Shown here piece by piece: positions 1 to 64,000 of a stretch of DNA of 64,000 nt. Position numbers and translations under genes: made by a program. The stretch is from the NCBI GenBank assembly GCA_001599295.1, contig BCGN01000002.1, positions 372,001 to 436,000 of the forward strand, given 5' to 3'. This DNA comes from Sporopachydermia quercuum (Eukaryota). Every line of letters starts with the position of its first letter. Positions within the stretch are counted from its first letter, which is position 1. The notes under the pieces were generated by a model. The model saw only the letters and a program-made list of their open reading frames with translations, searched no databases and had not been told where the DNA came from.

Positions 1-430
1 TGAGAATGCATATATTTAGTAAAAAGTCTTTCTTATCTTGATCTTCTACTTTTTTAGCTTTGGCTTTCATTAATGGCATTTTGATGGTTCTGCTTAGTCT
101 CAATTCTTCAAGTAACTGTCGTGATTCAGATTCTATCGAACAATTGTTCCGATAAAGTGGCTTGATTCTGTTGCTGAAGAGGAAATAACCTTTTATCGAC
201 ACTTATAGTTTCTTGATGATCATCCAACTAAGTACCATGTTTTATCTCGTAATTTCCTTTTCCCCTTGCACTGAACAATCAAGGGTTTCCCTATAGAGGC
301 TAGTTAAATATATAAAAATTCTTGCTGATGATTCTTGGAGAAGTAATGAGAAAATCCTTAACCAATTCTTATTTGGATCATGAAATTCAGAACTAAAGCT
401 TATCAAGTTTGGACCATCAATATCTGTGTT
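1..430 (-). mobile_element. Degenerate Ty1/copia RT C-terminus/RNase H remnant
   Basis: Minus-strand translation across stops and frameshifts gives 'SARIFIYLT' (cf. AKRILRYLKGT), 'LVG*SSR...VISSSATES' (cf. WSSKKQ..VA.SSTEAE) and 'RQLLEELR' (cf. WLRQLLEELG), in the expected order. Highly decayed. Confidence 0.4.
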
Positions 431-1148
431 ATAAATTGTTTAGTAATTATAGTTTTCAGCATTTCAACCACATATGTCATAATCCCTATAATGTTTATTA
501 ATATTCGTTTATGTAAAAACGTGGAAGGTTAAAAATTAAGGAACAAAGTTTAAACAATGGGGTTACATTACAAAAAGAAAGAAAAGAAAAAAAGAGTTAT
601 TTTTATGTTAGTTTTAGGACGTCATCATAGAAACCAAATTCTTTTGAAGCTGAAACTGACTTTGCTCAGACGATTATTGATGCTGCCTGGGCTGTATGTA
701 TTATTGCTGCTTAAATTATTGCTCCAGTTAAGGGTTTAAACTCCATTTTAATAGTGGATGGATCTCTATTTCAATGATTTATTTTGTGGGGTTTCCTCAT
801 AATGCAAAGTTTCGGACGATTACGGACAACATTCACTGGGACACACATACCTGGACAGCTTATATGACAATAGCCCGAATAATAATATTTTGATCTCTTA
901 ATCCACGTAGTATTTTTCTATATATGATAAAATAGCTACATAGGTAAATAGANGTATATTGGATTTAGCCTGTTATTTATACTAAGGATTAATTTATTTA
1001 TGTTCGTCGTTCAGGAGCGAAAACAGAGAAACACTGGTCAGTTCAATCTTGTCCCTTCTCCGATGAGTATCCGACAATTCTATTACATTCTACAATTGAA
1101 GGCTCCAATATCTTTCTATTCTATTACCAAGGAAGACAGTAAGTATAC

Positions 1149-1910
1149 TTAAAGGCACAACGCTTGTAGAGGAATAGAGGAGCATTGTTGGCTTGCAATA
1201 TCAAGTATCCTCAATGTTGATTGATTTTTCTGCACCTCCATTTTGGAATGATAAAGTGAGTATAGGACAGTTAACTGATGAGGTGTGCCTTGGGAATTGA
1301 GAAATATATTCAAATTGTTTGTCTTAGAATATAATATATTGCAGTTGAACGGACGGATCTTATTCATTTTTGAAAACACAAATGCTACAAAGTTTTCAAA
1401 AGTATGATTTATCGAAGTCTTACAATTTTTTCTTTCTTTTTTATTCTTTACCTTTAAGAGAGTAGAGAGAGGATTGTCCCGAAGCATAATGGCTCAGTAC
1501 TATACACTTTGTTGATAGGCTGAATCACTGAGTATTATTTACACAGCGTCTTGTGTTGTATTTTGTCTCAAGTCCATAGACCTTCTTTTATTCTTCATGT
1601 AATCATTGTTTCAGTCATTAAGATCGGTAAAGCAAACATATTCAATATCAAAGTAAACACTGAAGCTCTACTTGGTAATTTTTAACGAGAAATTAGATTT
1701 CTTATGGCATTTAGTAAATTATAGATATCGTCTGAGAGATTAGTACCAAGCTCGATTCTTTTATTTTGTCAGGGATGACTGAGAAGTACGATACCACCAA
1801 TACCTCTCGAAATTTGTATGTCGGTAGGAATCTCGTCACTTAATAGCTCTAAATTGTTGGTGGGATAAGTGGTTGGCCAGGATCAACCAAAAAAGTGTTA
1901 ATTGGGTTGT
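1149..1910 (-). mobile_element. Degenerate Ty1/copia pol remnant (aspartic protease + integrase core)
   Basis: Protease-like 'FLVDPG..TYPTNNLELL...ISRGIGG...DDIYNLLNAIRNLIS..KL' (~1670-1895) precedes rve-like 'FENFVAFV...KI...LNIFLNSQGTPHQLTV.Y' and, after a frameshift, 'FQNGGAEK' (~1225-1248; cf. QNGVAER). PR then INT is the copia order. Confidence 0.7.
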
Positions 1911-1980
1911 AGTCTTCAGCTTGAAATATATTGATCCTTGATTGCAATGTTGAAATTTTTGTTCAACTACGCAGAATGAG

Positions 1981-2137
<157 letters not shown>

Positions 2138-3422
2138 ATCATTCTCGATATGGGAAACCAGCCATAAATATCCCATAAATAGTCGGTGGTAGATGCCAAA
2201 CACAGAAATCGACACTATATTAAAAATTAAACTACAAAAGAAATTATATGGGAGGTGTTCGACAAGCTGGAAAGCTGTGGTTCGATCCTTCACATCATTT
2301 TCACGAATGGCAGGAGTGCCGTGCTACTAGCAATCGATAATTATACAGACGGCATCGGGGGATATATATATATATATATAGTTATTGAAGAAGCTCAGAT
2401 TATGATGTTTACTGATCAGATTGTTGTAAGTATGGAATTAGATGTCAAAGTTTCGATCAGATTGTGTATCCAGATTGTAATTGATATTATATAGAGACAA
2501 GTGTATTGCTGATCCCTCAAACGTGGGCAGGCAGTACTTAATAAAAGAAGGATTATCTCCTTTTGGAAGGCAATCCTTTATCATTATTTTTGTCTAACTA
2601 CTTGTTTTGTTACTCGACATCATATTTGTTTTTACGAAAATCCAAGCTCGAAGCACAGTATTATTTTTATTCTTAACATGAAAATGTATTGCTTTGAGGA
2701 GGTATGTGGATACCGTGCGCCCCTTGACTTCGCTTCTACAGATACTGCTTATGAGAAATTCTATAAGATTNGGAAGTTCATTGGTGAAACTAGAGCTCAA
2801 TTCCGTGTCCACTAAGACCACGAGAATTTGAAATTCTAGGGGTAAAACGTCAGCAGTGTGTTTTGGAGGTGTCTGAACACCCTGTTTCAGAATATATAAT
2901 CAAAATGGGAAGTACTGAATTTGAAGTTGATGCATCTATTAAGAGAAAAGAGCATTGATAATAGTGTTACCATATTAGTATTCTTTTCCCCAGTCACTTC
3001 TCGATTTATTTCTCTTAGAATACTCTTCATATATTATACAATAATTGAGTATTATAATTTTCTCTGTTCCTATTTTCTTATACATAGAGCTTATTGTATT
3101 CCTGTCATATAGATATTAAGATTACCTGCTCCATTGATGATACCGATAACACATACCAATGATATGTCATGTCATTCGCATGTCTAGATATCATTCTGAT
3201 TGTCACCTCCAGCATTCATGTATTCTAAGCTGGTTGGTACACATTTCTCTCATGCTCTTATTGGTATGTTACTGCTAGCTGTGGGGTTTTGAAGAGTTTA
3301 TAAATATCATGCAACAGATCAATATCATAATCTAAGTTCACCATGAGAATACTATATTATACTATACTGACAGTCTAATTTTTCTAGTATTGACTGAGAA
3401 AAGAGAGAAGTTCAAATACGTG

Positions 3423-3654
3423 TGTTGCTAACATTTTCGTGCAACTTGCCAGAACTTACTGGAACATACTAGAACTTCCCGACCTTTCCAGGATAGTCTT
3501 TAACAACATATGATATGATATACAAGAAGAGTACCTCAGATTATTGCGGATTCTCTGGATATTCCAGTTTATTCTAAGAACCGGGGATTTGTGCTCCTAG
3601 ACTTAGGTTTCCCGATAGATCAAAAGAAAAGAAGGTACATGAATAAGGCCAACA
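3423..3654 (+). mobile_element. LTR-like sequence (TGTTG...CAACA, ~232 bp)
   Basis: Begins TGTTG (3423) and ends CAACA (3654), the canonical Ty LTR termini. A diverged inverted copy lies at ~6890-7110. TACGTG occurs immediately to the left and 3 bp to the right. Confidence 0.65.
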
Positions 3655-3799
3655 CCCTACGTGAACACACACACATTTCCGTCGAGCCAGCTGTAGTATC
3701 TCATGGAGCTAACCTTTAGTACTGTTTTCACGGTATCTTTAATCTGAGTAACAGTACCAATTTTGGCTAACAGTATCCTCTAAACTATTCTTGACTTTT

Positions 3800-4430
3800 C
3801 TCTAACCCACCGCACTTCTTTCTGCCGTGGAATGTGTAGCTCTATGTCAAGTCAATTGGAGACTGCTATTGGCTGTAAGTTACCGTTTGCTGGGTCAGGA
3901 TGACTCTGTGTTGAAGGTAGTAGTGTATGGACTCATGCCAAGTTTTCATCCGTACTCTGCAACGACTGCACTGCAGTTGGTACATACAGATTGGACACCT
4001 TTTCTCATTCATGCGAGACTGGGTAAGAAACTCATTTCAGCCCAGGGAGTTGGTAGTTAAAGATGTCCCGCTCGGATAATGGTAGGAGTATTTTACAATA
4101 GTATACTTGGTCAGTTCCTCTGTGAGCGTAGTAGTAATATTATTAATTTACCGTTCTCATTTGCCCATTAGAAAATGTGTCTAAGCAGTTCGATCGAATC
4201 ATTTAGGAGAACAATCAAACTTTGTAGGCCAGCTCTAGACTTCATGGGTGGTGACCTTGTCCTGGAGCGAGTACATGCAACTCTTTTCCTTCGTATAGAT
4301 TATTTCAATATTCCTTTGGACAGTGGTACGTGATATCGTCCGAACTATGATATGCTTTAACTCTATGAATATAAGTGGGTATACTTGTTCCCTGCAAAAA
4401 AACCTTGTTCCAACAATGGCTATTGCTGGT
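3800..4430 (+). mobile_element. Degenerate Ty1/copia integrase remnant
   Basis: 'ATTALQLVHTD' (~3960-3991; cf. PLELVHTD), 'RSDNG.(E)Y' (~4069-4090), 'LGQFL', and later 'PFGQWY..RPNYDML...ILVP' (cf. PYE.W.G..P....L..FG), with several frameshifts and stops. Confidence 0.7.
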
Positions 4431-4805
4431 ACTGCAGTACGGTATTAATTATATATAAGAACACATATCATATAATGTTATAATAATGGGTCAAACAAAT
4501 TAAATAATAAATCCAATGAAATTGAGAATACAATATTTCTAACAATTAGATGATAAAGGGAACTTGGAATATAATCAATGAATGTTGGCCTATCCCTCAA
4601 GAGACGTGACCACCATTGGTAAAACAAATTATTTGTTAAATAATTCGATACAGTCCTCACCATAAAGCCTGTTGTATTAATTAATGTTCAGGATCTCAGT
4701 CAGTTGCTTATTTCTAATGCTATGCCATCTTATGAAAATTCCTTCCCGGATTCCACTTCTTTTGAGATCCTACTTCTTTTTCAATGTTATCTCGTGTTAT
4801 GCATA

Positions 4806-4865
4806 ACCACTTGTCGGAATACCACTAGTCGGAATACCACTAGTCGGAATACCACTAGTCGGAAT
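4806..4865. repeat. 15-bp tandem repeat x4 (ACCACTAGTCGGAAT)
   Basis: Four consecutive units; the first has one substitution. Confidence 0.95.
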
Positions 4866-5299
4866 GGGTCTTCTCAACTTCTGAAGCTATTGATGTGGAT
4901 CCTTTTACAGAGGTCTTCCCGCCTAGTTTTGAGTCCTTTGTCTTTCCTGTTTATACATTGCCGTCGTTTATTTCCTCTTCGAAAGATGAGCCTAAATCAC
5001 CATCCGGTGGGTGAGGTTAATAAGAATTGGGGATGTCTAAGTCTAGTAATTGTAGAAATAATTCAGAAAACACAGGAAATTTCTGAAATTTCACCGAAAT
5101 AAACACAGAATGTGGTACTACAATTCAAAATCTAACATTTGGCTGGGCAGTAGACCGAGATCTAATATATGGATATATTAAAGAGGACTATGTCCTTACC
5201 CTTACTTTTAAGGTACAATTTTGGAACACTTGGAAAGCCGAATTTTGGGTTTCGTTATATCATTCTGGCATATCATATTGTCCGGCAAGTTCAAACCAT

Positions 5300-6330
5300 C
5301 AAGGCATTGTTTGATCTTCACTTTCGAGTATTTGATACCTCATTCTACATATCTTTTGAATCAGAAGGAGACCTGCTGAGGAAAGTTGCAGGCTAGGAAT
5401 TGTTGGGCATAAAAGTGTTAGAAAAGTAAGAATATTCTTACAATTTCCCTGTGCCGCATTTATAAGAGGTAGATGTAGTACCAAACTGTTTGTCCATCTT
5501 GTAGTTGTTAAATAAACAAAGTCAATACTGGTAGACATATGGGACACCAGTGCTAAGGTGGTACTGCAAGCTGGGCTCATTCAAGTCAGGAGTTGTTTAA
5601 ACACTTCTGTAGATTGATAGAAANACCGTTAGAAGACAGTAAAACTCTCTTCCGAGAAATATTCCAGCTTTAGACATGTTTTTCATAAAGAAAGATTGAC
5701 AAAATCTTTGGGTCTTAAATAACAGCTCTATTTTTATCAATGATCAGTAGATCAATCAATCTCATCTATATAAAACCTAGATTGCAAACTCAGAGGTACT
5801 TCTGGATAAAGCAGAACCAAGTATTGCATTATGTATTTTCCATTATAAACAAAATCTTTTAAACCATAAAGAAATTTCTTCGAATAAAGTGCAGCTCGGG
5901 TTTGGCAACAATCCTCAATACCGGCTGAGTACTTCATATTTATGCTCTTCTTTAGGCCACTATTGAAGAAGACCGGTGGTGGTATCCATCTATTTGATCC
6001 CAAAAATGAACTGGGCGGTCATTGAAACGAAGATCGCTTCATCCAATCGATCCAAACAGGTTGAACGAAGGACCAAAAATCCTAAATCGTAAGGACATGA
6101 CGGCGGTCGATATTCTTTCGGAGGAGGCGAAGAATGGGAGGGGAGGGTGTGTGTGGGGGGGGGGCAGCTTAGGACCAAGGTCCGTTGAATAGGTGTCAAA
6201 ATCTCTCTCTATAGCTTTTTTCGTTTCTTCTAATCCTGCGATACGAATTGCTTGATGGTATGGTATCATCAGGAACGAAAGAACCGGTTTCACATTCTGT
6301 AGAGGTATGCAGTTTTGAAGCAATGTACAT
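5300..6330 (-). mobile_element. Degenerate Ty1/copia reverse transcriptase remnant
   Basis: 'IPYHQAI...EETKKAIERD' (RT N-terminus), 'LYSKKFLYGLK' (~5858-5890; cf. L.KSLYGLKQ), 'FYIDE' (~5761-5776; cf. YVDD) and 'FVYLTTTR' (cf. L.YL..TRPD), in the correct order on the minus strand. Confidence 0.65.
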
Positions 6331-6889
6331 GAGAAAGCTATATAGATTACTTAAAGGTGAATTACATACTTTTTCGCAGACACATTCGAAAGCGTNCGTA
6401 CAAGACTTCGCTTCAAGACAATTATATAATAAGTGGAATCAACTGAACCACACAATCATCAGATTCCACTGGTTCCTTCCGTCAGAAGAGAAGGGAGGTG
6501 ATGCCGACATGGATGCAAAAAATTGAGGAGACCTAGACTTCGTTTCGTATTTTGAAGTCAGTGGAATCAATTCTTTCGGCCCTCCCCATATCTTTTTTTA
6601 AGTTATGAGATGAGTAATTCTTAAAAATTGAAAGCATCTCTTTAGATCTGCGATTTTTAGATCCATCATAGAAAAGTAATAACAAATTATATTACGATCT
6701 ATTGCTCAAATGTTCGCTGTTGATGATTAGGAGTAAGAGGAAATAATTTATTATTGTATATATGGGTAGTCAGTCAGTTATAAGTACCTACCAGTGCATG
6801 TGAAGATCATACAAATTAACTCTTCACTATATAGAATATTTATAGAACATATATAAATATATATATAGAAAAAGACTTGAGAGGAGGCT

Positions 6890-7110
6890 TGTTCTCATTC
6901 AAGTACTTTCTTTTTCTTTTGATCCTGTGGGGAAAACCTAAGTTTCGGATCACAAACTGATAGTGTGGTACTTAGAATAAACTGGAATACCCAGAGAAGC
7001 CGCAAAAATCTAAGGTATTCTTCTTGTGTATCATATGCTGTTATAGACCATCCTAGAAGAGGCGAGAAAGCTCTAATATATTCCAGAGAGCGCAAGTATC
7101 TTGCATGAAA
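6890..7110 (-). mobile_element. Second LTR-like copy, inverted relative to 3423-3654
   Basis: The reverse complement aligns by eye with 3436-3650, sharing blocks such as CAAGAAGA.TACCT.AGATT.TTGCGG.TTCTCTGG.TATTCCAGTTTATTCTAAG and ACTTAGGTTT...GATCAAAAGAAAA. It may extend to ~7185. Confidence 0.65.
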
Positions 7111-8033
7111 CTTTCTAGTATCCTTAAGAAACTTCCAAAACCGTAAATAAAGTGTTCTCAAGAGCTGGAAAATAATCCAGAGCAATGTGGTGGATTTTTG
7201 GACTATATTCCTCTATACTTCCACAATAATTTCTTCAAATATTGTCAATCGGTTTACTACTGCAAGACCACCTTTAAGAGCCAAGGGTGAACAATAAATA
7301 ATAGATCAATGGTTCAGTTTCTATCAATTCTACTACTGTTGTTATACGTAATTGAGTGATGTGCGTTACTGTATATGGTTTGTCACAGCAATTGAACTAT
7401 ATTGTCCGAATAGTTTTAGTCGGAACCTTTATAAAGGACCAATACTAGGAGGTTGGTTGTGCAAGTTAAGCATTCATTAAAGGATTTTGATTTCACTATT
7501 ATGAAAGATTTTCCAAACGGAATGTCAAGATCGTCAATATCGTTTAATCAAAAATGCGATTCTATCTTCCATTTTTGTTACAGATTGATTGATTATTATC
7601 AAACCTATCGGCTATTAGAATTGCATTTTATCGATCTTACTATCTTGGATTAAGCATGGAGAATGTAACTTCTTATATGGCTAAATGAGACTATTATACT
7701 CTGAATAATATATGAATCCTTTCTCTACCTAAATTAGGAATTACTAGTAAATGAATTATATGATATATAATATAATTATAGGAATTCTATAATTTCTAAT
7801 ATTAAAATAGAATTGAAACCAAGTTTACTCTACTTTAATATTAATTGTATATTATATTTATTTGAATTTATAAACTAAAAGGATCAGGAGTAAATGAATC
7901 AATTTTGTTTGATATTTTTCTTGTTTGCTATTTGATTATTTTCCGTTTGACACTTGAATTATTATCTGCTATTCGTGCGCTATAAATAAACGCAAAGAAT
8001 AAAAAGTAGGCCTATAAAGAAATGAATTAAAAC

Positions 8034-8470
8034 ATGTCGAAAGTGACGGTTCAGACACCGTTGTTCACAAGCGCTTCAGTGGTCCTGGCAACTTTACCGA
8101 GGTTGAGGAATCCGTTTATTTCACTCGGAACCTGAAGAAACATTTTATTGTAAGGGTTATAGATTATCGACCGGTGGAGCTCCTAACTGCACTGATCCCT
8201 TTATCAGATTTGAAGGCTGCAAAAGAGATGTTTCATATTTTAGAGAGCTTGGACTCAATATCATCAGAGCATAATCAATCAGTTGATAATAACGCAAGGA
8301 ATACCTCAGAATGTATGCAATTCCTTCAAGAGGCAGGATATATCTCATACACGATGTAAATCTACCTGAAACTTTCATTGGTCGATATGAGCCAGCTTTT
8401 TCGCTGCTTACTTCAACATATTTCGCAATAATTGATGTAGATATTTGCTAATTGTGCAAATTTGCTTTTT
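8034..8470 (+). pseudogene. GH72 beta-1,3-glucanosyltransferase (GAS5-like) pseudogene, 5' fragment
   Basis: Frames joined across indels give a signal-like N-terminus, then 'ETFYCKG/IDYRP/GGAPNCTDP/LSD../CKRDVSYFRELGLNIIR/SVDNN...SECMQFLQEAG/IYLIHDVNLPETFIGRYEPA...LQHI.AIIDV'. This is colinear with Gas5 (FYIRGVDYQPGG..TDPLAD...RDV...LGINTVR..VDN...CM..LQE.GIYLILDVN.P..ISRYDPA...YLQNVFATID). Confidence 0.85.
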
Positions 8471-9532
8471 CGCTACCACTGCCGCCCTTCCTAGCTTTTG
8501 TCTGTACGGTTTACTCTGAGCCTTCCTTCTATGAGTATCTGGAGAATTTTTAAACAGCTTTTCATGGCATCCAATGCCATGTACATTTATTCTCAATCCA
8601 CAGGATTCAAGGCAAGAAGTAAAAACTGACGGAACACTCCTTCCTGATGTTTCATATCTACTATGAAATTTGTCATCGGCGATGTATTGGGTTCATTTTC
8701 ATTCATAGCTATCTAGAGTTCACCAGATGCTACACGAAATAGTTTATCGAGACCAATTTCTCGGATATTTAAAGATTTACCAGGGTTGATTCTTCTCTCT
8801 AAATGACTCAATGTGTTAAATAATGAAAGTTAGTATAATCTGGACAAAGTCACAATCTAGATTTCACTGGTAGAGCAGAGCAGCTCCTGGACTCAATGAC
8901 CCCAGTTCACAAGAGTTTGTTACTAGTGATCCCCATTGTCACCTTTCTGCACAACTAGGTGTTCTTACAAGGTGTGATATCTACGAGACAAATAACAGAT
9001 GATTCATGGATCACCAAATTGATGCATGATTTGACAAGTGTTGGATCAAATAACAGCATGGCATTTATATTAGAACAGAGTGCTGGTTCAATTAATTCAA
9101 ATAAAAATTTGAATGAACTGATTCGGTGCGCTTTCAAATTCACGATTATGTCAAGAAACGCTAAGATATTCTACTTGTTCCTCATATAGTTGGTTCTACG
9201 AAATCGACTGCCTTACTGACAGTTATACCCGCTTTCGGTATTCACCTGTGAATAATGAGGAAGAACTGGACCTATTGATAGATAAGTTACCTCCACCAAT
9301 GACATTTTGAATCAGAAGTTTTCTTTAAAAAGCTATTGCATTCTTGTGCAATAGGGCCAGTGAATAGATACCATACATACGCTACACTTAACTCAGCTTG
9401 TTTTTTGATTGAAAGTTGAACTAGAACCTCTCTCCTCGAGATGTTATACTTTTTCCGTGGACTATTACTATTACTATTATTTTTACGTACCTGAGCTCCG
9501 TATCCCTTTAAAAAATGCGTAGCCCTAAAAAC

Positions 9533-9557
9533 AAAAAAAAAAAAAAAAAAAAAAAAA
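9533..9557. repeat. Poly(A)25 tract in a purine-rich run
   Basis: Directly visible. Confidence 0.9.
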
Positions 9558-10864
9558 GAAAAAAGAAAATTAGATAGAAAAATAGAAATAGAAAAAATAA
9601 ACAGAAAGAGTAATGGGATTAAAAATAAAGAAAAAGTAAATCATAGTGAAAGAACTTCATTTCATTATCAATCGATTCTTTACCTATTTATTTAGTCTCA
9701 TTATAACTAATCAATTGTTATTCCAGTATGATGGATGCATCGGCAGTACATTAATTTGTGGATATCCATCGGTGCACTGAAAAAAATGCATTCGTATCTA
9801 GAAACCAACCTTTATTGAAGGAAAAGAATTCTGGTGCAGGTAGAGAAGAGAGTATTGGGACAAGGAATAGTAAATGTAAGTTGAAATTTCAAAGAAAGAA
9901 TAGGATAATACAGAGGTAAACAGGTAGTCCGCGCCCAATGCTGTTGTCATGCCTGCTCGCTATTAGGTTTAGGCATTGCTAGTGTATTTGTTAATCCTTC
10001 ACAACCATCATTCGGAAAGACGCACTTGGTCATATGACGCAAATAAATGATGAGCTTTACAACATAACATACAAATACCTTTTTTCAGGTAGCAATTGTA
10101 GGTTCAATCCTGATTTCAACAATGACGTTTTATATAGAAAATTGATATATTCCTTTCTAAACATTCATCAAGCTTGATATATAATATAATGATACTCAGT
10201 ATTTTATGATAATTAATCACATATTTTCCGAAATGGGATTAATTATCTTTTCCGATATTAGTACGATTGTAAATAACGGAACCAACATATAGTATCCGAT
10301 ATTCAACACTCTCACCAGATATAACTTCCGTAATCTCGACGGTTTTCATCAGTGGAAAAACTGCTCAAATCGTCTACCTCCTTGATTGAGATAGTAATAG
10401 AAATATTATAATTGCAACTGATCCATTGCAACTGATAAAAGGACTTACTAAGAGACCCTTTGTTTAACCACAAGAATTACCTGAGGTACAACAGCATTTG
10501 TTGTAAGAATAACAATTCGTGCTAAGCGATCGGCATTGGTTCAACTGGGATTAAATAAACGCAAAAGCTTGGAGAGCTTAGGTTTAGTTAGGGATACTTC
10601 GGCGAGAAAAATAAAAAAATATTTCATTATGTATCTCCTAAAAATATCGATTCTTCTTTATAAAAAGTTTATGTCCTGGATATCTAACACGGTTACTAGT
10701 AATCTACTTAAATATAGATAATTTTTTTAATTCGTCAATAAAGAATAAATCATACCTAAGGTATGATACATGAAGGAAGTATATGTACTGTTCATTTCGA
10801 TCTTTTTCCGAAATTGAATAACAAAACTGTCTCATACAATACGAATGGCAACTACTTTTAACAT

Positions 10865-11887
10865 TCAAATCTCTTGAAGGGCAATCGTTTGTGCCACTGA
10901 ACGAGAAGTATCAAGGTCCACACCATAGTTGTTGCCATCATCACTAACACGGTTGAAAGCATCGCCTTCTGCTGTTGGAGCCACATTTGCACCTGACATG
11001 GACTCGATAGCACCAGCTGATGGCATGAATATGACCTTGGAATTGGAAGACTTTGCCATTTGCTGCATAGCTTCTAAGTATCTGATTTGCATAGCAGGCT
11101 TTGAAGCAAGAATATCGGCAGCCTTTCTCATTAATTTGGCACTTTCAACTTCTGCTTTGGCACTGATGATTTTGGATTCACCAATTCTCTTTGACTGAGC
11201 TGCCATGGATAATGATTCTTGCAGTTCTCGAGAGAGTTTCAAGTCTTTGATCAGAATTGACTCAACTTTGATACCCCAAGAATTAGCAGTTTCGTCAATA
11301 ATCTCTTGAATTGCCTTTGCCACTTCTTCTCTACGCTCGATTGCGTCCTGCAAATTCTTTGATCCAACGACTTGTCTTAAAGTTGTTTGGGTTCTTTCAA
11401 CCAGCGCTGATGTCACGTCAGTAACTCCGAATTGTGCTTTGTGAGGAGATGTTATATGATAATAAACCACAGAAGTCAATTCAACGTTCACGTTATCCTT
11501 TGTCATACAGCTTTGGCTGGGAACTTCAATTATTTGAATTTTAACATCCACAGTATTCAATTTCTCAGTCAAAACATTAACGTTCACTAACCCAGGATCA
11601 ACAGCCTTGTAAAACTTTCCAAACCTCGTCACAAGGCCAACAGTACCTTGTCTAACAGATTTATAAGGGTTCGGAAAACAAACACAACAGGGGACAGATC
11701 CTAAGGTACCGAGAAGACTCCCGAGACCATGCATAAAATTACCATAAATGCCACCATCTGGAGTTTCCATTGTATAATTATAAGAGGCCTGCATATCTTC
11801 CTTTCTTATTGGTTCCACAATGACCGGAATGTCGGGAACGGTTGCATTGTTTCGAGCTTTAACTTGGTCAATATCCTCGTTTAACAT
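10865..11887 (-). CDS. Stomatin-like SPFH/band-7 protein (similar to Candida Slp3)
   Basis: 340-aa ORF with a Cys-rich 'PCCVCFPNPY' segment, SPFH core 'TKDNVNV', 'WGIKVESILIKD' and 'AMQIRYLEAM'. Confidence 0.93.
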   Translation of the reverse strand: MLNEDIDQVKARNNATVPDIPVIVEPIRKEDMQASYNYTMETPDGGIYGNFMHGLGSLLGTLGSVPCCVCFPNPYKSVRQGTVGLVTRFGKFYKAVDPGLVNVNVLTEKLNTVDVKIQIIEVPSQSCMTKDNVNVELTSVVYYHITSPHKAQFGVTDVTSALVERTQTTLRQVVGSKNLQDAIERREEVAKAIQEIIDETANSWGIKVESILIKDLKLSRELQESLSMAAQSKRIGESKIISAKAEVESAKLMRKAADILASKPAMQIRYLEAMQQMAKSSNSKVIFMPSAGAIESMSGANVAPTAEGDAFNRVSDDGNNYGVDLDTSRSVAQTIALQEI

Positions 11888-12317
11888 AGCTGCTGTTTTA
11901 TAGAAAGGGCTCTTTGGTTTTCCAGTGAGAATGCTTGTTGGAGAATTACTGACGGGTATCTAATATCAAGTGAATTTTGTGAATTTTTGAATTCAAAATA
12001 CTTTCCGCTTGTCCAAAGGCAATTGTTTGATTAATGAGAGGAGAACTTTTCATATATATATATATGCAATACAAGGCATATAAGCAAAAACAAAATCAAA
12101 TCAGAAAAACAAACTACTGAGGAGATATTGCTAATCAAGAAAAACAGTTAATCAAGATAAAATGTAATTGTTTACCTTAGGAAAACAGTAAATTGACGGG
12201 CTCTAATAAATTATTAAGTTTTCAGGTTCAAAATAGCTAAAATTGCACGGCTACCACGCTAATTGTGTTAAGGTTTCTAAACGTCGGTCTAAGTAAGAAA
12301 GAGTAATGACAGTATAA

Positions 12318-12367
12318 AATGTCAACAAGTGAATGTCAACAAGTGAATGTCAACAAGTGAATGTCAA
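12318..12367. repeat. 14-bp tandem repeat x3.6 (AATGTCAACAAGTG)
   Basis: Directly visible, in the region upstream of the stomatin gene. Confidence 0.9.
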
Positions 12368-12939
12368 TCAAACATGTTTTATTACAGCCTACATAACACA
12401 TCAATCAATTGATATAGTTCACATTTTATTATTGTTATCTTGTGGGTTTATGATCATTTATTGAACTCGCTCCTAACAATAGAAATCAACAAGCAAATCT
12501 TTCTTATCTTACAGGGTTAAAGTTTGGAGGCGATGGTTGTGTTAAATCTCTAAGTAGAGTAAAATGACGTGTGCATAAGATTACACTTCAAACTTTACGT
12601 CAAATGTGTCCAATATCAGGATATGGAGAGTTTGTTATGATGATTTCCTCTTTGTCCTAGGCATGAGTTTCAACGGTGCTGTCCTTAATTAATCACGATT
12701 GTGTCGATGATTGGACTAAGTTTTATTTCATTGTAGCAATGCCTACAATAGGCTCTCCATACTCACTATTTAACCTCAATTGAGATGACCTTCTAATAAT
12801 TACTGGAATCCAATAAAATTTGATAAAGATCATTCATAATGTTTGAATTTCAGCTTTGTAGAGTAGTCTAAACGGTTTCTTGAACAAAAGTAGCAATATA
12901 TCTATCCACTGGTAACTAACGCTTAACGTATCGATGAAT

Positions 12940-13139
12940 TAATGGTAGCAAATATCATGAAATACTCGGTGGTTTCACTGCGTTTCGAGGTGTGGTCTTG
13001 GAAACAGAAACAAAAACAAAAATGGTTCATCAAGTCAGCCATATGGGTGGCTGCGCGAAGGATTGAGGAGTTCTAGCATATTGGGTTGTTACAAGATTTG
13101 GTTGACTTCCACCCGAGACAGAGAGACTTGCTACTATTA
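12940..13139 (+). ncRNA. Candidate structured RNA (unassigned)
   Basis: Nested complementary segments: 12940-12951/13128-13139 (12 bp, one G-U), 12965-12972/13109-13117 and 13031-13040/13099-13108 (10 bp, one G-U). No family recognised. Confidence 0.35.
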
Positions 13140-13214
13140 TCATACATTGTAGTACTCATCCTACTTAAAAATTCTCCATCGGGCAAGTAATCCTTAAAAA
13201 ATTTATATACAAGA

Positions 13215-14057
13215 TCAAGATCTAAACTCTTTGACTGAAATGACACCACTGTTAGAAGAAGCCTCGAACTTCCCTTGATCTGTGGGAAGCGCTTCTAAGA
13301 CAGAATCCATATACGACTTTTGGTCCACAACAGTTCTATTTTTCTCATGCTTGGTGTAATCGAGTTTGCCTGCCAAATACCCACATTTTTCTTGGTTTGT
13401 ATAGTATTGGATAACTTTTCTTCTGATAGGTCGGGCTTCTAGTGGTACACGTCCGTACTTTCTAAGAAACCAGGTTGGCTTCAAGTGGGCTTTTAAGCTC
13501 AAGGTACTGAAATATTTTGATGTAAACTTAGCGCCAGTTTTCTCAATAGCATTAATAGCTGGAGACGTCGCTTTAGTTGCTTCAATAGAAAATGGAACGG
13601 TATAATTTTCCTTTCCATTACCTAGAATTTTTATTCCATCATGTACCTTCCCAGTAACTAACCCTAAGTCCACCATATGCTTCATGTTCAAAACAGTGGA
13701 AGCATCCTTAGGCTCTAAGGGGATCCTTCCTAGATCATAAAACTCTTGAATGCGGGCTAAATTCAATTCCTGATAGTCAGGTGCTTTAATGTTCTTAAAT
13801 CCTCGTTTGGGGAATAATTTCGTGATTGGTGTCTGACCACCTTCAAACCACAAACTAATACTTTCCCGGGCTTTCTGACCCTTTTGACCTCTACCAGATG
13901 TTTTACCCTTTCCACTCGAAGGACCCCTACCAACCCGCTTTGCGTTCTTCAAGACGCCAGGTACCTCACGTAGGCTCCCCATAATACTTGAGTAACATCT
14001 CAATGCTGCGGGGGCCAGCAAACTCTGAGACCTACATGCAACAGAAAATAAAGACAT
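13215..14057 (-). CDS. MRPL10: Mitochondrial ribosomal protein uL15m
   Basis: 'KRVGRGPSSGKGKTSGRGQKGQKAR...FEGGQTPITKLFPKRGF' uL15 signature with a presequence-like N-terminus. Confidence 0.95.
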   Translation of the reverse strand: MSLFSVACRSQSLLAPAALRCYSSIMGSLREVPGVLKNAKRVGRGPSSGKGKTSGRGQKGQKARESISLWFEGGQTPITKLFPKRGFKNIKAPDYQELNLARIQEFYDLGRIPLEPKDASTVLNMKHMVDLGLVTGKVHDGIKILGNGKENYTVPFSIEATKATSPAINAIEKTGAKFTSKYFSTLSLKAHLKPTWFLRKYGRVPLEARPIRRKVIQYYTNQEKCGYLAGKLDYTKHEKNRTVVDQKSYMDSVLEALPTDQGKFEASSNSGVISVKEFRS

Positions 14058-15085
14058 TTTGTGATGAGGTATATTATCTTCAGCGCTAGAACTCTACCCC
14101 ACTATCAGCCATAGTCCCTAATCACGTAAATGTACACAAATCTCTGTATAAAAGATAATCTGATTCAATCATGTCCTAAAATTTTATCAAAGATAAAGAA
14201 TGGGATGATTGGTATATTAATACTAATTGATTTGGCAAATTTTCCATTTACCTGCCTTGACCATTTGAGGTTTTTGGGTGTAGTCTCACTACAACCACAA
14301 TATCCTTCTTAAGAATAACCCCCATACTATTTGGAGATCTTGTACTTATACGTTCATGCATAAAATAACATCTACATAATTTGAAGCGATATGGATAAAA
14401 AACTGTACATCTGAAACTATGAAATTAAATTCCTACTAATGATTAGTTCTTAATTCAAAATTACTAGATAATCACGTTTTTCAGTATGACTTGCCTTGCT
14501 TACAAGTTTCAAAGTCAGAAGAGATGTAAAGTAGCCACCCAAAATTGTCATATAAATTGCGCATGGTTGTGCATAGGAAACTGCCGTAGGTTAGTCAAGC
14601 AGAGGAGAATTTCCGAATCATCATCTATCATTTCATTAATAATTGCCCAGTTACAAGTTTTCAGAACAACGTTTGACAAATAGCGAAGCTACATTTTACA
14701 CATATGTTATTCGATGAGTTTATGCATTCTATGGTCAAATTTCAAATGTTTCTAGTTTTGTATCATTGTGATGTAAATTAATGTTCCAGACGTATCCTGC
14801 TTTTCGGCACAGGTGCATACATTATGCACAGCTATGCACAATTATGCTTGCCCGACGTACTTTGGGAAGCATTGTTTTTGTTTTTTTGGACCACGACATA
14901 TAAATCAGTATAGCTACAACATTTGACTTGTTCGATTTGATTGTTTATACTTTTTTTTAGGGAAATTACTTTGTTTGTGCGATAATATCGGCCGTTTTTG
15001 AAACTTATGTATTTTCTCTGTATTTCTCTGCCCTTGAAACTTGGAAAGCAGTTTTAGTTCAGCTGGCTTGAAATCAAGATTCTTA

Positions 15086-16300
15086 ATGGCTGAATCGTTC
15101 CTCAATCAACCAATTGTCATAGACAATGTGAGTATTCTTCTTTCGCAATTTTGACTCTGTCTTCCTTGGCAATTTTTAACACGGTTCAAAAAATCTTAGG
15201 GTAGTGGTATTATGAAAGCAGGGTTTGCAGGGGAGGAGCATCCACGAATTATAATTCCGTCATTGTTTGGGAGACCTAAGTATAAGCGAGCAATGGCAGG
15301 TTCCATAGAAGGGACACAATTCGTAGGTGATGTGGCTCATAAACTGAAAGGATTGTTAAGACTTCATTATCCTATTGAACATGGTATAGTAACAGACTGG
15401 GATGAAATCGAATCTATATGGTCAGCAATAGGATCTAACTTGAAAGTTTCATATGAAGATCATTCATTCCTCCTAACAGAATCTCCATTAAATCCAATTA
15501 ACAACAGAACAAAAATGGCCCAGGTATTTTTTGAAACATTCAACGTACCGGCACTCTATGTTTCTATACAAGCAGTGTTGGCACTTTATTCTACAGGACG
15601 AACAACGGGCGTTGTGGTGGATTCGGGCGATGGCGTAACACATACAGTACCTGTGTATGAAGGCTTTTCTCTTCATAACGCTATTAGTAGGATTGATATA
15701 GCTGGTAGAGATATTACTGAACAACTACAGTTCTTACTTTGGAGAAGTGGGCATAAACTCCAGTCGTCGTCTGAAAAAGAGATTGTTCGTGATATAAAAG
15801 AAAAGAATACATATGTTTCATTGCATCCTAAAAAGGAAGAGAGAGAATGGAGTTTGTTGCCAACGGATAATAGTAAATCAAAAGGGTCAACGTATACACT
15901 CCCAGATGGAAAAGTGGTAAATCTGGGACAGGATTCTTTCAGGGCTTCAGAAATCTTGTTTGATCCCACGATTATAGGCTCGGAAGATCGGGGCATTCAT
16001 GAGCTTGTACTGGACTCCGTAGGGAGAACTGATCTGGATTTGCGATCAACTCTTTATTCTAGCATAATTCTATCGGGTGGTACAACTCTTTTGAAGAATT
16101 TCGGTGAAAGATTACTGAATGAATTGAAAGCGGGTACACCAAAGGGCACAAAACTGAAAATATTTGCACCACCGGAAAGAAAATATAGTGTGTGGATTGG
16201 TGGGTCGATTCTGGCAAACCTAAGTACGTTCAAACAATTATGGGTAACCGCGAATGAATATCGAGAGAATCCCGATCTGATTCACACAAGGTGTCTATAA
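15086..16300 (+). CDS. ARP1: Actin-related protein 1 (centractin, dynactin); exons 15086-15127 and 15200-16300
   Basis: Exon 1 MAESFLNQPIVIDN, intron GTGAGT...TTTTAAC...TAG (15128-15199), then GSGIMKAGFAG. Actin fold with Arp1-type 'NQPIVIDNGSG' and 'APPERKYSVWIGGSILA'. Confidence 0.93.
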
Positions 16301-16432
16301 CAATCATAGTAAGGAGGGGAAGTAAGCATGTACATTAACAACAATTATTTAAGAACCATCAAAAATTCATTTTAGCAACTATAGAAGTTCAACTTCTTGC
16401 ATATGTACTAAATCTCACCGAGACCATTGCTC

Positions 16433-17165
16433 TTAAATACAGTAGTACCGATCACCAAAGTCCCCAATTCCTGGGTAAATGTACTTTTCTGCAGTTAATC
16501 CTTCGTCGATCCCACCAACGATGACTTTGATAGAAGGATACTTCTCAGTAAATGTTTTAATCCCTTCTGGCGAGGCTAACAAGTTTAAGAAAAAAATTCT
16601 TTCAGGTAGCACACCTCTGGATAAGAGTACTTCCACAGCCATCATAGCGGAGCCTCCTGTTGCAAGCATAGGATCAAGAAGAAAAACGTATCTGTCAGCG
16701 ATGTCTTCTGGTAGCTTCTCGTAGAATAGCTTGGGTTGTGCGGATTCTTCATCCCTTTGAATAAGGATCTTCCCAATTCTTACACTTCGACAACAATCTC
16801 TCAATCCTTGTTCCATAGATTCGCCAGCTCTCATGATTGATACACCACATATTTTTCCTTGGAAAGATACGCCAGAGTATTCTAACCCTACTGGAGTTTC
16901 CACAACTTCTTCTTTTACAGGCAAATGATTGAGTCCTTCTTCCACGAGTAATCGAATGATTCTGTCAGAGTAGAAGATGAAGTCACTTCTCGAGGTCTTT
17001 TTATCTCTGATTATACTATATTCAATGTTAGTACGTTATGATTGCATTACATTTCGGCATTAATTAATCTTTGATAAACCTAACAACTTTTACATACGTA
17101 AACAAACCTTTCAATTGATTTGTTTGATGTAGCAAAACAACGTTTGCAGGTAAACTAGAAGCCAT
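16433..17165 (-). CDS. FUR1: Uracil phosphoribosyltransferase; exons 17165-17098 and 17015-16433
   Basis: Intron GTATGT...TACTAAC...TAG (17097-17016). Spliced product contains 'TIIRDKKTSRSDFIFYSDRIIRLLVEEGL', 'LLDPMLATGGS' and 'PGIGDFGDRY'. Confidence 0.96.
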
Positions 17166-17682
17166 TTTCGAGTTTAGAATGATTTTATTTTTTCGTGAAG
17201 TGATTCAGTATTCCGCTTACATTTGAGACCATCTACCAATCGAAAACTTTCTCGAATATTTTCAGGTGCGATCGATGTAGACTTTCTTGCGAAAGAAAAA
17301 ATAAAGAACCGGCACAGCGAATTGTATTGTCTAGGCGTTGATCTTATTAGTAATAAAAATCAATATGTAATTCAGACCCGAACTTCTGAAAATATTATTA
17401 CAAGAGGGCCATGCAGCTGTATTTATCGTCTATTTGAATTAACGACCGCAAGAGAAATTAGTGATAAGAGTCCGCAACTCAAAACGGTAGCTCATTTCTA
17501 TAAGGAAAGTGATTCTTATTTCTATTTTCGGGGTGGTAAATTAGGTTTCCATTGCCGAAAAGAGGTTTAACATTGAACCAAGATATGAGATGAGTTGTAG
17601 GGCTGAAATATGCAAACAGTTATTCAGCTATTCATAAAAGAATCAAAGAGTAACCGCATTGATAGTAATAATGTTTATAGCT

Positions 17683-18513
17683 CTATTCATGAGCGCCGAA
17701 AGTAGACCTGATTTTGTGCTTGGCCTTGTTACGGAAGGATTTATTGGTGAATATGCTGCGGTCATCAATATCAGGCACTAACAACTCTGTCGATGAATTG
17801 AGATCTTCAATTGCCTCTTGATTTGTGTTGAGAAGCTGTGGTTGCATATTATTCGGCTTCCAGGGTCTTGAAGAGCCTTTTTTGCATTTATCAATGGCTT
17901 GTCTGATCTTCTGCTTGAGTTTAGCTCTTCTCCCTTCTGGTGCGGGTTGAATTTCAATATTGAAATCGTATTTCTCAAGCTCTGAAAGAAGATTGTTCTC
18001 GTTTTCTTGTCCCATCAATAGTGAAGTTAGTGTAGTGCATCTACTTTGAGGGCTGACTTCATTGATAGATGGTGATCCAGTTGAATGATCTTCCCTTTTT
18101 GAGGGCTGGTATTCTTCTGTGTTGAGTTCCGTTTGCCTGGCCGTTTTCCTGTTGAAGATGTCTTCTGAGCATTCGAGAAAGTCTCTGAGATTAACCGCGT
18201 GCTCATTTTCGTTGTTTGTGAGTGAGGTTTTTATATGCTCCTTTTCCATGTGGTTGTATGATAATTGCTGCGATCCGGTTTCTGCTAAAATCCCTGATAG
18301 ACATTTTGCATCATAATCTGACGTGCCTGTGATACTCAATGCGGAAGAAGATTTCAGTAATGAACATGCCTTCCAGATCATACCTCTGTTAAGAAAACGG
18401 AACTCTGACTCTTTACATTTGATTTCTTCTCCAGATCCTTGCGACGGCGTCCACTCTTTGGTTATTTGGAAGGGTTTGCTGAGCCCATCTTCGATAATAC
18501 TACTCATCTGCAT
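17683..18513 (-). CDS. Hypothetical protein (276 aa)
   Basis: Long ATG-initiated hydrophilic ORF with no recognised domain. Possible 5'-UTR intron upstream (GTAAGA ~18609, GACTAAT, acceptor ~18528). Confidence 0.6.
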   Translation of the reverse strand: MQMSSIIEDGLSKPFQITKEWTPSQGSGEEIKCKESEFRFLNRGMIWKACSLLKSSSALSITGTSDYDAKCLSGILAETGSQQLSYNHMEKEHIKTSLTNNENEHAVNLRDFLECSEDIFNRKTARQTELNTEEYQPSKREDHSTGSPSINEVSPQSRCTTLTSLLMGQENENNLLSELEKYDFNIEIQPAPEGRRAKLKQKIRQAIDKCKKGSSRPWKPNNMQPQLLNTNQEAIEDLNSSTELLVPDIDDRSIFTNKSFRNKAKHKIRSTFGAHE

Positions 18514-19133
18514 TTTTCTTGTTTCTCCTGTTACAATTTATCTTGACATTAGTCAGAATGCGTGTCCTTATGATATCCCATCAATTTTGTATGTCTATAT
18601 ACTTCTTACCTGGGTAAATAGAATATTAAAATGCGTTACATTTCCTTATAATAAATAGATTATCTGTTTGGTTCTATATGCGATCCCACAGCAGTTAGGT
18701 GATTGGGGTGTTCACCCTTGAGTTTGGTTTATCTGTAGCCATTGTATTTAGTGTACTTGAATTTGGACCACAAACTTGAATTAACAAGTCATATTTGATG
18801 TTTGGATTTCACTTCGTGATTTAATCCCAAGTCACCAGATCATTTACAAGTATCTAGTATCCTGATTACATATAAATAGAAGCATCAATCTAATTAAAAT
18901 CTCTTTTGTCGTATACAGGTATGTAGGTTTTGTTGCAGTCTTTTCATATCAATCTCATTTTTGTGACTTGTGTTATGTTATTCTTTGGGTCCCAAGTTTG
19001 TGTGATACCCATATTTGGAATTTCTCAATGCAGTTGTGGGACATAGAATATCTAGCTTAATCAATTCACTTGACAACTCAACCAAATCATCAGTTTAGCA
19101 CTCTAAGTGAACTATTAACAAAGCCATAAAATC

Positions 19134-20341
19134 ATGGGCTATAAAATGAAAAGGTTGTTTGCATATCTATTGAAAACGAAAAAGGATAACCTTCAAAAGA
19201 TATGCTTTCACAGTGGGATTCGTAAGTGCAAAACGATATTAGAAGGTGAAGAAGGGCAATACAATTTTTTATGAACAAGCAGAAGAACTAACCCACGGTA
19301 ATTATTATTCTTTTTGTTTTAATTTTTATAGAGACCACTGGTAGGAAAGGTTCTCTTGCTGAGAAAATTTGTGAGTCATTACTCAAACAAAAGAAATACG
19401 ATGAATTAAAGGGGATCAACGGTCCTGGTCCTGGAACAATACTGTCCCTCGACATAGGGCTTCGTAATCTTGCATTTTGCCAACTTACCGTACCTAGCAA
19501 TAATGATATGGAAAACCTACAAGTAACGATTACTCAATGGACGAAAATTGATTTGACAAAGCACATAATGTCGATTGACTTGGAGAGTCTCTCACGTTTC
19601 GCATATGAATTCGTCGAATGTTTAATAATTAGGCCAGAAATTAAGCCAGACATAATGTTAATTGAAAGACAGCGATTTAAATCAACCAACAATTTTGCTG
19701 TACCTGAATGGATAATAAAGGTAAACACACTGGAAATATTACTAATATCAACACTAAACTGCTTGAAGAAACTCGGAATATGCAATACCAAATACCATTC
19801 GGTATCCCCCAAAATGAACAAGTTTTACTGGGATCGTCAAATAAAGACAATGACATTGGATCTGGAAAAGTCTAATGATCCCAAAACAACAAAGATTAGA
19901 CTTACAAATCGATGGCTTCGGGAACATGCACTTCCATCGAAAGAGAATGTTCCACCTATAAGACTTCCTGTACTCGATGACGATATACGAGCTTTTATAC
20001 TTCAAAATACTATTGAGAGTTCTAATCTGCAGCAATCGCGCAGACTCTTCCATGTTGTCAAGCATATGCAAAAAAATTTTGATAAGACTGATTTAAATAT
20101 AAAGTATCAAAAGGATGGCCAACCAGATCAACCCATCAAAGGAGACGATTTGGCGGACTGCCTCTGTCAAGGCCTTGCTTGGTTACAATGGGATCGCAAC
20201 TTAAGATATTTTTACACGCTTACAGAAGAGTTCTTACACAAAGAAAAGACATCGGATAGTCCCAAGAAAGCATTGGAAGAGCAATTCGACGTCTTATTGG
20301 AGCATTATATAGAAGAAATAGAAACGTATCGATTAGGCTGA
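19134..20341 (+). CDS. CCE1: Mitochondrial Holliday-junction resolvase (Cce1/Ydc2 family); exons 19134-19221 and 19332-20341
   Basis: Intron GTAAGT...AACTAAC...TAG (19222-19331) joins a SAP-like N-terminus to 'ILSLDIGLRNLAF', 'LIERQRF', 'VNTLE' and 'KGDDLADCL' (RuvC/Ydc2 catalytic motifs). Confidence 0.88.
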
Positions 20342-20873
20342 CATTGATTAGTTACTATGTGTTAGTACTTCTTAAGCGAACGCTACTTAGTCAATTCAGA
20401 ATAATTAAATTGACCTTACCTATCTATGTATCGTTTAATAATCTTCTTGTTTAGACATTATGAGTAGATTGGATATATGATTTGTGTATATATATACTAT
20501 AATAGTGGGCGGGCATTGCATTGAATGAATGTTCATCCTCCTTGTGGCAATTAAATACACTTTCAGATTATGTGATACAAAATTTCCCTTCAGTTGACAC
20601 CCACATATTACAATTGGGTTACACATCAAGTACCATCTCCAAATGTACTAAGGATAATGTGTATCGAAATAAAGCTCCCAATTTCAATTTAACTCCGTTC
20701 AACTTGATTTTATAATCATCAGTAACAACAGTAAGCTTGCAGTAAGTGATCAACTAAGATATCTTAGTTGAAAACAGGTATCATCTGGCAGCAATCTCTA
20801 TAACGGACGAAGAACCAGCAGCGATCCTCCAACCGCCAGTTCTTTTACAATAGCAGTAACAGCAAAGAAGAAA

Positions 20874-21479
20874 ATGCAACTGAAAATAAGGAATACCTTG
20901 ACACAGGCATTGAATGTTCTGTTGATATTTTCAACGTCATTTATGTTTTGGAAGGGTCTCAGCGTTGTGACGAATTCTAGTTCACCGTTGGTTGTAGTAT
21001 TATCAGGTTCTATGGAGCCAGCATTTCAAAGAGGTGATATCTTATTTCTATGGAACAGAAGTGATAGAATTAACGTGGGTGAAGTTGTTGTTTATAATAT
21101 CAAGGACAAGCAAATCCCTATCGTTCATAGGGTCTTAAGGGAACATTCAACGTAAGTCTTCTATTTTCAATGGTTGTGCAGTAAATGATTAGAACTATCA
21201 TCATATTTGAGCGGAGAAAGTGGATATCTCATTACTAACAAATTTAGTCCAAATTCTCAATTGCTGTTGACAAAAGGTGACAATAATCCTGTCGATGACA
21301 TTAATCTTTACGCTCACAATCAAATGTACTTGGATAGACAGAGGGAAATTGTAGGTAGTGTGAAAGGCTATATACCGAAAGTTGGGTATTTTACAATATT
21401 ATTGACGGAAAATCAATATGCGAAGATTGTTCTATTAGCAATATTAGCGATTACCACTCTGATTCAAGGTGAGGAGTGA
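20874..21479 (+). CDS. SEC11: Signal peptidase complex catalytic subunit; exons 20874-21151 and 21248-21479
   Basis: '[16 protein letters not shown]', 'IPIVHRV' and 'LLTKGDNN'. Intron GTAAGT...TACTAAC...TAG (21152-21247) keeps the frame. Confidence 0.96.
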
Positions 21480-22397
21480 TTCAAACGGAGAAATACAGTA
21501 GCGTGAGGAGATTAGTTAACGGTACCATTTTGGGGCTTTTTCATCGTGGTGACGTTCGCTAGTGTAGTAGTATATATTTCACTATATCTTTTAATGACGG
21601 AACGGATATATCAAATATAGTCATCGAACCAGAAAATTCACAAGTGTGTCTAGTAGGTCTGATGGAATGAAGGGGGNCTATCAAATTATTGACAAATGAG
21701 AAATGATATAGAAGTATAAGTCAATTGGAGAATATATTTAGCTCGATATTTAATGACTCCTTTCAAATGGTATGTACTCCACAGTAAGATCTTCTCGTCT
21801 GCTAGATTTTATCAACGCTAGTGATAATACAATCGTTCCATTTATTTGTTTTCAGGCAATTTGTGTGAAGAGGTCATCATACACTTAATAGTCAGATACC
21901 CATAAAAGCATACGCATTCGAAATTCTTGTGACATGCAAAAGTACTACTCATTCTATATGTAGCCAACGAAAGGAATCATTCAGATCTCATCCAATTAGA
22001 GATTCAATAAGAATAATTAACAATGACACAGTAGAATATAAATTGTTTTATGCTTTACCCAATTAACTATTATAATATGCACTTTCCTTGAATCATCCAG
22101 ACACTTCGACTGTCTTCCCCTGCAATATTTCATACGGAGACATTGTAGTGAGGTTGTCTTCAGACAACCCCCATTGAGGGGTCATACTCTTTCTCCATCC
22201 CTAGTGAGATCTCAAACTATACTTCCATCAAATAGATTGATTGGACTACAATAGAAAGTAAATCGGGCAAAAACAACAACTAACTGGGTTGTTTCCTGTC
22301 GCAGAAGACGAAAAGACACATATAAAAGAATAAAATATGAGATAGTCTGTCCAAAAGATCTGCAAACTTGAAGCTTGAACTCCCACTACCCGAAATT

Positions 22398-23144
22398 ATG
22401 TATAGTCTTGCCAAACGAAACTGCAGTCTGACCAGCAGGAGAAACATAGACGTTCACTCTAACTTACTGCACCCTAGACTTCAAACGAATATTCGACAGA
22501 TGAGTTCTAATAACCAAGAAAAGAAGAACGTATTTACAAATCGAACTGGGTATTTGAAGAAAGGAATCCAGACCGTAAGGGCACATCCCATTTGGCCCGT
22601 ACTGATTGCCCTAACGCTTTTAGGTTCTCAGTTGATACATATCATTAATAAAAAAACTGAATACGAAGACATGACTAGAGTTTATAATCTGAGGATCAAT
22701 GTTCTAAAAGAAGTGATAGAACGACTGAAAGTAGGGGAGGAACTAGACGCCAATGAAGAATTGAGAATCGTTAATGAAACTTTCCAAAGATATAAAAGAG
22801 GAGTAAAAGGTACATCAGCGGATAAAAACGAGTTTGCAAAAGCCATTAAGTTGTCTGAGGTCCATGAAAGTCAATCAACTGAGATTGAAAATGAAGAGCT
22901 AAGTGCTCTCTTCAAAAATTTTGCTGAACCAGATAAAGGTATGCGAAATCAGAATACAGAAATTGAATCACAACTAGAAAGAGGTTCGATAAATGGTGAT
23001 GTTGGAACCACAACCCAGAAGCAAGTAGCAGACATACCATTTAACTATCCTGTCGAGGAGGAAAATGACGTAGCCGGTACGACTTACAGAAAAGCAGATA
23101 TGAAGGGTGAATCTGATAATGAAAACTCAGTGAGATTTTTATAG
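22398..23144 (+). CDS. Probable mitochondrial single-pass membrane protein (DUF5321-like)
   Basis: Basic presequence-like N-terminus, one hydrophobic segment ending 'LLGSQ', then 'RINVLKEVIERLKVGEELD', resembling fungal DUF5321. Confidence 0.65.
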   Translation: MYSLAKRNCSLTSRRNIDVHSNLLHPRLQTNIRQMSSNNQEKKNVFTNRTGYLKKGIQTVRAHPIWPVLIALTLLGSQLIHIINKKTEYEDMTRVYNLRINVLKEVIERLKVGEELDANEELRIVNETFQRYKRGVKGTSADKNEFAKAIKLSEVHESQSTEIENEELSALFKNFAEPDKGMRNQNTEIESQLERGSINGDVGTTTQKQVADIPFNYPVEEENDVAGTTYRKADMKGESDNENSVRFL

Positions 23145-23466
23145 ACTAATCACTTATGGATTGATTTCACTAGTAATATTATGTAAATATACTAAAAACT
23201 ATTTCTCGATATTGTATTCGTAACCAGAGTGGTCAAATACTGGACCATCTTTTAGAGTAGAGACCGGATGTAAGAACGGTGGATGTAAAAACGGTGCGTT
23301 TCAGTACCTATCACTTAACAACATATCTTCCACCAATTACGGATTATTGTATCATGGTTCCCACACATTCTTTCCTGAAAGTGAGTTGCACATATATGAT
23401 TCTTTAAAATTGTAAAATAACATTCAATATACAAAATACAATCTCCACTCATCAATTTGTAGTAAT

Positions 23467-26397
23467 TTATTTAGTTTCTGATGGTGGGTTTGATTCTCTT
23501 TCACCAATCCCTGATTCTTTATCTGTTGACTTGGTTTGTGGTTCACTTACAGTTCGATCTTCAGTTCTAATAGGAGAGAGATCACCATCGTCAGAAGATG
23601 AGACTTCCTTATCTTTTGTTTCTGCCGACTGTTTAATTTTATCGTCAGTTTTTCGATCTTCTAATGAAGATCTCCCCGAATCATGCGTCCCTATTTTTAT
23701 GGCTTTTCCTTGAGGTAAGTCGGGATTCAGTCCTGGAACTTGTGATATAATCATTTCAAATTTCTCCAAAGCTTTTGCGGCTTGAAGAAATCCCTTAGCA
23801 GAAACTTTGAGTATCCACCTATAATTGAATATTTGATCTTTGAAAAAAATGGACTCTTCAGTTTCTTCGTAAACATAATAATTATCTTTCTTTTGTTCTT
23901 CTTTCAGAGACTTGTCCATGGGTTTCTGAGATTCACCACTCCATGATACTTCTTTGGCAATATCTTCACCACTAGAAGACTTTAAATTGTCTGTCTCGAC
24001 AGAGGTTTTAGCAATAGAGGCCAAAACTCTCTTCTTTGATGTGACATATAACAATACAGCGAACGAACCAATTAGTCCAAAATTTGATGTTGCCGACGAA
24101 TGCCAAAATGATTGAATATGCTCTGGTTTTAAATTTCGCACAAATTCAATAGCTGCTATCAATCTAGTACGCGCGGCATGCCGACAAACATTTGTTAGCT
24201 CTTCAGGAATAGACTTGCCAGAAATATTTCCTCCTCCCATGCCTGAGTCGTCCATATCCAAAGCAGAGGAACTCCAATTATGAGCTTCTGTGTCGGATAT
24301 AACTGTGATAATTCTCCGATGCAACGTGATTTCTGTTGCAAAGTAGGCCAAATGAAGATATCCATTACTACATAATTTCCTTGTTTGAATATTATCCATT
24401 CTCAAACTCTGAGGTAAGTTATGATAAAACTCTCTTAATCTAAACTGGAGAGGTTTGGCAACCGCAAGAACCTTTTCGACTTCATTTACCTCTTTTAAAG
24501 CTTTCATGCTAAACAATCTGTCAAGTATATCATTGAGTATATGAGATAGAGAAACCATACACTTGAAAAGTAACCTACCATTCTCAATATCAACAGATCC
24601 TTCTTTTTCATTATCCATTTCAGTAGTCGATTTTTCGGGAAAGTCCTCGTCAACTACTTCCCCAACTAGCCAGTTATCATTTGAGCTTATATGAGTAGGT
24701 CGACCACTAATTAGCGACAACCATTTATCTTGCAACCATACAGCCCAAGCAAGTCTACGTCTAAGTCCCCTCTCCCATTTTGGTAGTCTCCAATCAGAAC
24801 ACTCTTTTCCCAGCCCAAGCTCTTCAGCTAATGCGACTACTTGACAAGATATAATCCAAGCTTTGCTATCATCGGGAAAGCATTGCAGCAATAATAAACC
24901 TGCTTGTACAGCAGATAATTTCGGTCTTTCTATAACTTCAGAATATGTCTTAACAGCAACCTTATGCAATATTTCAACGTCGGGCTTCGGATGGGTACAC
25001 AGCACAGGATCGTAATCCCACCAGTAGATTCCTAAGGCATATACTGAAGCCAATAAAGGGGCAGAAAATTCTCTGTGTGTTCTAGAATATTTCTCAAGAA
25101 AAACTTTCTTATGAAGAACGGGAAATGACGGATGAACTATTCTGAAAAACAAATCTATTAAAGCCGGTCCAAATGGTGATACAGTTTTTTCCACTATATC
25201 TAAATCTTCTATTGATTTCCTGTATGTTGCCTCCGAATAATCATCCCTCAAAGCGAATATAGCATCAGATGCCACCTTTCTAAGAGAAAATGTGGATGAT
25301 AATTTAACTTGATCTACCCTATCAAAAACTCCTGTATTTAGTACTTTAGTGTCATAAACCGAAGTTGGTCCAACATAAAAAGAAGATCTAGGATATTGTA
25401 AGGATAATGTTTTCTTTAATAACGAATGCCCTTGCAGTTTAGAATAATCTGTAACAGGATCAACTTCTCTGATCTCTTTCTGAGATATTGTCCTTTCGAA
25501 ACCGGAGCCATTCAGTTTAACTTTCTTCAGAGCCTGAGATTGAATTTCTGAACCTGTATCTCCCTTCTTAGTCAAATCCAAGTAAGTACAATGTATTCTT
25601 CTCTGTTTACACTGGTGACAACTGTCGGAATCTGGTTCCAGTACACATTTAGTTTTCCTTCTCCTACAGTTGTCACAAGGGCGAGTTTTGTTTTTCCCTC
25701 TCTTTCTGAATTTTGATTTCAAATCGTCTACTAATGTGCTGGATGATGGTGTTAGCGATTTGTAGTCAATTGTTGTGCTGTTATTTACCTGCGGAGGTCC
25801 ATCTATCGTCATATTGTCCTTCACAGTACCAGCAATTATTAGTTTCTCGGAAGAATTGCTGAGAGAAGAGAAATTGCTAGGAAGAACTGATGAACTGATA
25901 TTTACGCACTTTTGTTCTGATGTAGCGTTTGTAGCACCATGGATTCCATGGTTATTAATACCGAGACTATGAGGCGGTTGAGGTTCGTTTGATCCTTCAT
26001 TTGAAACAGATGGTTCATTCATAGGATTGATCATAGTCGGAGTCATACCAGGAGGGATATTAAATGGCATTTGATGAGAGTGTGGATGTGATTGAGGATG
26101 AGAGTGAGTATGGGAATGAAACTGGTATGTTTCCTGAGGCGACATCTGAAAACCAGTATATACAGGTTGCATTGCCATGTTCATATATGCGTTATTCACC
26201 ATGTTGGGGTGCATGGGATGAGAATTATAACCAGGAAAATTTCCATAGGTAATCCTGGGTGGGATATTGTTAGGAGATTCATTTTTTATATTTGTGCCGT
26301 TCCCATTGCTGTTATTTTGAACAACCTCATCATCTATTTCTGCATGACCGTGGTTGATCCCAGTACCTGAATTGTGGTCGGACAAAGGTGAAACCAT
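23467..26397 (-). CDS. DAL81: Zn(II)2Cys6 transcription factor Dal81/TamA
   Basis: 'RPCDNCRRRKTKC...CHQC..RRIHCTY', 'SLLKKTLSLQYPRSSFYVGPTS' and the fungal TF middle domain 'WERGLRRRLAWA'. Confidence 0.9.
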   Translation of the reverse strand: MVSPLSDHNSGTGINHGHAEIDDEVVQNNSNGNGTNIKNESPNNIPPRITYGNFPGYNSHPMHPNMVNNAYMNMAMQPVYTGFQMSPQETYQFHSHTHSHPQSHPHSHQMPFNIPPGMTPTMINPMNEPSVSNEGSNEPQPPHSLGINNHGIHGATNATSEQKCVNISSSVLPSNFSSLSNSSEKLIIAGTVKDNMTIDGPPQVNNSTTIDYKSLTPSSSTLVDDLKSKFRKRGKNKTRPCDNCRRRKTKCVLEPDSDSCHQCKQRRIHCTYLDLTKKGDTGSEIQSQALKKVKLNGSGFERTISQKEIREVDPVTDYSKLQGHSLLKKTLSLQYPRSSFYVGPTSVYDTKVLNTGVFDRVDQVKLSSTFSLRKVASDAIFALRDDYSEATYRKSIEDLDIVEKTVSPFGPALIDLFFRIVHPSFPVLHKKVFLEKYSRTHREFSAPLLASVYALGIYWWDYDPVLCTHPKPDVEILHKVAVKTYSEVIERPKLSAVQAGLLLLQCFPDDSKAWIISCQVVALAEELGLGKECSDWRLPKWERGLRRRLAWAVWLQDKWLSLISGRPTHISSNDNWLVGEVVDEDFPEKSTTEMDNEKEGSVDIENGRLLFKCMVSLSHILNDILDRLFSMKALKEVNEVEKVLAVAKPLQFRLREFYHNLPQSLRMDNIQTRKLCSNGYLHLAYFATEITLHRRIITVISDTEAHNWSSSALDMDDSGMGGGNISGKSIPEELTNVCRHAARTRLIAAIEFVRNLKPEHIQSFWHSSATSNFGLIGSFAVLLYVTSKKRVLASIAKTSVETDNLKSSSGEDIAKEVSWSGESQKPMDKSLKEEQKKDNYYVYEETEESIFFKDQIFNYRWILKVSAKGFLQAAKALEKFEMIISQVPGLNPDLPQGKAIKIGTHDSGRSSLEDRKTDDKIKQSAETKDKEVSSSDDGDLSPIRTEDRTVSEPQTKSTDKESGIGERESNPPSETK

Positions 26398-27782
26398 TAT
26401 ACCAGTTGTATTTGGTTTACTTCTCCTTTTTTTTTTTTTTTTAATTTGAATTCTCTCTACTCTGGCATTTATCTATCACGTTGACATTAATATCGACTTC
26501 AGTGCCATACTCGATCAATACCCTAAAACCTGCTTCAATAATAAATGCCCAACCGACTATATCCAATACCAAATGTACCAAGAGCGAGAACTGATTGAAA
26601 GATCAAAGCACTTACTTGGCAGGTGATATCGCTAATGATAATTTCTCCAGGAAGCCTGACTAACTACCTACCAGCCAACGTCTCTAAACCGTTTCTTTAC
26701 TTCTAACAAATCAAAGCCACAGTTGTTTGCTGTAAGCTATTTTGCTTATTGCGTGACTGATATTGCTTGATCAACTCTTAGATTGGTTGGTTAAATGAAA
26801 ATTCCGATCCTTTAACATGGATTCCCTTCTCCTAACTGAGTATCACAAGGAAAAGATAAATTGGTTGTTCAAAATGCGAATAGCCAACTGCACAGAAGAA
26901 AGAATATGAAATAAGTTAAGCGGAAAACAACTAGTAATATCAATTGGTCGATTATGATTTCACTGACTAGAAATGTCAAACAGCAATAGCTGAACAGTCT
27001 TTTTCCACTTGATTTTTGTAACAATAATATACTTCTTTCAATACGGTGATTTACTCACTTATTCTTTTGTTTTATTCTTATATTCATTTATTCTTTTTGC
27101 TACAATTAACTTTAACTATTTACTTAACTCGTTTAGACACTTAACTTGTAGTAGTTGCCGACACACAGATTTCTAGATGGGAGTATCTAATACTTGTTTA
27201 GGCAAGCAAAGCCGCTCTCGAGCGAATTACTCAATGAGCAAGGATAAGACAACCACAACATGTTCTGAGAAGAAAGCAAGAAATATATTACAACTTACGA
27301 ATAAATTATCCTAATTTTTATTTAAAGAAATTGCTTTGAAAATCCTAACGACTATCCCTTGCTGCCTTTATTACAATATCACTTTGTTGACAATGGAATA
27401 TATATGAACTGTTTGACTTGGGGCACATAAAGTAGGGAGGTGGTTAATAAGTAGATACGGTACAAACAGGAGAGGACAGTGAAGATTATATCAATAATGA
27501 TGCTTTATTTATGAGATCGAGCAATTTGAATATTTTGATTGACTGAATGAGAGGAGACAGCTACACAATAATAATAAGGTTAATAAACCTACGTAAAGAA
27601 AAACATTCAAGTCTTGTCACAATTCTACAAACAATATACTTAGAAAAGAGTTGTTCAGCTTAACATAAATATTCATAACTAAATATTGATCGAAATATAA
27701 AGATAGACTTTGAATCTATGGTTATAATGCACTAAGACACTGAAGATATACACACTAGTTGACACAAATTGATACTTGTCGC

Positions 27783-28634
27783 CTAGTCAAAAGGAGTAAG
27801 GTAAGCTTCAGCAACAAATCTAGCCCGTGCATTGAGGAAAAGTTTCATCTCTGATATTTCCTTATCAACTTCCTCCATGAACTCGATGATGAAATCAACG
27901 AGCTTATGTTTAAGCATTTGCTCTGTATGAACATTGGTAACTAGAAAAGAGATATCATATCCAGGTATTGGTTTCCGTCGTAATATATAGAATGCTTCTG
28001 CTCGACCAGTCAAAAATCTTGTAAACTTGTGGACTAGAATGGTTTCAATCTCATCAGCTTGTTTAATCTTAATTGAAACACGAGTTGAGTTGATACTTGG
28101 TTCAATTAACACTTTTTCATTTTCGTTTCGAGCAATCACCATAGGATTCAACAAAACTTCAAGAGTATCCCTTTGAGTAGATGTTAACATTATGAAACAT
28201 GAAACAACGTCCCAATTATGAATAGTGTCAATAGGAATGTATAATAATGATAAGAAAAACATACCGTGCTTCAATTTCTGGTTTATTATGTCTCTCGACA
28301 GTTTGTGATGGGAAATCTTCTAAACATAGTGCCGCAGTCAATGAACTACGAACAGCAGTTAAATAAGGTCTTAACGATTGAGCCTAGATAGTAGTATAAT
28401 GTTCCGGTCTGCATCATCAAAAAACACGATTGGTCATATACAAAGAGTCACAGACATTATTTTAGTCTCATTTCCCTGGAACGTAAAGTTCCCAAACTCT
28501 TTAAGCAAGCGTGTTAATTGATTCATGATGCCCAAGGAACCCCCAACTCTGTTAGAAATACATTCAAGTACCAAGTTAATCAAACTAAAATCAGATACTC
28601 CAATTAGCCAGTGCTGCTTTCATTTACTTACCAT
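27783..28634 (-). CDS. ARC19: Arp2/3 complex subunit ARPC4; exons 28634-28632 (ATG only), 28383-28265 and 28170-27783
   Basis: Spliced product [22 protein letters not shown]...[21 protein letters not shown]...[18 protein letters not shown]. Introns GTAAGT...TAG and GTATGT...TGTTAAC...AAG. Confidence 0.93.
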
Positions 28635-29372
28635 TTTGATCCTTCAGTGCGTAAACAGTCAACTATCTTCGTTTTGGGAAATTTCTCCAATTAAACCAAC
28701 TCCTACAATATAAAGGCAGCTTCCAACTTATATGTGGTCCTTACGAAGGAGTATTCAATAGTCCATCAATATTTCTGACACCTTACCTATAAAGTCCCAG
28801 GAAATGCAGTAAATTAGGGATACTTGACAATATCTTGAGAAAAATACTTTCACCTATTCTAATCAGTTTGGACTCTGTTAATAGATAGATCATACATCTC
28901 GGTTCCTTCCTTATGCCTCCCTTCTCTTTGATTATTATTGTTCTCAGTAACCGAAATATGAATAGACTTCGATCTCTGGGAATTATAGGGGGGTTACCTG
29001 CGAGATCACTTATCAACTTATCCAGCGAAATAACGGGAATATTCTGAAGACTTTTTTGAGAGATACATTACCCGGATTTATATGAAGAGGAAATAAATGT
29101 AAAGCGATGATTATATGGAAAACCTTGTAATTATGAAGAAAATCAATTAACTATATGTATAACGAGTAACTAGCGAGAGGGCAGTTCATTGAACGTGACT
29201 TAATATCTGTTTGAAAAGATTATTTGCTCTACCAAAGATATCACACACCTTTGCTCTTCTTATTATAAGAGCATATTTGATTATTGGCTCAAATCTGAGT
29301 TATCGGTAAGACTCGGGAAGTAAAGTTAAATTGTAAATCAGTCTCAGAAAGATAACAAAGTTGATCATTATA

Positions 29373-31310
29373 ATGGCTTGGGAAACACATCAAGATGAAG
29401 AAGGTAGAGAGTATTTCTATAATCCAGAGACTCAGGTGTCGACATGGGATAAACCAGAAGAGCTTATGACTTCGCTGGAAAGGGCTTTGTTATTAACCGA
29501 CTGGAAAGAGTATAAATCAGAGGAAGGCCAGATTTATTATTACAATACTAAAACAGAAGAAAGTGTATGGGAAATACCAAAAGAAGTTCAAGCTACAATA
29601 GATCAGCATTCAAAAAGTGCTGGACAAGAAATTGAACAAGAAGATTACATAAATAAAGCACGAAAGGGTATCACATCAGTATCTGAATCTGGTGATAGAG
29701 ACAATGATTTTGATGGTCAGAATCCTTATGTTGAGCGTGGGAACCCTTTTAGTAATAACAGCCAACTTGTCATTAAAGGACTCGCTAATTTTCTAACAAA
29801 GAAGGCTCAGGATGGTAGTGAGAATGTACAGAAATTCAAAGATATGCTTGTACGAGAAGGGGTTGATCATACGTGGACGTTTGCAAAAGTCATGGATAGT
29901 TTGATTGGCAATAGCGAGTATTGGCTATTGAGCGATTCTCTCAAAAGAAAGGAAATTTTTGAGGAATATCTCAAAGAGCTCACAGTAACTGCTTACAAAA
30001 ATGCACATGAACGAAGAGAGCAAATCAGGAGTGAATTTGGTGAAGCTTTAGAGAAGCTAAAAACTGAAGGTAAGATTAAATATTATACTCGCTGGAGAAC
30101 TGCGAAGGAAGTACTGAAGGATGAGAAGATTTTCAATGATACTTCAATCCCTTTGTTATTCAAGAAGCACATATTTGATGATTATGTTTCAGAATTGCGT
30201 AGCGAAAGAGAGAAGGTATTGAAGCAAAAGAAAAAATCTGCTTTAGATGGATTCATTCGAATACTCAATCTTCCTGAGGTTAATCTTAATGTGTACTCAA
30301 CATGGGGAGAAACCTTGGAGAAGTTTTCTCAAACCGAAGAGTTTCTTGCACATAAAAAGGATTTATTTAACAAGAAGTATGTCAATAAGCTAGATTTACT
30401 CCACGCATTCGAGGTGGTTATTGAAGAAGGTCTAAGGAGAGAGTACTTCGAGAAAAAGTCTCAATTAAAGAAACAGCAACAAGTAGAGTATAGTAAGAAT
30501 CGTATTGCCTTTGTCAAACTTCTTAATGAACTGAGAAAAGGAGAAATCATAAATATGAAGACAAAATGGGTGGATATATTTGACAGTTATTTGAAAAACG
30601 ATCAGAGTTTTATAAATTTATGTGGGCAACCAGGTTCAAACCCATTGGAACTATTTTGGGACATTATTGAGGAAGAGAGACAAAGTTTACGGACAAAGAG
30701 AGAACTTGTGCTGGATTTATTCTTATCATCACCTAAAATGAGTGAATTCAGAGTAACTGAAGATACCACACTTGATGAATTTTTAATGAGTATCACTACA
30801 GCGTTATCGGACTCAAAACTTGGAACTAACTATTCTGTGCGTGACTTCAGTTCAAATATGCTGAAAATTATATACGAGAGCCTAAAAGAGTCGAGTCTAG
30901 AACATCAATCAGTAAATATTGAGACCGAGAAAAGAATGAAAAGAAAACAGTATGAAGATTTTAAATCCGCATTGAAATACCTTGTAAAACCGAGAGTGTT
31001 GACTTCGGATGATAGGTGGAATGATATCAAGCCTTTGATCGTCAACACAAGAGAGTATCAAGTTCTTCAAAGTGATTTACTAGCAGAAGAAGCTTTCAAA
31101 GATTACCTTAATATGTTACAAAAAAGAGCTGCGCAGGAAAGAGAGTATAAGAAGAGGGTAGATGATCGTGGGGAAAAGCAGAATTTCTACATGAAGGATT
31201 CATACCGTGGTACTCATTCTGAGTATCTTACAAAGCCGCTACCGTACAACGTGATCCCTGGCGCGTCAGGTGAAGTAATATCAGAGTCTGAAATGACCCT
31301 AGACTATTGA
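29373..31310 (+). CDS. PRP40: U1 snRNP protein Prp40 (two WW domains, FF repeats)
   Basis: WW domains 'W....DEEGREYFYNPETQVSTWDKP' and 'WKEYKSEEGQIYYYNTKTEESVWEIP', FF repeats, and 'GQPGSNPLELFWD'. Confidence 0.93.
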   Translation: MAWETHQDEEGREYFYNPETQVSTWDKPEELMTSLERALLLTDWKEYKSEEGQIYYYNTKTEESVWEIPKEVQATIDQHSKSAGQEIEQEDYINKARKGITSVSESGDRDNDFDGQNPYVERGNPFSNNSQLVIKGLANFLTKKAQDGSENVQKFKDMLVREGVDHTWTFAKVMDSLIGNSEYWLLSDSLKRKEIFEEYLKELTVTAYKNAHERREQIRSEFGEALEKLKTEGKIKYYTRWRTAKEVLKDEKIFNDTSIPLLFKKHIFDDYVSELRSEREKVLKQKKKSALDGFIRILNLPEVNLNVYSTWGETLEKFSQTEEFLAHKKDLFNKKYVNKLDLLHAFEVVIEEGLRREYFEKKSQLKKQQQVEYSKNRIAFVKLLNELRKGEIINMKTKWVDIFDSYLKNDQSFINLCGQPGSNPLELFWDIIEEERQSLRTKRELVLDLFLSSPKMSEFRVTEDTTLDEFLMSITTALSDSKLGTNYSVRDFSSNMLKIIYESLKESSLEHQSVNIETEKRMKRKQYEDFKSALKYLVKPRVLTSDDRWNDIKPLIVNTREYQVLQSDLLAEEAFKDYLNMLQKRAAQEREYKKRVDDRGEKQNFYMKDSYRGTHSEYLTKPLPYNVIPGASGEVISESEMTLDY

Positions 31311-31431
31311 TTTCAGCTTATATGTGTATACTATCACCGATCTCATACACTATTCCTTTGTGAATTATGCTTTCTAGGGGACTACATGTTACTAGCTTAT
31401 TAATGTAATTGATAGATATATTGTAGCGTAA

Positions 31432-31827
31432 TCAACCTGAAGATACTGGAGGTATGAAAGAAATTTCAGAACGATTGCGAACTTTAACACTGATGTCCTT
31501 GAATATTCTCACTAGTTCTTCGTACTCCACATGAGAAGTCCTTTCGTGGATCTCAACATATTCCAAATCGATCGCTATTCCACATGTCGACATGACATAC
31601 TTTAGGAATCTGTTATCGGCATTGTGTAGCTTATCCAGCCCGTTCAACAAATCCCATAGCTTGATAGTTAACTCAGGTGAGGTAGTTGTCCCCTGGGGAA
31701 GATTATCTGAAGATATCCTGATTGTATCGTCCTCATTATTTATTATATGAACTGTTTCTGAATCTGTATCTATTATTTCTTTCATGGGCCCGAAGTAATC
31801 TAAATCAATCGAAATAGCTGTGAACAT
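31432..31827 (-). CDS. MOCS2A: Molybdopterin synthase sulfur carrier subunit (MOCS2A/CnxG, MoaD/ThiS fold)
   Basis: N-terminal 'YFG', central 'V.STC.IAID.EYV' and C-terminal 'EISFIPPVSSG*', matching the fungal CnxG pattern (YFA...VLSSC.I.L..EYV...EVAIIPPVSSG). Confidence 0.82.
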   Translation of the reverse strand: MFTAISIDLDYFGPMKEIIDTDSETVHIINNEDDTIRISSDNLPQGTTTSPELTIKLWDLLNGLDKLHNADNRFLKYVMSTCGIAIDLEYVEIHERTSHVEYEELVRIFKDISVKVRNRSEISFIPPVSSG

Positions 31828-32218
31828 GTTGAGTATAGTATAGTATACCTCCCAACTACCAAGAAAATATTGGTATTAGTGTTTTGTAGATATTCAACGA
31901 AAGAGAGCTATTATAGTGGAACAGTGCATGTTTGAACTTCGTGGATTAAGCTCAAAGACTCAATGAAAAGAATCAAATAAACTATACAAATGTTATACGT
32001 AGGTAGTTCTATCTCTTACAATTCCAAGCCTTAAAATACCATACACGAATCTTGCCCTTGTCTTGACAGAAATGCTATAATATAATCATGAAGTTCTGAG
32101 GAATGAGGGTATAATGTAATTAGTATAAGAAATCATGGAGAGAGAGAGAAAGTTAGATAAGATCTGAGTGAAAAAATAGAAAAGAAAAGACAAAAAAAAA
32201 TATCTATGAAAAAGAGAA

Positions 32219-32290
32219 AGCTCGCAATCGGAATCGAACCGATAACCGGCAGATCTGCAATCTGATGCGCTACCATTGCGCCATACGAGC
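32219..32290 (-). tRNA. tRNA-Cys (GCA), intronless
   Basis: GCTCGTATGGCGCAATGGTAGCGCATCAGATTGCAGATCTGCCGGTTATCGGTTCGATTCCGATTGCGAGCT folds as a cloverleaf with anticodon GCA (32258-32256), U73 discriminator, A and B boxes, and a downstream oligo-T terminator. Confidence 0.97.
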
Positions 32291-33284
32291 TTTGGAGTTT
32301 TGTTACTGTCCGATCATACATCATTCAGTAAAATAAAATGAATTTTAAGAAAAATTGAAGAATTGTATTAGAATTCTTACTCTTTTCCCTTCTTCTCCTT
32401 CTTCTTAGTAGTAATCAGAAAGAAAAGAATGAGAGNAAATAAACAGCGAGGTAAATAGTATAAATATAAAACACATATAGGTATACTAAATAGTTAAGAT
32501 GGTCACGTTATAGTCATATGTCATGAGTGATAAGTAATGTATGGCTTGGTTACAGTCTCTGTTTTCACTCCTAAGTATTCGACCACTGAGTTAAAGACAT
32601 ACTTAGCATCAACCTAAAACTGCTAATATTGCTACTAAATTACATTACATATTTTACTATATTCAATTTGTTTATTTATATGTTACTATGCAACCTAATA
32701 ATGACCCGACAAACAATAGTTGGACAATATCTGGAGTGTCATGTACCTACCTACCTGAAGAGATAACTTGGGTTTGAATCATGTGTACTTAGACCTACTC
32801 TATCAACTACTTGATTCGTTTGGGTGCTAAAGAAAGTTGTTAACTGTTCTTTTTCTTTCAATTTGATTTTGTTGAATGAAATCCTTTAAAAAGCCACTTG
32901 TTATAACTTATGATCATTACTCTTATACACATGCTCAATTTCTTTTATATATCTATCAATCATTCATGGCACCAAACAGCTAGCTAATGATCTAGGATTT
33001 CTCACCCTTTCCATAGATCATTCAAACTTGCATATTAATGCATAAACTTTATCCTTAAAGTGTTTTGATTATTCCTTTTCTGTAGATCGTATAGGTTATC
33101 CTCATTCTTACTTTCTTTCTTCATTTTTATTGATTTATAGATTAGTCTGGAGTTCTTCGAACTCTTTAAAGTACTACGGTAGAAGAGTCAAGAGTCAATT
33201 GGAATATTCAAACCCTTCAAAAAAGACTGAATTCATTCCAAATAAATTTCCAGCTGGTTCATTGTCTCAAATCATCACAGGGCA

Positions 33285-35593
33285 ATGAGTTCAAGTCGAA
33301 TACCTATACCAACAAACACTCCCAAACGGAGAAGCCTGGTTGATATAACTAACAGCGCTGGGATTACGATCTCATCCATATCAAAACCCGGAGATTTCAA
33401 ATCACAAATGAAAAACTTTGAGACGGTTTCTGCAAGTAGTACAGTATTTGATGGTTCTGATGAATTGGAAAATGACCAGAGGCTGAATATGTATGACAGG
33501 GCAGAGCCTGGTCCAACATTAGGAGCACCTCAAAAAGCTCTAAATGCAATTTCACAGGCAGCAACTAACATCAGGATAAAAAGTCAAGATCTGAGAAATA
33601 ATGTGGAATCAAATGTATACAGCCAACTAACGACTCCGTGTGTGGCAAGATCAAAGTTAAATAATGGATTCCGTGCATTGTCCTCTGTCAGGAAAGACCA
33701 AAGCGCTGAATCAATCTCACGTTATACCACAGACAATTTTAGTGCAGTGTTGAAAACCATGGAAAAAGAAAGGAAAGACGGAATGGATTTGTTAAAAGAT
33801 TTTCTTGATTCACAGGAAAAAGAGATTGAAGAGCTGGTACAAAAATGCGAGAGTTTGGATAGGGGATTATTAGGGGCCGCAAGCAAGAAGCGTGATCTGG
33901 AGGATGCTATTTTCAACTCTGAAAACGAACTTGTGATGTTGAAAAGTAAAAAAAATAGGGCCGATTTAGAAACAGACAGAGAATTCATGGAATATAGGGT
34001 GTACGAGGATAAAAAGCTACAACAGAAACAGAACGAACTATCAGTGGAATTGCAGGAAATACAGAAAGCTCTGATAGATGCGCTGAATAAACTAGAAGCA
34101 GAAGATGATAGTGAGTTTAGTAAGCAAAAGGATTTACTGACCAAACAACTAGCAAAGTTAAATGATGAGTTATTTCAACAGAGACGGGCAGTTAATGAAG
34201 CAGTAAGCTCAGAGAGAATGGTACATAAGAATAAGCTTTTGGATCTAGATACCCTGCTCAACTCGACAAAACAAGCAGTTCAGTCTGAGTTTGACGAAAT
34301 CAGCTTGACATCCCAGGAAAAACTCAACGAGCTCCAACAATTATCTATGGCTTTGGATAATCTTTTGACAGAGTTTTCGGAAAAGGCATCTAAGCTGAAT
34401 CATCAAACTCATGTTCTTCGTACATTTGATGATGAAAGAATGTCATTAGAAATGCAAGTGCAATCTTTACGGAGCTCTCTGAGTGAGGTACTAGAACAAG
34501 AAGGTGTACTAAAAGAAATGGTAAAAGAGTCACAGGACATTTTAGACACATTTGAGAGCAAAATATATAAAGAAAAGATAATACAGCATAGATTACAGTA
34601 TTTGATACGTGACTTGAAAGGTCACATACCTGTTTTCATAAATTTAGAAACTTCGAGTGAGGTAGAAAATGAAACTGAAATACTTCTTTCTGATCTGAGC
34701 ATTGAGGATCAAAAACAAGACCTCATGCTTAAAGGTTCTGAACAAACTAAATCATTCAGATTTGATTCAATAACAGTTAATGATAAAGGAACCCAATTTT
34801 GTTCAAATATTGTTGGACAATTGGAGCTAGGTTTCAATGGATGTAATATATGTTGCGTTATAATTGCAGATCCTTCTAGTAATTTACTAGCTGACAAGGG
34901 CGAACCATTTTTGATTTCTGTACAACAAAAGCTTGATGAACTAAAAGATAGATTCCGTGTCAAAAATACTGACATTCATCTATCTTGCAAGAGTGTATGT
35001 TATGAAGGCGAATTTAAGAGGATTACAACTGATGATGAGAACAATGAATTAGGCCTTGATTGTAAGAATAGGTCTGGCCTGAGGTTATATTCTTTGTTTT
35101 CTGATGCAACAAGTCAAGAATTTTGTTGGGACATTCTGGTGAAGAAACCGGAAATGGAAGAAGCAAGTGTTAACCAGGTAAGGTTTCTGATTATTCCTAC
35201 AAAGCAAATTGATACACTTGTATCTCTTATCGAAAATCAGACAACTGTATGTATTCCTTTTTGAGATTGATAATATTACGTTATCAGGTGGAACAAAGAG
35301 GGAAATTTCAAATGTAGCCAGGGACCCAAAAACTAACATTGCGGTAGGAAAAAGTAATGGGTACTTGGCAGACATTGCTGAAGGCAAAGCTATCAGTTTT
35401 GCTATCAATTTCTGTTGAAAATGAAAGTGAGCTAATGAATCTCCTCTCGATTGGTTCAAAGGTATGTGAATTCTAATTCCTAATTAATTTGTAAAAAAGA
35501 TGGCACTTTTCTTTTGTATTACCCTAATAAAACTAACATGTTTCTTAGATTTCAAGTTTTCCAATGCCAATGAAGTCCTTGAAATCGTTGTAG
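33285..35593 (+). CDS. Cik1/Vik1-like kinesin-14 partner (coiled coil + degenerate motor-homology domain); exons 33285-35246, 35348-35461 and 35549-35593
   Basis: Long coiled coil, then 'RLQYLIRDLKGHIPVF' (kinesin-14 neck) and 'SFRFD', with no P-loop. Two GTATGT...AACTAAC...TAG introns (35247-35347, 35462-35548) add a kinesin-like C-terminus, giving ~706 aa. Confidence 0.75.
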
Positions 35594-35600
35594 AGCTCTT

Positions 35601-35620
35601 TGTGTGTGTGTGTGTGTGTG
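35601..35620. repeat. (TG)10 microsatellite
   Basis: Directly visible, just after the stop codon. Confidence 0.9.
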
Positions 35621-35884
35621 TTTGCATGTATTTTAAAACGTTTTGATGTGGGATGGGCAGGTATTAGTAAGACAGGGATTTATTTATAGTATAATAACAT
35701 TATAACTACGGTTACATAATAATGGTGCTTATTCGATACCAAATTAAGTAGTTAGCGCATAGGTAAAAATAGTACAGTAATCCGTGCCTTTGATCCGGTC
35801 AACTTGAACAATCTACACTGATTGTTTACAGTATATGATGAATGTAAAATATTACATCCGATCTACCACAAATATATGAATTAA

Positions 35885-37485
35885 TCAGTTTTGAACTGAA
35901 AGTATGTCGTAAATCAGTCTCTTTAGTTCTTTCTTTGTTCCTAGAGTGTTATCTTCGACTTGAGGTTTTGTAGATATTGGTTCGGAGCTGTCTTTTGTTC
36001 GTATAGCAATCGAAGAAGTTGGTTGGGCATGGACATTGTGCGGTGTCGTGAACATAGGATTTAGGGACGGCTCTGATTTTATAGGAGCCGGAATATCATC
36101 ATCTATCAGATCCGATATCGGGTTCTTCTTGTTGCAGCATGTCCAGTCATCATCATCATGAAGCATAGTCGAACTTAGCTTTGTCAAGATACCTGAACGT
36201 TCAACAATTGAATACGGAAAGAGTTCTGTTGAATTATGGAAATCTTCTATTGTGATCAAGACAGACTCCTTCTTGTATGTCTCTTTTGCTTTCTTATTCT
36301 GTCTGTCTTTTGTTGACAGCTTAGTTGTAGTACGAAGTCCTGTATCTTGATCCACTAAAATCGAGAATTTGTTAGACTTTCGTATCCTCACTGTTTCAAG
36401 AGTTTGATACAATAAGTTCTTTAGGTGATACTCTAATCCAAGAAGCATTATCTCAGTAGCATTTTGGCCAAGCCCACCTAATAGGCCATGCTCTCTCAAT
36501 ATACCTAACATTCTTTCTCTTAAAGCATCATTATCTGGCAACTCAAACGTTTCTGACGCTAGTGGTGCTTGATAGCTATGAATGATATCTTGTGACCAGT
36601 TGATGAGACCACCTCCCGCAGAGATCTTTTCCTTGTCGCTGACAATGGGTATTTTAGGTACCAGTTCACGTCTTGCTGTAGCATAAGCACTATCGAAATA
36701 GTCAGGATCTTTGCCTGAGTTCTGCAGATTGTTAGTATTCACATAAATCAAGGTGTATGAAGCAATTATTATAAGATAAATCTATCTAAATAATTACATC
36801 TTGTGAGTAACTAACTTACTTCCTTGATTAGCTTTATTCTTTTCCTTTCTCTGACTGGCAATGCTAAAATATCTGTTTTTACCCGTTCGTATTGGGTAAC
36901 TGCCTTATTTGAGCCTCTATCCTTCCTCTTCTTACCAAATGCATTGAATACGGATGAACTATTAGATGATTGTGGTGGGTTTCTGAAGGCATTTACTAAA
37001 TTTGCTAACAGAAACTGGTTATGCATTCGAACCGTACGGGGGTTTAGTATATCTGATAAAGAATCTTTCAGTTCATGTCGTGTGAGTTTACCTACAGAGT
37101 AATGTTAGCTTATAAACCCCATAAAACCTCCGACAATAAAGGTTCTATTGTTAAGCTTGCATAGAACTATTCACTTACCTGTTAAGAATTTCTGTAAAAC
37201 CGTATGATACTCCTCCCAATTTTTTCCCAGTGCTCTTTGAAACTCTATAGTAATTGACTCTATGTCTAGTCTTTTAGGAACTTGGGGTTGCTGCTTTGAT
37301 AGCTTTGACGCGTTTGCAAGATTTAATGCGCTTTGACTCGATGCAATATTTATTGGATTGATAGACATAGCACCATTTGTTACTGAATCCTGATCCATAC
37401 CTCTATCTGCAGCAAAATTATCATCTACCAAGTCGGATCCTGGTGCAATGGGGCTACTTTGAAGAGGACTTGACATTGTTTGCAT
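35885..37485 (-). CDS. HFI1: SAGA subunit Ada1/Hfi1; exons 37485-37179, 37091-36820 and 36721-35885
   Basis: 'ALGKNWEEY...FLTG/KLTRHEL...MHNQFLLANL', 'ILALPVRERKRIK' and 'PLASETFELPD..ALRERMLGILREHGL'. Two GTAAGT introns with CTAAC branch points. Confidence 0.9.
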
Positions 37486-38337
37486 CTTAAAATTGAATGA
37501 ATGATAACTCTCTCTTGCTCAATATCAACTTAGTCAAGCGACAGTGAGCCTAATATTGTATACAGATTGCTGAGATAGTTTTCAGAATCTATCTCGGCGT
37601 TATCTTCTAATGTAAAGATTAATGTTTGATAACTACGAATATTAATTGCTTATATGAGTTCATTTGAGATAGATTAACACCATAAGCTACCCCAGGTTAT
37701 TTGATACTTTCAATCCTTTGCACTAATGATTGCACAATTCAATCTTGAGATGAATAACTAGTTTCACATCTCCATTTGTCTTTGAGAACACCCAAACAAC
37801 TTAAAATTAAATAACTATATAAGCTTTCATTTCCTAATTTAGTGTACCTGCATAATACCACATATGACCACAGGATATTAATTACATTTGATCACATAAA
37901 CGTTGATAGTTGAGTTGGCTCCAAAAACCTTTCATCAATGTGTGGTGTTATAAACAGCCATTCCAGCATAAGAAGGGAATAGCTTGTATTTTAAGGTAAT
38001 GATGAAGATGTTTAGAACTAGAAATTATATAAAGGAATATTGCTAGAGTTCGTAGTAATCGAATATTTTTCTGATATAATCCGGATTATCAGGCTCAACT
38101 AAGGCACAAAAATATAAAATGTATGATTGTATTTTCTTGGATGGCTATTCATATTGTACACGGTATAAATTATATATGGGGTAATCAGTAAGACCTAAAA
38201 TAATAATACACTAGATTCATAAAATTTCATGGTTTCTCTTGCATGAAGGTCTCCCTGTTCTCTTTATTCGTTCGCTTACTTCTTCTCTCTGTTGACTCTT
38301 TTTTCATTCAACCTTATATTATCAGACCACATTCTAT

Positions 38338-40374
38338 TCAAGCATCCATCATGGTAATATCTCGAACAGAGGATTGGTCAAGGACAGGCTGACCCTCATC
38401 GATTTCACCTTTGACAGATGACCATATCTTACCAGAGCGAACTGAAGAATCAAAACGGTGCTTAAATGGGAATGATGGCTTATCTGGGACAACGTTTGGA
38501 GGAATATCAGAGAGAACTGTGGCTCGTGAGTTCCCACTTGACTTCTGAAGGGGACGGACAAAAGCAGAGTTCACATCTTGTTCCTGGGGTCCGTCACGAT
38601 AGATGTTCGTTTTCCATCCATTTTTCAAACCGGGTGCTCGGGCATTAGTGTTGTCGGCGTTCAGTTTCAGTAAATGGATGTCTTTTCTCTGGTTATCGAT
38701 AACATTCTGTAGTTCCATGTTTTTACGTTTTGCATCAAGATATTCATTTTCCAGGTCTCTTAACTGTCTTTCTAAAGACCGTGTCAATAACTCACTAGCT
38801 AGTTTTGTTTTATCATGTTTACATTTCTCCTGCTTTAGAATATCCAACTGCGATTCTTTTTGCTCTAGCAACATTTCCTGTTGTTTGATCTTAGACTCCC
38901 GCACTTCAAGCTCAGTTTGGAACATGATCTTTTTTTCCTCGTACTTCTTGATGAACTGTTCTTCCATATACCTATTACGTTCCTGAGATTGCGAAAGCGT
39001 TTTCTGAAGTTTTAGGACTTCTTCCGATCTAGCCGACGCAGTTTCTGTTATGATAGATAGCTCAGTCTTGAGTTTTGCATAATTCTCATCTATATTACGC
39101 CTATTCCTTTCTGTTATTTCACTTTTGACCATTTCAAGTTGATGAGCTAGTGAGCCATTGTCTCGACTTAACTCAAGATTCCGAGATTGGAGTAATTCTA
39201 ACTGGTTTCTGAAACTTGCTGCTGTTTGAGTTGACATCTCTGTTTCATTTTTCGTCTGACTTACCATACGTTGCAATTGATTGATGTGATTTGCTTGCTG
39301 TTCCATCATGTGTTTTGATTCAATCAGTTCTTTTTCCAATCCAGTGTTCATATGATATTGGTCGACGTATTTGATCTCAGGAAACACTGGCTGCTTTATT
39401 GTCTGAACATATTGTCTATATAATCTATCGTAATATATCAGAAGTTTAGTATTCTTTCGTATTTCAAAATTAAGCTGGGATTCTAAGTCGATTATCAGTT
39501 CATTCTGCTCCTTAGCAAACTTATAGTAAAACTCCTTCTCTTGGGCTATCTCATATAGTTTTGTAGAATCATTGATCTGTGATCTTTTTTTCTGTATGTT
39601 ATTAGAACCATTCTTATTAGTGATCTGAAGAGTCGGTATGGAACTAATACTCTTATTATTGACCTCAGACTGAAAATTGCCAACTATTTCACTCAATTTC
39701 TGTTTCTGTATGTATACCTGCTGTAAAATATTCGAAAGCTTCTTTTGGAATGGGTCTTCGAGCTCCAACATCTCAACTATTTCAGCAACAGGTTTTATAT
39801 CAGAAATCCCTGAAGAAGTACCGCCTGTAGTATTACCGGTTTCCCCAATCAGAGGATGATGTGGTCTATCTATTTTCTTCTCTCGAGAATTAGAGTCTAT
39901 CGGGTTTTCATTTACTTTGCCAATTAAGTTTTCAGTTTTCGAAACCCAAGGACTAGGAAACTTTCCTGGATAATCGACAGCTAAACCGCTCTTCGAGTTT
40001 CTACTATATTTGGTTCCATATGTTGTCGATACGTCGAACAGTGCAGTCGCATTCTCATCCTCATCATTCTCGCCTTTTTCCTTGTCAGTAATGGGCAGTA
40101 ACTTGCTACTTTCATTGAAACCTTTAGCCCAAGAGACTGTTTTCAGTTTACTTGCTGTTCCTGGGGTTTTGAGAATGCCTCCATTTAGTGTTCGAGTCGG
40201 AAGTCGTATAGGTGTTGAAAGTTCATCGAGATTTTTTGCTTGTGGTTGAATTATACGATCTCTAGCTAATACAGATGATAATCTGCGCTTTACGTCATCT
40301 GAAAGATTTCTGTTGTTCTCTTTTTCCGGTTTCTTTCTTGGGAGTTCAATCATGGTCGCCGAATTAATTGTCAT
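38338..40374 (-). CDS. Spindle pole body coiled-coil protein (Cut12/Bbp1-like)
   Basis: 'GILKTPGT...KTVSW' and 'PGKFPSPW' motifs followed by a long coiled coil. Confidence 0.7.
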   Translation of the reverse strand: MTINSATMIELPRKKPEKENNRNLSDDVKRRLSSVLARDRIIQPQAKNLDELSTPIRLPTRTLNGGILKTPGTASKLKTVSWAKGFNESSKLLPITDKEKGENDEDENATALFDVSTTYGTKYSRNSKSGLAVDYPGKFPSPWVSKTENLIGKVNENPIDSNSREKKIDRPHHPLIGETGNTTGGTSSGISDIKPVAEIVEMLELEDPFQKKLSNILQQVYIQKQKLSEIVGNFQSEVNNKSISSIPTLQITNKNGSNNIQKKRSQINDSTKLYEIAQEKEFYYKFAKEQNELIIDLESQLNFEIRKNTKLLIYYDRLYRQYVQTIKQPVFPEIKYVDQYHMNTGLEKELIESKHMMEQQANHINQLQRMVSQTKNETEMSTQTAASFRNQLELLQSRNLELSRDNGSLAHQLEMVKSEITERNRRNIDENYAKLKTELSIITETASARSEEVLKLQKTLSQSQERNRYMEEQFIKKYEEKKIMFQTELEVRESKIKQQEMLLEQKESQLDILKQEKCKHDKTKLASELLTRSLERQLRDLENEYLDAKRKNMELQNVIDNQRKDIHLLKLNADNTNARAPGLKNGWKTNIYRDGPQEQDVNSAFVRPLQKSSGNSRATVLSDIPPNVVPDKPSFPFKHRFDSSVRSGKIWSSVKGEIDEGQPVLDQSSVRDITMMDA

Positions 40375-43300
40375 TATCAACTCAACATTTCTTGTTCAGT
40401 TTATATACTTCCGAAAAAGAAAATTAAAACATCAAGCAAAAGCAAATAGTGGTGAATAAATCAGTACTCCGTGAAAGTGAGCGTTTCACTTCTTTACAAA
40501 TGATCTGGCTCAAAGTGATTCAGTTCTTTGTCAAAGGGTTGATTAAATCAAACAGGATTAATGATAATCCTAGTCAGCTTGTGTAGCAATGTCTTTTGAA
40601 TTTGCAAATTCGTATTATCAAGTGAAAATCTCGGAAGCTCAATTACAATTTATAGTTTTAGTTATATGAATGTTGAAACAAACCAGACATATGTGTTACT
40701 ATGGTGTGTTATTGATGTTAGGTAATGTAATTTGAGTTTTATATTTTTATTTGTAAGGCCTGATAGTAATTTGATACTAATCAGTAGAAATATAAACACA
40801 TTTTGTTGTCATGACAACCCCATCACGTGATTATAGATAAATGATTATGTAATCATTGGTATTAATCCACCAATAAGGCGAAGCATAAGAATGGGACAAT
40901 CGCTGGTATCAAGGAGAAATAAACCATGACCGACTTAACTTTGAAAGTACGAAATTGCACGATAGTAACAGGAATGAAATTAGAATTAGAATTAGAGGCA
41001 TAAAGTCAAGTTCTTCGGAGGTTGAATAAGAACGATTCCATCATCTAAAATATGAGTGTCTTATCTGCATGATTGTTAAGCATTTTTGAAATGATAAAGA
41101 AGTCATTTCCATCGTTGAGGTGAATAAAAAACGAAACAAAAAAAAAATTTCTTGAACTCGACGTCTGCGAACCTATACTCTTTATCTCATTAGTGCCGTT
41201 TCAATATAAGACTAAATGATGCGCACGGTGTTATTGTTCAGTCAAAGCACTCCTTTTAAAAAAAAATCCCTAGTACTATTTCAGCTAGTTTTTGTTTTAT
41301 CTTGTAACAAAAGTTGTCCCTAAAAGAATGTGGCTTATCACTCGTACATTCTTTCCGGAGATCTATAATCAATCTCTCACAAAAAGCTGATAGCAGGAGC
41401 TTTTTATATCAATCAAAGGCAATTGCTTACCCCGTAACTTAGAAGTTTATTTTTCTTCGTTCGCGCTAGTCTCAATGAGGAGATTACGAAGTAGGGAATT
41501 GACAAGATATAAGGTTTAATTTAATGTCACCTAAATAGAGTATATACTATACACGTACCTGTAATGGGTACCTAAAATTTCAGTTGCCAGATCAAATATT
41601 CGTTTATCTTGTTCAGGGCTTTTGATTTAACTCTCGTCCTTCTTTTTNCGCTATAGCATACGTTTGAATGAAAAGAGATATGTAGTTATCTTCAGCAAGA
41701 ATCAACTAAGCCATTCAGTTCACTGCAGAGATCACACAGACCGCGTGTATGCAACAGCAGTGTTTGATTGACTATAGTCTATTTAGTTCAAGGGGTTGTA
41801 TCATTGCATTATCAATGGTATCAGGGAAGCAAGCTAGCCTAAATGACGAATTGTATAAATAGGAAGAATGGTACGGTTTTATGGACAGCACACTAAACGT
41901 CACAGTAGCGGATCATAAACCAACTAACTTGATAAGAAACCTTAGTGGTATAATTCAGATGAAGTATATATACATATATTTTTCTCTTAGTAATGCTATG
42001 AGTACCAAGTTTCAGTTCATTCAAACAAAATTAATGTTATGGCAGACTTATGTTCTTTAAAACCAAAGTTTCTATCAAACCAGGTGAGGCTACCTGACAT
42101 TACAAACTCTTCATTATTTCCATCCTCAAGCGTGACCATTCTACTTCCAAGTAGTATATAACTTTTTTATATTTTTCTTTTTTTCAACTAATTCAAATGA
42201 ACGTGTTAAAATCCAAACAAAAATCAGAACAAATTCATCATACATTTATTATTGCAACAACTGTTACTTGACTTGTATTCTTTGGAGTCCCTATCATTTG
42301 AAACGGAGTTAAGGTTCATCCAGACTGCCCCATAGGGATACCATACTTTTTATGGTTATTTTTCCATTGAGTTATTCGCTAAAACCTAATTCATTTCCTC
42401 ATTCTCTCGTTGACAAAAATTAAATGGTTTTCAAATCAAAACCAATTAGATCAAATCGGTAATGTCAACCAATTTATTAAAGTAGGATTTAGTTAGCGCA
42501 GAATTTTGGGCTTTTGCTGACAAAGAATTGAATCAACATTCAATAAATGTTGAAGACCCATCCCTCATTATGTAGTTGGGTTCAAGCTCGACACACAAAC
42601 CCCCATTGTTTGTGTGGTTAAATTAAGTTTTATATACAGAAGGAGTACCTAGATATAGAGTAGAGAATTGGGATATTTCTAGGAGGGGATTGCGTACTAT
42701 TTTGAAGTGATTCGGCTAATTTTGTGATGCGAAATTCTCACTAGCAGTGTTCCTTGAGCAGGAAAAAACATAAATAAACAAGAACATTGATCTAGTTGTA
42801 TAAGGTTTATCGTTAACTGCCTTTCACAATAAACGTGACAATTCAGTTGTAGATGCTCTTTCTTTAAAAACCCAGTTATAATAATCATTTCCAAATATCT
42901 CCATGGTTACCAAATCTTTGAACTAGTGATATTGCCATTATCTTTTTTGCCGTAATTGGACATTTTTTGGACATAGAGAGTTCGTCTACCATTAAGATTC
43001 TTGGAAGAATTAAGATGGACGCTATACCATTTTTATGATTAATCATGATTCTGACTAAAAGTAAGACTTTCACTATTCATTGTCTTGAAGTCCCTTGATT
43101 AACGAAAAAAATAGTTTACAATTGACATCAATCATTTGGCAGTTTAAATTGTAAGATATCACTACTAGCAGTTATGATTGATACGAAATACATCAAGCAA
43201 CACAACAATAATTCTGGCGATTTTTCGTCTATGACTTGACAAATCTGTGACAAATAAATATTGTAGTGTTACGTAAATTCAACAATCTATACATCATCCA

Positions 43301-44489
43301 GAATACTAAAGACCCCTAGCATTCAGCGAAGATCAATGTAAAAAAATCAGAACGGTAATTATAAAGTAGTACATCTCGTTGCAAGTTTAGTTTAGATGTT
43401 ATGTCATTGGACTAATTTTACCAATTTTTATTGCTTAAACAGAAATAACAGAAAGTAGGACAATTAGATGCGATTTTCAGTTAGTTAGTCCAGTGGAATC
43501 TAAAGTCAGACAAAAGTTGTCCGTCATATTTATAGAATTTTAGACAGAATGGTTTACGCCATGCTATCTGTAAATCTCACGACCTCTGTGAAGATTCTGC
43601 AAAGGTTAGATGAGTGGATATAGTTTGGAATTAGACTACTAGAACAATTACATATATATAAATTGTTCTTAAAATTCGATTCTTTGAGACAAGTAGTAGT
43701 GATGAGATAATTACTTTGCAAGAGATGTGATCTTTATCAAAAGGGGACAAGGGAGGCTTAGCGATTATAAGAACATGTATCTGATTACTCTTTGTATTTC
43801 CAATAGCGTTGATAAAATGCATATTTTATTATTTTCAGTTATTCTGCGATTTCACCTGTCGCTGGTACTTTTCCAACAATGTTTATTCTATTAAAATAAA
43901 AATTGAAATAAACTCCGTTTACTTAGGTTCACCATACATAAGAATAAACAACCGAAGGGCCCATGCTTATAGATCAATAAGAATTATATCTATATTTTTG
44001 TTATGTTTGGTCTGTAGTTTATGATTCAACTGTTTCATAAATGTATAGGAATTGATTATCACTTAACGATCTAAAAGCGTAAATATTCTACATCGTACTA
44101 ACAAATAGAAAGGATTAATCAAGCTTGTCACTACGATAGCTTCTGAGCTTACGATAAGATTCTCTATACTATTGAGATGAAGAAAAAGAACCGTTGAGTT
44201 AGTACGATGTCTAAAGACCTAACCCCCATCATTGAGAAGATGCAACCCTACACGTTCTGAAACAGTAAAACCCATTCAATTGCGTAACCATTATTAAAGC
44301 TTAAACGAACGCATAATGGGCATAATATAATGTGCATAATGTGTCCAACAACATGCTCAATATTTCTGGCGCGGTGGGACGCAGATTTATGCGCTACTTC
44401 CTTCTCTGAGGAACGCTGGGAGGAATAGGAAAAAGAAGGGAACTCGTTTCTTGAATAAAGGACTTCCAAACTACAATGGACATCATCAT

Positions 44490-45510
44490 GAGGTTGCGCA
44501 AAGCTCATGCTCCGATTGAGATATCGCCCGTGATATCAGGAGCATAGTAATTCACCTACGTAAAGGAAAAAAGTCGTCCTTTTAAAACTTTTATTGATCT
44601 CTCGACCACCATCCTATGTCTGGAATGGATTAAATTGAAATATTCCTATTTGTTTGCAGGATCATCAGATCCTTTCGACCACTGATTAAGATAATATGGA
44701 ATTCTCCGATGTGGGGAAGGTACCTTGGCCGATAGACGATAGCCTGCATCCTCAAAAAAATAGTTGCTAGGGACATTGAATCCCTCAGTACACAAAACTT
44801 CTAGTACATGCCTTTCATGAGCTGAACCTTCGCACCCAGCTTTGACATACAGAAACTATTGATTGAAAACCACCAGAACGTTTATCGACCCAAAAGCCAT
44901 TCTATTCCTAAAGACTTCCATATTGCCTTTGATATTGACTGGAGCATGAGTTCCATCAAGTGCACCCAAACTATTACGAAGTAAAGGTGATTCTTTGCCA
45001 AACCATTAAANCTGAAACGGGTAAACTAATCCATTTTATCGCAAATTTCCTAAAGTACTTACACATCTTCCGGATGTAGGATCACCTCCGCCCTTCAATC
45101 TATGGGATCTTTTAGCATCCTATTTGAGTATCCATGTAATACAAACAAATAAATCGCTAGCTCCTCACGGGCTGTTACAGATTTAAATCTCCAAGACCGA
45201 AATTATATAATTTTCTTCTCAAATCATAAGTGTTATTCTATTCATATGCCCTTTCTCGTCAAGCTACCATAGCTTGCAAGAAGATTTGTAAATTAAGGAT
45301 TACCAAATATCCACTTGTAAGATTTCCCTTTTCCAGCTCTTCTTTACTTTCGAAGCTCGATGACAAGTTCAATGATTTCAACTACCCTGGCACATCGAAT
45401 ATAGAACCCGATATTGTCGTTGCTATTGTGTTGATCAATATCATCCTCCAGAAACTCATCACCGGACGAGGAACCACTTTCGGAACCCGAAATTCCGGAC
45501 TGCTCAGATA
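44490..45510 (-). mobile_element. Decayed PIF/Harbinger-type DDE transposase (DDE_Tnp_4/HARBI1-like)
   Basis: Acidic N-terminus, 'VTAREELAIYLFVLHGYSNR', 'FRNSLGALDGTH' (~44946-44980), 'FRNR', 'FLYVKAGCEGSAHE', 'YFFEDAGY' (~44738-44762) and 'EYFNLIHSRHRMVVERSIKVLKGR'. Several stops and frameshifts. Confidence 0.9.
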
Positions 45511-45749
45511 TTATATCTGCTTCAAATTCAATGAGTATCTTTCAAATCCACCGCTATGCTCAAGGCAGACCAACTAGCGTTATTCTCGCTTTCTGCGTTC
45601 GGCCAGATTAGCGCAGGCAATTGGAGGCCTCCTCAACGAATTTTTCCCATTCCGAATCACCATTGACATCGGCCAAGAACCGACACGAGTGAAGTAATCG
45701 TGTCAGGAGCGGTGACAGCTTTCAATCCGCAAGCACCATTAAATAAATA

Positions 45750-46682
45750 TCAGGCTTGCGAGCGGACTATCTCGAATATCAGAAGCGTGGAAAGTGGAAA
45801 GTGGACGACAGTTGTTCCCGCATACGGGTCTTCTTTTTCGATCGCGACTTCACGCGTTGCCAGTGTTACCAGCTTGCATTTGACGGGAACACAGCCATAA
45901 TCGGTCGGCGTTACGTCCACGAGAGCGACTGCGCTTAATCCAAGAGGTTCAAGCGAATCAACGACCTTTTCACTGGAAGACTGGCCGTGTCTGGCAATCG
46001 CGATAGCATCCTCCCGTGTGATCGGTGTTGGCTCTCCTGTCCGGTAAGGCGGACACGTTCTTCCCATTGGGTCAGGTGAGGCAATTGAGAGAATATTTCC
46101 TCTGTCGCGCGCACGAATAATCGGGTTGTCCATAGTTGCGCATATCTTTCCATATCTGCGAGATTGGGAGAGTCTCTAACCCAAAGCGGTCTTTGATCCG
46201 ATAACTGTTTGTCGATTATCGCGCGATGTGACGGCAATACCGACAGGAGACAAGGGATTTCGCCATCAAGCGCATCAATATCCATGAATGACCTGAAGTA
46301 CTTTTTCCTGTCCTGCATCAGCTCGGGAGGGAAAGACCTCTTGCTGTCGCCGATGGCAAGCCCCGAACACACCGTCAGAAGGTTGCGGTCAGTGGAAGAA
46401 TTTAGGGTAGTGCATATTCCGTAAGTCGAATCTGGAAAAAGGGTCTTTTCTGAGAACCGCCTTTCAAGTTCCTCAGCTATTAGCTGGAAATTACAATAAA
46501 TATCGGTGTCTATCTGCGTTACCGGAGTTTTCCGATACCCGCCTGTTAGAGCGGTTAGTTTCGGCTTTGGCAAGAGGATTTCCGCATCAAACGATAGTCA
46601 TGACTGACTTTTGTGGCAAGGACCAACAGAACTTTTCAGTAAAAGGCAATGATGCAAAACGATGCGGCATCACTTCAGTCAT
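45750..46682 (-). pseudogene. Bacterial-type glutathione S-transferase family pseudogene
   Basis: MTEVMPH...SLPFTEK (ATG 46682), then 'PKPKLTALTGGYRKTPVTQI..DIYC', 'W.ERV' and, after a frameshift near 46040, 'EDAIAIAR...VDVTPTDYG..PV..L....EVAIE..DP.AG..VVHFP'. At least three frame disruptions, no introns, visibly GC-richer than its flanks. Confidence 0.88.
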
Positions 46683-48723
46683 TGTTGCAATACAGATTAT
46701 GATGTATTAGAGTATATTATAATAATGAAAAGTTTGTATTTGTGAGCTTTTTTATGGCCTAATAGCAATCAAGTCAAGAGAACTTTGATGCTAGTAAATA
46801 AAGGTTCTAAATAGATCCTGAATTGAGTCTTGGTGTAACTATGTTAGTTACCCGTCCTTTGAAGAAATTGATGAAAATAAGGAGGTAAAAAAAACTAAGA
46901 CAGTAGAAAATAAGAAAATATGCAGTTAAACAATGGTAAACAACGGACGCTATCTTATTGAATTTGGGATATTTCCCAATATGATATTACAGAGATTGTA
47001 CAATCAAATAAGAGTTTCTCCATATTATTTTACTAACCTCTAACTACCATGACCATTCCTTAATCACCGGCTATCTACGTAGAATTGTAAATTGTCTCTC
47101 GGCTTGTTTTGAGCCACTTCTGTAATGAATAAGTTTCTACTATATTTCACAATGAACAGTAATTGTATCTGCCCAATTAAGTCCATTGACCTACTTAACT
47201 GGTAAATATGTCACGTGAATATATGGGACATTTTTTGTTACTATATGGTAATTAACCCTTAACAACAACCACCACCAACACCAAAGTTCAATGACATCAT
47301 GGCAAACGCGTACTATTAGAGATTAGAATTCTCTGACATTCCCGTGGTTGAGCTTTTTGTCGTAATACTAATTAATTAATATTCAAGACAAAGTTGCCTA
47401 TACAACGGACACATTATCACCTCATGAATATATAGAGCGATGTAAGCAAAGAATGTTTCAATCATAATGGAATTAATTTACATTGAATCGCTGTTAAAAT
47501 AAGTTGGATAAAAAATGTATCGATCCTTGATGAGCAAAATAGTAAACTAAGTGTCTAGAATTGAAAAGGAAGATGGAAAGAAGAATTAACACCTAGCCAA
47601 ATATTAATCCCTGAGTTTTATTCTAAGATCTATGCGAATTATTTATGATTTGATTTGTCCGAAAATTTGAGATTATATAGATTCTCCTAAAATACTTTGC
47701 TTGAATCTTCCTAAGTACTCCTTAAAAAAATGAATGAGACATAGTTAAGCTTTAGAAAGCTTAACTAAGTAGTTCAAGCAAACTTTGTAGGAGTCAAATG
47801 TATTTTATACATTTGGAATTTTAGTTACTATCAGTACATCACGTACCTAGTTTCACTAATATTTTAGTACGCTTCGATATAGCTTTGGCGCGTTGAAAGA
47901 TTAACGCTATTGTTAATATTTCAACAAACTTATAATAAGAATTTTAGCATTTCTGAAGCTTCTTTAAAGTTTGGACTATATTCTGTATCCACCAAAACTT
48001 TAGGAATAGAAGATCTCCATAGCGATTTTTGATGCAATTGAAATTAATTTTGTTTGAAGCTCAAAATACTTGAAGTTCATATTAATATAATTCTGTTCCC
48101 ATTCCAAAGAATTCTTCATCACCTCGATAATTGAGTACTAGAAACCTCTTCCTTTTGTTTCTCATTCTTTCAATAACTCAAAGTCACAAAGAGGTATTCA
48201 ACAACCTGAGAATTCTCATTGATTGTATGTCACAAATAAGAGTTGTATTTTTTTTCCCCTTCACTTGCTAGATCATACATTGGTTTTTTGAGAGCTTTCC
48301 AATAATTGGGAAAAGCTGGTATAGTCAAGACATAAGTACCAGGGGTTTCAATCAATGATTCATTCGTTCACTAATATTACAAATTAATCTATTCACTCGC
48401 TTCTTTGAATCATCTTGAAACATTCTCTACCTCGAATTAGATCTGATATTGTAATTGCATTCCTTTCGTTTCATTTCCTGATCTATACATGATTTAATGT
48501 TCATGCTATAGTTCTATAATTTTCAAACAATTTGATTAATTTCCCCCTTCTTTAGACTTGCATTTTTGGTGGATTTTTGTTGATTTTCTTTTTCTATTTT
48601 TCATTTACATGGGCAAACTTGGTTTTGGGTTAGATATCATTCATTAAAACTATTACTACTTGTATTTCATCAAGGAAGATAATTTGAGCTAGCATTTAGA
48701 CATAACGGTCGATATTATACATA

Positions 48724-50346
48724 ATGAAATCCATTGATTCAGGTTCACGATCAAAAAAGGCTGTTAAGCTTGAAATGATAGAACATGAAAAGAACTCTAT
48801 GTTGATTAGAGAGTATGCAGAAGACATTTTCGGTTATGTTCACGAGTTGTCTTCTATCACAAAATCTGATCCAGTTATGATCGATCAGCAACCTGAGATA
48901 CAGTGGTACATGAGATCTTGCCTCTTAGATTTTTTATTGGAAACTCATCTCAGTTTTCATTTGCATTCACCTACGCTTTATTTGTCCATTTCAATTCTTG
49001 ATCGATACTGTTCAAAACGAGTTGTTTATAAAAAGCATTATCAGCTTGTCGGCTGTACCGCGTTATGGATAGCTGCGAAGTATGAGGATAAGAAATCTCG
49101 TGTTCCCACTTTGAAAGAACTAAAAGCAATCTGTGGTGATGTTTACGATGAAGAAATGTTTGTTCAGATGGAAGGACATATACTTTCTAGTCTTGATTGG
49201 CTTATTGGAAGCCCCACGATTGACACCTTTGTCTCTGAGATTCTAACCACTTATTCCAATAACTTTCCCCATTTGAATAATCAATCAAGTACAAGAAATC
49301 TGTCAGTTTCTGTCTCATCAGCTATGATCAAATACTTGTGTGAGATGACGATGTACTATAGAGATTTCCTCTTATTTACACCCTCGACGATTGGACACAC
49401 AGCTTTGATCCTCTGTAATGAAGTTAGCAGCTTCATTCATTCAAATCAGTTTAATCCTTCTGTTATTGAGATTCCATTGAGTTCTTTGATCGAGAAGGAA
49501 GTATCAGATAAGCTAGAAGAACTTTCTTTAAAAAGACCAACTGAAAATGGGATTGAAGATGTTTTTGTCGATCCTGAAGATAGGAAGTCACCTTTACAGA
49601 AATGTCTCGAGAGGTTTTTGAGTATCTTGGGTGAGCCTTCAAGAGTGCTAAGTCATAAATATTCCCGTGATTCAGTTTCTTCTATGGTACAAAAGTATCA
49701 TGCTGCTATGAGAACTTTTATAGATGAAACGAAAGATGTGACTATCCAAGTTCATAAAATGAATTTGATGAATGCACAACTTGAAGTCGCAGCCCCAAGA
49801 TCAAACTCGGATGCTGATCTTTATATGAGGAAGACAGGTATGATATCAAATCAATCTACTGAATCACTGGAAGTTTATCGAAACGCAATCAATAGACCTG
49901 GAAACTGCATTTTGCCACCTTCGCCCGCGTCGGCAACCAACTCCCCTGTGGTACCTTCCTTTCCGAATGGATCAAGATTGACAAATATGAATCACTATAG
50001 CTATCAACCACCACCACAGTACGGTGGTCCAACATCAAACAGCCGAACAGAACCCCAAGTTACTAAAGACACTTATATTTCTCCACCGTGTACTCCTGAT
50101 ATGGTGTTTTTGAATCAACAGAATCAAAATGCCTCGAACAACAATGTTTCTTCGACAGGAAGAGTAGCGCAGCCTTGTTTTTTCTCTCAAAATGGCTCAA
50201 GGTATCAACCTAAAAGCGTGGAGTCTTGGTTTAAGGACGTGAATCAAAGTGGAAGAGTTAAAATGAACAGAAATATGACCGTTGATGGCCCTTTGGATAT
50301 GAACATGAGCAACTACGGATATAGAGAGATTAACATAAATCTGTAA
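48724..50346 (+). CDS. G1 cyclin (Cln/Hgc1/Ccn1 family)
   Basis: Cyclin box 'MIDQQPEIQWYMR..LLDFL...LDRYCSKRVVYKKHYQLVGCTALWIAAKYED' and an S/P/T-rich C-terminal tail. Confidence 0.93.
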   Translation: MKSIDSGSRSKKAVKLEMIEHEKNSMLIREYAEDIFGYVHELSSITKSDPVMIDQQPEIQWYMRSCLLDFLLETHLSFHLHSPTLYLSISILDRYCSKRVVYKKHYQLVGCTALWIAAKYEDKKSRVPTLKELKAICGDVYDEEMFVQMEGHILSSLDWLIGSPTIDTFVSEILTTYSNNFPHLNNQSSTRNLSVSVSSAMIKYLCEMTMYYRDFLLFTPSTIGHTALILCNEVSSFIHSNQFNPSVIEIPLSSLIEKEVSDKLEELSLKRPTENGIEDVFVDPEDRKSPLQKCLERFLSILGEPSRVLSHKYSRDSVSSMVQKYHAAMRTFIDETKDVTIQVHKMNLMNAQLEVAAPRSNSDADLYMRKTGMISNQSTESLEVYRNAINRPGNCILPPSPASATNSPVVPSFPNGSRLTNMNHYSYQPPPQYGGPTSNSRTEPQVTKDTYISPPCTPDMVFLNQQNQNASNNNVSSTGRVAQPCFFSQNGSRYQPKSVESWFKDVNQSGRVKMNRNMTVDGPLDMNMSNYGYREININL

Positions 50347-52704
50347 CCTGACTTATATGATTAATGAACATAATTTATATGATACTATATTTTACATCAT
50401 ACTTAGGCGCTATGTTGATTGCCTGTGGTTACACCACAACCACTAAGTAAGTGCTGGGTTGTCATTAACCTAACCTGTGTATGAGTAAATTACAATGTTA
50501 ATTGGGACGGCATATATGACTTTGATCGTAATCTCCCTTCATATATATTAGTAAGTAGTTAATTGTTTTAGCTTTGAAGGTTGAACTTCTAGGTTATTAT
50601 ATCCCTACCAGATTCATTTCTTACTACATGAATAATCATGGCTCGAAAAGGATTCGCATACATCAGATTAAGGTATACAGATATTTATCAATCGAATTTA
50701 GCTATTGTTGACAACATGGAGAGCTACTCTCGCTCTTCTTCTAAGAATAGAGTTTCACTAACCCCAATCCGGTAACTAGGAAATTTGATCGAACAAACTA
50801 AACCTGAACTAAATTAGACTAAAGAAGGGCTATAGGGAATCTCTATTTTTGGATGAAGATATATATTCCTTTATACTACTGTGGGAAAAAAAGAAATTGA
50901 AAAATTGAAAAATGCTAAAAGGGTAAAAACTAACAAAAAAAGGTTTTCACACCGTTCTATTTTTTGTTTATTTATAGTGCTAGTCATTTCATAAAAAGAT
51001 TTAAGCAATTGTTAATTCTGGGGAAATGATGAACTCTAGCCTTCTAATGGCACATATCTCAGTCTCATGTTAGTGAGCTCGACGCTTCTTCTCATTTCAG
51101 GTAGAGTTGAGGTGGAGAAATGAATTTGTCGGTGTGTCTATTAGGAGGTTACTTGAATAGAAACCTGGAGGGTAATAGTTATCATTCTTAGGTTTGTCCA
51201 ATTGGTTAGGTTGCATTTAAAGTTCTAAAATAGTTCTATATAGGATATCGATATCCTATTAAGTCAGGTTAAAAGCAAGTAAGTTTGACTGTCTGAGTAT
51301 TCCGAATATTAGATAAATTTTGACAAAGTCGACTGAAGAATAAAGTTGCGTATGCAAGTAGAAAAGTAATAATAGAAGGTTGAAAGAATGTTTGATCCAC
51401 TTGCTTTTGTCATTGGTGATGGATTTTACCGAGAAGACCACAAGTCACTATGTATAGCGACTAGTACATATATATCTATGTATTTATCTATACATATTAG
51501 TTCCCCATCAACAACGCCAGAAACAGTCGATACATATGCTAGGCTATAACTAATTGAATATCTCAATATTTCCAATATGCTCCAGTAACATGTTAACCAA
51601 GGTACATGCGATAGAATAATTAAAAGGTAACCTGTTGCCAGCTAATACAGCGAAGAACATCGATTGACTACCTCGCGAGATCCGCTTGAGGAATGAGAAT
51701 CTCAGATGTCAGGAACAAACTGCAGTCGATTTTTAAAAACAAGGATTCAAAATCAGGTGAATTTAAGCACACTTCATTGCTTATCCTTAAATATTCTTTC
51801 ATTGAACAAAATATGCAAACACAGGTATTAATGATCTGTCTCACTAAGGTTGCATACCATGTAATATCATTTCATCCCATCCAATTCTGAACCAAACATA
51901 ACACCTAGCATTGCTCGCTATATATTATACATTCTAATTAACTCATTTTTAGTGACTCTCGTTAGCCTTTAGGTTTAGTGTCTGAAATACCTGACTAATG
52001 CTCTAGAGGATACAATTATTACTAACTTTGTCACGTAAAGTTGTCTAAAAAGCTTTGTACCATTTTTCTACTATTTGAATGCCGAAATGCCCGGATATTA
52101 CAGATGAGAACATCCAACAGTAATAATAGTTAAATTTGATATACATGCAATAAGTGGTTGAAAGTATTCATGTTTGAAAGAGCGAGTACTACATTCATAG
52201 ACAGTTTCATCATTATCATTTATACCTATACAAAGGTATGCGTACTTTAACACATTGGAACGCTCATGATAATTACATCATGATAATTACATCATGATAG
52301 ATGACAATATAAAAGAACAAAGAAATCTAAAGTGGGATATTATTACTAATCTACTAAAGCTAACAGGCCAAGAAAGCGATGATACTCCCAATAAAGAAAT
52401 CAGGTAAACAACCATAAACAACCAATATCAAATATATTTAGAGTATTGACATGAATATAAAAGATGAACTCGTACTAGATCAATTCAGTAGAATACTAGA
52501 ATAAACTTTCAGATTTTGAAGTAGATAACGAAAATGATGGGTCAATTCCAACTATTCTCAAATGATGAGATAAGTTACAACCTACCAGCGATCACGTTGT
52601 TGAAAAGCTTGTAGATAATAATTAAATACAATCGCCTTCTTTTGTTAACGCAACAAAAGAAACCGAAAGAAGGTACATAGAAATATCCGGAACTTGAGCC
52701 AATA

Positions 52705-53469
52705 TCAGATCATAACAGGTATATGACCGAGCGTACTATGACCCCCGGTATGCTGGATCAAAAGAAATCTTTTCTGTGTGACATTGCAATGATACATACT
52801 TTCCCGTAAACCTATGTCACTAGGCCAATCAACTGCAGAAATGAAACTGCTAATACATGACGATTTCTCCTTTGAGATGATTCTACACTGTGCCTTATTT
52901 CCTGTGGGTTGGGACGGCACCCAACCCAATCCAAATTTCGAACAATCCCATGATGTATCTTCGTTACTGTAAAAAGACACTGTATTGACGGCTAACTGGC
53001 GGATGGTTTCAGCACGATCATAAAGCCACTCTATATCATCTTCCAAGACAAGGCAGAGCATTTTTCCACCGTCATTGCAACGCTGAATGACATTAGCATA
53101 TTTGGTTCTGTATTCTAAGTCATCAATCTTTCTATCACTATTTGGCTGTTTGATTGCTTGTGCATTCTCATATCCGAACTCATTGACGGCATACCTGATA
53201 TTAGGGTAGTGTTCTCTGTCCAATGAACAACGAGAGTCGTTGTGAACTATGGCATTAGGGAAGTAAGAAAGAATAGATGCAGTTTTCCGCTGGCAACTTT
53301 GTGTAATTATATGAACATCGAATCTTGAATCGACAATCTTTTCTGCTTCTATATGACCAACCGATAGCAGATAGTTCACCTTCCGACATATTACAACCAA
53401 ATAAACCAACAAAATAACAAGTAAACCTGATATTAGTGTACTCAGTTTTTTAGACGTTAAGAAAACCAT
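52705..53469 (-). CDS. Type II membrane GT-A-fold glycosyltransferase-like protein
   Basis: N-terminal TM helix, 'CLVLEDD' metal-binding motif, C-terminal 'IQHTGGHSTLGH' and a Cys-rich lumenal domain. Confidence 0.65.
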   Translation of the reverse strand: MVFLTSKKLSTLISGLLVILLVYLVVICRKVNYLLSVGHIEAEKIVDSRFDVHIITQSCQRKTASILSYFPNAIVHNDSRCSLDREHYPNIRYAVNEFGYENAQAIKQPNSDRKIDDLEYRTKYANVIQRCNDGGKMLCLVLEDDIEWLYDRAETIRQLAVNTVSFYSNEDTSWDCSKFGLGWVPSQPTGNKAQCRIISKEKSSCISSFISAVDWPSDIGLRESMYHCNVTQKRFLLIQHTGGHSTLGHIPVMI

Positions 53470-54424
53470 AGTCAAGCGAACCCTTATCTGATAATACACA
53501 CTGCTCCTAAATCAAAGGACAGATAAAACATATACTCAAACATCAATATTTATGTTCGAAAAATTACCGGTTTGCAGACCCGTTCAATCATCTGTGGTAT
53601 AGCCTCTTTCCAAGAATAGATTTAATAGTTACAAGATATAATACATTAAATATACTTATGTGTTAACTAAAGGATTGCTAGCACAATGTTGTTAGATTAT
53701 TTATCCACAGCTTGATATCATTTTCAGACGCTCTAGGTCCTGTTCAAAGCTAAACAAAGTAAAACCTGCCAGTACCCACTTGGATGAAGTCACATGAAAC
53801 TTGTTTAATTATTCTTTACTAAGACTACTGAATTGCTCAAATGCAGTAGCAAACAATTAGGACGAGTTCTATCAAATAAAATTATCAATCAATATGATTG
53901 ATGATTCGTTTGTCCTCAATGATAATTGATCTTAAATATGGACTTCCGGGCTTCAGGGTTATTATTGGTTCATTATTAAGGCAAAGCAGTAAGTAGTTGA
54001 CATTATGGCATAAGTTAAAAAAAGTGTATCACAATCAGGTACCCTTTTCGGTAAAAAGGTCTTCTCACTAACTTTGCTTCCTAAACCTCCATTCATGAAG
54101 CCTTCTTGAGAGTCGCACCGCACCGTGATGAGTTCCAGTCTTCGTTCCGATCTCAGTTTCTTTCTTTATATTTCTCTATATTAAGATTAGCTTTGCCATC
54201 CTTGAAGATGAATGGGTGTTTGCCACCATAGAACCCCAGAATGGACAAAACTTTATAAATGACCGAGAATATAAATACAAGAAAGCCTGCAAAAGGTGTA
54301 TTAGTATTCTTTCGCTGACATATATGGTATCTATTCAATAGCGAAAAGATCTACAGAATAAACTGACGACTGAAATTACTCTAGAATTCAAGAAATTTAT
54401 ACAATTTAACACAAATTAGCAAAA

Positions 54425-54871
54425 ATGCCTAGATCATCAAGAAGATCCGCTCCATCCAGGGCTCCTCCACGTCAGCAAACCAGATCAGCACACACTGCTG
54501 CTGCCCCAGTTGCAGCAGCTCCACCACCTGTTGCAGCTCCACATGCTGGTCAAGCACGCCAACCAGGTTTATTTGCTCAAATGGCTTCCACTGCTGCTGG
54601 TGTCGCTGTTGGTTCAGCTGTTGGTCATACAATTGGTGCTGGTTTAACTGGTATGTTCAGTGGAAGCGGTAATGAAGCAGCTACCCCAGCTGACCAACAA
54701 GCCATTGCCCCAGCCCAAGCTCAAGCCTACGAGAGCAATTACGCCAGAAGCTGTGACGCTGATGCTAGACAATTAACTAAGTGTTTGGGAGAAAACAACG
54801 GAGATATGCAAATCTGCGATTTCTACCTTCAACAACTCAAGTCATGTCAAGAAATGGCCAAGCAATACTAA
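54425..54871 (+). CDS. MIX17: Mitochondrial intermembrane-space CHCH protein Mix17 (CHCHD2/10)
   Basis: 'QPGLFAQMASTAAGVAVGSAVGHTIG' and twin CX9C motifs. Confidence 0.95.
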   Translation: MPRSSRRSAPSRAPPRQQTRSAHTAAAPVAAAPPPVAAPHAGQARQPGLFAQMASTAAGVAVGSAVGHTIGAGLTGMFSGSGNEAATPADQQAIAPAQAQAYESNYARSCDADARQLTKCLGENNGDMQICDFYLQQLKSCQEMAKQY

Positions 54872-56510
54872 ACAATACCAGAGACTTATTGAAAGAAATT
54901 GCATTTTTTGGTGTTTCTATCTACCATTATTATTGCTCATAGTCTAATAACAGGTATAAAATGATTTCAATGTGTGGAACAAAAGGCTGAGCATTCCACG
55001 TGCCTTTCTCGTTCTCACATTGAAGAAGGTACTGGTTTTAGAGCATACTGGAATATTATAGAATTTATTTTCTTATTTATTTAACGATATTTTTCATGCT
55101 AGACCTCATTATTATGTGAGTTTCTTTAAGATATTCAACCATTCAATAGCTTCTGATCTAAAAGACTGTATTGAAGTGAAGCACGGTAATTAGTTCTCTC
55201 GGTACTCTTCAATTCTGTAAATAGTTCTACATTTAATTTATATCCAAAGGCTCTCTTTCAGTGTTCTAAGTTCTTTCTTCTTCAAAGTATATCTTTCCCA
55301 ATTTTTTTATGTTTCTCTGAAAAAGATACCTCTGCTTCAAGCAATAACCAACTTCTGTAATTAGGTACATTAATCAAACAAGTTACCGCGGATGATCACC
55401 ACTTCTTTCCAACTCATTCACCATCTAATTAACTAAGCATCTATCACATATGAACCTTTCTATATTCTTCTTCAACAACAGTTCCCCGTGTTCTTGTGAT
55501 TGGTAACTCTATTACATAAGAGAAAAATACCTAACAATGATTGGAGCATCAAATATAATCACATAATCAGGAAAAAATACTTGATAGTACTACAAAATGG
55601 TGTTCAGGTGTTGCACTAACTCATTTTGGTTCACCCTCGTATCTTTTAGCGGGGGTATCGCAAGATATATAGATATTCCTTTCCTCAAGAACCAAATCCA
55701 GCCTATAATATTCATCCATTTTCTGTTTGCTTTTTATTTGACAGATCCCGAACTCATTGAGAAGAGATAGAGTGAGAAACCGATACAGGTAGATACGGAT
55801 ATGAAAATAGCTGACCATGAGTCTAAAATAAATAACAAGTTGCTATAAAAATCTTTAAATATTTATACTTGTCCTTTCAAATAAACTTAGAAATATATCA
55901 ATTGTATATATCTCATAATCTGTTACTCATAGTAAGGTAGGAAATCCAATCAGTGAATCGCCATAGTAAACCCAGGAACGCATAATAAATGAAAGGTGGG
56001 AAAATTCCTCATAGAATTAATTTTAATTATTAGTAAAAGTATACCTCTCAATGAAACGTTATTTGAAGGTAGGAAAGAATAATTAAGTGATATCGGGGAA
56101 CAACTACGGGTTTAATTCATTCTATTTGATTGTGGATAAATAATTGAAATTACGAAGAGGTTTGATCATTTATAACGATAGATTATTCCTACTTTCTTGT
56201 TTGCTGCAGTTCGAAAATCTTGGGTATTGATTGCAGAATCACTCGTAGTTACAGACAGACAACGAACAAACAATCAGAACTAACGAAATTTTGACTAGAT
56301 ATTTATTCAGTATTTTTTGCTATTAGATAATATTGAAGCCAAAAAAGATACTAGGATCAAGTAAAGGTTCAATACTATTATAATAGGACATTAAAACCAA
56401 ATCATTATCAGTTCAACCTTTTTGCATTTGTCTGTTGATAACACTACAGCTATCGCTATCTGTATAAATCAACGATATAACCTATTTCCAGCTCATTTTA
56501 CCTCAGCAAT

Positions 56511-57923
56511 ATGATGTCCTCAGCTCGTCTACTGAAATCTATCAAGCCAATACGCTTTAATAGCAGATTTCTGAATAGCTCGTCAACCCGATTTCTGTCA
56601 TCCACAACATTACGAAAAGCTCAAGCTGAAGAACCAATTCTACATGCACCTTCTACAGTTGAATCTGCTTTAAGTGCTGGCTTTCCAACCACTATTTCTG
56701 AAGATCTTAACACACAAAATCGTGATAATGAAGGAGGTAACGCAACTCAAAACACCAAAATCCGTCATTTCACCATCAATTTCGGTCCTCAGCATCCAGC
56801 TGCTCATGGTGTGTTGCGTTTGATTTTGGAATTGAATGGTGAAGAAATTATGAGAAGTGATCCTCACGTTGGTTTACTACACAGAGGCACTGAAAAATTA
56901 ATTGAGTTTAGAACTTATATGCAAGCCTTACCTTATTTTGATCGATTAGATTATGTTTCCATGATGACGAATGAACAAGTGTTTTCTTTAGCTGTAGAAA
57001 AGCTACTCAATGTTGAAGTTCCTATTAGAGCTAAGTATATCCGAACATTGTTTGGTGAGATTACAAGAGTTCTTAACCATTTAATGTCTGTTTTATCACA
57101 TGCTATGGATGTTGGTGCATTGACTCCTTTCTTGTGGGGATTCGAGGAACGTGAAAAGCTTATGGAATACTATGAAAGAGTTTCAGGTGCTCGTTTTCAC
57201 GCTGCTTATGTTCGACCGGGTGGTGTCTCACAAGATATCCCTGCTGGTTTATTGGATGACATTTATATGTGGGCTACACAATTTGGTGATCGTTTAGATG
57301 AAACCGAGGAATTGTTGACCGATAACAGAATCTGGAAACAAAGATTAGTTGATGTTGGTGTTGTCTATGCTGAAGATGCTTTGAACTACTCTTTAAGCGG
57401 TGTGATGCTTCGTGGCTCTGGTATTCCTTATGATATCAGAAAGAACAGACCTTATGACGCTTATGATTTAGTTGATTTCGATGTTCCAGTTGGTGTTAAT
57501 GGTGATTGTTATGATAGATATTTATGTCGTATGTCTGAGTTCAGACAATCATTAAGAATCATTGAACAATGTATTAATGACATGCCAGCTGGTCCTGTTA
57601 AAGTTGAAGATTGGAAGGTTTCTCCTCCTCCAAGACAAGCCATGAAATCAGATATGGAATCATTAATTCATCATTTCTTACTATTTACCAAGGGTTACTG
57701 TGTTCCACCTGGTGAAACATATACAGCCATAGAAGCTCCCAAGGGTGAAATGGGTGTATATGTTGTTTCTGATGGTACTGAACGTCCTTATAGATGTAAG
57801 ATTAGAGCACCTGGCTTTGCTCATTTAGGTGCCTTTGATCACATCGCCAGAGGTAACTACCTTGCTGATGCTGTCGCCATTATCGGTACCATGGATTTGG
57901 TGTTTGGTGAAGTTGATCGTTAA
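56511..57923 (+). CDS. NDUFS2: NADH:ubiquinone oxidoreductase 49-kDa subunit (complex I)
   Basis: '[15 protein letters not shown]', '[10 protein letters not shown]' and C-terminal 'DLVFGEVDR', with a mitochondrial presequence. Confidence 0.97.
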
Positions 57924-58583
57924 AGCATTTGTCATTGGGTAGGGTATTGAAATTGAACATGTCCTACTTTATTTTGTAGTTTGTTCATTATCGTATGATT
58001 TATATTTTCCTTGTCTTCTTGCTTCCCATTTGTTAGAATTGTATGGCAATTATTGTGATTACTGGAATATGATTGAGTTCTTATCTTTCAATTCTGAATT
58101 CAACGAGGATGTCATACTAAAAGCATACTGATATTAAATTCAGTACCGTTAAATTATATAATGCTTTACTTTAGAATTATTTTCTTCCCTTATTTTTCTT
58201 AAGTTAGTTCAGTTATATGGTTTATCGCACTATTATATAAAGCTTTTCTATAGTCGAGGTTAGATAATCAATCAATTGTTTGAATAAATCCATTCACTGT
58301 TTATATTGCTATCCTTCACCAATATATTTTTGTAACCGCGGTATATAGTCATCACAATATAGATTAAGAGAGAGCTCTATTATTAATATAACCGAAGAGT
58401 TTATAGTAAAAAATAAGATCTAGTATTTCAGTTTTTATATTATATAAATTCTTCTGCATTTTTTACTGGCCAACTAAACATCAAGCTATACTATACTCAT
58501 ATCTTTTATAGTCCTCTCACTACCAATTATAATTTTAATGCACGTACGCTAGACACTTCCACCCCAGTTTTACCAGACATCTA

Positions 58584-61284
58584 TTAGAACCTCCAATTAT
58601 CATCAGCAGATTCTATTGCCCACTTAAACTTCTCTCTCAAAGTCTTCGTGAATAGTTTCTCTAAAGGTACTCCAAATTTCTTGCTGAACATAACGGTTAA
58701 TCTGGGATCAATATAATTCATCTTAGATGTACCTAAAGCAACTTGCGAGTTGTCTTCTTTGTCTTTTAGTAATAACTTAGTATTCTCAATTCTTTGCTCG
58801 ATCTTTTCAACTTGGGCTTCAAGCTTTTCAACGGTTGCTCTTTCATTCACTTCAGGTTTGCCACCTGAAAGCTCTTTGGCATACTGTTTCTTCAGATCAT
58901 TAACACTTTGTAGTCTTTCTTTCAATTCACTTTGAGGCAGTTTTTTCCCACCTTCACTTTCAAGTTTCTCATTTTCCTTCTCAAATTTCTTTCTGATTTT
59001 TTCGTCTTCACGTTTGATGATAGTATCATGAATATCGGCAATTTCTTGTTGGCTCAATTCATCAATATCGTCGAAGTAGCCCTTCTTCCTCCTCATCAAT
59101 GTCTTATCCAATTGAAGCATCATTTTTTTCAATCTCATTTTATTCCATTTCAATTCAGCTATCTTATCACTAATCTTTGCGACGGATGTCTCGTGATTCT
59201 TAGAAACTGTCCTCTGATGATTACATAAAATAGCAACTTCTCTATTAGCAGCGTTATATCTGACGATTTTTTCGTTAACGGTACCTTCATTAGGAATCAA
59301 ATCCAATTGTTCCTGGAAAGTCTTCGATGCATTGAAAGTACGGAAAACCTTTGCAGTTAAACCGGGCATATAATTCTGTAAATGCTTATTCAGAATAGAT
59401 GGATCTAGACGATCAAAAATATCATCACCAGGTTCCTTTGGAGGCTTTTTAAAGATCTTAAGATTCTTAAAAACTTGCCTGTCAACAGCTACTTCTTGGT
59501 AGTATCTAATGGAGTCTTTACCCAAAAAGTCAAAAATAACAATATCAGGTTCTCTCAAAGTGATATGTTCATATCTTAATGAACAACAACCTACAGTATC
59601 AGCTTGATCGTCACCTTTTTCACCACCAGCTCTCAAAGCCAAGACATCAATAAGATATGTAGCTGTGGCCATTTGACGATTCAACATCAGCTTGTCTTTC
59701 AACATTTTTCTGTAATCAGCTCTGATTCTATCAACGTGGTTTTTCAATTGTCTTGCTGTTTCAAATTTCTTGAAATCACTCATTCCTTTCAGACTAGAGC
59801 TTTGGCCCAACATAACATACTTAGTATTGTCATTAATATTTTCTTTCCACATTGCTAACCATGACACTGTATTATCATGTTGAACTTTAGACCAACGATG
59901 CCCTTCAGGTGGTTCAGGTACTTTTGCCTCTTTTCCTATATTAATGGTAACTTGTTCAGGAACAACTCTACGTTTCAATTTTCCTGTCTTTGGATGTTGA
60001 CCACGTCCTCTGAATAATCCCGGAGGTTCGATCCGGAAATTACCAACGAGTTCCTTTCTTCCATCAAGAATACAAGTTTTATAATTCTCTTCTAACTTAT
60101 CCTTTTCGGCCTTAATCAACTTCTTTTCAGCTGATGTCATTGCTTTCTTTTCTTCTCTTATTTTCTCGTGATGTTGGAAGATCAAGTTGAAATCACATTT
60201 AATGAACTCTTTAATGACATCATAAGGCCCTTTACTTTCTTTCAATACTTGACGGAAATCATGAAAGAAGTTTTTCTGAAAAGTTGGATTTCTAGCATGA
60301 TCGGTGTTCAACATAGCACCAAAGAAATTAGCAACTTCCTCGGCTTCCATAGGTAATGTAATTGGTTGGTTATCATATAGTAGCTTCACATGCGAAGGGA
60401 GAGGTTCATATGGAGGTGGGAATAAAACACCATTATGTTCCAATGTATTCCATTTCACAGTACCATCATGTTGTTCAGCTTCCCACCACTTGAAATTTTC
60501 TGTTTCTTCTTCGTCGTCATTACCCGAAGTCTCTTCCTTTACAGGTATTTCCTCTTTGATTTTAGATCTTCTTGCAACAGCTTTGACAGGGGTCACAGGT
60601 GAACTTTTACTAGTATTTCGAGACGCAGCAGCAGAATTTATTGCTTTGGATGATTTTTTTGCTGGCTTTGGTGGAGTCTTCTTCTTGAGGTTAGAACTCG
60701 CATCACTTGCAGCTTTGACACGCTTTATTTGCTTGATTTTCTCGGACAAAGGTTTCATATTCTCATCAGAATCTTCCAACTTTACTCTCTTCGTGGTATT
60801 TTTTTTTCTGTTCTGAGAAGTTCTTATACTCTCACTAATGTCACTTTCGCTATCTTGAGCTTGACTACTTAAACTTGCCTATAAACAAAAAAGTTAGAAT
60901 GAATGACTTTCTTAAACCGAACACAGGTTCAGTCAATCGCTTGACAATCTGTTCAAGTTTTGATGATGGATTGATCAAATATAGAGACATACTAAAGGTA
61001 TATTTTCATCATCAAATTCACTCCTAACATTGGCGCCTGAATTGAATTATATTAGTATCAATTCTACAAATTATTGAAAGGAAGAAAAAAAGCAGAGCTC
61101 AATAAAGTAATGGAAACATATCACCTTCTCATTATACAACCGGAACATCAATCAAATTAATGTCTCCATATTAAAAATAGAGATGGGGCTATGCGCATCT
61201 GATATGCCACTACCTTAATTATACTAAACACTTACCAGGAATAAGAGATGCCAAAGACATCTCATCATCAAGTTGAGATGACAT
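58584..61284 (-). CDS. TOP1: DNA topoisomerase I; exons 61284-61236, 61036-60993 and 60878-58584
   Basis: '[16 protein letters not shown]', '[15 protein letters not shown]' and catalytic 'SKMNYIDPR'. Introns GTAAGT...TACTAAT...CAG and GTATGT...TTCTAAC...TAG give a continuous ~795-aa frame. Confidence 0.95.
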
Positions 61285-62765
61285 CTTGATGAAAACTTTT
61301 TGCTGATTTCCAGTATATTTGCTTGATAATAAATTATAATTTCTTTCAGAAAGGTGAATATCTCTGGTGAATCTAAGGCTATTGAAACCAGCAATAAGTC
61401 TCAAACGTGGATATATTCTCAAAGAAAACAGCTTAATTTTTACCGTAGTTGATGTAACAGACGTTGATCCGATGAAATCGGCGATGACTTGTATTTCCTG
61501 AACCCAATATATTGTCTTTCTGTCTAATCTTTTTCAACAATAAATCAACTAATCAATAGATGCATGAATTGTTCACTCAATAATAGAAGACAAGATATCG
61601 CACAAAATTTGAGATAAGGCAGATAATTAAGGGTAAATCGATTAATGAATCTTCACTTTAATCAAAGCGACCCAACAATTACTACTACTCTTTACTACTC
61701 TTTACTTCTCATGAAGTGAAAATATTCAGCAGATCACTAAGTTCATATAGTACATATAGTATTCTTGCTCTTCTTAACATAAACGGTAACCAGTCGACAC
61801 TAAAACAGTTACCAACTATCTCACCATTACGATAGTATTTAAGGCGCTTAGTAGTTTTCAAACTGACCGAAGCTCCCTCTCAGGCTTTAGTAAGGAAATA
61901 TTTCATTGCTTGTTTCTCTTTACAAAAGAGAATAAAATTGAATGGAAGAGAGGACATGTAAAAAGACTGAGTTGAAGGCTGGAAGTTGATATTGTATACC
62001 TGAAAATGGATAGACACATGGTATCCGGTTTTGCAGTACGATTATTTCCGTTTCACAGAGGACCTTAAATCTCATCTCAGAAACTTTTTTCGTACTATCC
62101 GAGATGAGATGTGAAGCGTTAACGTATTTCCGAAGACATAGAACATATTTATTGCCGATTTGGGAAAAAACGATATTAAATTTACCAAACAGGTAACAAC
62201 TAAACATTTCGAGGATGCTTCTGACAGAAAAAAAGATGTTTGATGTTTGATTACTTATTACGAAAGGTAGTCAATAAATTGATTAGAAGCCCTGATAAAT
62301 AGTAAACTTATTGGAAAGTGGAAAAAGTTCAATTAAACTTCTTGATTTGGTAATTATTGGAGATTAGTATTCATTTACATCAACAAATAACCCTTTTGAG
62401 CTTTTCTTTATCCACTCCTGAACTAATTATATGTGGAAAAAGGAAGATATCTTATAATCTTATAATATTCGTTATTATAGAAAGGAGCAAATGGCCTATC
62501 ACTTTCTTTGGTCTTTGTCTTTTTTATACAAATTCTTCCGAGACTCAAAGGTACAAGGGTTCTTGATCTTGTTTTCAATACGGAACTATCAATTGCAGAA
62601 AGCAAGTCCTCTACTCAATCATTAACAAAAATTACTACCGCCTGGACAATTGGTTATCAATAATCTGGATTGAGCATAAAATTATAATTAGTCAACTACT
62701 AAGACTCTAAGTATTATGTCAAATTGACTATCATAATTCCAAGATATCTCTAAATTTTCAACATT

Positions 62766-64000
62766 ATGATTGATCCGAGAATTGATGCATTACGAACAAT
62801 AGAGAACCAAGAGTTCAACTCAAAGGCTCATTATGCTATCCCTGATAGCAAGTTCTCAACAAGCAATGTGCGAACTATAGCTACACTTGATCCTTCTGCA
62901 AATAATAATGCAAAGGGTATTAATGATAATCATTTTCCTTTCAGGAGCAGACATGGTCAGGATGAAAATGCTCGTCAAGCTGAGAAACCAGCTAAGGCCA
63001 GATCAAGCAAAAGAAAGGAAAAACTTTCTGCTCTTTGTAAAACTCCACCATCGATTGTAAGAAATCCCAAAGGTCAAGACTATCAAAGAGGTATCTTCCT
63101 TGGTGAAGGAGGATTTGCTCGTTGCTTTCAAATGAAAGATGACGAAGGACAAATATATGCTGCTAAGACTGTTGCAAAAGCGTCATTAAAAGGTGAGAAG
63201 ACAAGAACAAAACTGTTATCAGAAATAAAAGTCCATAAGTCTTTACATCACCCTAATATTGTTCAGTTTATTGATTGCTTTGAAGATGACGTTAATGTTT
63301 ATATCTTATTGGAAATTTGTGCCAATCAATCATTAATGGATATGTTGAAAAAGCGTAAGAGACTAACTGAGTCTGAAACCAAATACTTTTTGATTCAGAT
63401 TATTGGCGCAATTAAGTATATGCATAGTCGAAGAGTAATTCATCGTGACTTGAAACTTGGTAATATCTTCTTTGATGATAAGATGAATCTAAAGATTGGT
63501 GATTTTGGTCTTGCAGCTGTTCTTGCAGATGATTCTGATCGTAAAAGAACTATTTGCGGCACGCCTAATTATATTGCTCCGGAAGTTTTATATGGCAAGG
63601 AAAAAGGCCATAGCTACGGAGTGGATATCTGGTCTATTGGTATTATGTTGTACGCTTTGCTCATTGGCAAACCACCTTTTCAATCTAAGGACGTGAATGA
63701 AATCTATGAAAAGATTAAATATAATCAATACACATTCCCAGCAGATATTGAAATCTCAGAAGATGCTGAAGATTTAATCCGAACAATTCTTAGTACCAAA
63801 CCTGAAGATAGACCATCCTTGAATGAAATAATCAACCATAGTTTCTTCAAACATTCTTTCCCTGCAAGAATGTCTACAATTTCTTTGACAGGAACACCGT
63901 CAGCGGTTGATATCAGCAGTCAAGATTCAATAATGAATCTTAACAGAGCGTTAAGAAAAGCTGGTCTTTCATTAACTGATGAAAATTCCAAGGATCCTGT
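62766..64000 (+). CDS. CDC5: Polo-like kinase (5' part; runs off the window end)
   Basis: Open frame from ATG 62766 with 'KEKLSALCKTPPS', 'LGEGGFARCF', 'HRDLKLGN', 'DFGLA' and 'RKRTICGTPNYIAPEV'. Absent from the ORF track because there is no stop in the window. Confidence 0.95.
   Translation, partial: MIDPRIDALRTIENQEFNSKAHYAIPDSKFSTSNVRTIATLDPSANNNAKGINDNHFPFRSRHGQDENARQAEKPAKARSSKRKEKLSALCKTPPSIVRNPKGQDYQRGIFLGEGGFARCFQMKDDEGQIYAAKTVAKASLKGEKTRTKLLSEIKVHKSLHHPNIVQFIDCFEDDVNVYILLEICANQSLMDMLKKRKRLTESETKYFLIQIIGAIKYMHSRRVIHRDLKLGNIFFDDKMNLKIGDFGLAAVLADDSDRKRTICGTPNYIAPEVLYGKEKGHSYGVDIWSIGIMLYALLIGKPPFQSKDVNEIYEKIKYNQYTFPADIEISEDAEDLIRTILSTKPEDRPSLNEIINHSFFKHSFPARMSTISLTGTPSAVDISSQDSIMNLNRALRKAGLSLTDENSKDP

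Follow-up and report, generated by a model that had tools for sequence, protein, structure and literature searches.

The gene-poor interval and its two relics

The window analysed here, a stretch of DNA of 64 kb, contains between positions 40374 and 48724 an interval of about 8.3 kb that lacks any ATG-initiated open reading frame of at least 150 amino acids and is bordered by a gene for a coiled-coil protein of 678 amino acids and by one for a CCN1-like cyclin. It is devoid of recognisable genes, as originally predicted (~8 kb), with the exception of two decayed, co-oriented relics on the minus strand: a glutathione S-transferase (GST) pseudogene and the remains of a transposase. A six-frame Pfam read of positions 40400-48700 returned the DDE_Tnp_4 domain of this transposase as the sole match at E≤0.01, and neither tRNA genes nor Rfam families were found within 40-49 kb.

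The GST pseudogene (45750-46682, minus strand) runs from an ATG codon at 46682-46680 to a stop codon at 45752-45750 and is full-length when compared with its full-length relatives. Its reading frame is broken by a TGA codon at 46600-46598 and by two frameshifts, one near 46616 and the other near 46040; the three resulting frames (46682-46617, 46597-45935 and 46040-45750) jointly span the full length of relatives of 308 amino acids. Of 408 candidate proteins, 201 match the central frame of 220 amino acids (46597-45935) at E≤1e-3. By itself, the broken frame yields only a GST_N_2 match in Pfam (E 0.055); the domains of its relatives are GST_N_3 and GST_C_2 (GST_C). The pseudogene is followed by a 3' flank (45509-45749, minus strand; GC 0.488 for 45545-45749) that came in with the GST and is absent from both GST-less copies of the element described below. 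Judged from the sequence, the GST would have been, prior to its decay, a promoterless, intronless and complete gene that was accompanied by about 200 nt of its own 3' flank.

The catalytic domain of the transposase is represented by a relic at 44400-45005 (minus strand) that can be read in one frame with four in-frame stops (three TAG, one TGA). With the stops read as X, the segment 45005-44400 matches the Pfam family DDE_Tnp_4 with an E-value of 1e-9 (38.6 bits; cut-off 24.8). A word-based protein search provided 258 candidates, none of them at E≤0.001; an exhaustive search of a library of 1.84 billion representative proteins then found 1457 proteins at E≤1e-3 (best E 1.4e-25), the top matches being 39-46% identical. 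The best match, P0243, is 38% identical across 170 residues (BLASTP), and conserves the positions of the D, D and E motifs, as is evident from the BLASTP pairs GALDGTH/GAVDGTH, EDAGY/GDAGF and VVERSI/VIERSI. The D, D and E columns, which contain the residues that we take to be catalytic, are invariant across an alignment of 28 transposase sequences. In the Atlas, P0243 is found only in general Harbinger, ALP1 and HARBI1-like clusters. The domain match, the 1457 library matches and the D/D/E motifs bear out the assignment of the relic to the PIF/Harbinger transposases.

Upstream of the catalytic domain, a putative N-terminal part of the transposase (45012-45541, minus strand) lies in a different frame and contains 10 stops in 176 codons; the change in frame adjoins an N at 45011. 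The window contains 8 N bases, of which this is one. BLASTP gave no match for the putative N-terminal part, and a comparison by hhalign with the profile of 28 full-length transposase relatives provided a weak match where one was expected (residues 121-150; E 0.002, probability 14%). The gap between the GST stop codon at 45750 and the start of the putative transposase frame near 45541 measures about 210 nt; the earlier estimate was ~250 bp. On the other side of the catalytic domain follows the 3' part of the element (44211-44399, minus strand), pieces of which are matched at ≥80% by a contig of 41 kb; the GC content of 43804-44399 is 0.336. The second gene typical of Harbinger elements, encoding a Myb/SANT-like protein, was not found in the six-frame Pfam read of 40400-48700; it may have decayed beyond recognition or may be absent from this lineage.

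Contiguity of the locus

We compared the locus with assemblies of two sequencing runs, X1 and X2, which come from two studies and possibly derive from the same source sample as the window itself. Positions 38000-51000 are covered, with 0 differing letters, by a single contig in each run (record 1 of X1, 20.1 kb; record 4 of X2, 38.6 kb), and the sequence of the GST, lesions included, is identical in both assemblies. The word depth of the two spanning contigs is uniform (35.4 in X1 and 102.7 in X2), with no loose ends at the edges of the GST block. A chimeric assembly, which had been named as one way in which the apparent linkage might fall, finds no support, given that the whole region is contained in a single contig in each of these runs. 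The abrupt jump in composition at the GST block and the N bases in the window, including that at 45011, could be taken as traces of a contaminant or of a chimeric join, but the perfect agreement between both runs at uniform depth speaks against it, and the lesions of the pseudogene, together with AT-rich element DNA on both of its sides, fit a long residence in this genome. We therefore regard an artefactual origin of the GC-rich block as exceedingly improbable.

Two further runs were inspected. Run X4 of organism B, chosen for containing words of the stretch and stemming from the same study as X1, yielded a contig of 236 nt (depth 2.4) identical to 46083-46318, which is probably carry-over and is not considered as evidence for a second host. 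Run X5 provided only pieces of 21-34 nt and was disregarded. Among the runs listed as containing the stretch, none was of RNA.

The GST is nested within a repeated element

Contigs of X1 and X2 with a likeness of ≥80% to parts of the locus revealed that the element is repeated in this organism: at least three other contigs of single-copy depth match parts of 44211-46832. The first, a contig of 41,189 nt (record 5 of X2, depth 98), carries colinear matches to 44375-44454, 44581-44722, 45120-45169, 45394-45508 and 46718-46762, and also matches 44211-44247, a piece deduced from one joint together with one loose end. It possesses only 103 nt between the counterparts of 45508 and 46718, where the window has 1209 nt including the GST. 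The second (154,225 nt in X1; 50,640 nt in X2) matches 45281-45461 and 46810-46832 and has 213 nt between 45461 and 46810, as compared with 1348 nt in the window; the 46810-46832 side of this joint is only 23 nt long. The third contig, of 24,106 nt, matches 46691-46771. The depth of the copy contigs (98, 99.5 and 99.2 in X2; 33.7 and 33.8 in X1) is close to that of the main contig (102.7 and 35.4, respectively), which indicates that they represent single-copy loci of the same genome. No further copy of the element was detected inside the 64-kb window, and a match of 27 nt between 43792-43818 and 21806-21832 did not extend.

Immediately upstream of the GST start codon lies an AT-rich segment that belongs to the 5' leader of the element (46691-46832, minus strand), as all three other contigs match it (46718-46762, 46810-46832 and 46691-46771). 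Since two GST-less copies match both sides of the GST with only 103 or 213 nt in between, the GST is located inside the element and does not merely abut its transposase, as had originally been thought. From these alignments, the GST block (from about 45.51/45.56 to 46.69/46.72 kb, with junctions placed only to within about 30-50 nt) is best read as an insert in the 5' leader, upstream of the transposase gene and in the same orientation.

This arrangement bears directly on the view that a gene-poor interval tolerant of insertions received the GST and the transposon in separate events, with the GST positioned outside the element. The interval of about 8.3 kb is indeed otherwise without recognisable genes, and the termini of the element are candidates only; however, element DNA flanks the GST colinearly and in the same orientation as at the two loci that have 103 or 213 nt at this position, and we consider such a history of independent neighbours to be very unlikely. 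The proposal that the GST was cargo of the element is favoured in this comparison by virtue of the bracketing copies. Copies of the element without the GST, which had been envisaged as evidence against cargo, do exist, yet their homology brackets the position of the GST and the proposal survives. What is unsupported is the mobilisation of the GST as cargo, because only one copy of it was seen: apart from the spanning contig, no X1 or X2 contig matches 45509-46690 at ≥80% likeness, it being noted that contigs can miss rare variants.

The edges of the GST block themselves are inconspicuous. The best direct repeat across them is 8 nt long (ATATTATA, at 45508-45515 and 46714-46721) and was reached by 162 of 300 shuffles, and the inverted match at the edges is no better than chance (286/300 shuffles).

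Candidate termini of the element

The flanks were also searched for the terminal inverted repeats and target-site duplications that had not been visible at first inspection. An ungapped inverted core of 28 nt (43809-43836 and 46906-46933) reaches a score of 36, as compared with a mean of 23.6 (sd 2.5) in shuffled sequences, 1 out of 300 of which reached this score. Gapped extension of this core is not significant (102/300 shuffles). Extended outwards by eye, the candidate left and right terminal inverted repeats occupy 43799-43836 and 46906-46961, respectively, and are bordered by possible 3-bp flanks (ATT at 43796-43798 and 46962-46964) that were likewise positioned by eye. The usual target-site duplication of Harbinger elements is TWA. 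The length of the flank corresponds to the 3-bp duplication described for these elements (PMC12730594), but ATT, the only 3-bp flank that could be placed, is not TWA and may have arisen by chance in AT-rich DNA. By homology to the other copies, the element would span at least 44211-46832, and it would extend over 43799-46961 if the candidate repeats are its ends.

Composition and relative decay

The expectation that the GST is GC-richer than its surroundings held. Its GC content is 0.496 and its GC3 value of 0.507 lies above the entire range found for 17 host open reading frames (GC 0.344-0.419; GC3 0.263-0.433), and the intergenic DNA flanking the locus has a GC content of 0.31-0.33. The catalytic part of the transposase, with a GC3 value of 0.371, looks native in composition, and the leader (46683-46938) has a GC content of 0.289. 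The two genes also seem to differ in their state of decay: there is 1 stop in about 311 codons of the GST, as opposed to 4 in 202 codons of the DDE part and 10 in 176 codons of the putative N-terminal part of the transposase. This difference is not significant when the DDE part alone is considered (Fisher p 0.16), and becomes so when the N-terminal part is included (p 0.005).

These data need to be weighed against an alternative in which the founder of the Harbinger family entered the genome with the GST already on board, possibly because the entire element had been transferred horizontally from a different yeast, so that the GST-less copies would be later deletion derivatives. The position of the GST within the element and its orientation, identical to that of the transposase, are in keeping with this idea. 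So is the finding that its closest named relatives occur in a distant yeast genus, which a mobile vector could explain, and gene-bearing Harbinger and other DNA transposons are recorded among the examples from fungi and oomycetes given in PMC12730594. Nevertheless, the sharp contrast between the GC3 values of the GST and the transposase (0.507 versus 0.371), and with the GC-poor leader, would be unexpected for a GST block and an element body with a common history. The junctions of the two informative GST-less copies are similarly short (103 nt, and 213 nt over a span exceeding the first by 139 nt), and this similarity in two copies points to a single GST-less ground state. In addition, the transposase is seemingly more decayed than the GST, and the GST is present at only one of at least four loci. 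We consider an ancestral association of the two genes to be rather improbable.

Relatives and origin of the GST

The best matches of the GST are P0002, an unnamed protein (E 6e-81, 73%), and a protein of Zygosaccharomyces parabailii (62%); a second relative from Zygosaccharomyces shares 51%. The related genes in this genus include BZL39_H02390 of Z. parabailii and ZBAI_00723 of Z. bailii. In a phylogenetic tree, most of whose rows are unnamed, the GST of the window groups with P0002 (support 98/86) and next with the two Zygosaccharomyces proteins (100/100). This clade resides inside a group of 18 rows (92/82) in which the five remaining named sequences from fungi are all found; the named Enterobacterales and Achromobacter are not part of that group. 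The end branch of the GST in the window (0.44, versus 0.12 for P0002) is long, and its decay has therefore possibly lasted longer than the single stop codon suggests.

At the level of the family, the description of the GST as bacterial-type is justified. The family to which it belongs is chiefly proteobacterial; the large clusters close to the GST in the Atlas consist to 98-100% of Bacteria, and in prokaryote genomes 574 of 598 candidate stretches were confirmed, with best identities to P0002 of 55% and 54%. A scan of metagenomes (565 of 599 stretches confirmed) yielded no close relative of the yeast clade, the best reaching 47%. The description does not apply to the closest relatives. Because the nearest of these are yeast or unnamed proteins inside the group that holds all named fungi, a direct bacterial donor appears unlikely from the tree, and the proximate source of the GST was probably another yeast or fungus rather than a bacterium. 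That the gene is foreign at all we infer solely from its composition and patchy distribution.

An AU test in which a set of 9 rows, made up of named fungi, the window sequence and P0002, was forced into one clade rejected this arrangement (p 1e-43); the test was ill-posed and is uninformative because unnamed rows beside the named fungi were forced out. We also dropped the idea that CTG is decoded as serine in this host, which would have crippled an imported gene: of 7523 host codons, 1.0% are CTG, and one such codon sits at the leucine of the GGSIL motif in an actin-related protein, a residue that is presumably conserved. As to the host itself, its cyclin has its nearest relatives in Spathaspora, Candida and Lipomyces-type yeasts, at no more than 35-50%.

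A possible history of the locus

We think it likely that the locus is a decayed copy of a PIF/Harbinger transposon of which several copies exist, and that a foreign GST block was inserted into the 5' leader of this copy. The two relics, their contiguity, the nesting relative to GST-less copies, the compositional contrast and the phylogenetic placement are direct observations; the following order of events we infer. A foreign block of about 1.13-1.21 kb would have been inserted between the terminal region of the element and its transposase gene, presumably at a double-strand break; the ends may simply have been joined, or the template may have been switched while a gap left by excision was being repaired. 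Oriented like the transposase, and with its ATG no more than about 36 nt away from element sequence, the GST in the leader would depend for its transcription on the promoter of the element, and the transposase of this copy would have been severed from that promoter. The GST was then perhaps kept for a time, or its arrival postdated the death of the transposase; its later decay would have involved one nonsense codon and two frameshifts. With respect to timing, we give an even chance to the view that the copy was already dead when the block was inserted into it at its present site; that an element still active at the time captured the block is conceivable and is favoured less.

Comparison with known systems

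With its DDE_Tnp_4 domain and the D, D and E positions, its several diverged copies per genome and its candidate short inverted repeats, the element resembles other members of the PIF/Harbinger superfamily. It differs from a typical member in being a dead copy with four stops in the domain, a change in frame, ten upstream stops and no detected Myb/SANT-like gene. The capture of genes by Pack-MULE-type elements is a related precedent. Among DNA transposons that carry genes, the examples described in PMC12730594 comprise TET/JBP-bearing Harbinger, hAT, EnSpm and other families in fungi, and HarbingerS elements with a SET gene in oomycetes; the edges of the shared gene segments in these examples are without special structure (PMC12730594). 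Like these, the locus studied here harbours a complete non-transposon gene inside the element and beside the transposase, related copies without the gene exist, and the edges of the inserted block carry no special structure. Unlike in them, the passenger is a GST of no obvious benefit to the element and was seen only once, both genes are dead, and the host possesses a compact yeast-like genome. For Saccharomycetes, the figures given in PMC5751038 mostly stay below 20 copies of transposase-bearing DNA transposons.

The GST itself is a member of the subfamily of roughly 305 amino acids that is structurally represented by PDB entries 4kf9_A and 3ic8_A, which match P0002 over residues 1-304 with E-values of 3.7e-53 and 3.1e-50, respectively; proteins of Pseudomonadota annotated as 'glutathione S-transferase family protein' belong to the same subfamily. 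The copy in the window differs from these in being a pseudogene and in that its closest relatives are not bacterial. A full-text search of the literature found no paper on a GST-carrying Harbinger element or on this GST in yeasts.

Significance for gene transfer in yeasts

The locus constitutes a rare physical link between a mobile element and a foreign-looking gene that was probably transferred. As a single dead copy, it is of value as a documented example and as a lead. One might go further and propose that Harbinger elements are vehicles for gene transfer between distant budding yeasts, that the GST clade comprising this organism, the source of P0002 and Zygosaccharomyces spread as their cargo, and that the locus is the fossil of such a delivery; we regard this far-reaching proposal as unlikely.

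Few individual insertion sites document how compact yeast genomes acquire foreign genes and how these genes first come to be expressed. The locus preserves one such site, at which a complete, promoterless and probably foreign gene follows immediately on the leader of a cut-and-paste transposon, and its sister copies show the state prior to insertion. It raises the question of whether small DNA transposons, beyond the giant Starship elements, move genes between fungi, and whether transposon promoters aid the expression of newly arrived genes.

Decayed Transposase and GST Reading Frames

The minus-strand segment 45005-44400 encodes a PIF/Harbinger transposase domain in a single frame that is interrupted by four stop codons (three TAG, one TGA). 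With these stops translated as X for the domain and protein searches, it matches the Pfam family DDE_Tnp_4 (E 1e-9; 38.6 bits versus a cut-off of 24.8), and phmmer, run exhaustively over 1.84 billion representative proteins, recovered 1457 relatives at E<=1e-3, of which 455 also pass E<=1e-10; the best reaches E 1.4e-25, and the top matches share 39-46% identity. BLASTP aligns the best relative over 170 residues at 38% identity and shows the D, D and E motifs to be conserved. The part upstream of the DDE domain (45541-45012, minus) lies in a different frame with 10 stops in 176 codons, and BLASTP did not recognize it as a transposase. In a profile made from 28 of the 150 listed relatives, chosen for a length of 370-460 aa, the conserved segment S..EKL.IFL aligns with residues 121-150 of this frame, spaced from the DDE domain as expected, a weak match (E 0.002, probability 14%). 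The frame change adjoins an N base at 45011, and because the two coincide exactly, the frameshift could in part reflect base-calling ambiguity; seven other single N bases occur in the window (953, 2771, 5624, 6396, 21677, 32436 and 41648).

Upstream of the transposase, 46682-45750 (minus) carries a full-length GST in a broken frame. Its three pieces (46682-46617, 46615-46040 and 46040-45750) jointly align end to end with relatives of 308 aa, and translation combined with comparison to these relatives places a TGA stop at 46600-46598 and frameshifts near 46616 and 46040. By itself, the 220-aa middle piece picks out 201 of 408 candidate proteins at E<=1e-3. For the family, the closest solved structures (4kf9_A and 3ic8_A) give full-length matches. 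The original prediction of two decayed minus-strand frames is thus borne out by the DDE_Tnp_4 match and the full-length GST alignment.

The locus lies in a window of compact genes, among them a fungal Zn-cluster factor and the nuclear complex I 49-kDa subunit; in its gene content the window resembles a yeast or a related ascomycete. It is flanked by a 678-aa coiled-coil ORF (38338-40374, minus), labelled Cut12-like at first but lacking any Pfam match at E<=0.001, and by a CCN1-like G1 cyclin (48724-50346) whose best named relatives, from Spathaspora, Candida, Yamadazyma and Lipomyces, share only 35-50% identity over part of the protein. The interval between these two genes contains no ATG-initiated ORF of at least 150 aa, and neither a tRNA nor an Rfam family was found in it; in a six-frame Pfam scan the DDE domain was its sole match at E<=0.01. 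A second long gene-poor stretch, again lacking an ATG ORF of at least 150 aa, is found at 1-10864.

CTG makes up 1.0% of 7523 host codons, and one CTG stands at the leucine of the GGSIL motif of an actin-related protein, which we take to be a conserved position; the standard genetic code therefore seems to apply. With a cyclin nearest to CUG-Ser-clade yeasts at such modest identity, the host appears to be a divergent lineage with the standard code. The ORF of the actin-related protein (15212-16300, plus) starts without the first ~15 residues, pointing to an intron at its 5' end.

Contiguity of the Locus

All sampled words of 44200-46950 are present in three sequencing runs of one organism from two studies; no RNA run was among those found. 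In the contig sets assembled from runs of the two studies (X1 and X2), 38000-51000 is spanned by one X1 contig of 20.1 kb and one X2 contig of 38.6 kb, both with zero differing letters and flat word depth. A chimeric join of GST and element made only by the deposited assembly, against which the original prediction had cautioned, is thereby ruled out; since the window itself may derive from these runs, this is not an independent biological replication. A 236-nt contig identical to 46083-46318 of the GST (depth 2.4) was also obtained from another organism's run, in the study that supplied X1. It probably represents carry-over between libraries, but may be a true second holder of the gene.

The GST Is Bracketed by Element DNA

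At least three diverged copies of the element occur elsewhere in the same organism, on contigs of single-copy depth. One of them, on an X2 contig of 41,189 nt, is colinear on one strand with 44375-44454, 44581-44722, 45120-45169, 45394-45508 and 46718-46762, and its joint and loose end point to a further piece at 44211-44247. The listed pieces, which are the best-kept parts, differ at 74 of 432 aligned letters (~83% identity). Opposite 44454-44581, within the C-terminal part of the transposase, this copy has 1554 nt versus 126 in the window, probably a nested insertion of its own. A second locus, present in both contig sets, matches 45281-45461 and 46810-46832, and a third matches 46691-46771. 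The matches include three further pieces besides those given here. No second element copy was found within the 64-kb window.

Harbinger copies whose termini exclude the GST had been expected to speak against an association of the two; copies that lack the GST were seen, yet their matches bracket the gene. The equivalents of 45508 and 46718 are separated by 103 nt in the first copy versus 1209 in the window, and at the second locus 213 nt stand in place of 1348. These GST-less junction lengths agree, since 103 nt plus 139 nt of extra span predicts ~242 nt. Because the other copies match the AT-rich stretch that immediately precedes the GST ATG, this leader is element DNA; there, only 100-200 nt separate it from the 5' part of the transposase gene. 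The insert would accordingly extend from ~45510-45560 to ~46690-46717 and comprise the GST, a GC-rich 3' flank of ~200 nt and no more than ~36 nt ahead of the ATG. We regard it as probable that the GST block was inserted into the leader of the element. Apart from the spanning contig, none in X1 or X2 resembles the insert at 80% or better, so neither a second copy of the GST nor an equally similar parent gene came to light. The earlier view of the GST as cargo is thus supported as regards its nesting in the element, but not as regards mobilization.

The outer ends of the element are less sharply defined. The best inverted repeat bracketing both genes (43809-43836 versus 46906-46933) scores 36, compared with a mean of 23.6 (sd 2.5) in shuffled sequences, and was reached by 1 of 300 shuffles. 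Gapped extension by eye leads to candidate ends at 43799 and 46961 with ATT on the outer side of both, and the gapped score is ordinary (equalled by 102 of 300 shuffles). A TWA target duplication is typical for most Harbingers. With an ordinary gapped score and ATT rather than TWA in the flanks, these positions are only candidate ends. As judged by eye, the loose-end letters of other copies resemble the window for ~30 nt beyond 44211 and 46832, so the element probably extends further out. The candidate left end (43792-43818) also has an inverted match of 27 nt (89%, E 0.005) at a site 22 kb away (21806-21832), which does not extend and may be due to chance or a solo end.

Composition and Origin of the GST

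The GST was expected to be GC-richer than its surroundings, and it is: its GC content is 0.496 and its GC3 0.507, versus 0.344-0.419 and 0.263-0.433 in 17 host ORFs. Its 3' flank (45545-45749) has a GC content of 0.488, compared with 0.411 (GC3 0.371) in the DDE part of the transposase and 0.289 in the leader (46683-46938). In base composition, the GST block is unlike both the host and the surrounding element.

The label "bacterial-type" is fair for the family, which is overwhelmingly bacterial by numbers. The large Atlas clusters nearest the closest relative, P0002, are 98-100% bacterial, mostly Pseudomonadota; GST relatives are encoded by 574 of 598 pattern-matched stretches from prokaryote genomes (one per species) and by 565 of 599 from metagenomes. 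The best prokaryote matches to P0002 are from Nocardiopsis yanglingensis (55%) and Enterobacter mori (54%), the rest reaching at most 48% and the metagenomic ones at most 47%. The nearest relatives of the window GST are P0002 (73%; known from public sequencing-run assemblies only), BZL39_H02390 of Zygosaccharomyces parabailii (62%) and ZBAI_00723 of Z. bailii (51%; a shorter model).

These four sequences form one clade on a stem of 0.6, both in a quick tree (62 of the 120 listed matches plus the window; SH-aLRT 100) and in a careful, unrooted tree (31 of the 120, two prokaryote loci and the window, 34 rows; 100/100). In the latter, the clade falls within an 18-row group (support 92/82) that holds all five other named fungi (Niveomyces, two Trichoderma, Cladophialophora and Auricularia), one Nocardiopsis and unnamed rows; its internal branching is not resolved, and the named Enterobacterales and Achromobacter lie outside. 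An AU test on the named fungi was ill-posed and was discarded. With non-bacterial nearest relatives and a largely fungal group, a direct bacterial origin is not upheld, and a yeast or some other fungus is the more likely immediate donor. The Nocardiopsis yanglingensis scaffold sequence is sister to the GST of Niveomyces insectorum (100/99; short branches of 0.087 and 0.18), which suggests a recent between-kingdom transfer or a fungal contig in the bacterial assembly.

Order of Events and Mechanism

The GST has one stop in ~311 codons, the DDE part four in 202, a contrast that by itself is not significant (Fisher p 0.16). Significance (p 0.005) depends on including the N-terminal frame, which is weakly verified and has 10 stops in 176 codons. 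With 0.040-0.051 of point changes creating stops, the DDE part implies ~0.13-0.15 changes per site (a wide interval, 0.04-0.39), and the same arithmetic gives ~0.03 for the GST. The end branch of the window GST (0.44 versus 0.12 for P0002) counts against a very young relic. From the stop contrast and the unameliorated GC content, we infer that the GST either stayed functional for longer than the transposase or arrived after the death of this copy.

Mechanistically, the leader of a Harbinger copy may have received either a linear foreign DNA fragment or a template-switch copy made during excision-gap repair. The incoming piece would have carried an entire GST gene and hardly any 5' flank. From its orientation and its distance of at most ~36 nt from the leader, the GST is predicted to have come under the control of the transposase promoter, from which the transposase would have been uncoupled. 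No repeats or duplications were found at the edges of the block; PMC12730594 describes in the same way the edges of gene segments that fungal DNA transposons have in common.

According to the same source, TET/JBP genes are carried in fungi by Harbinger and ten other transposon lineages, and the oomycete HarbingerS carries a SET gene. The preprint bioRxiv 10.1101/2025.06.16.659975 names Starships as large cargo carriers and reports horizontal transfer of Tc1/Mariner transposons involving Saccharomycotina; in most Saccharomycetes, transposase-bearing DNA transposons number fewer than 20 copies (PMC5751038). The listings and passages returned by a full-text literature search held nothing on a GST within a Harbinger, nor on the yeast GST clade.

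The nested copy is dead and single, and movement with its passenger is putative at most. The GST-bearing Harbinger belongs to the known kind of gene-carrying DNA transposons; it is unusual for its type of host, and in that the states before and after the insertion are kept in one genome.
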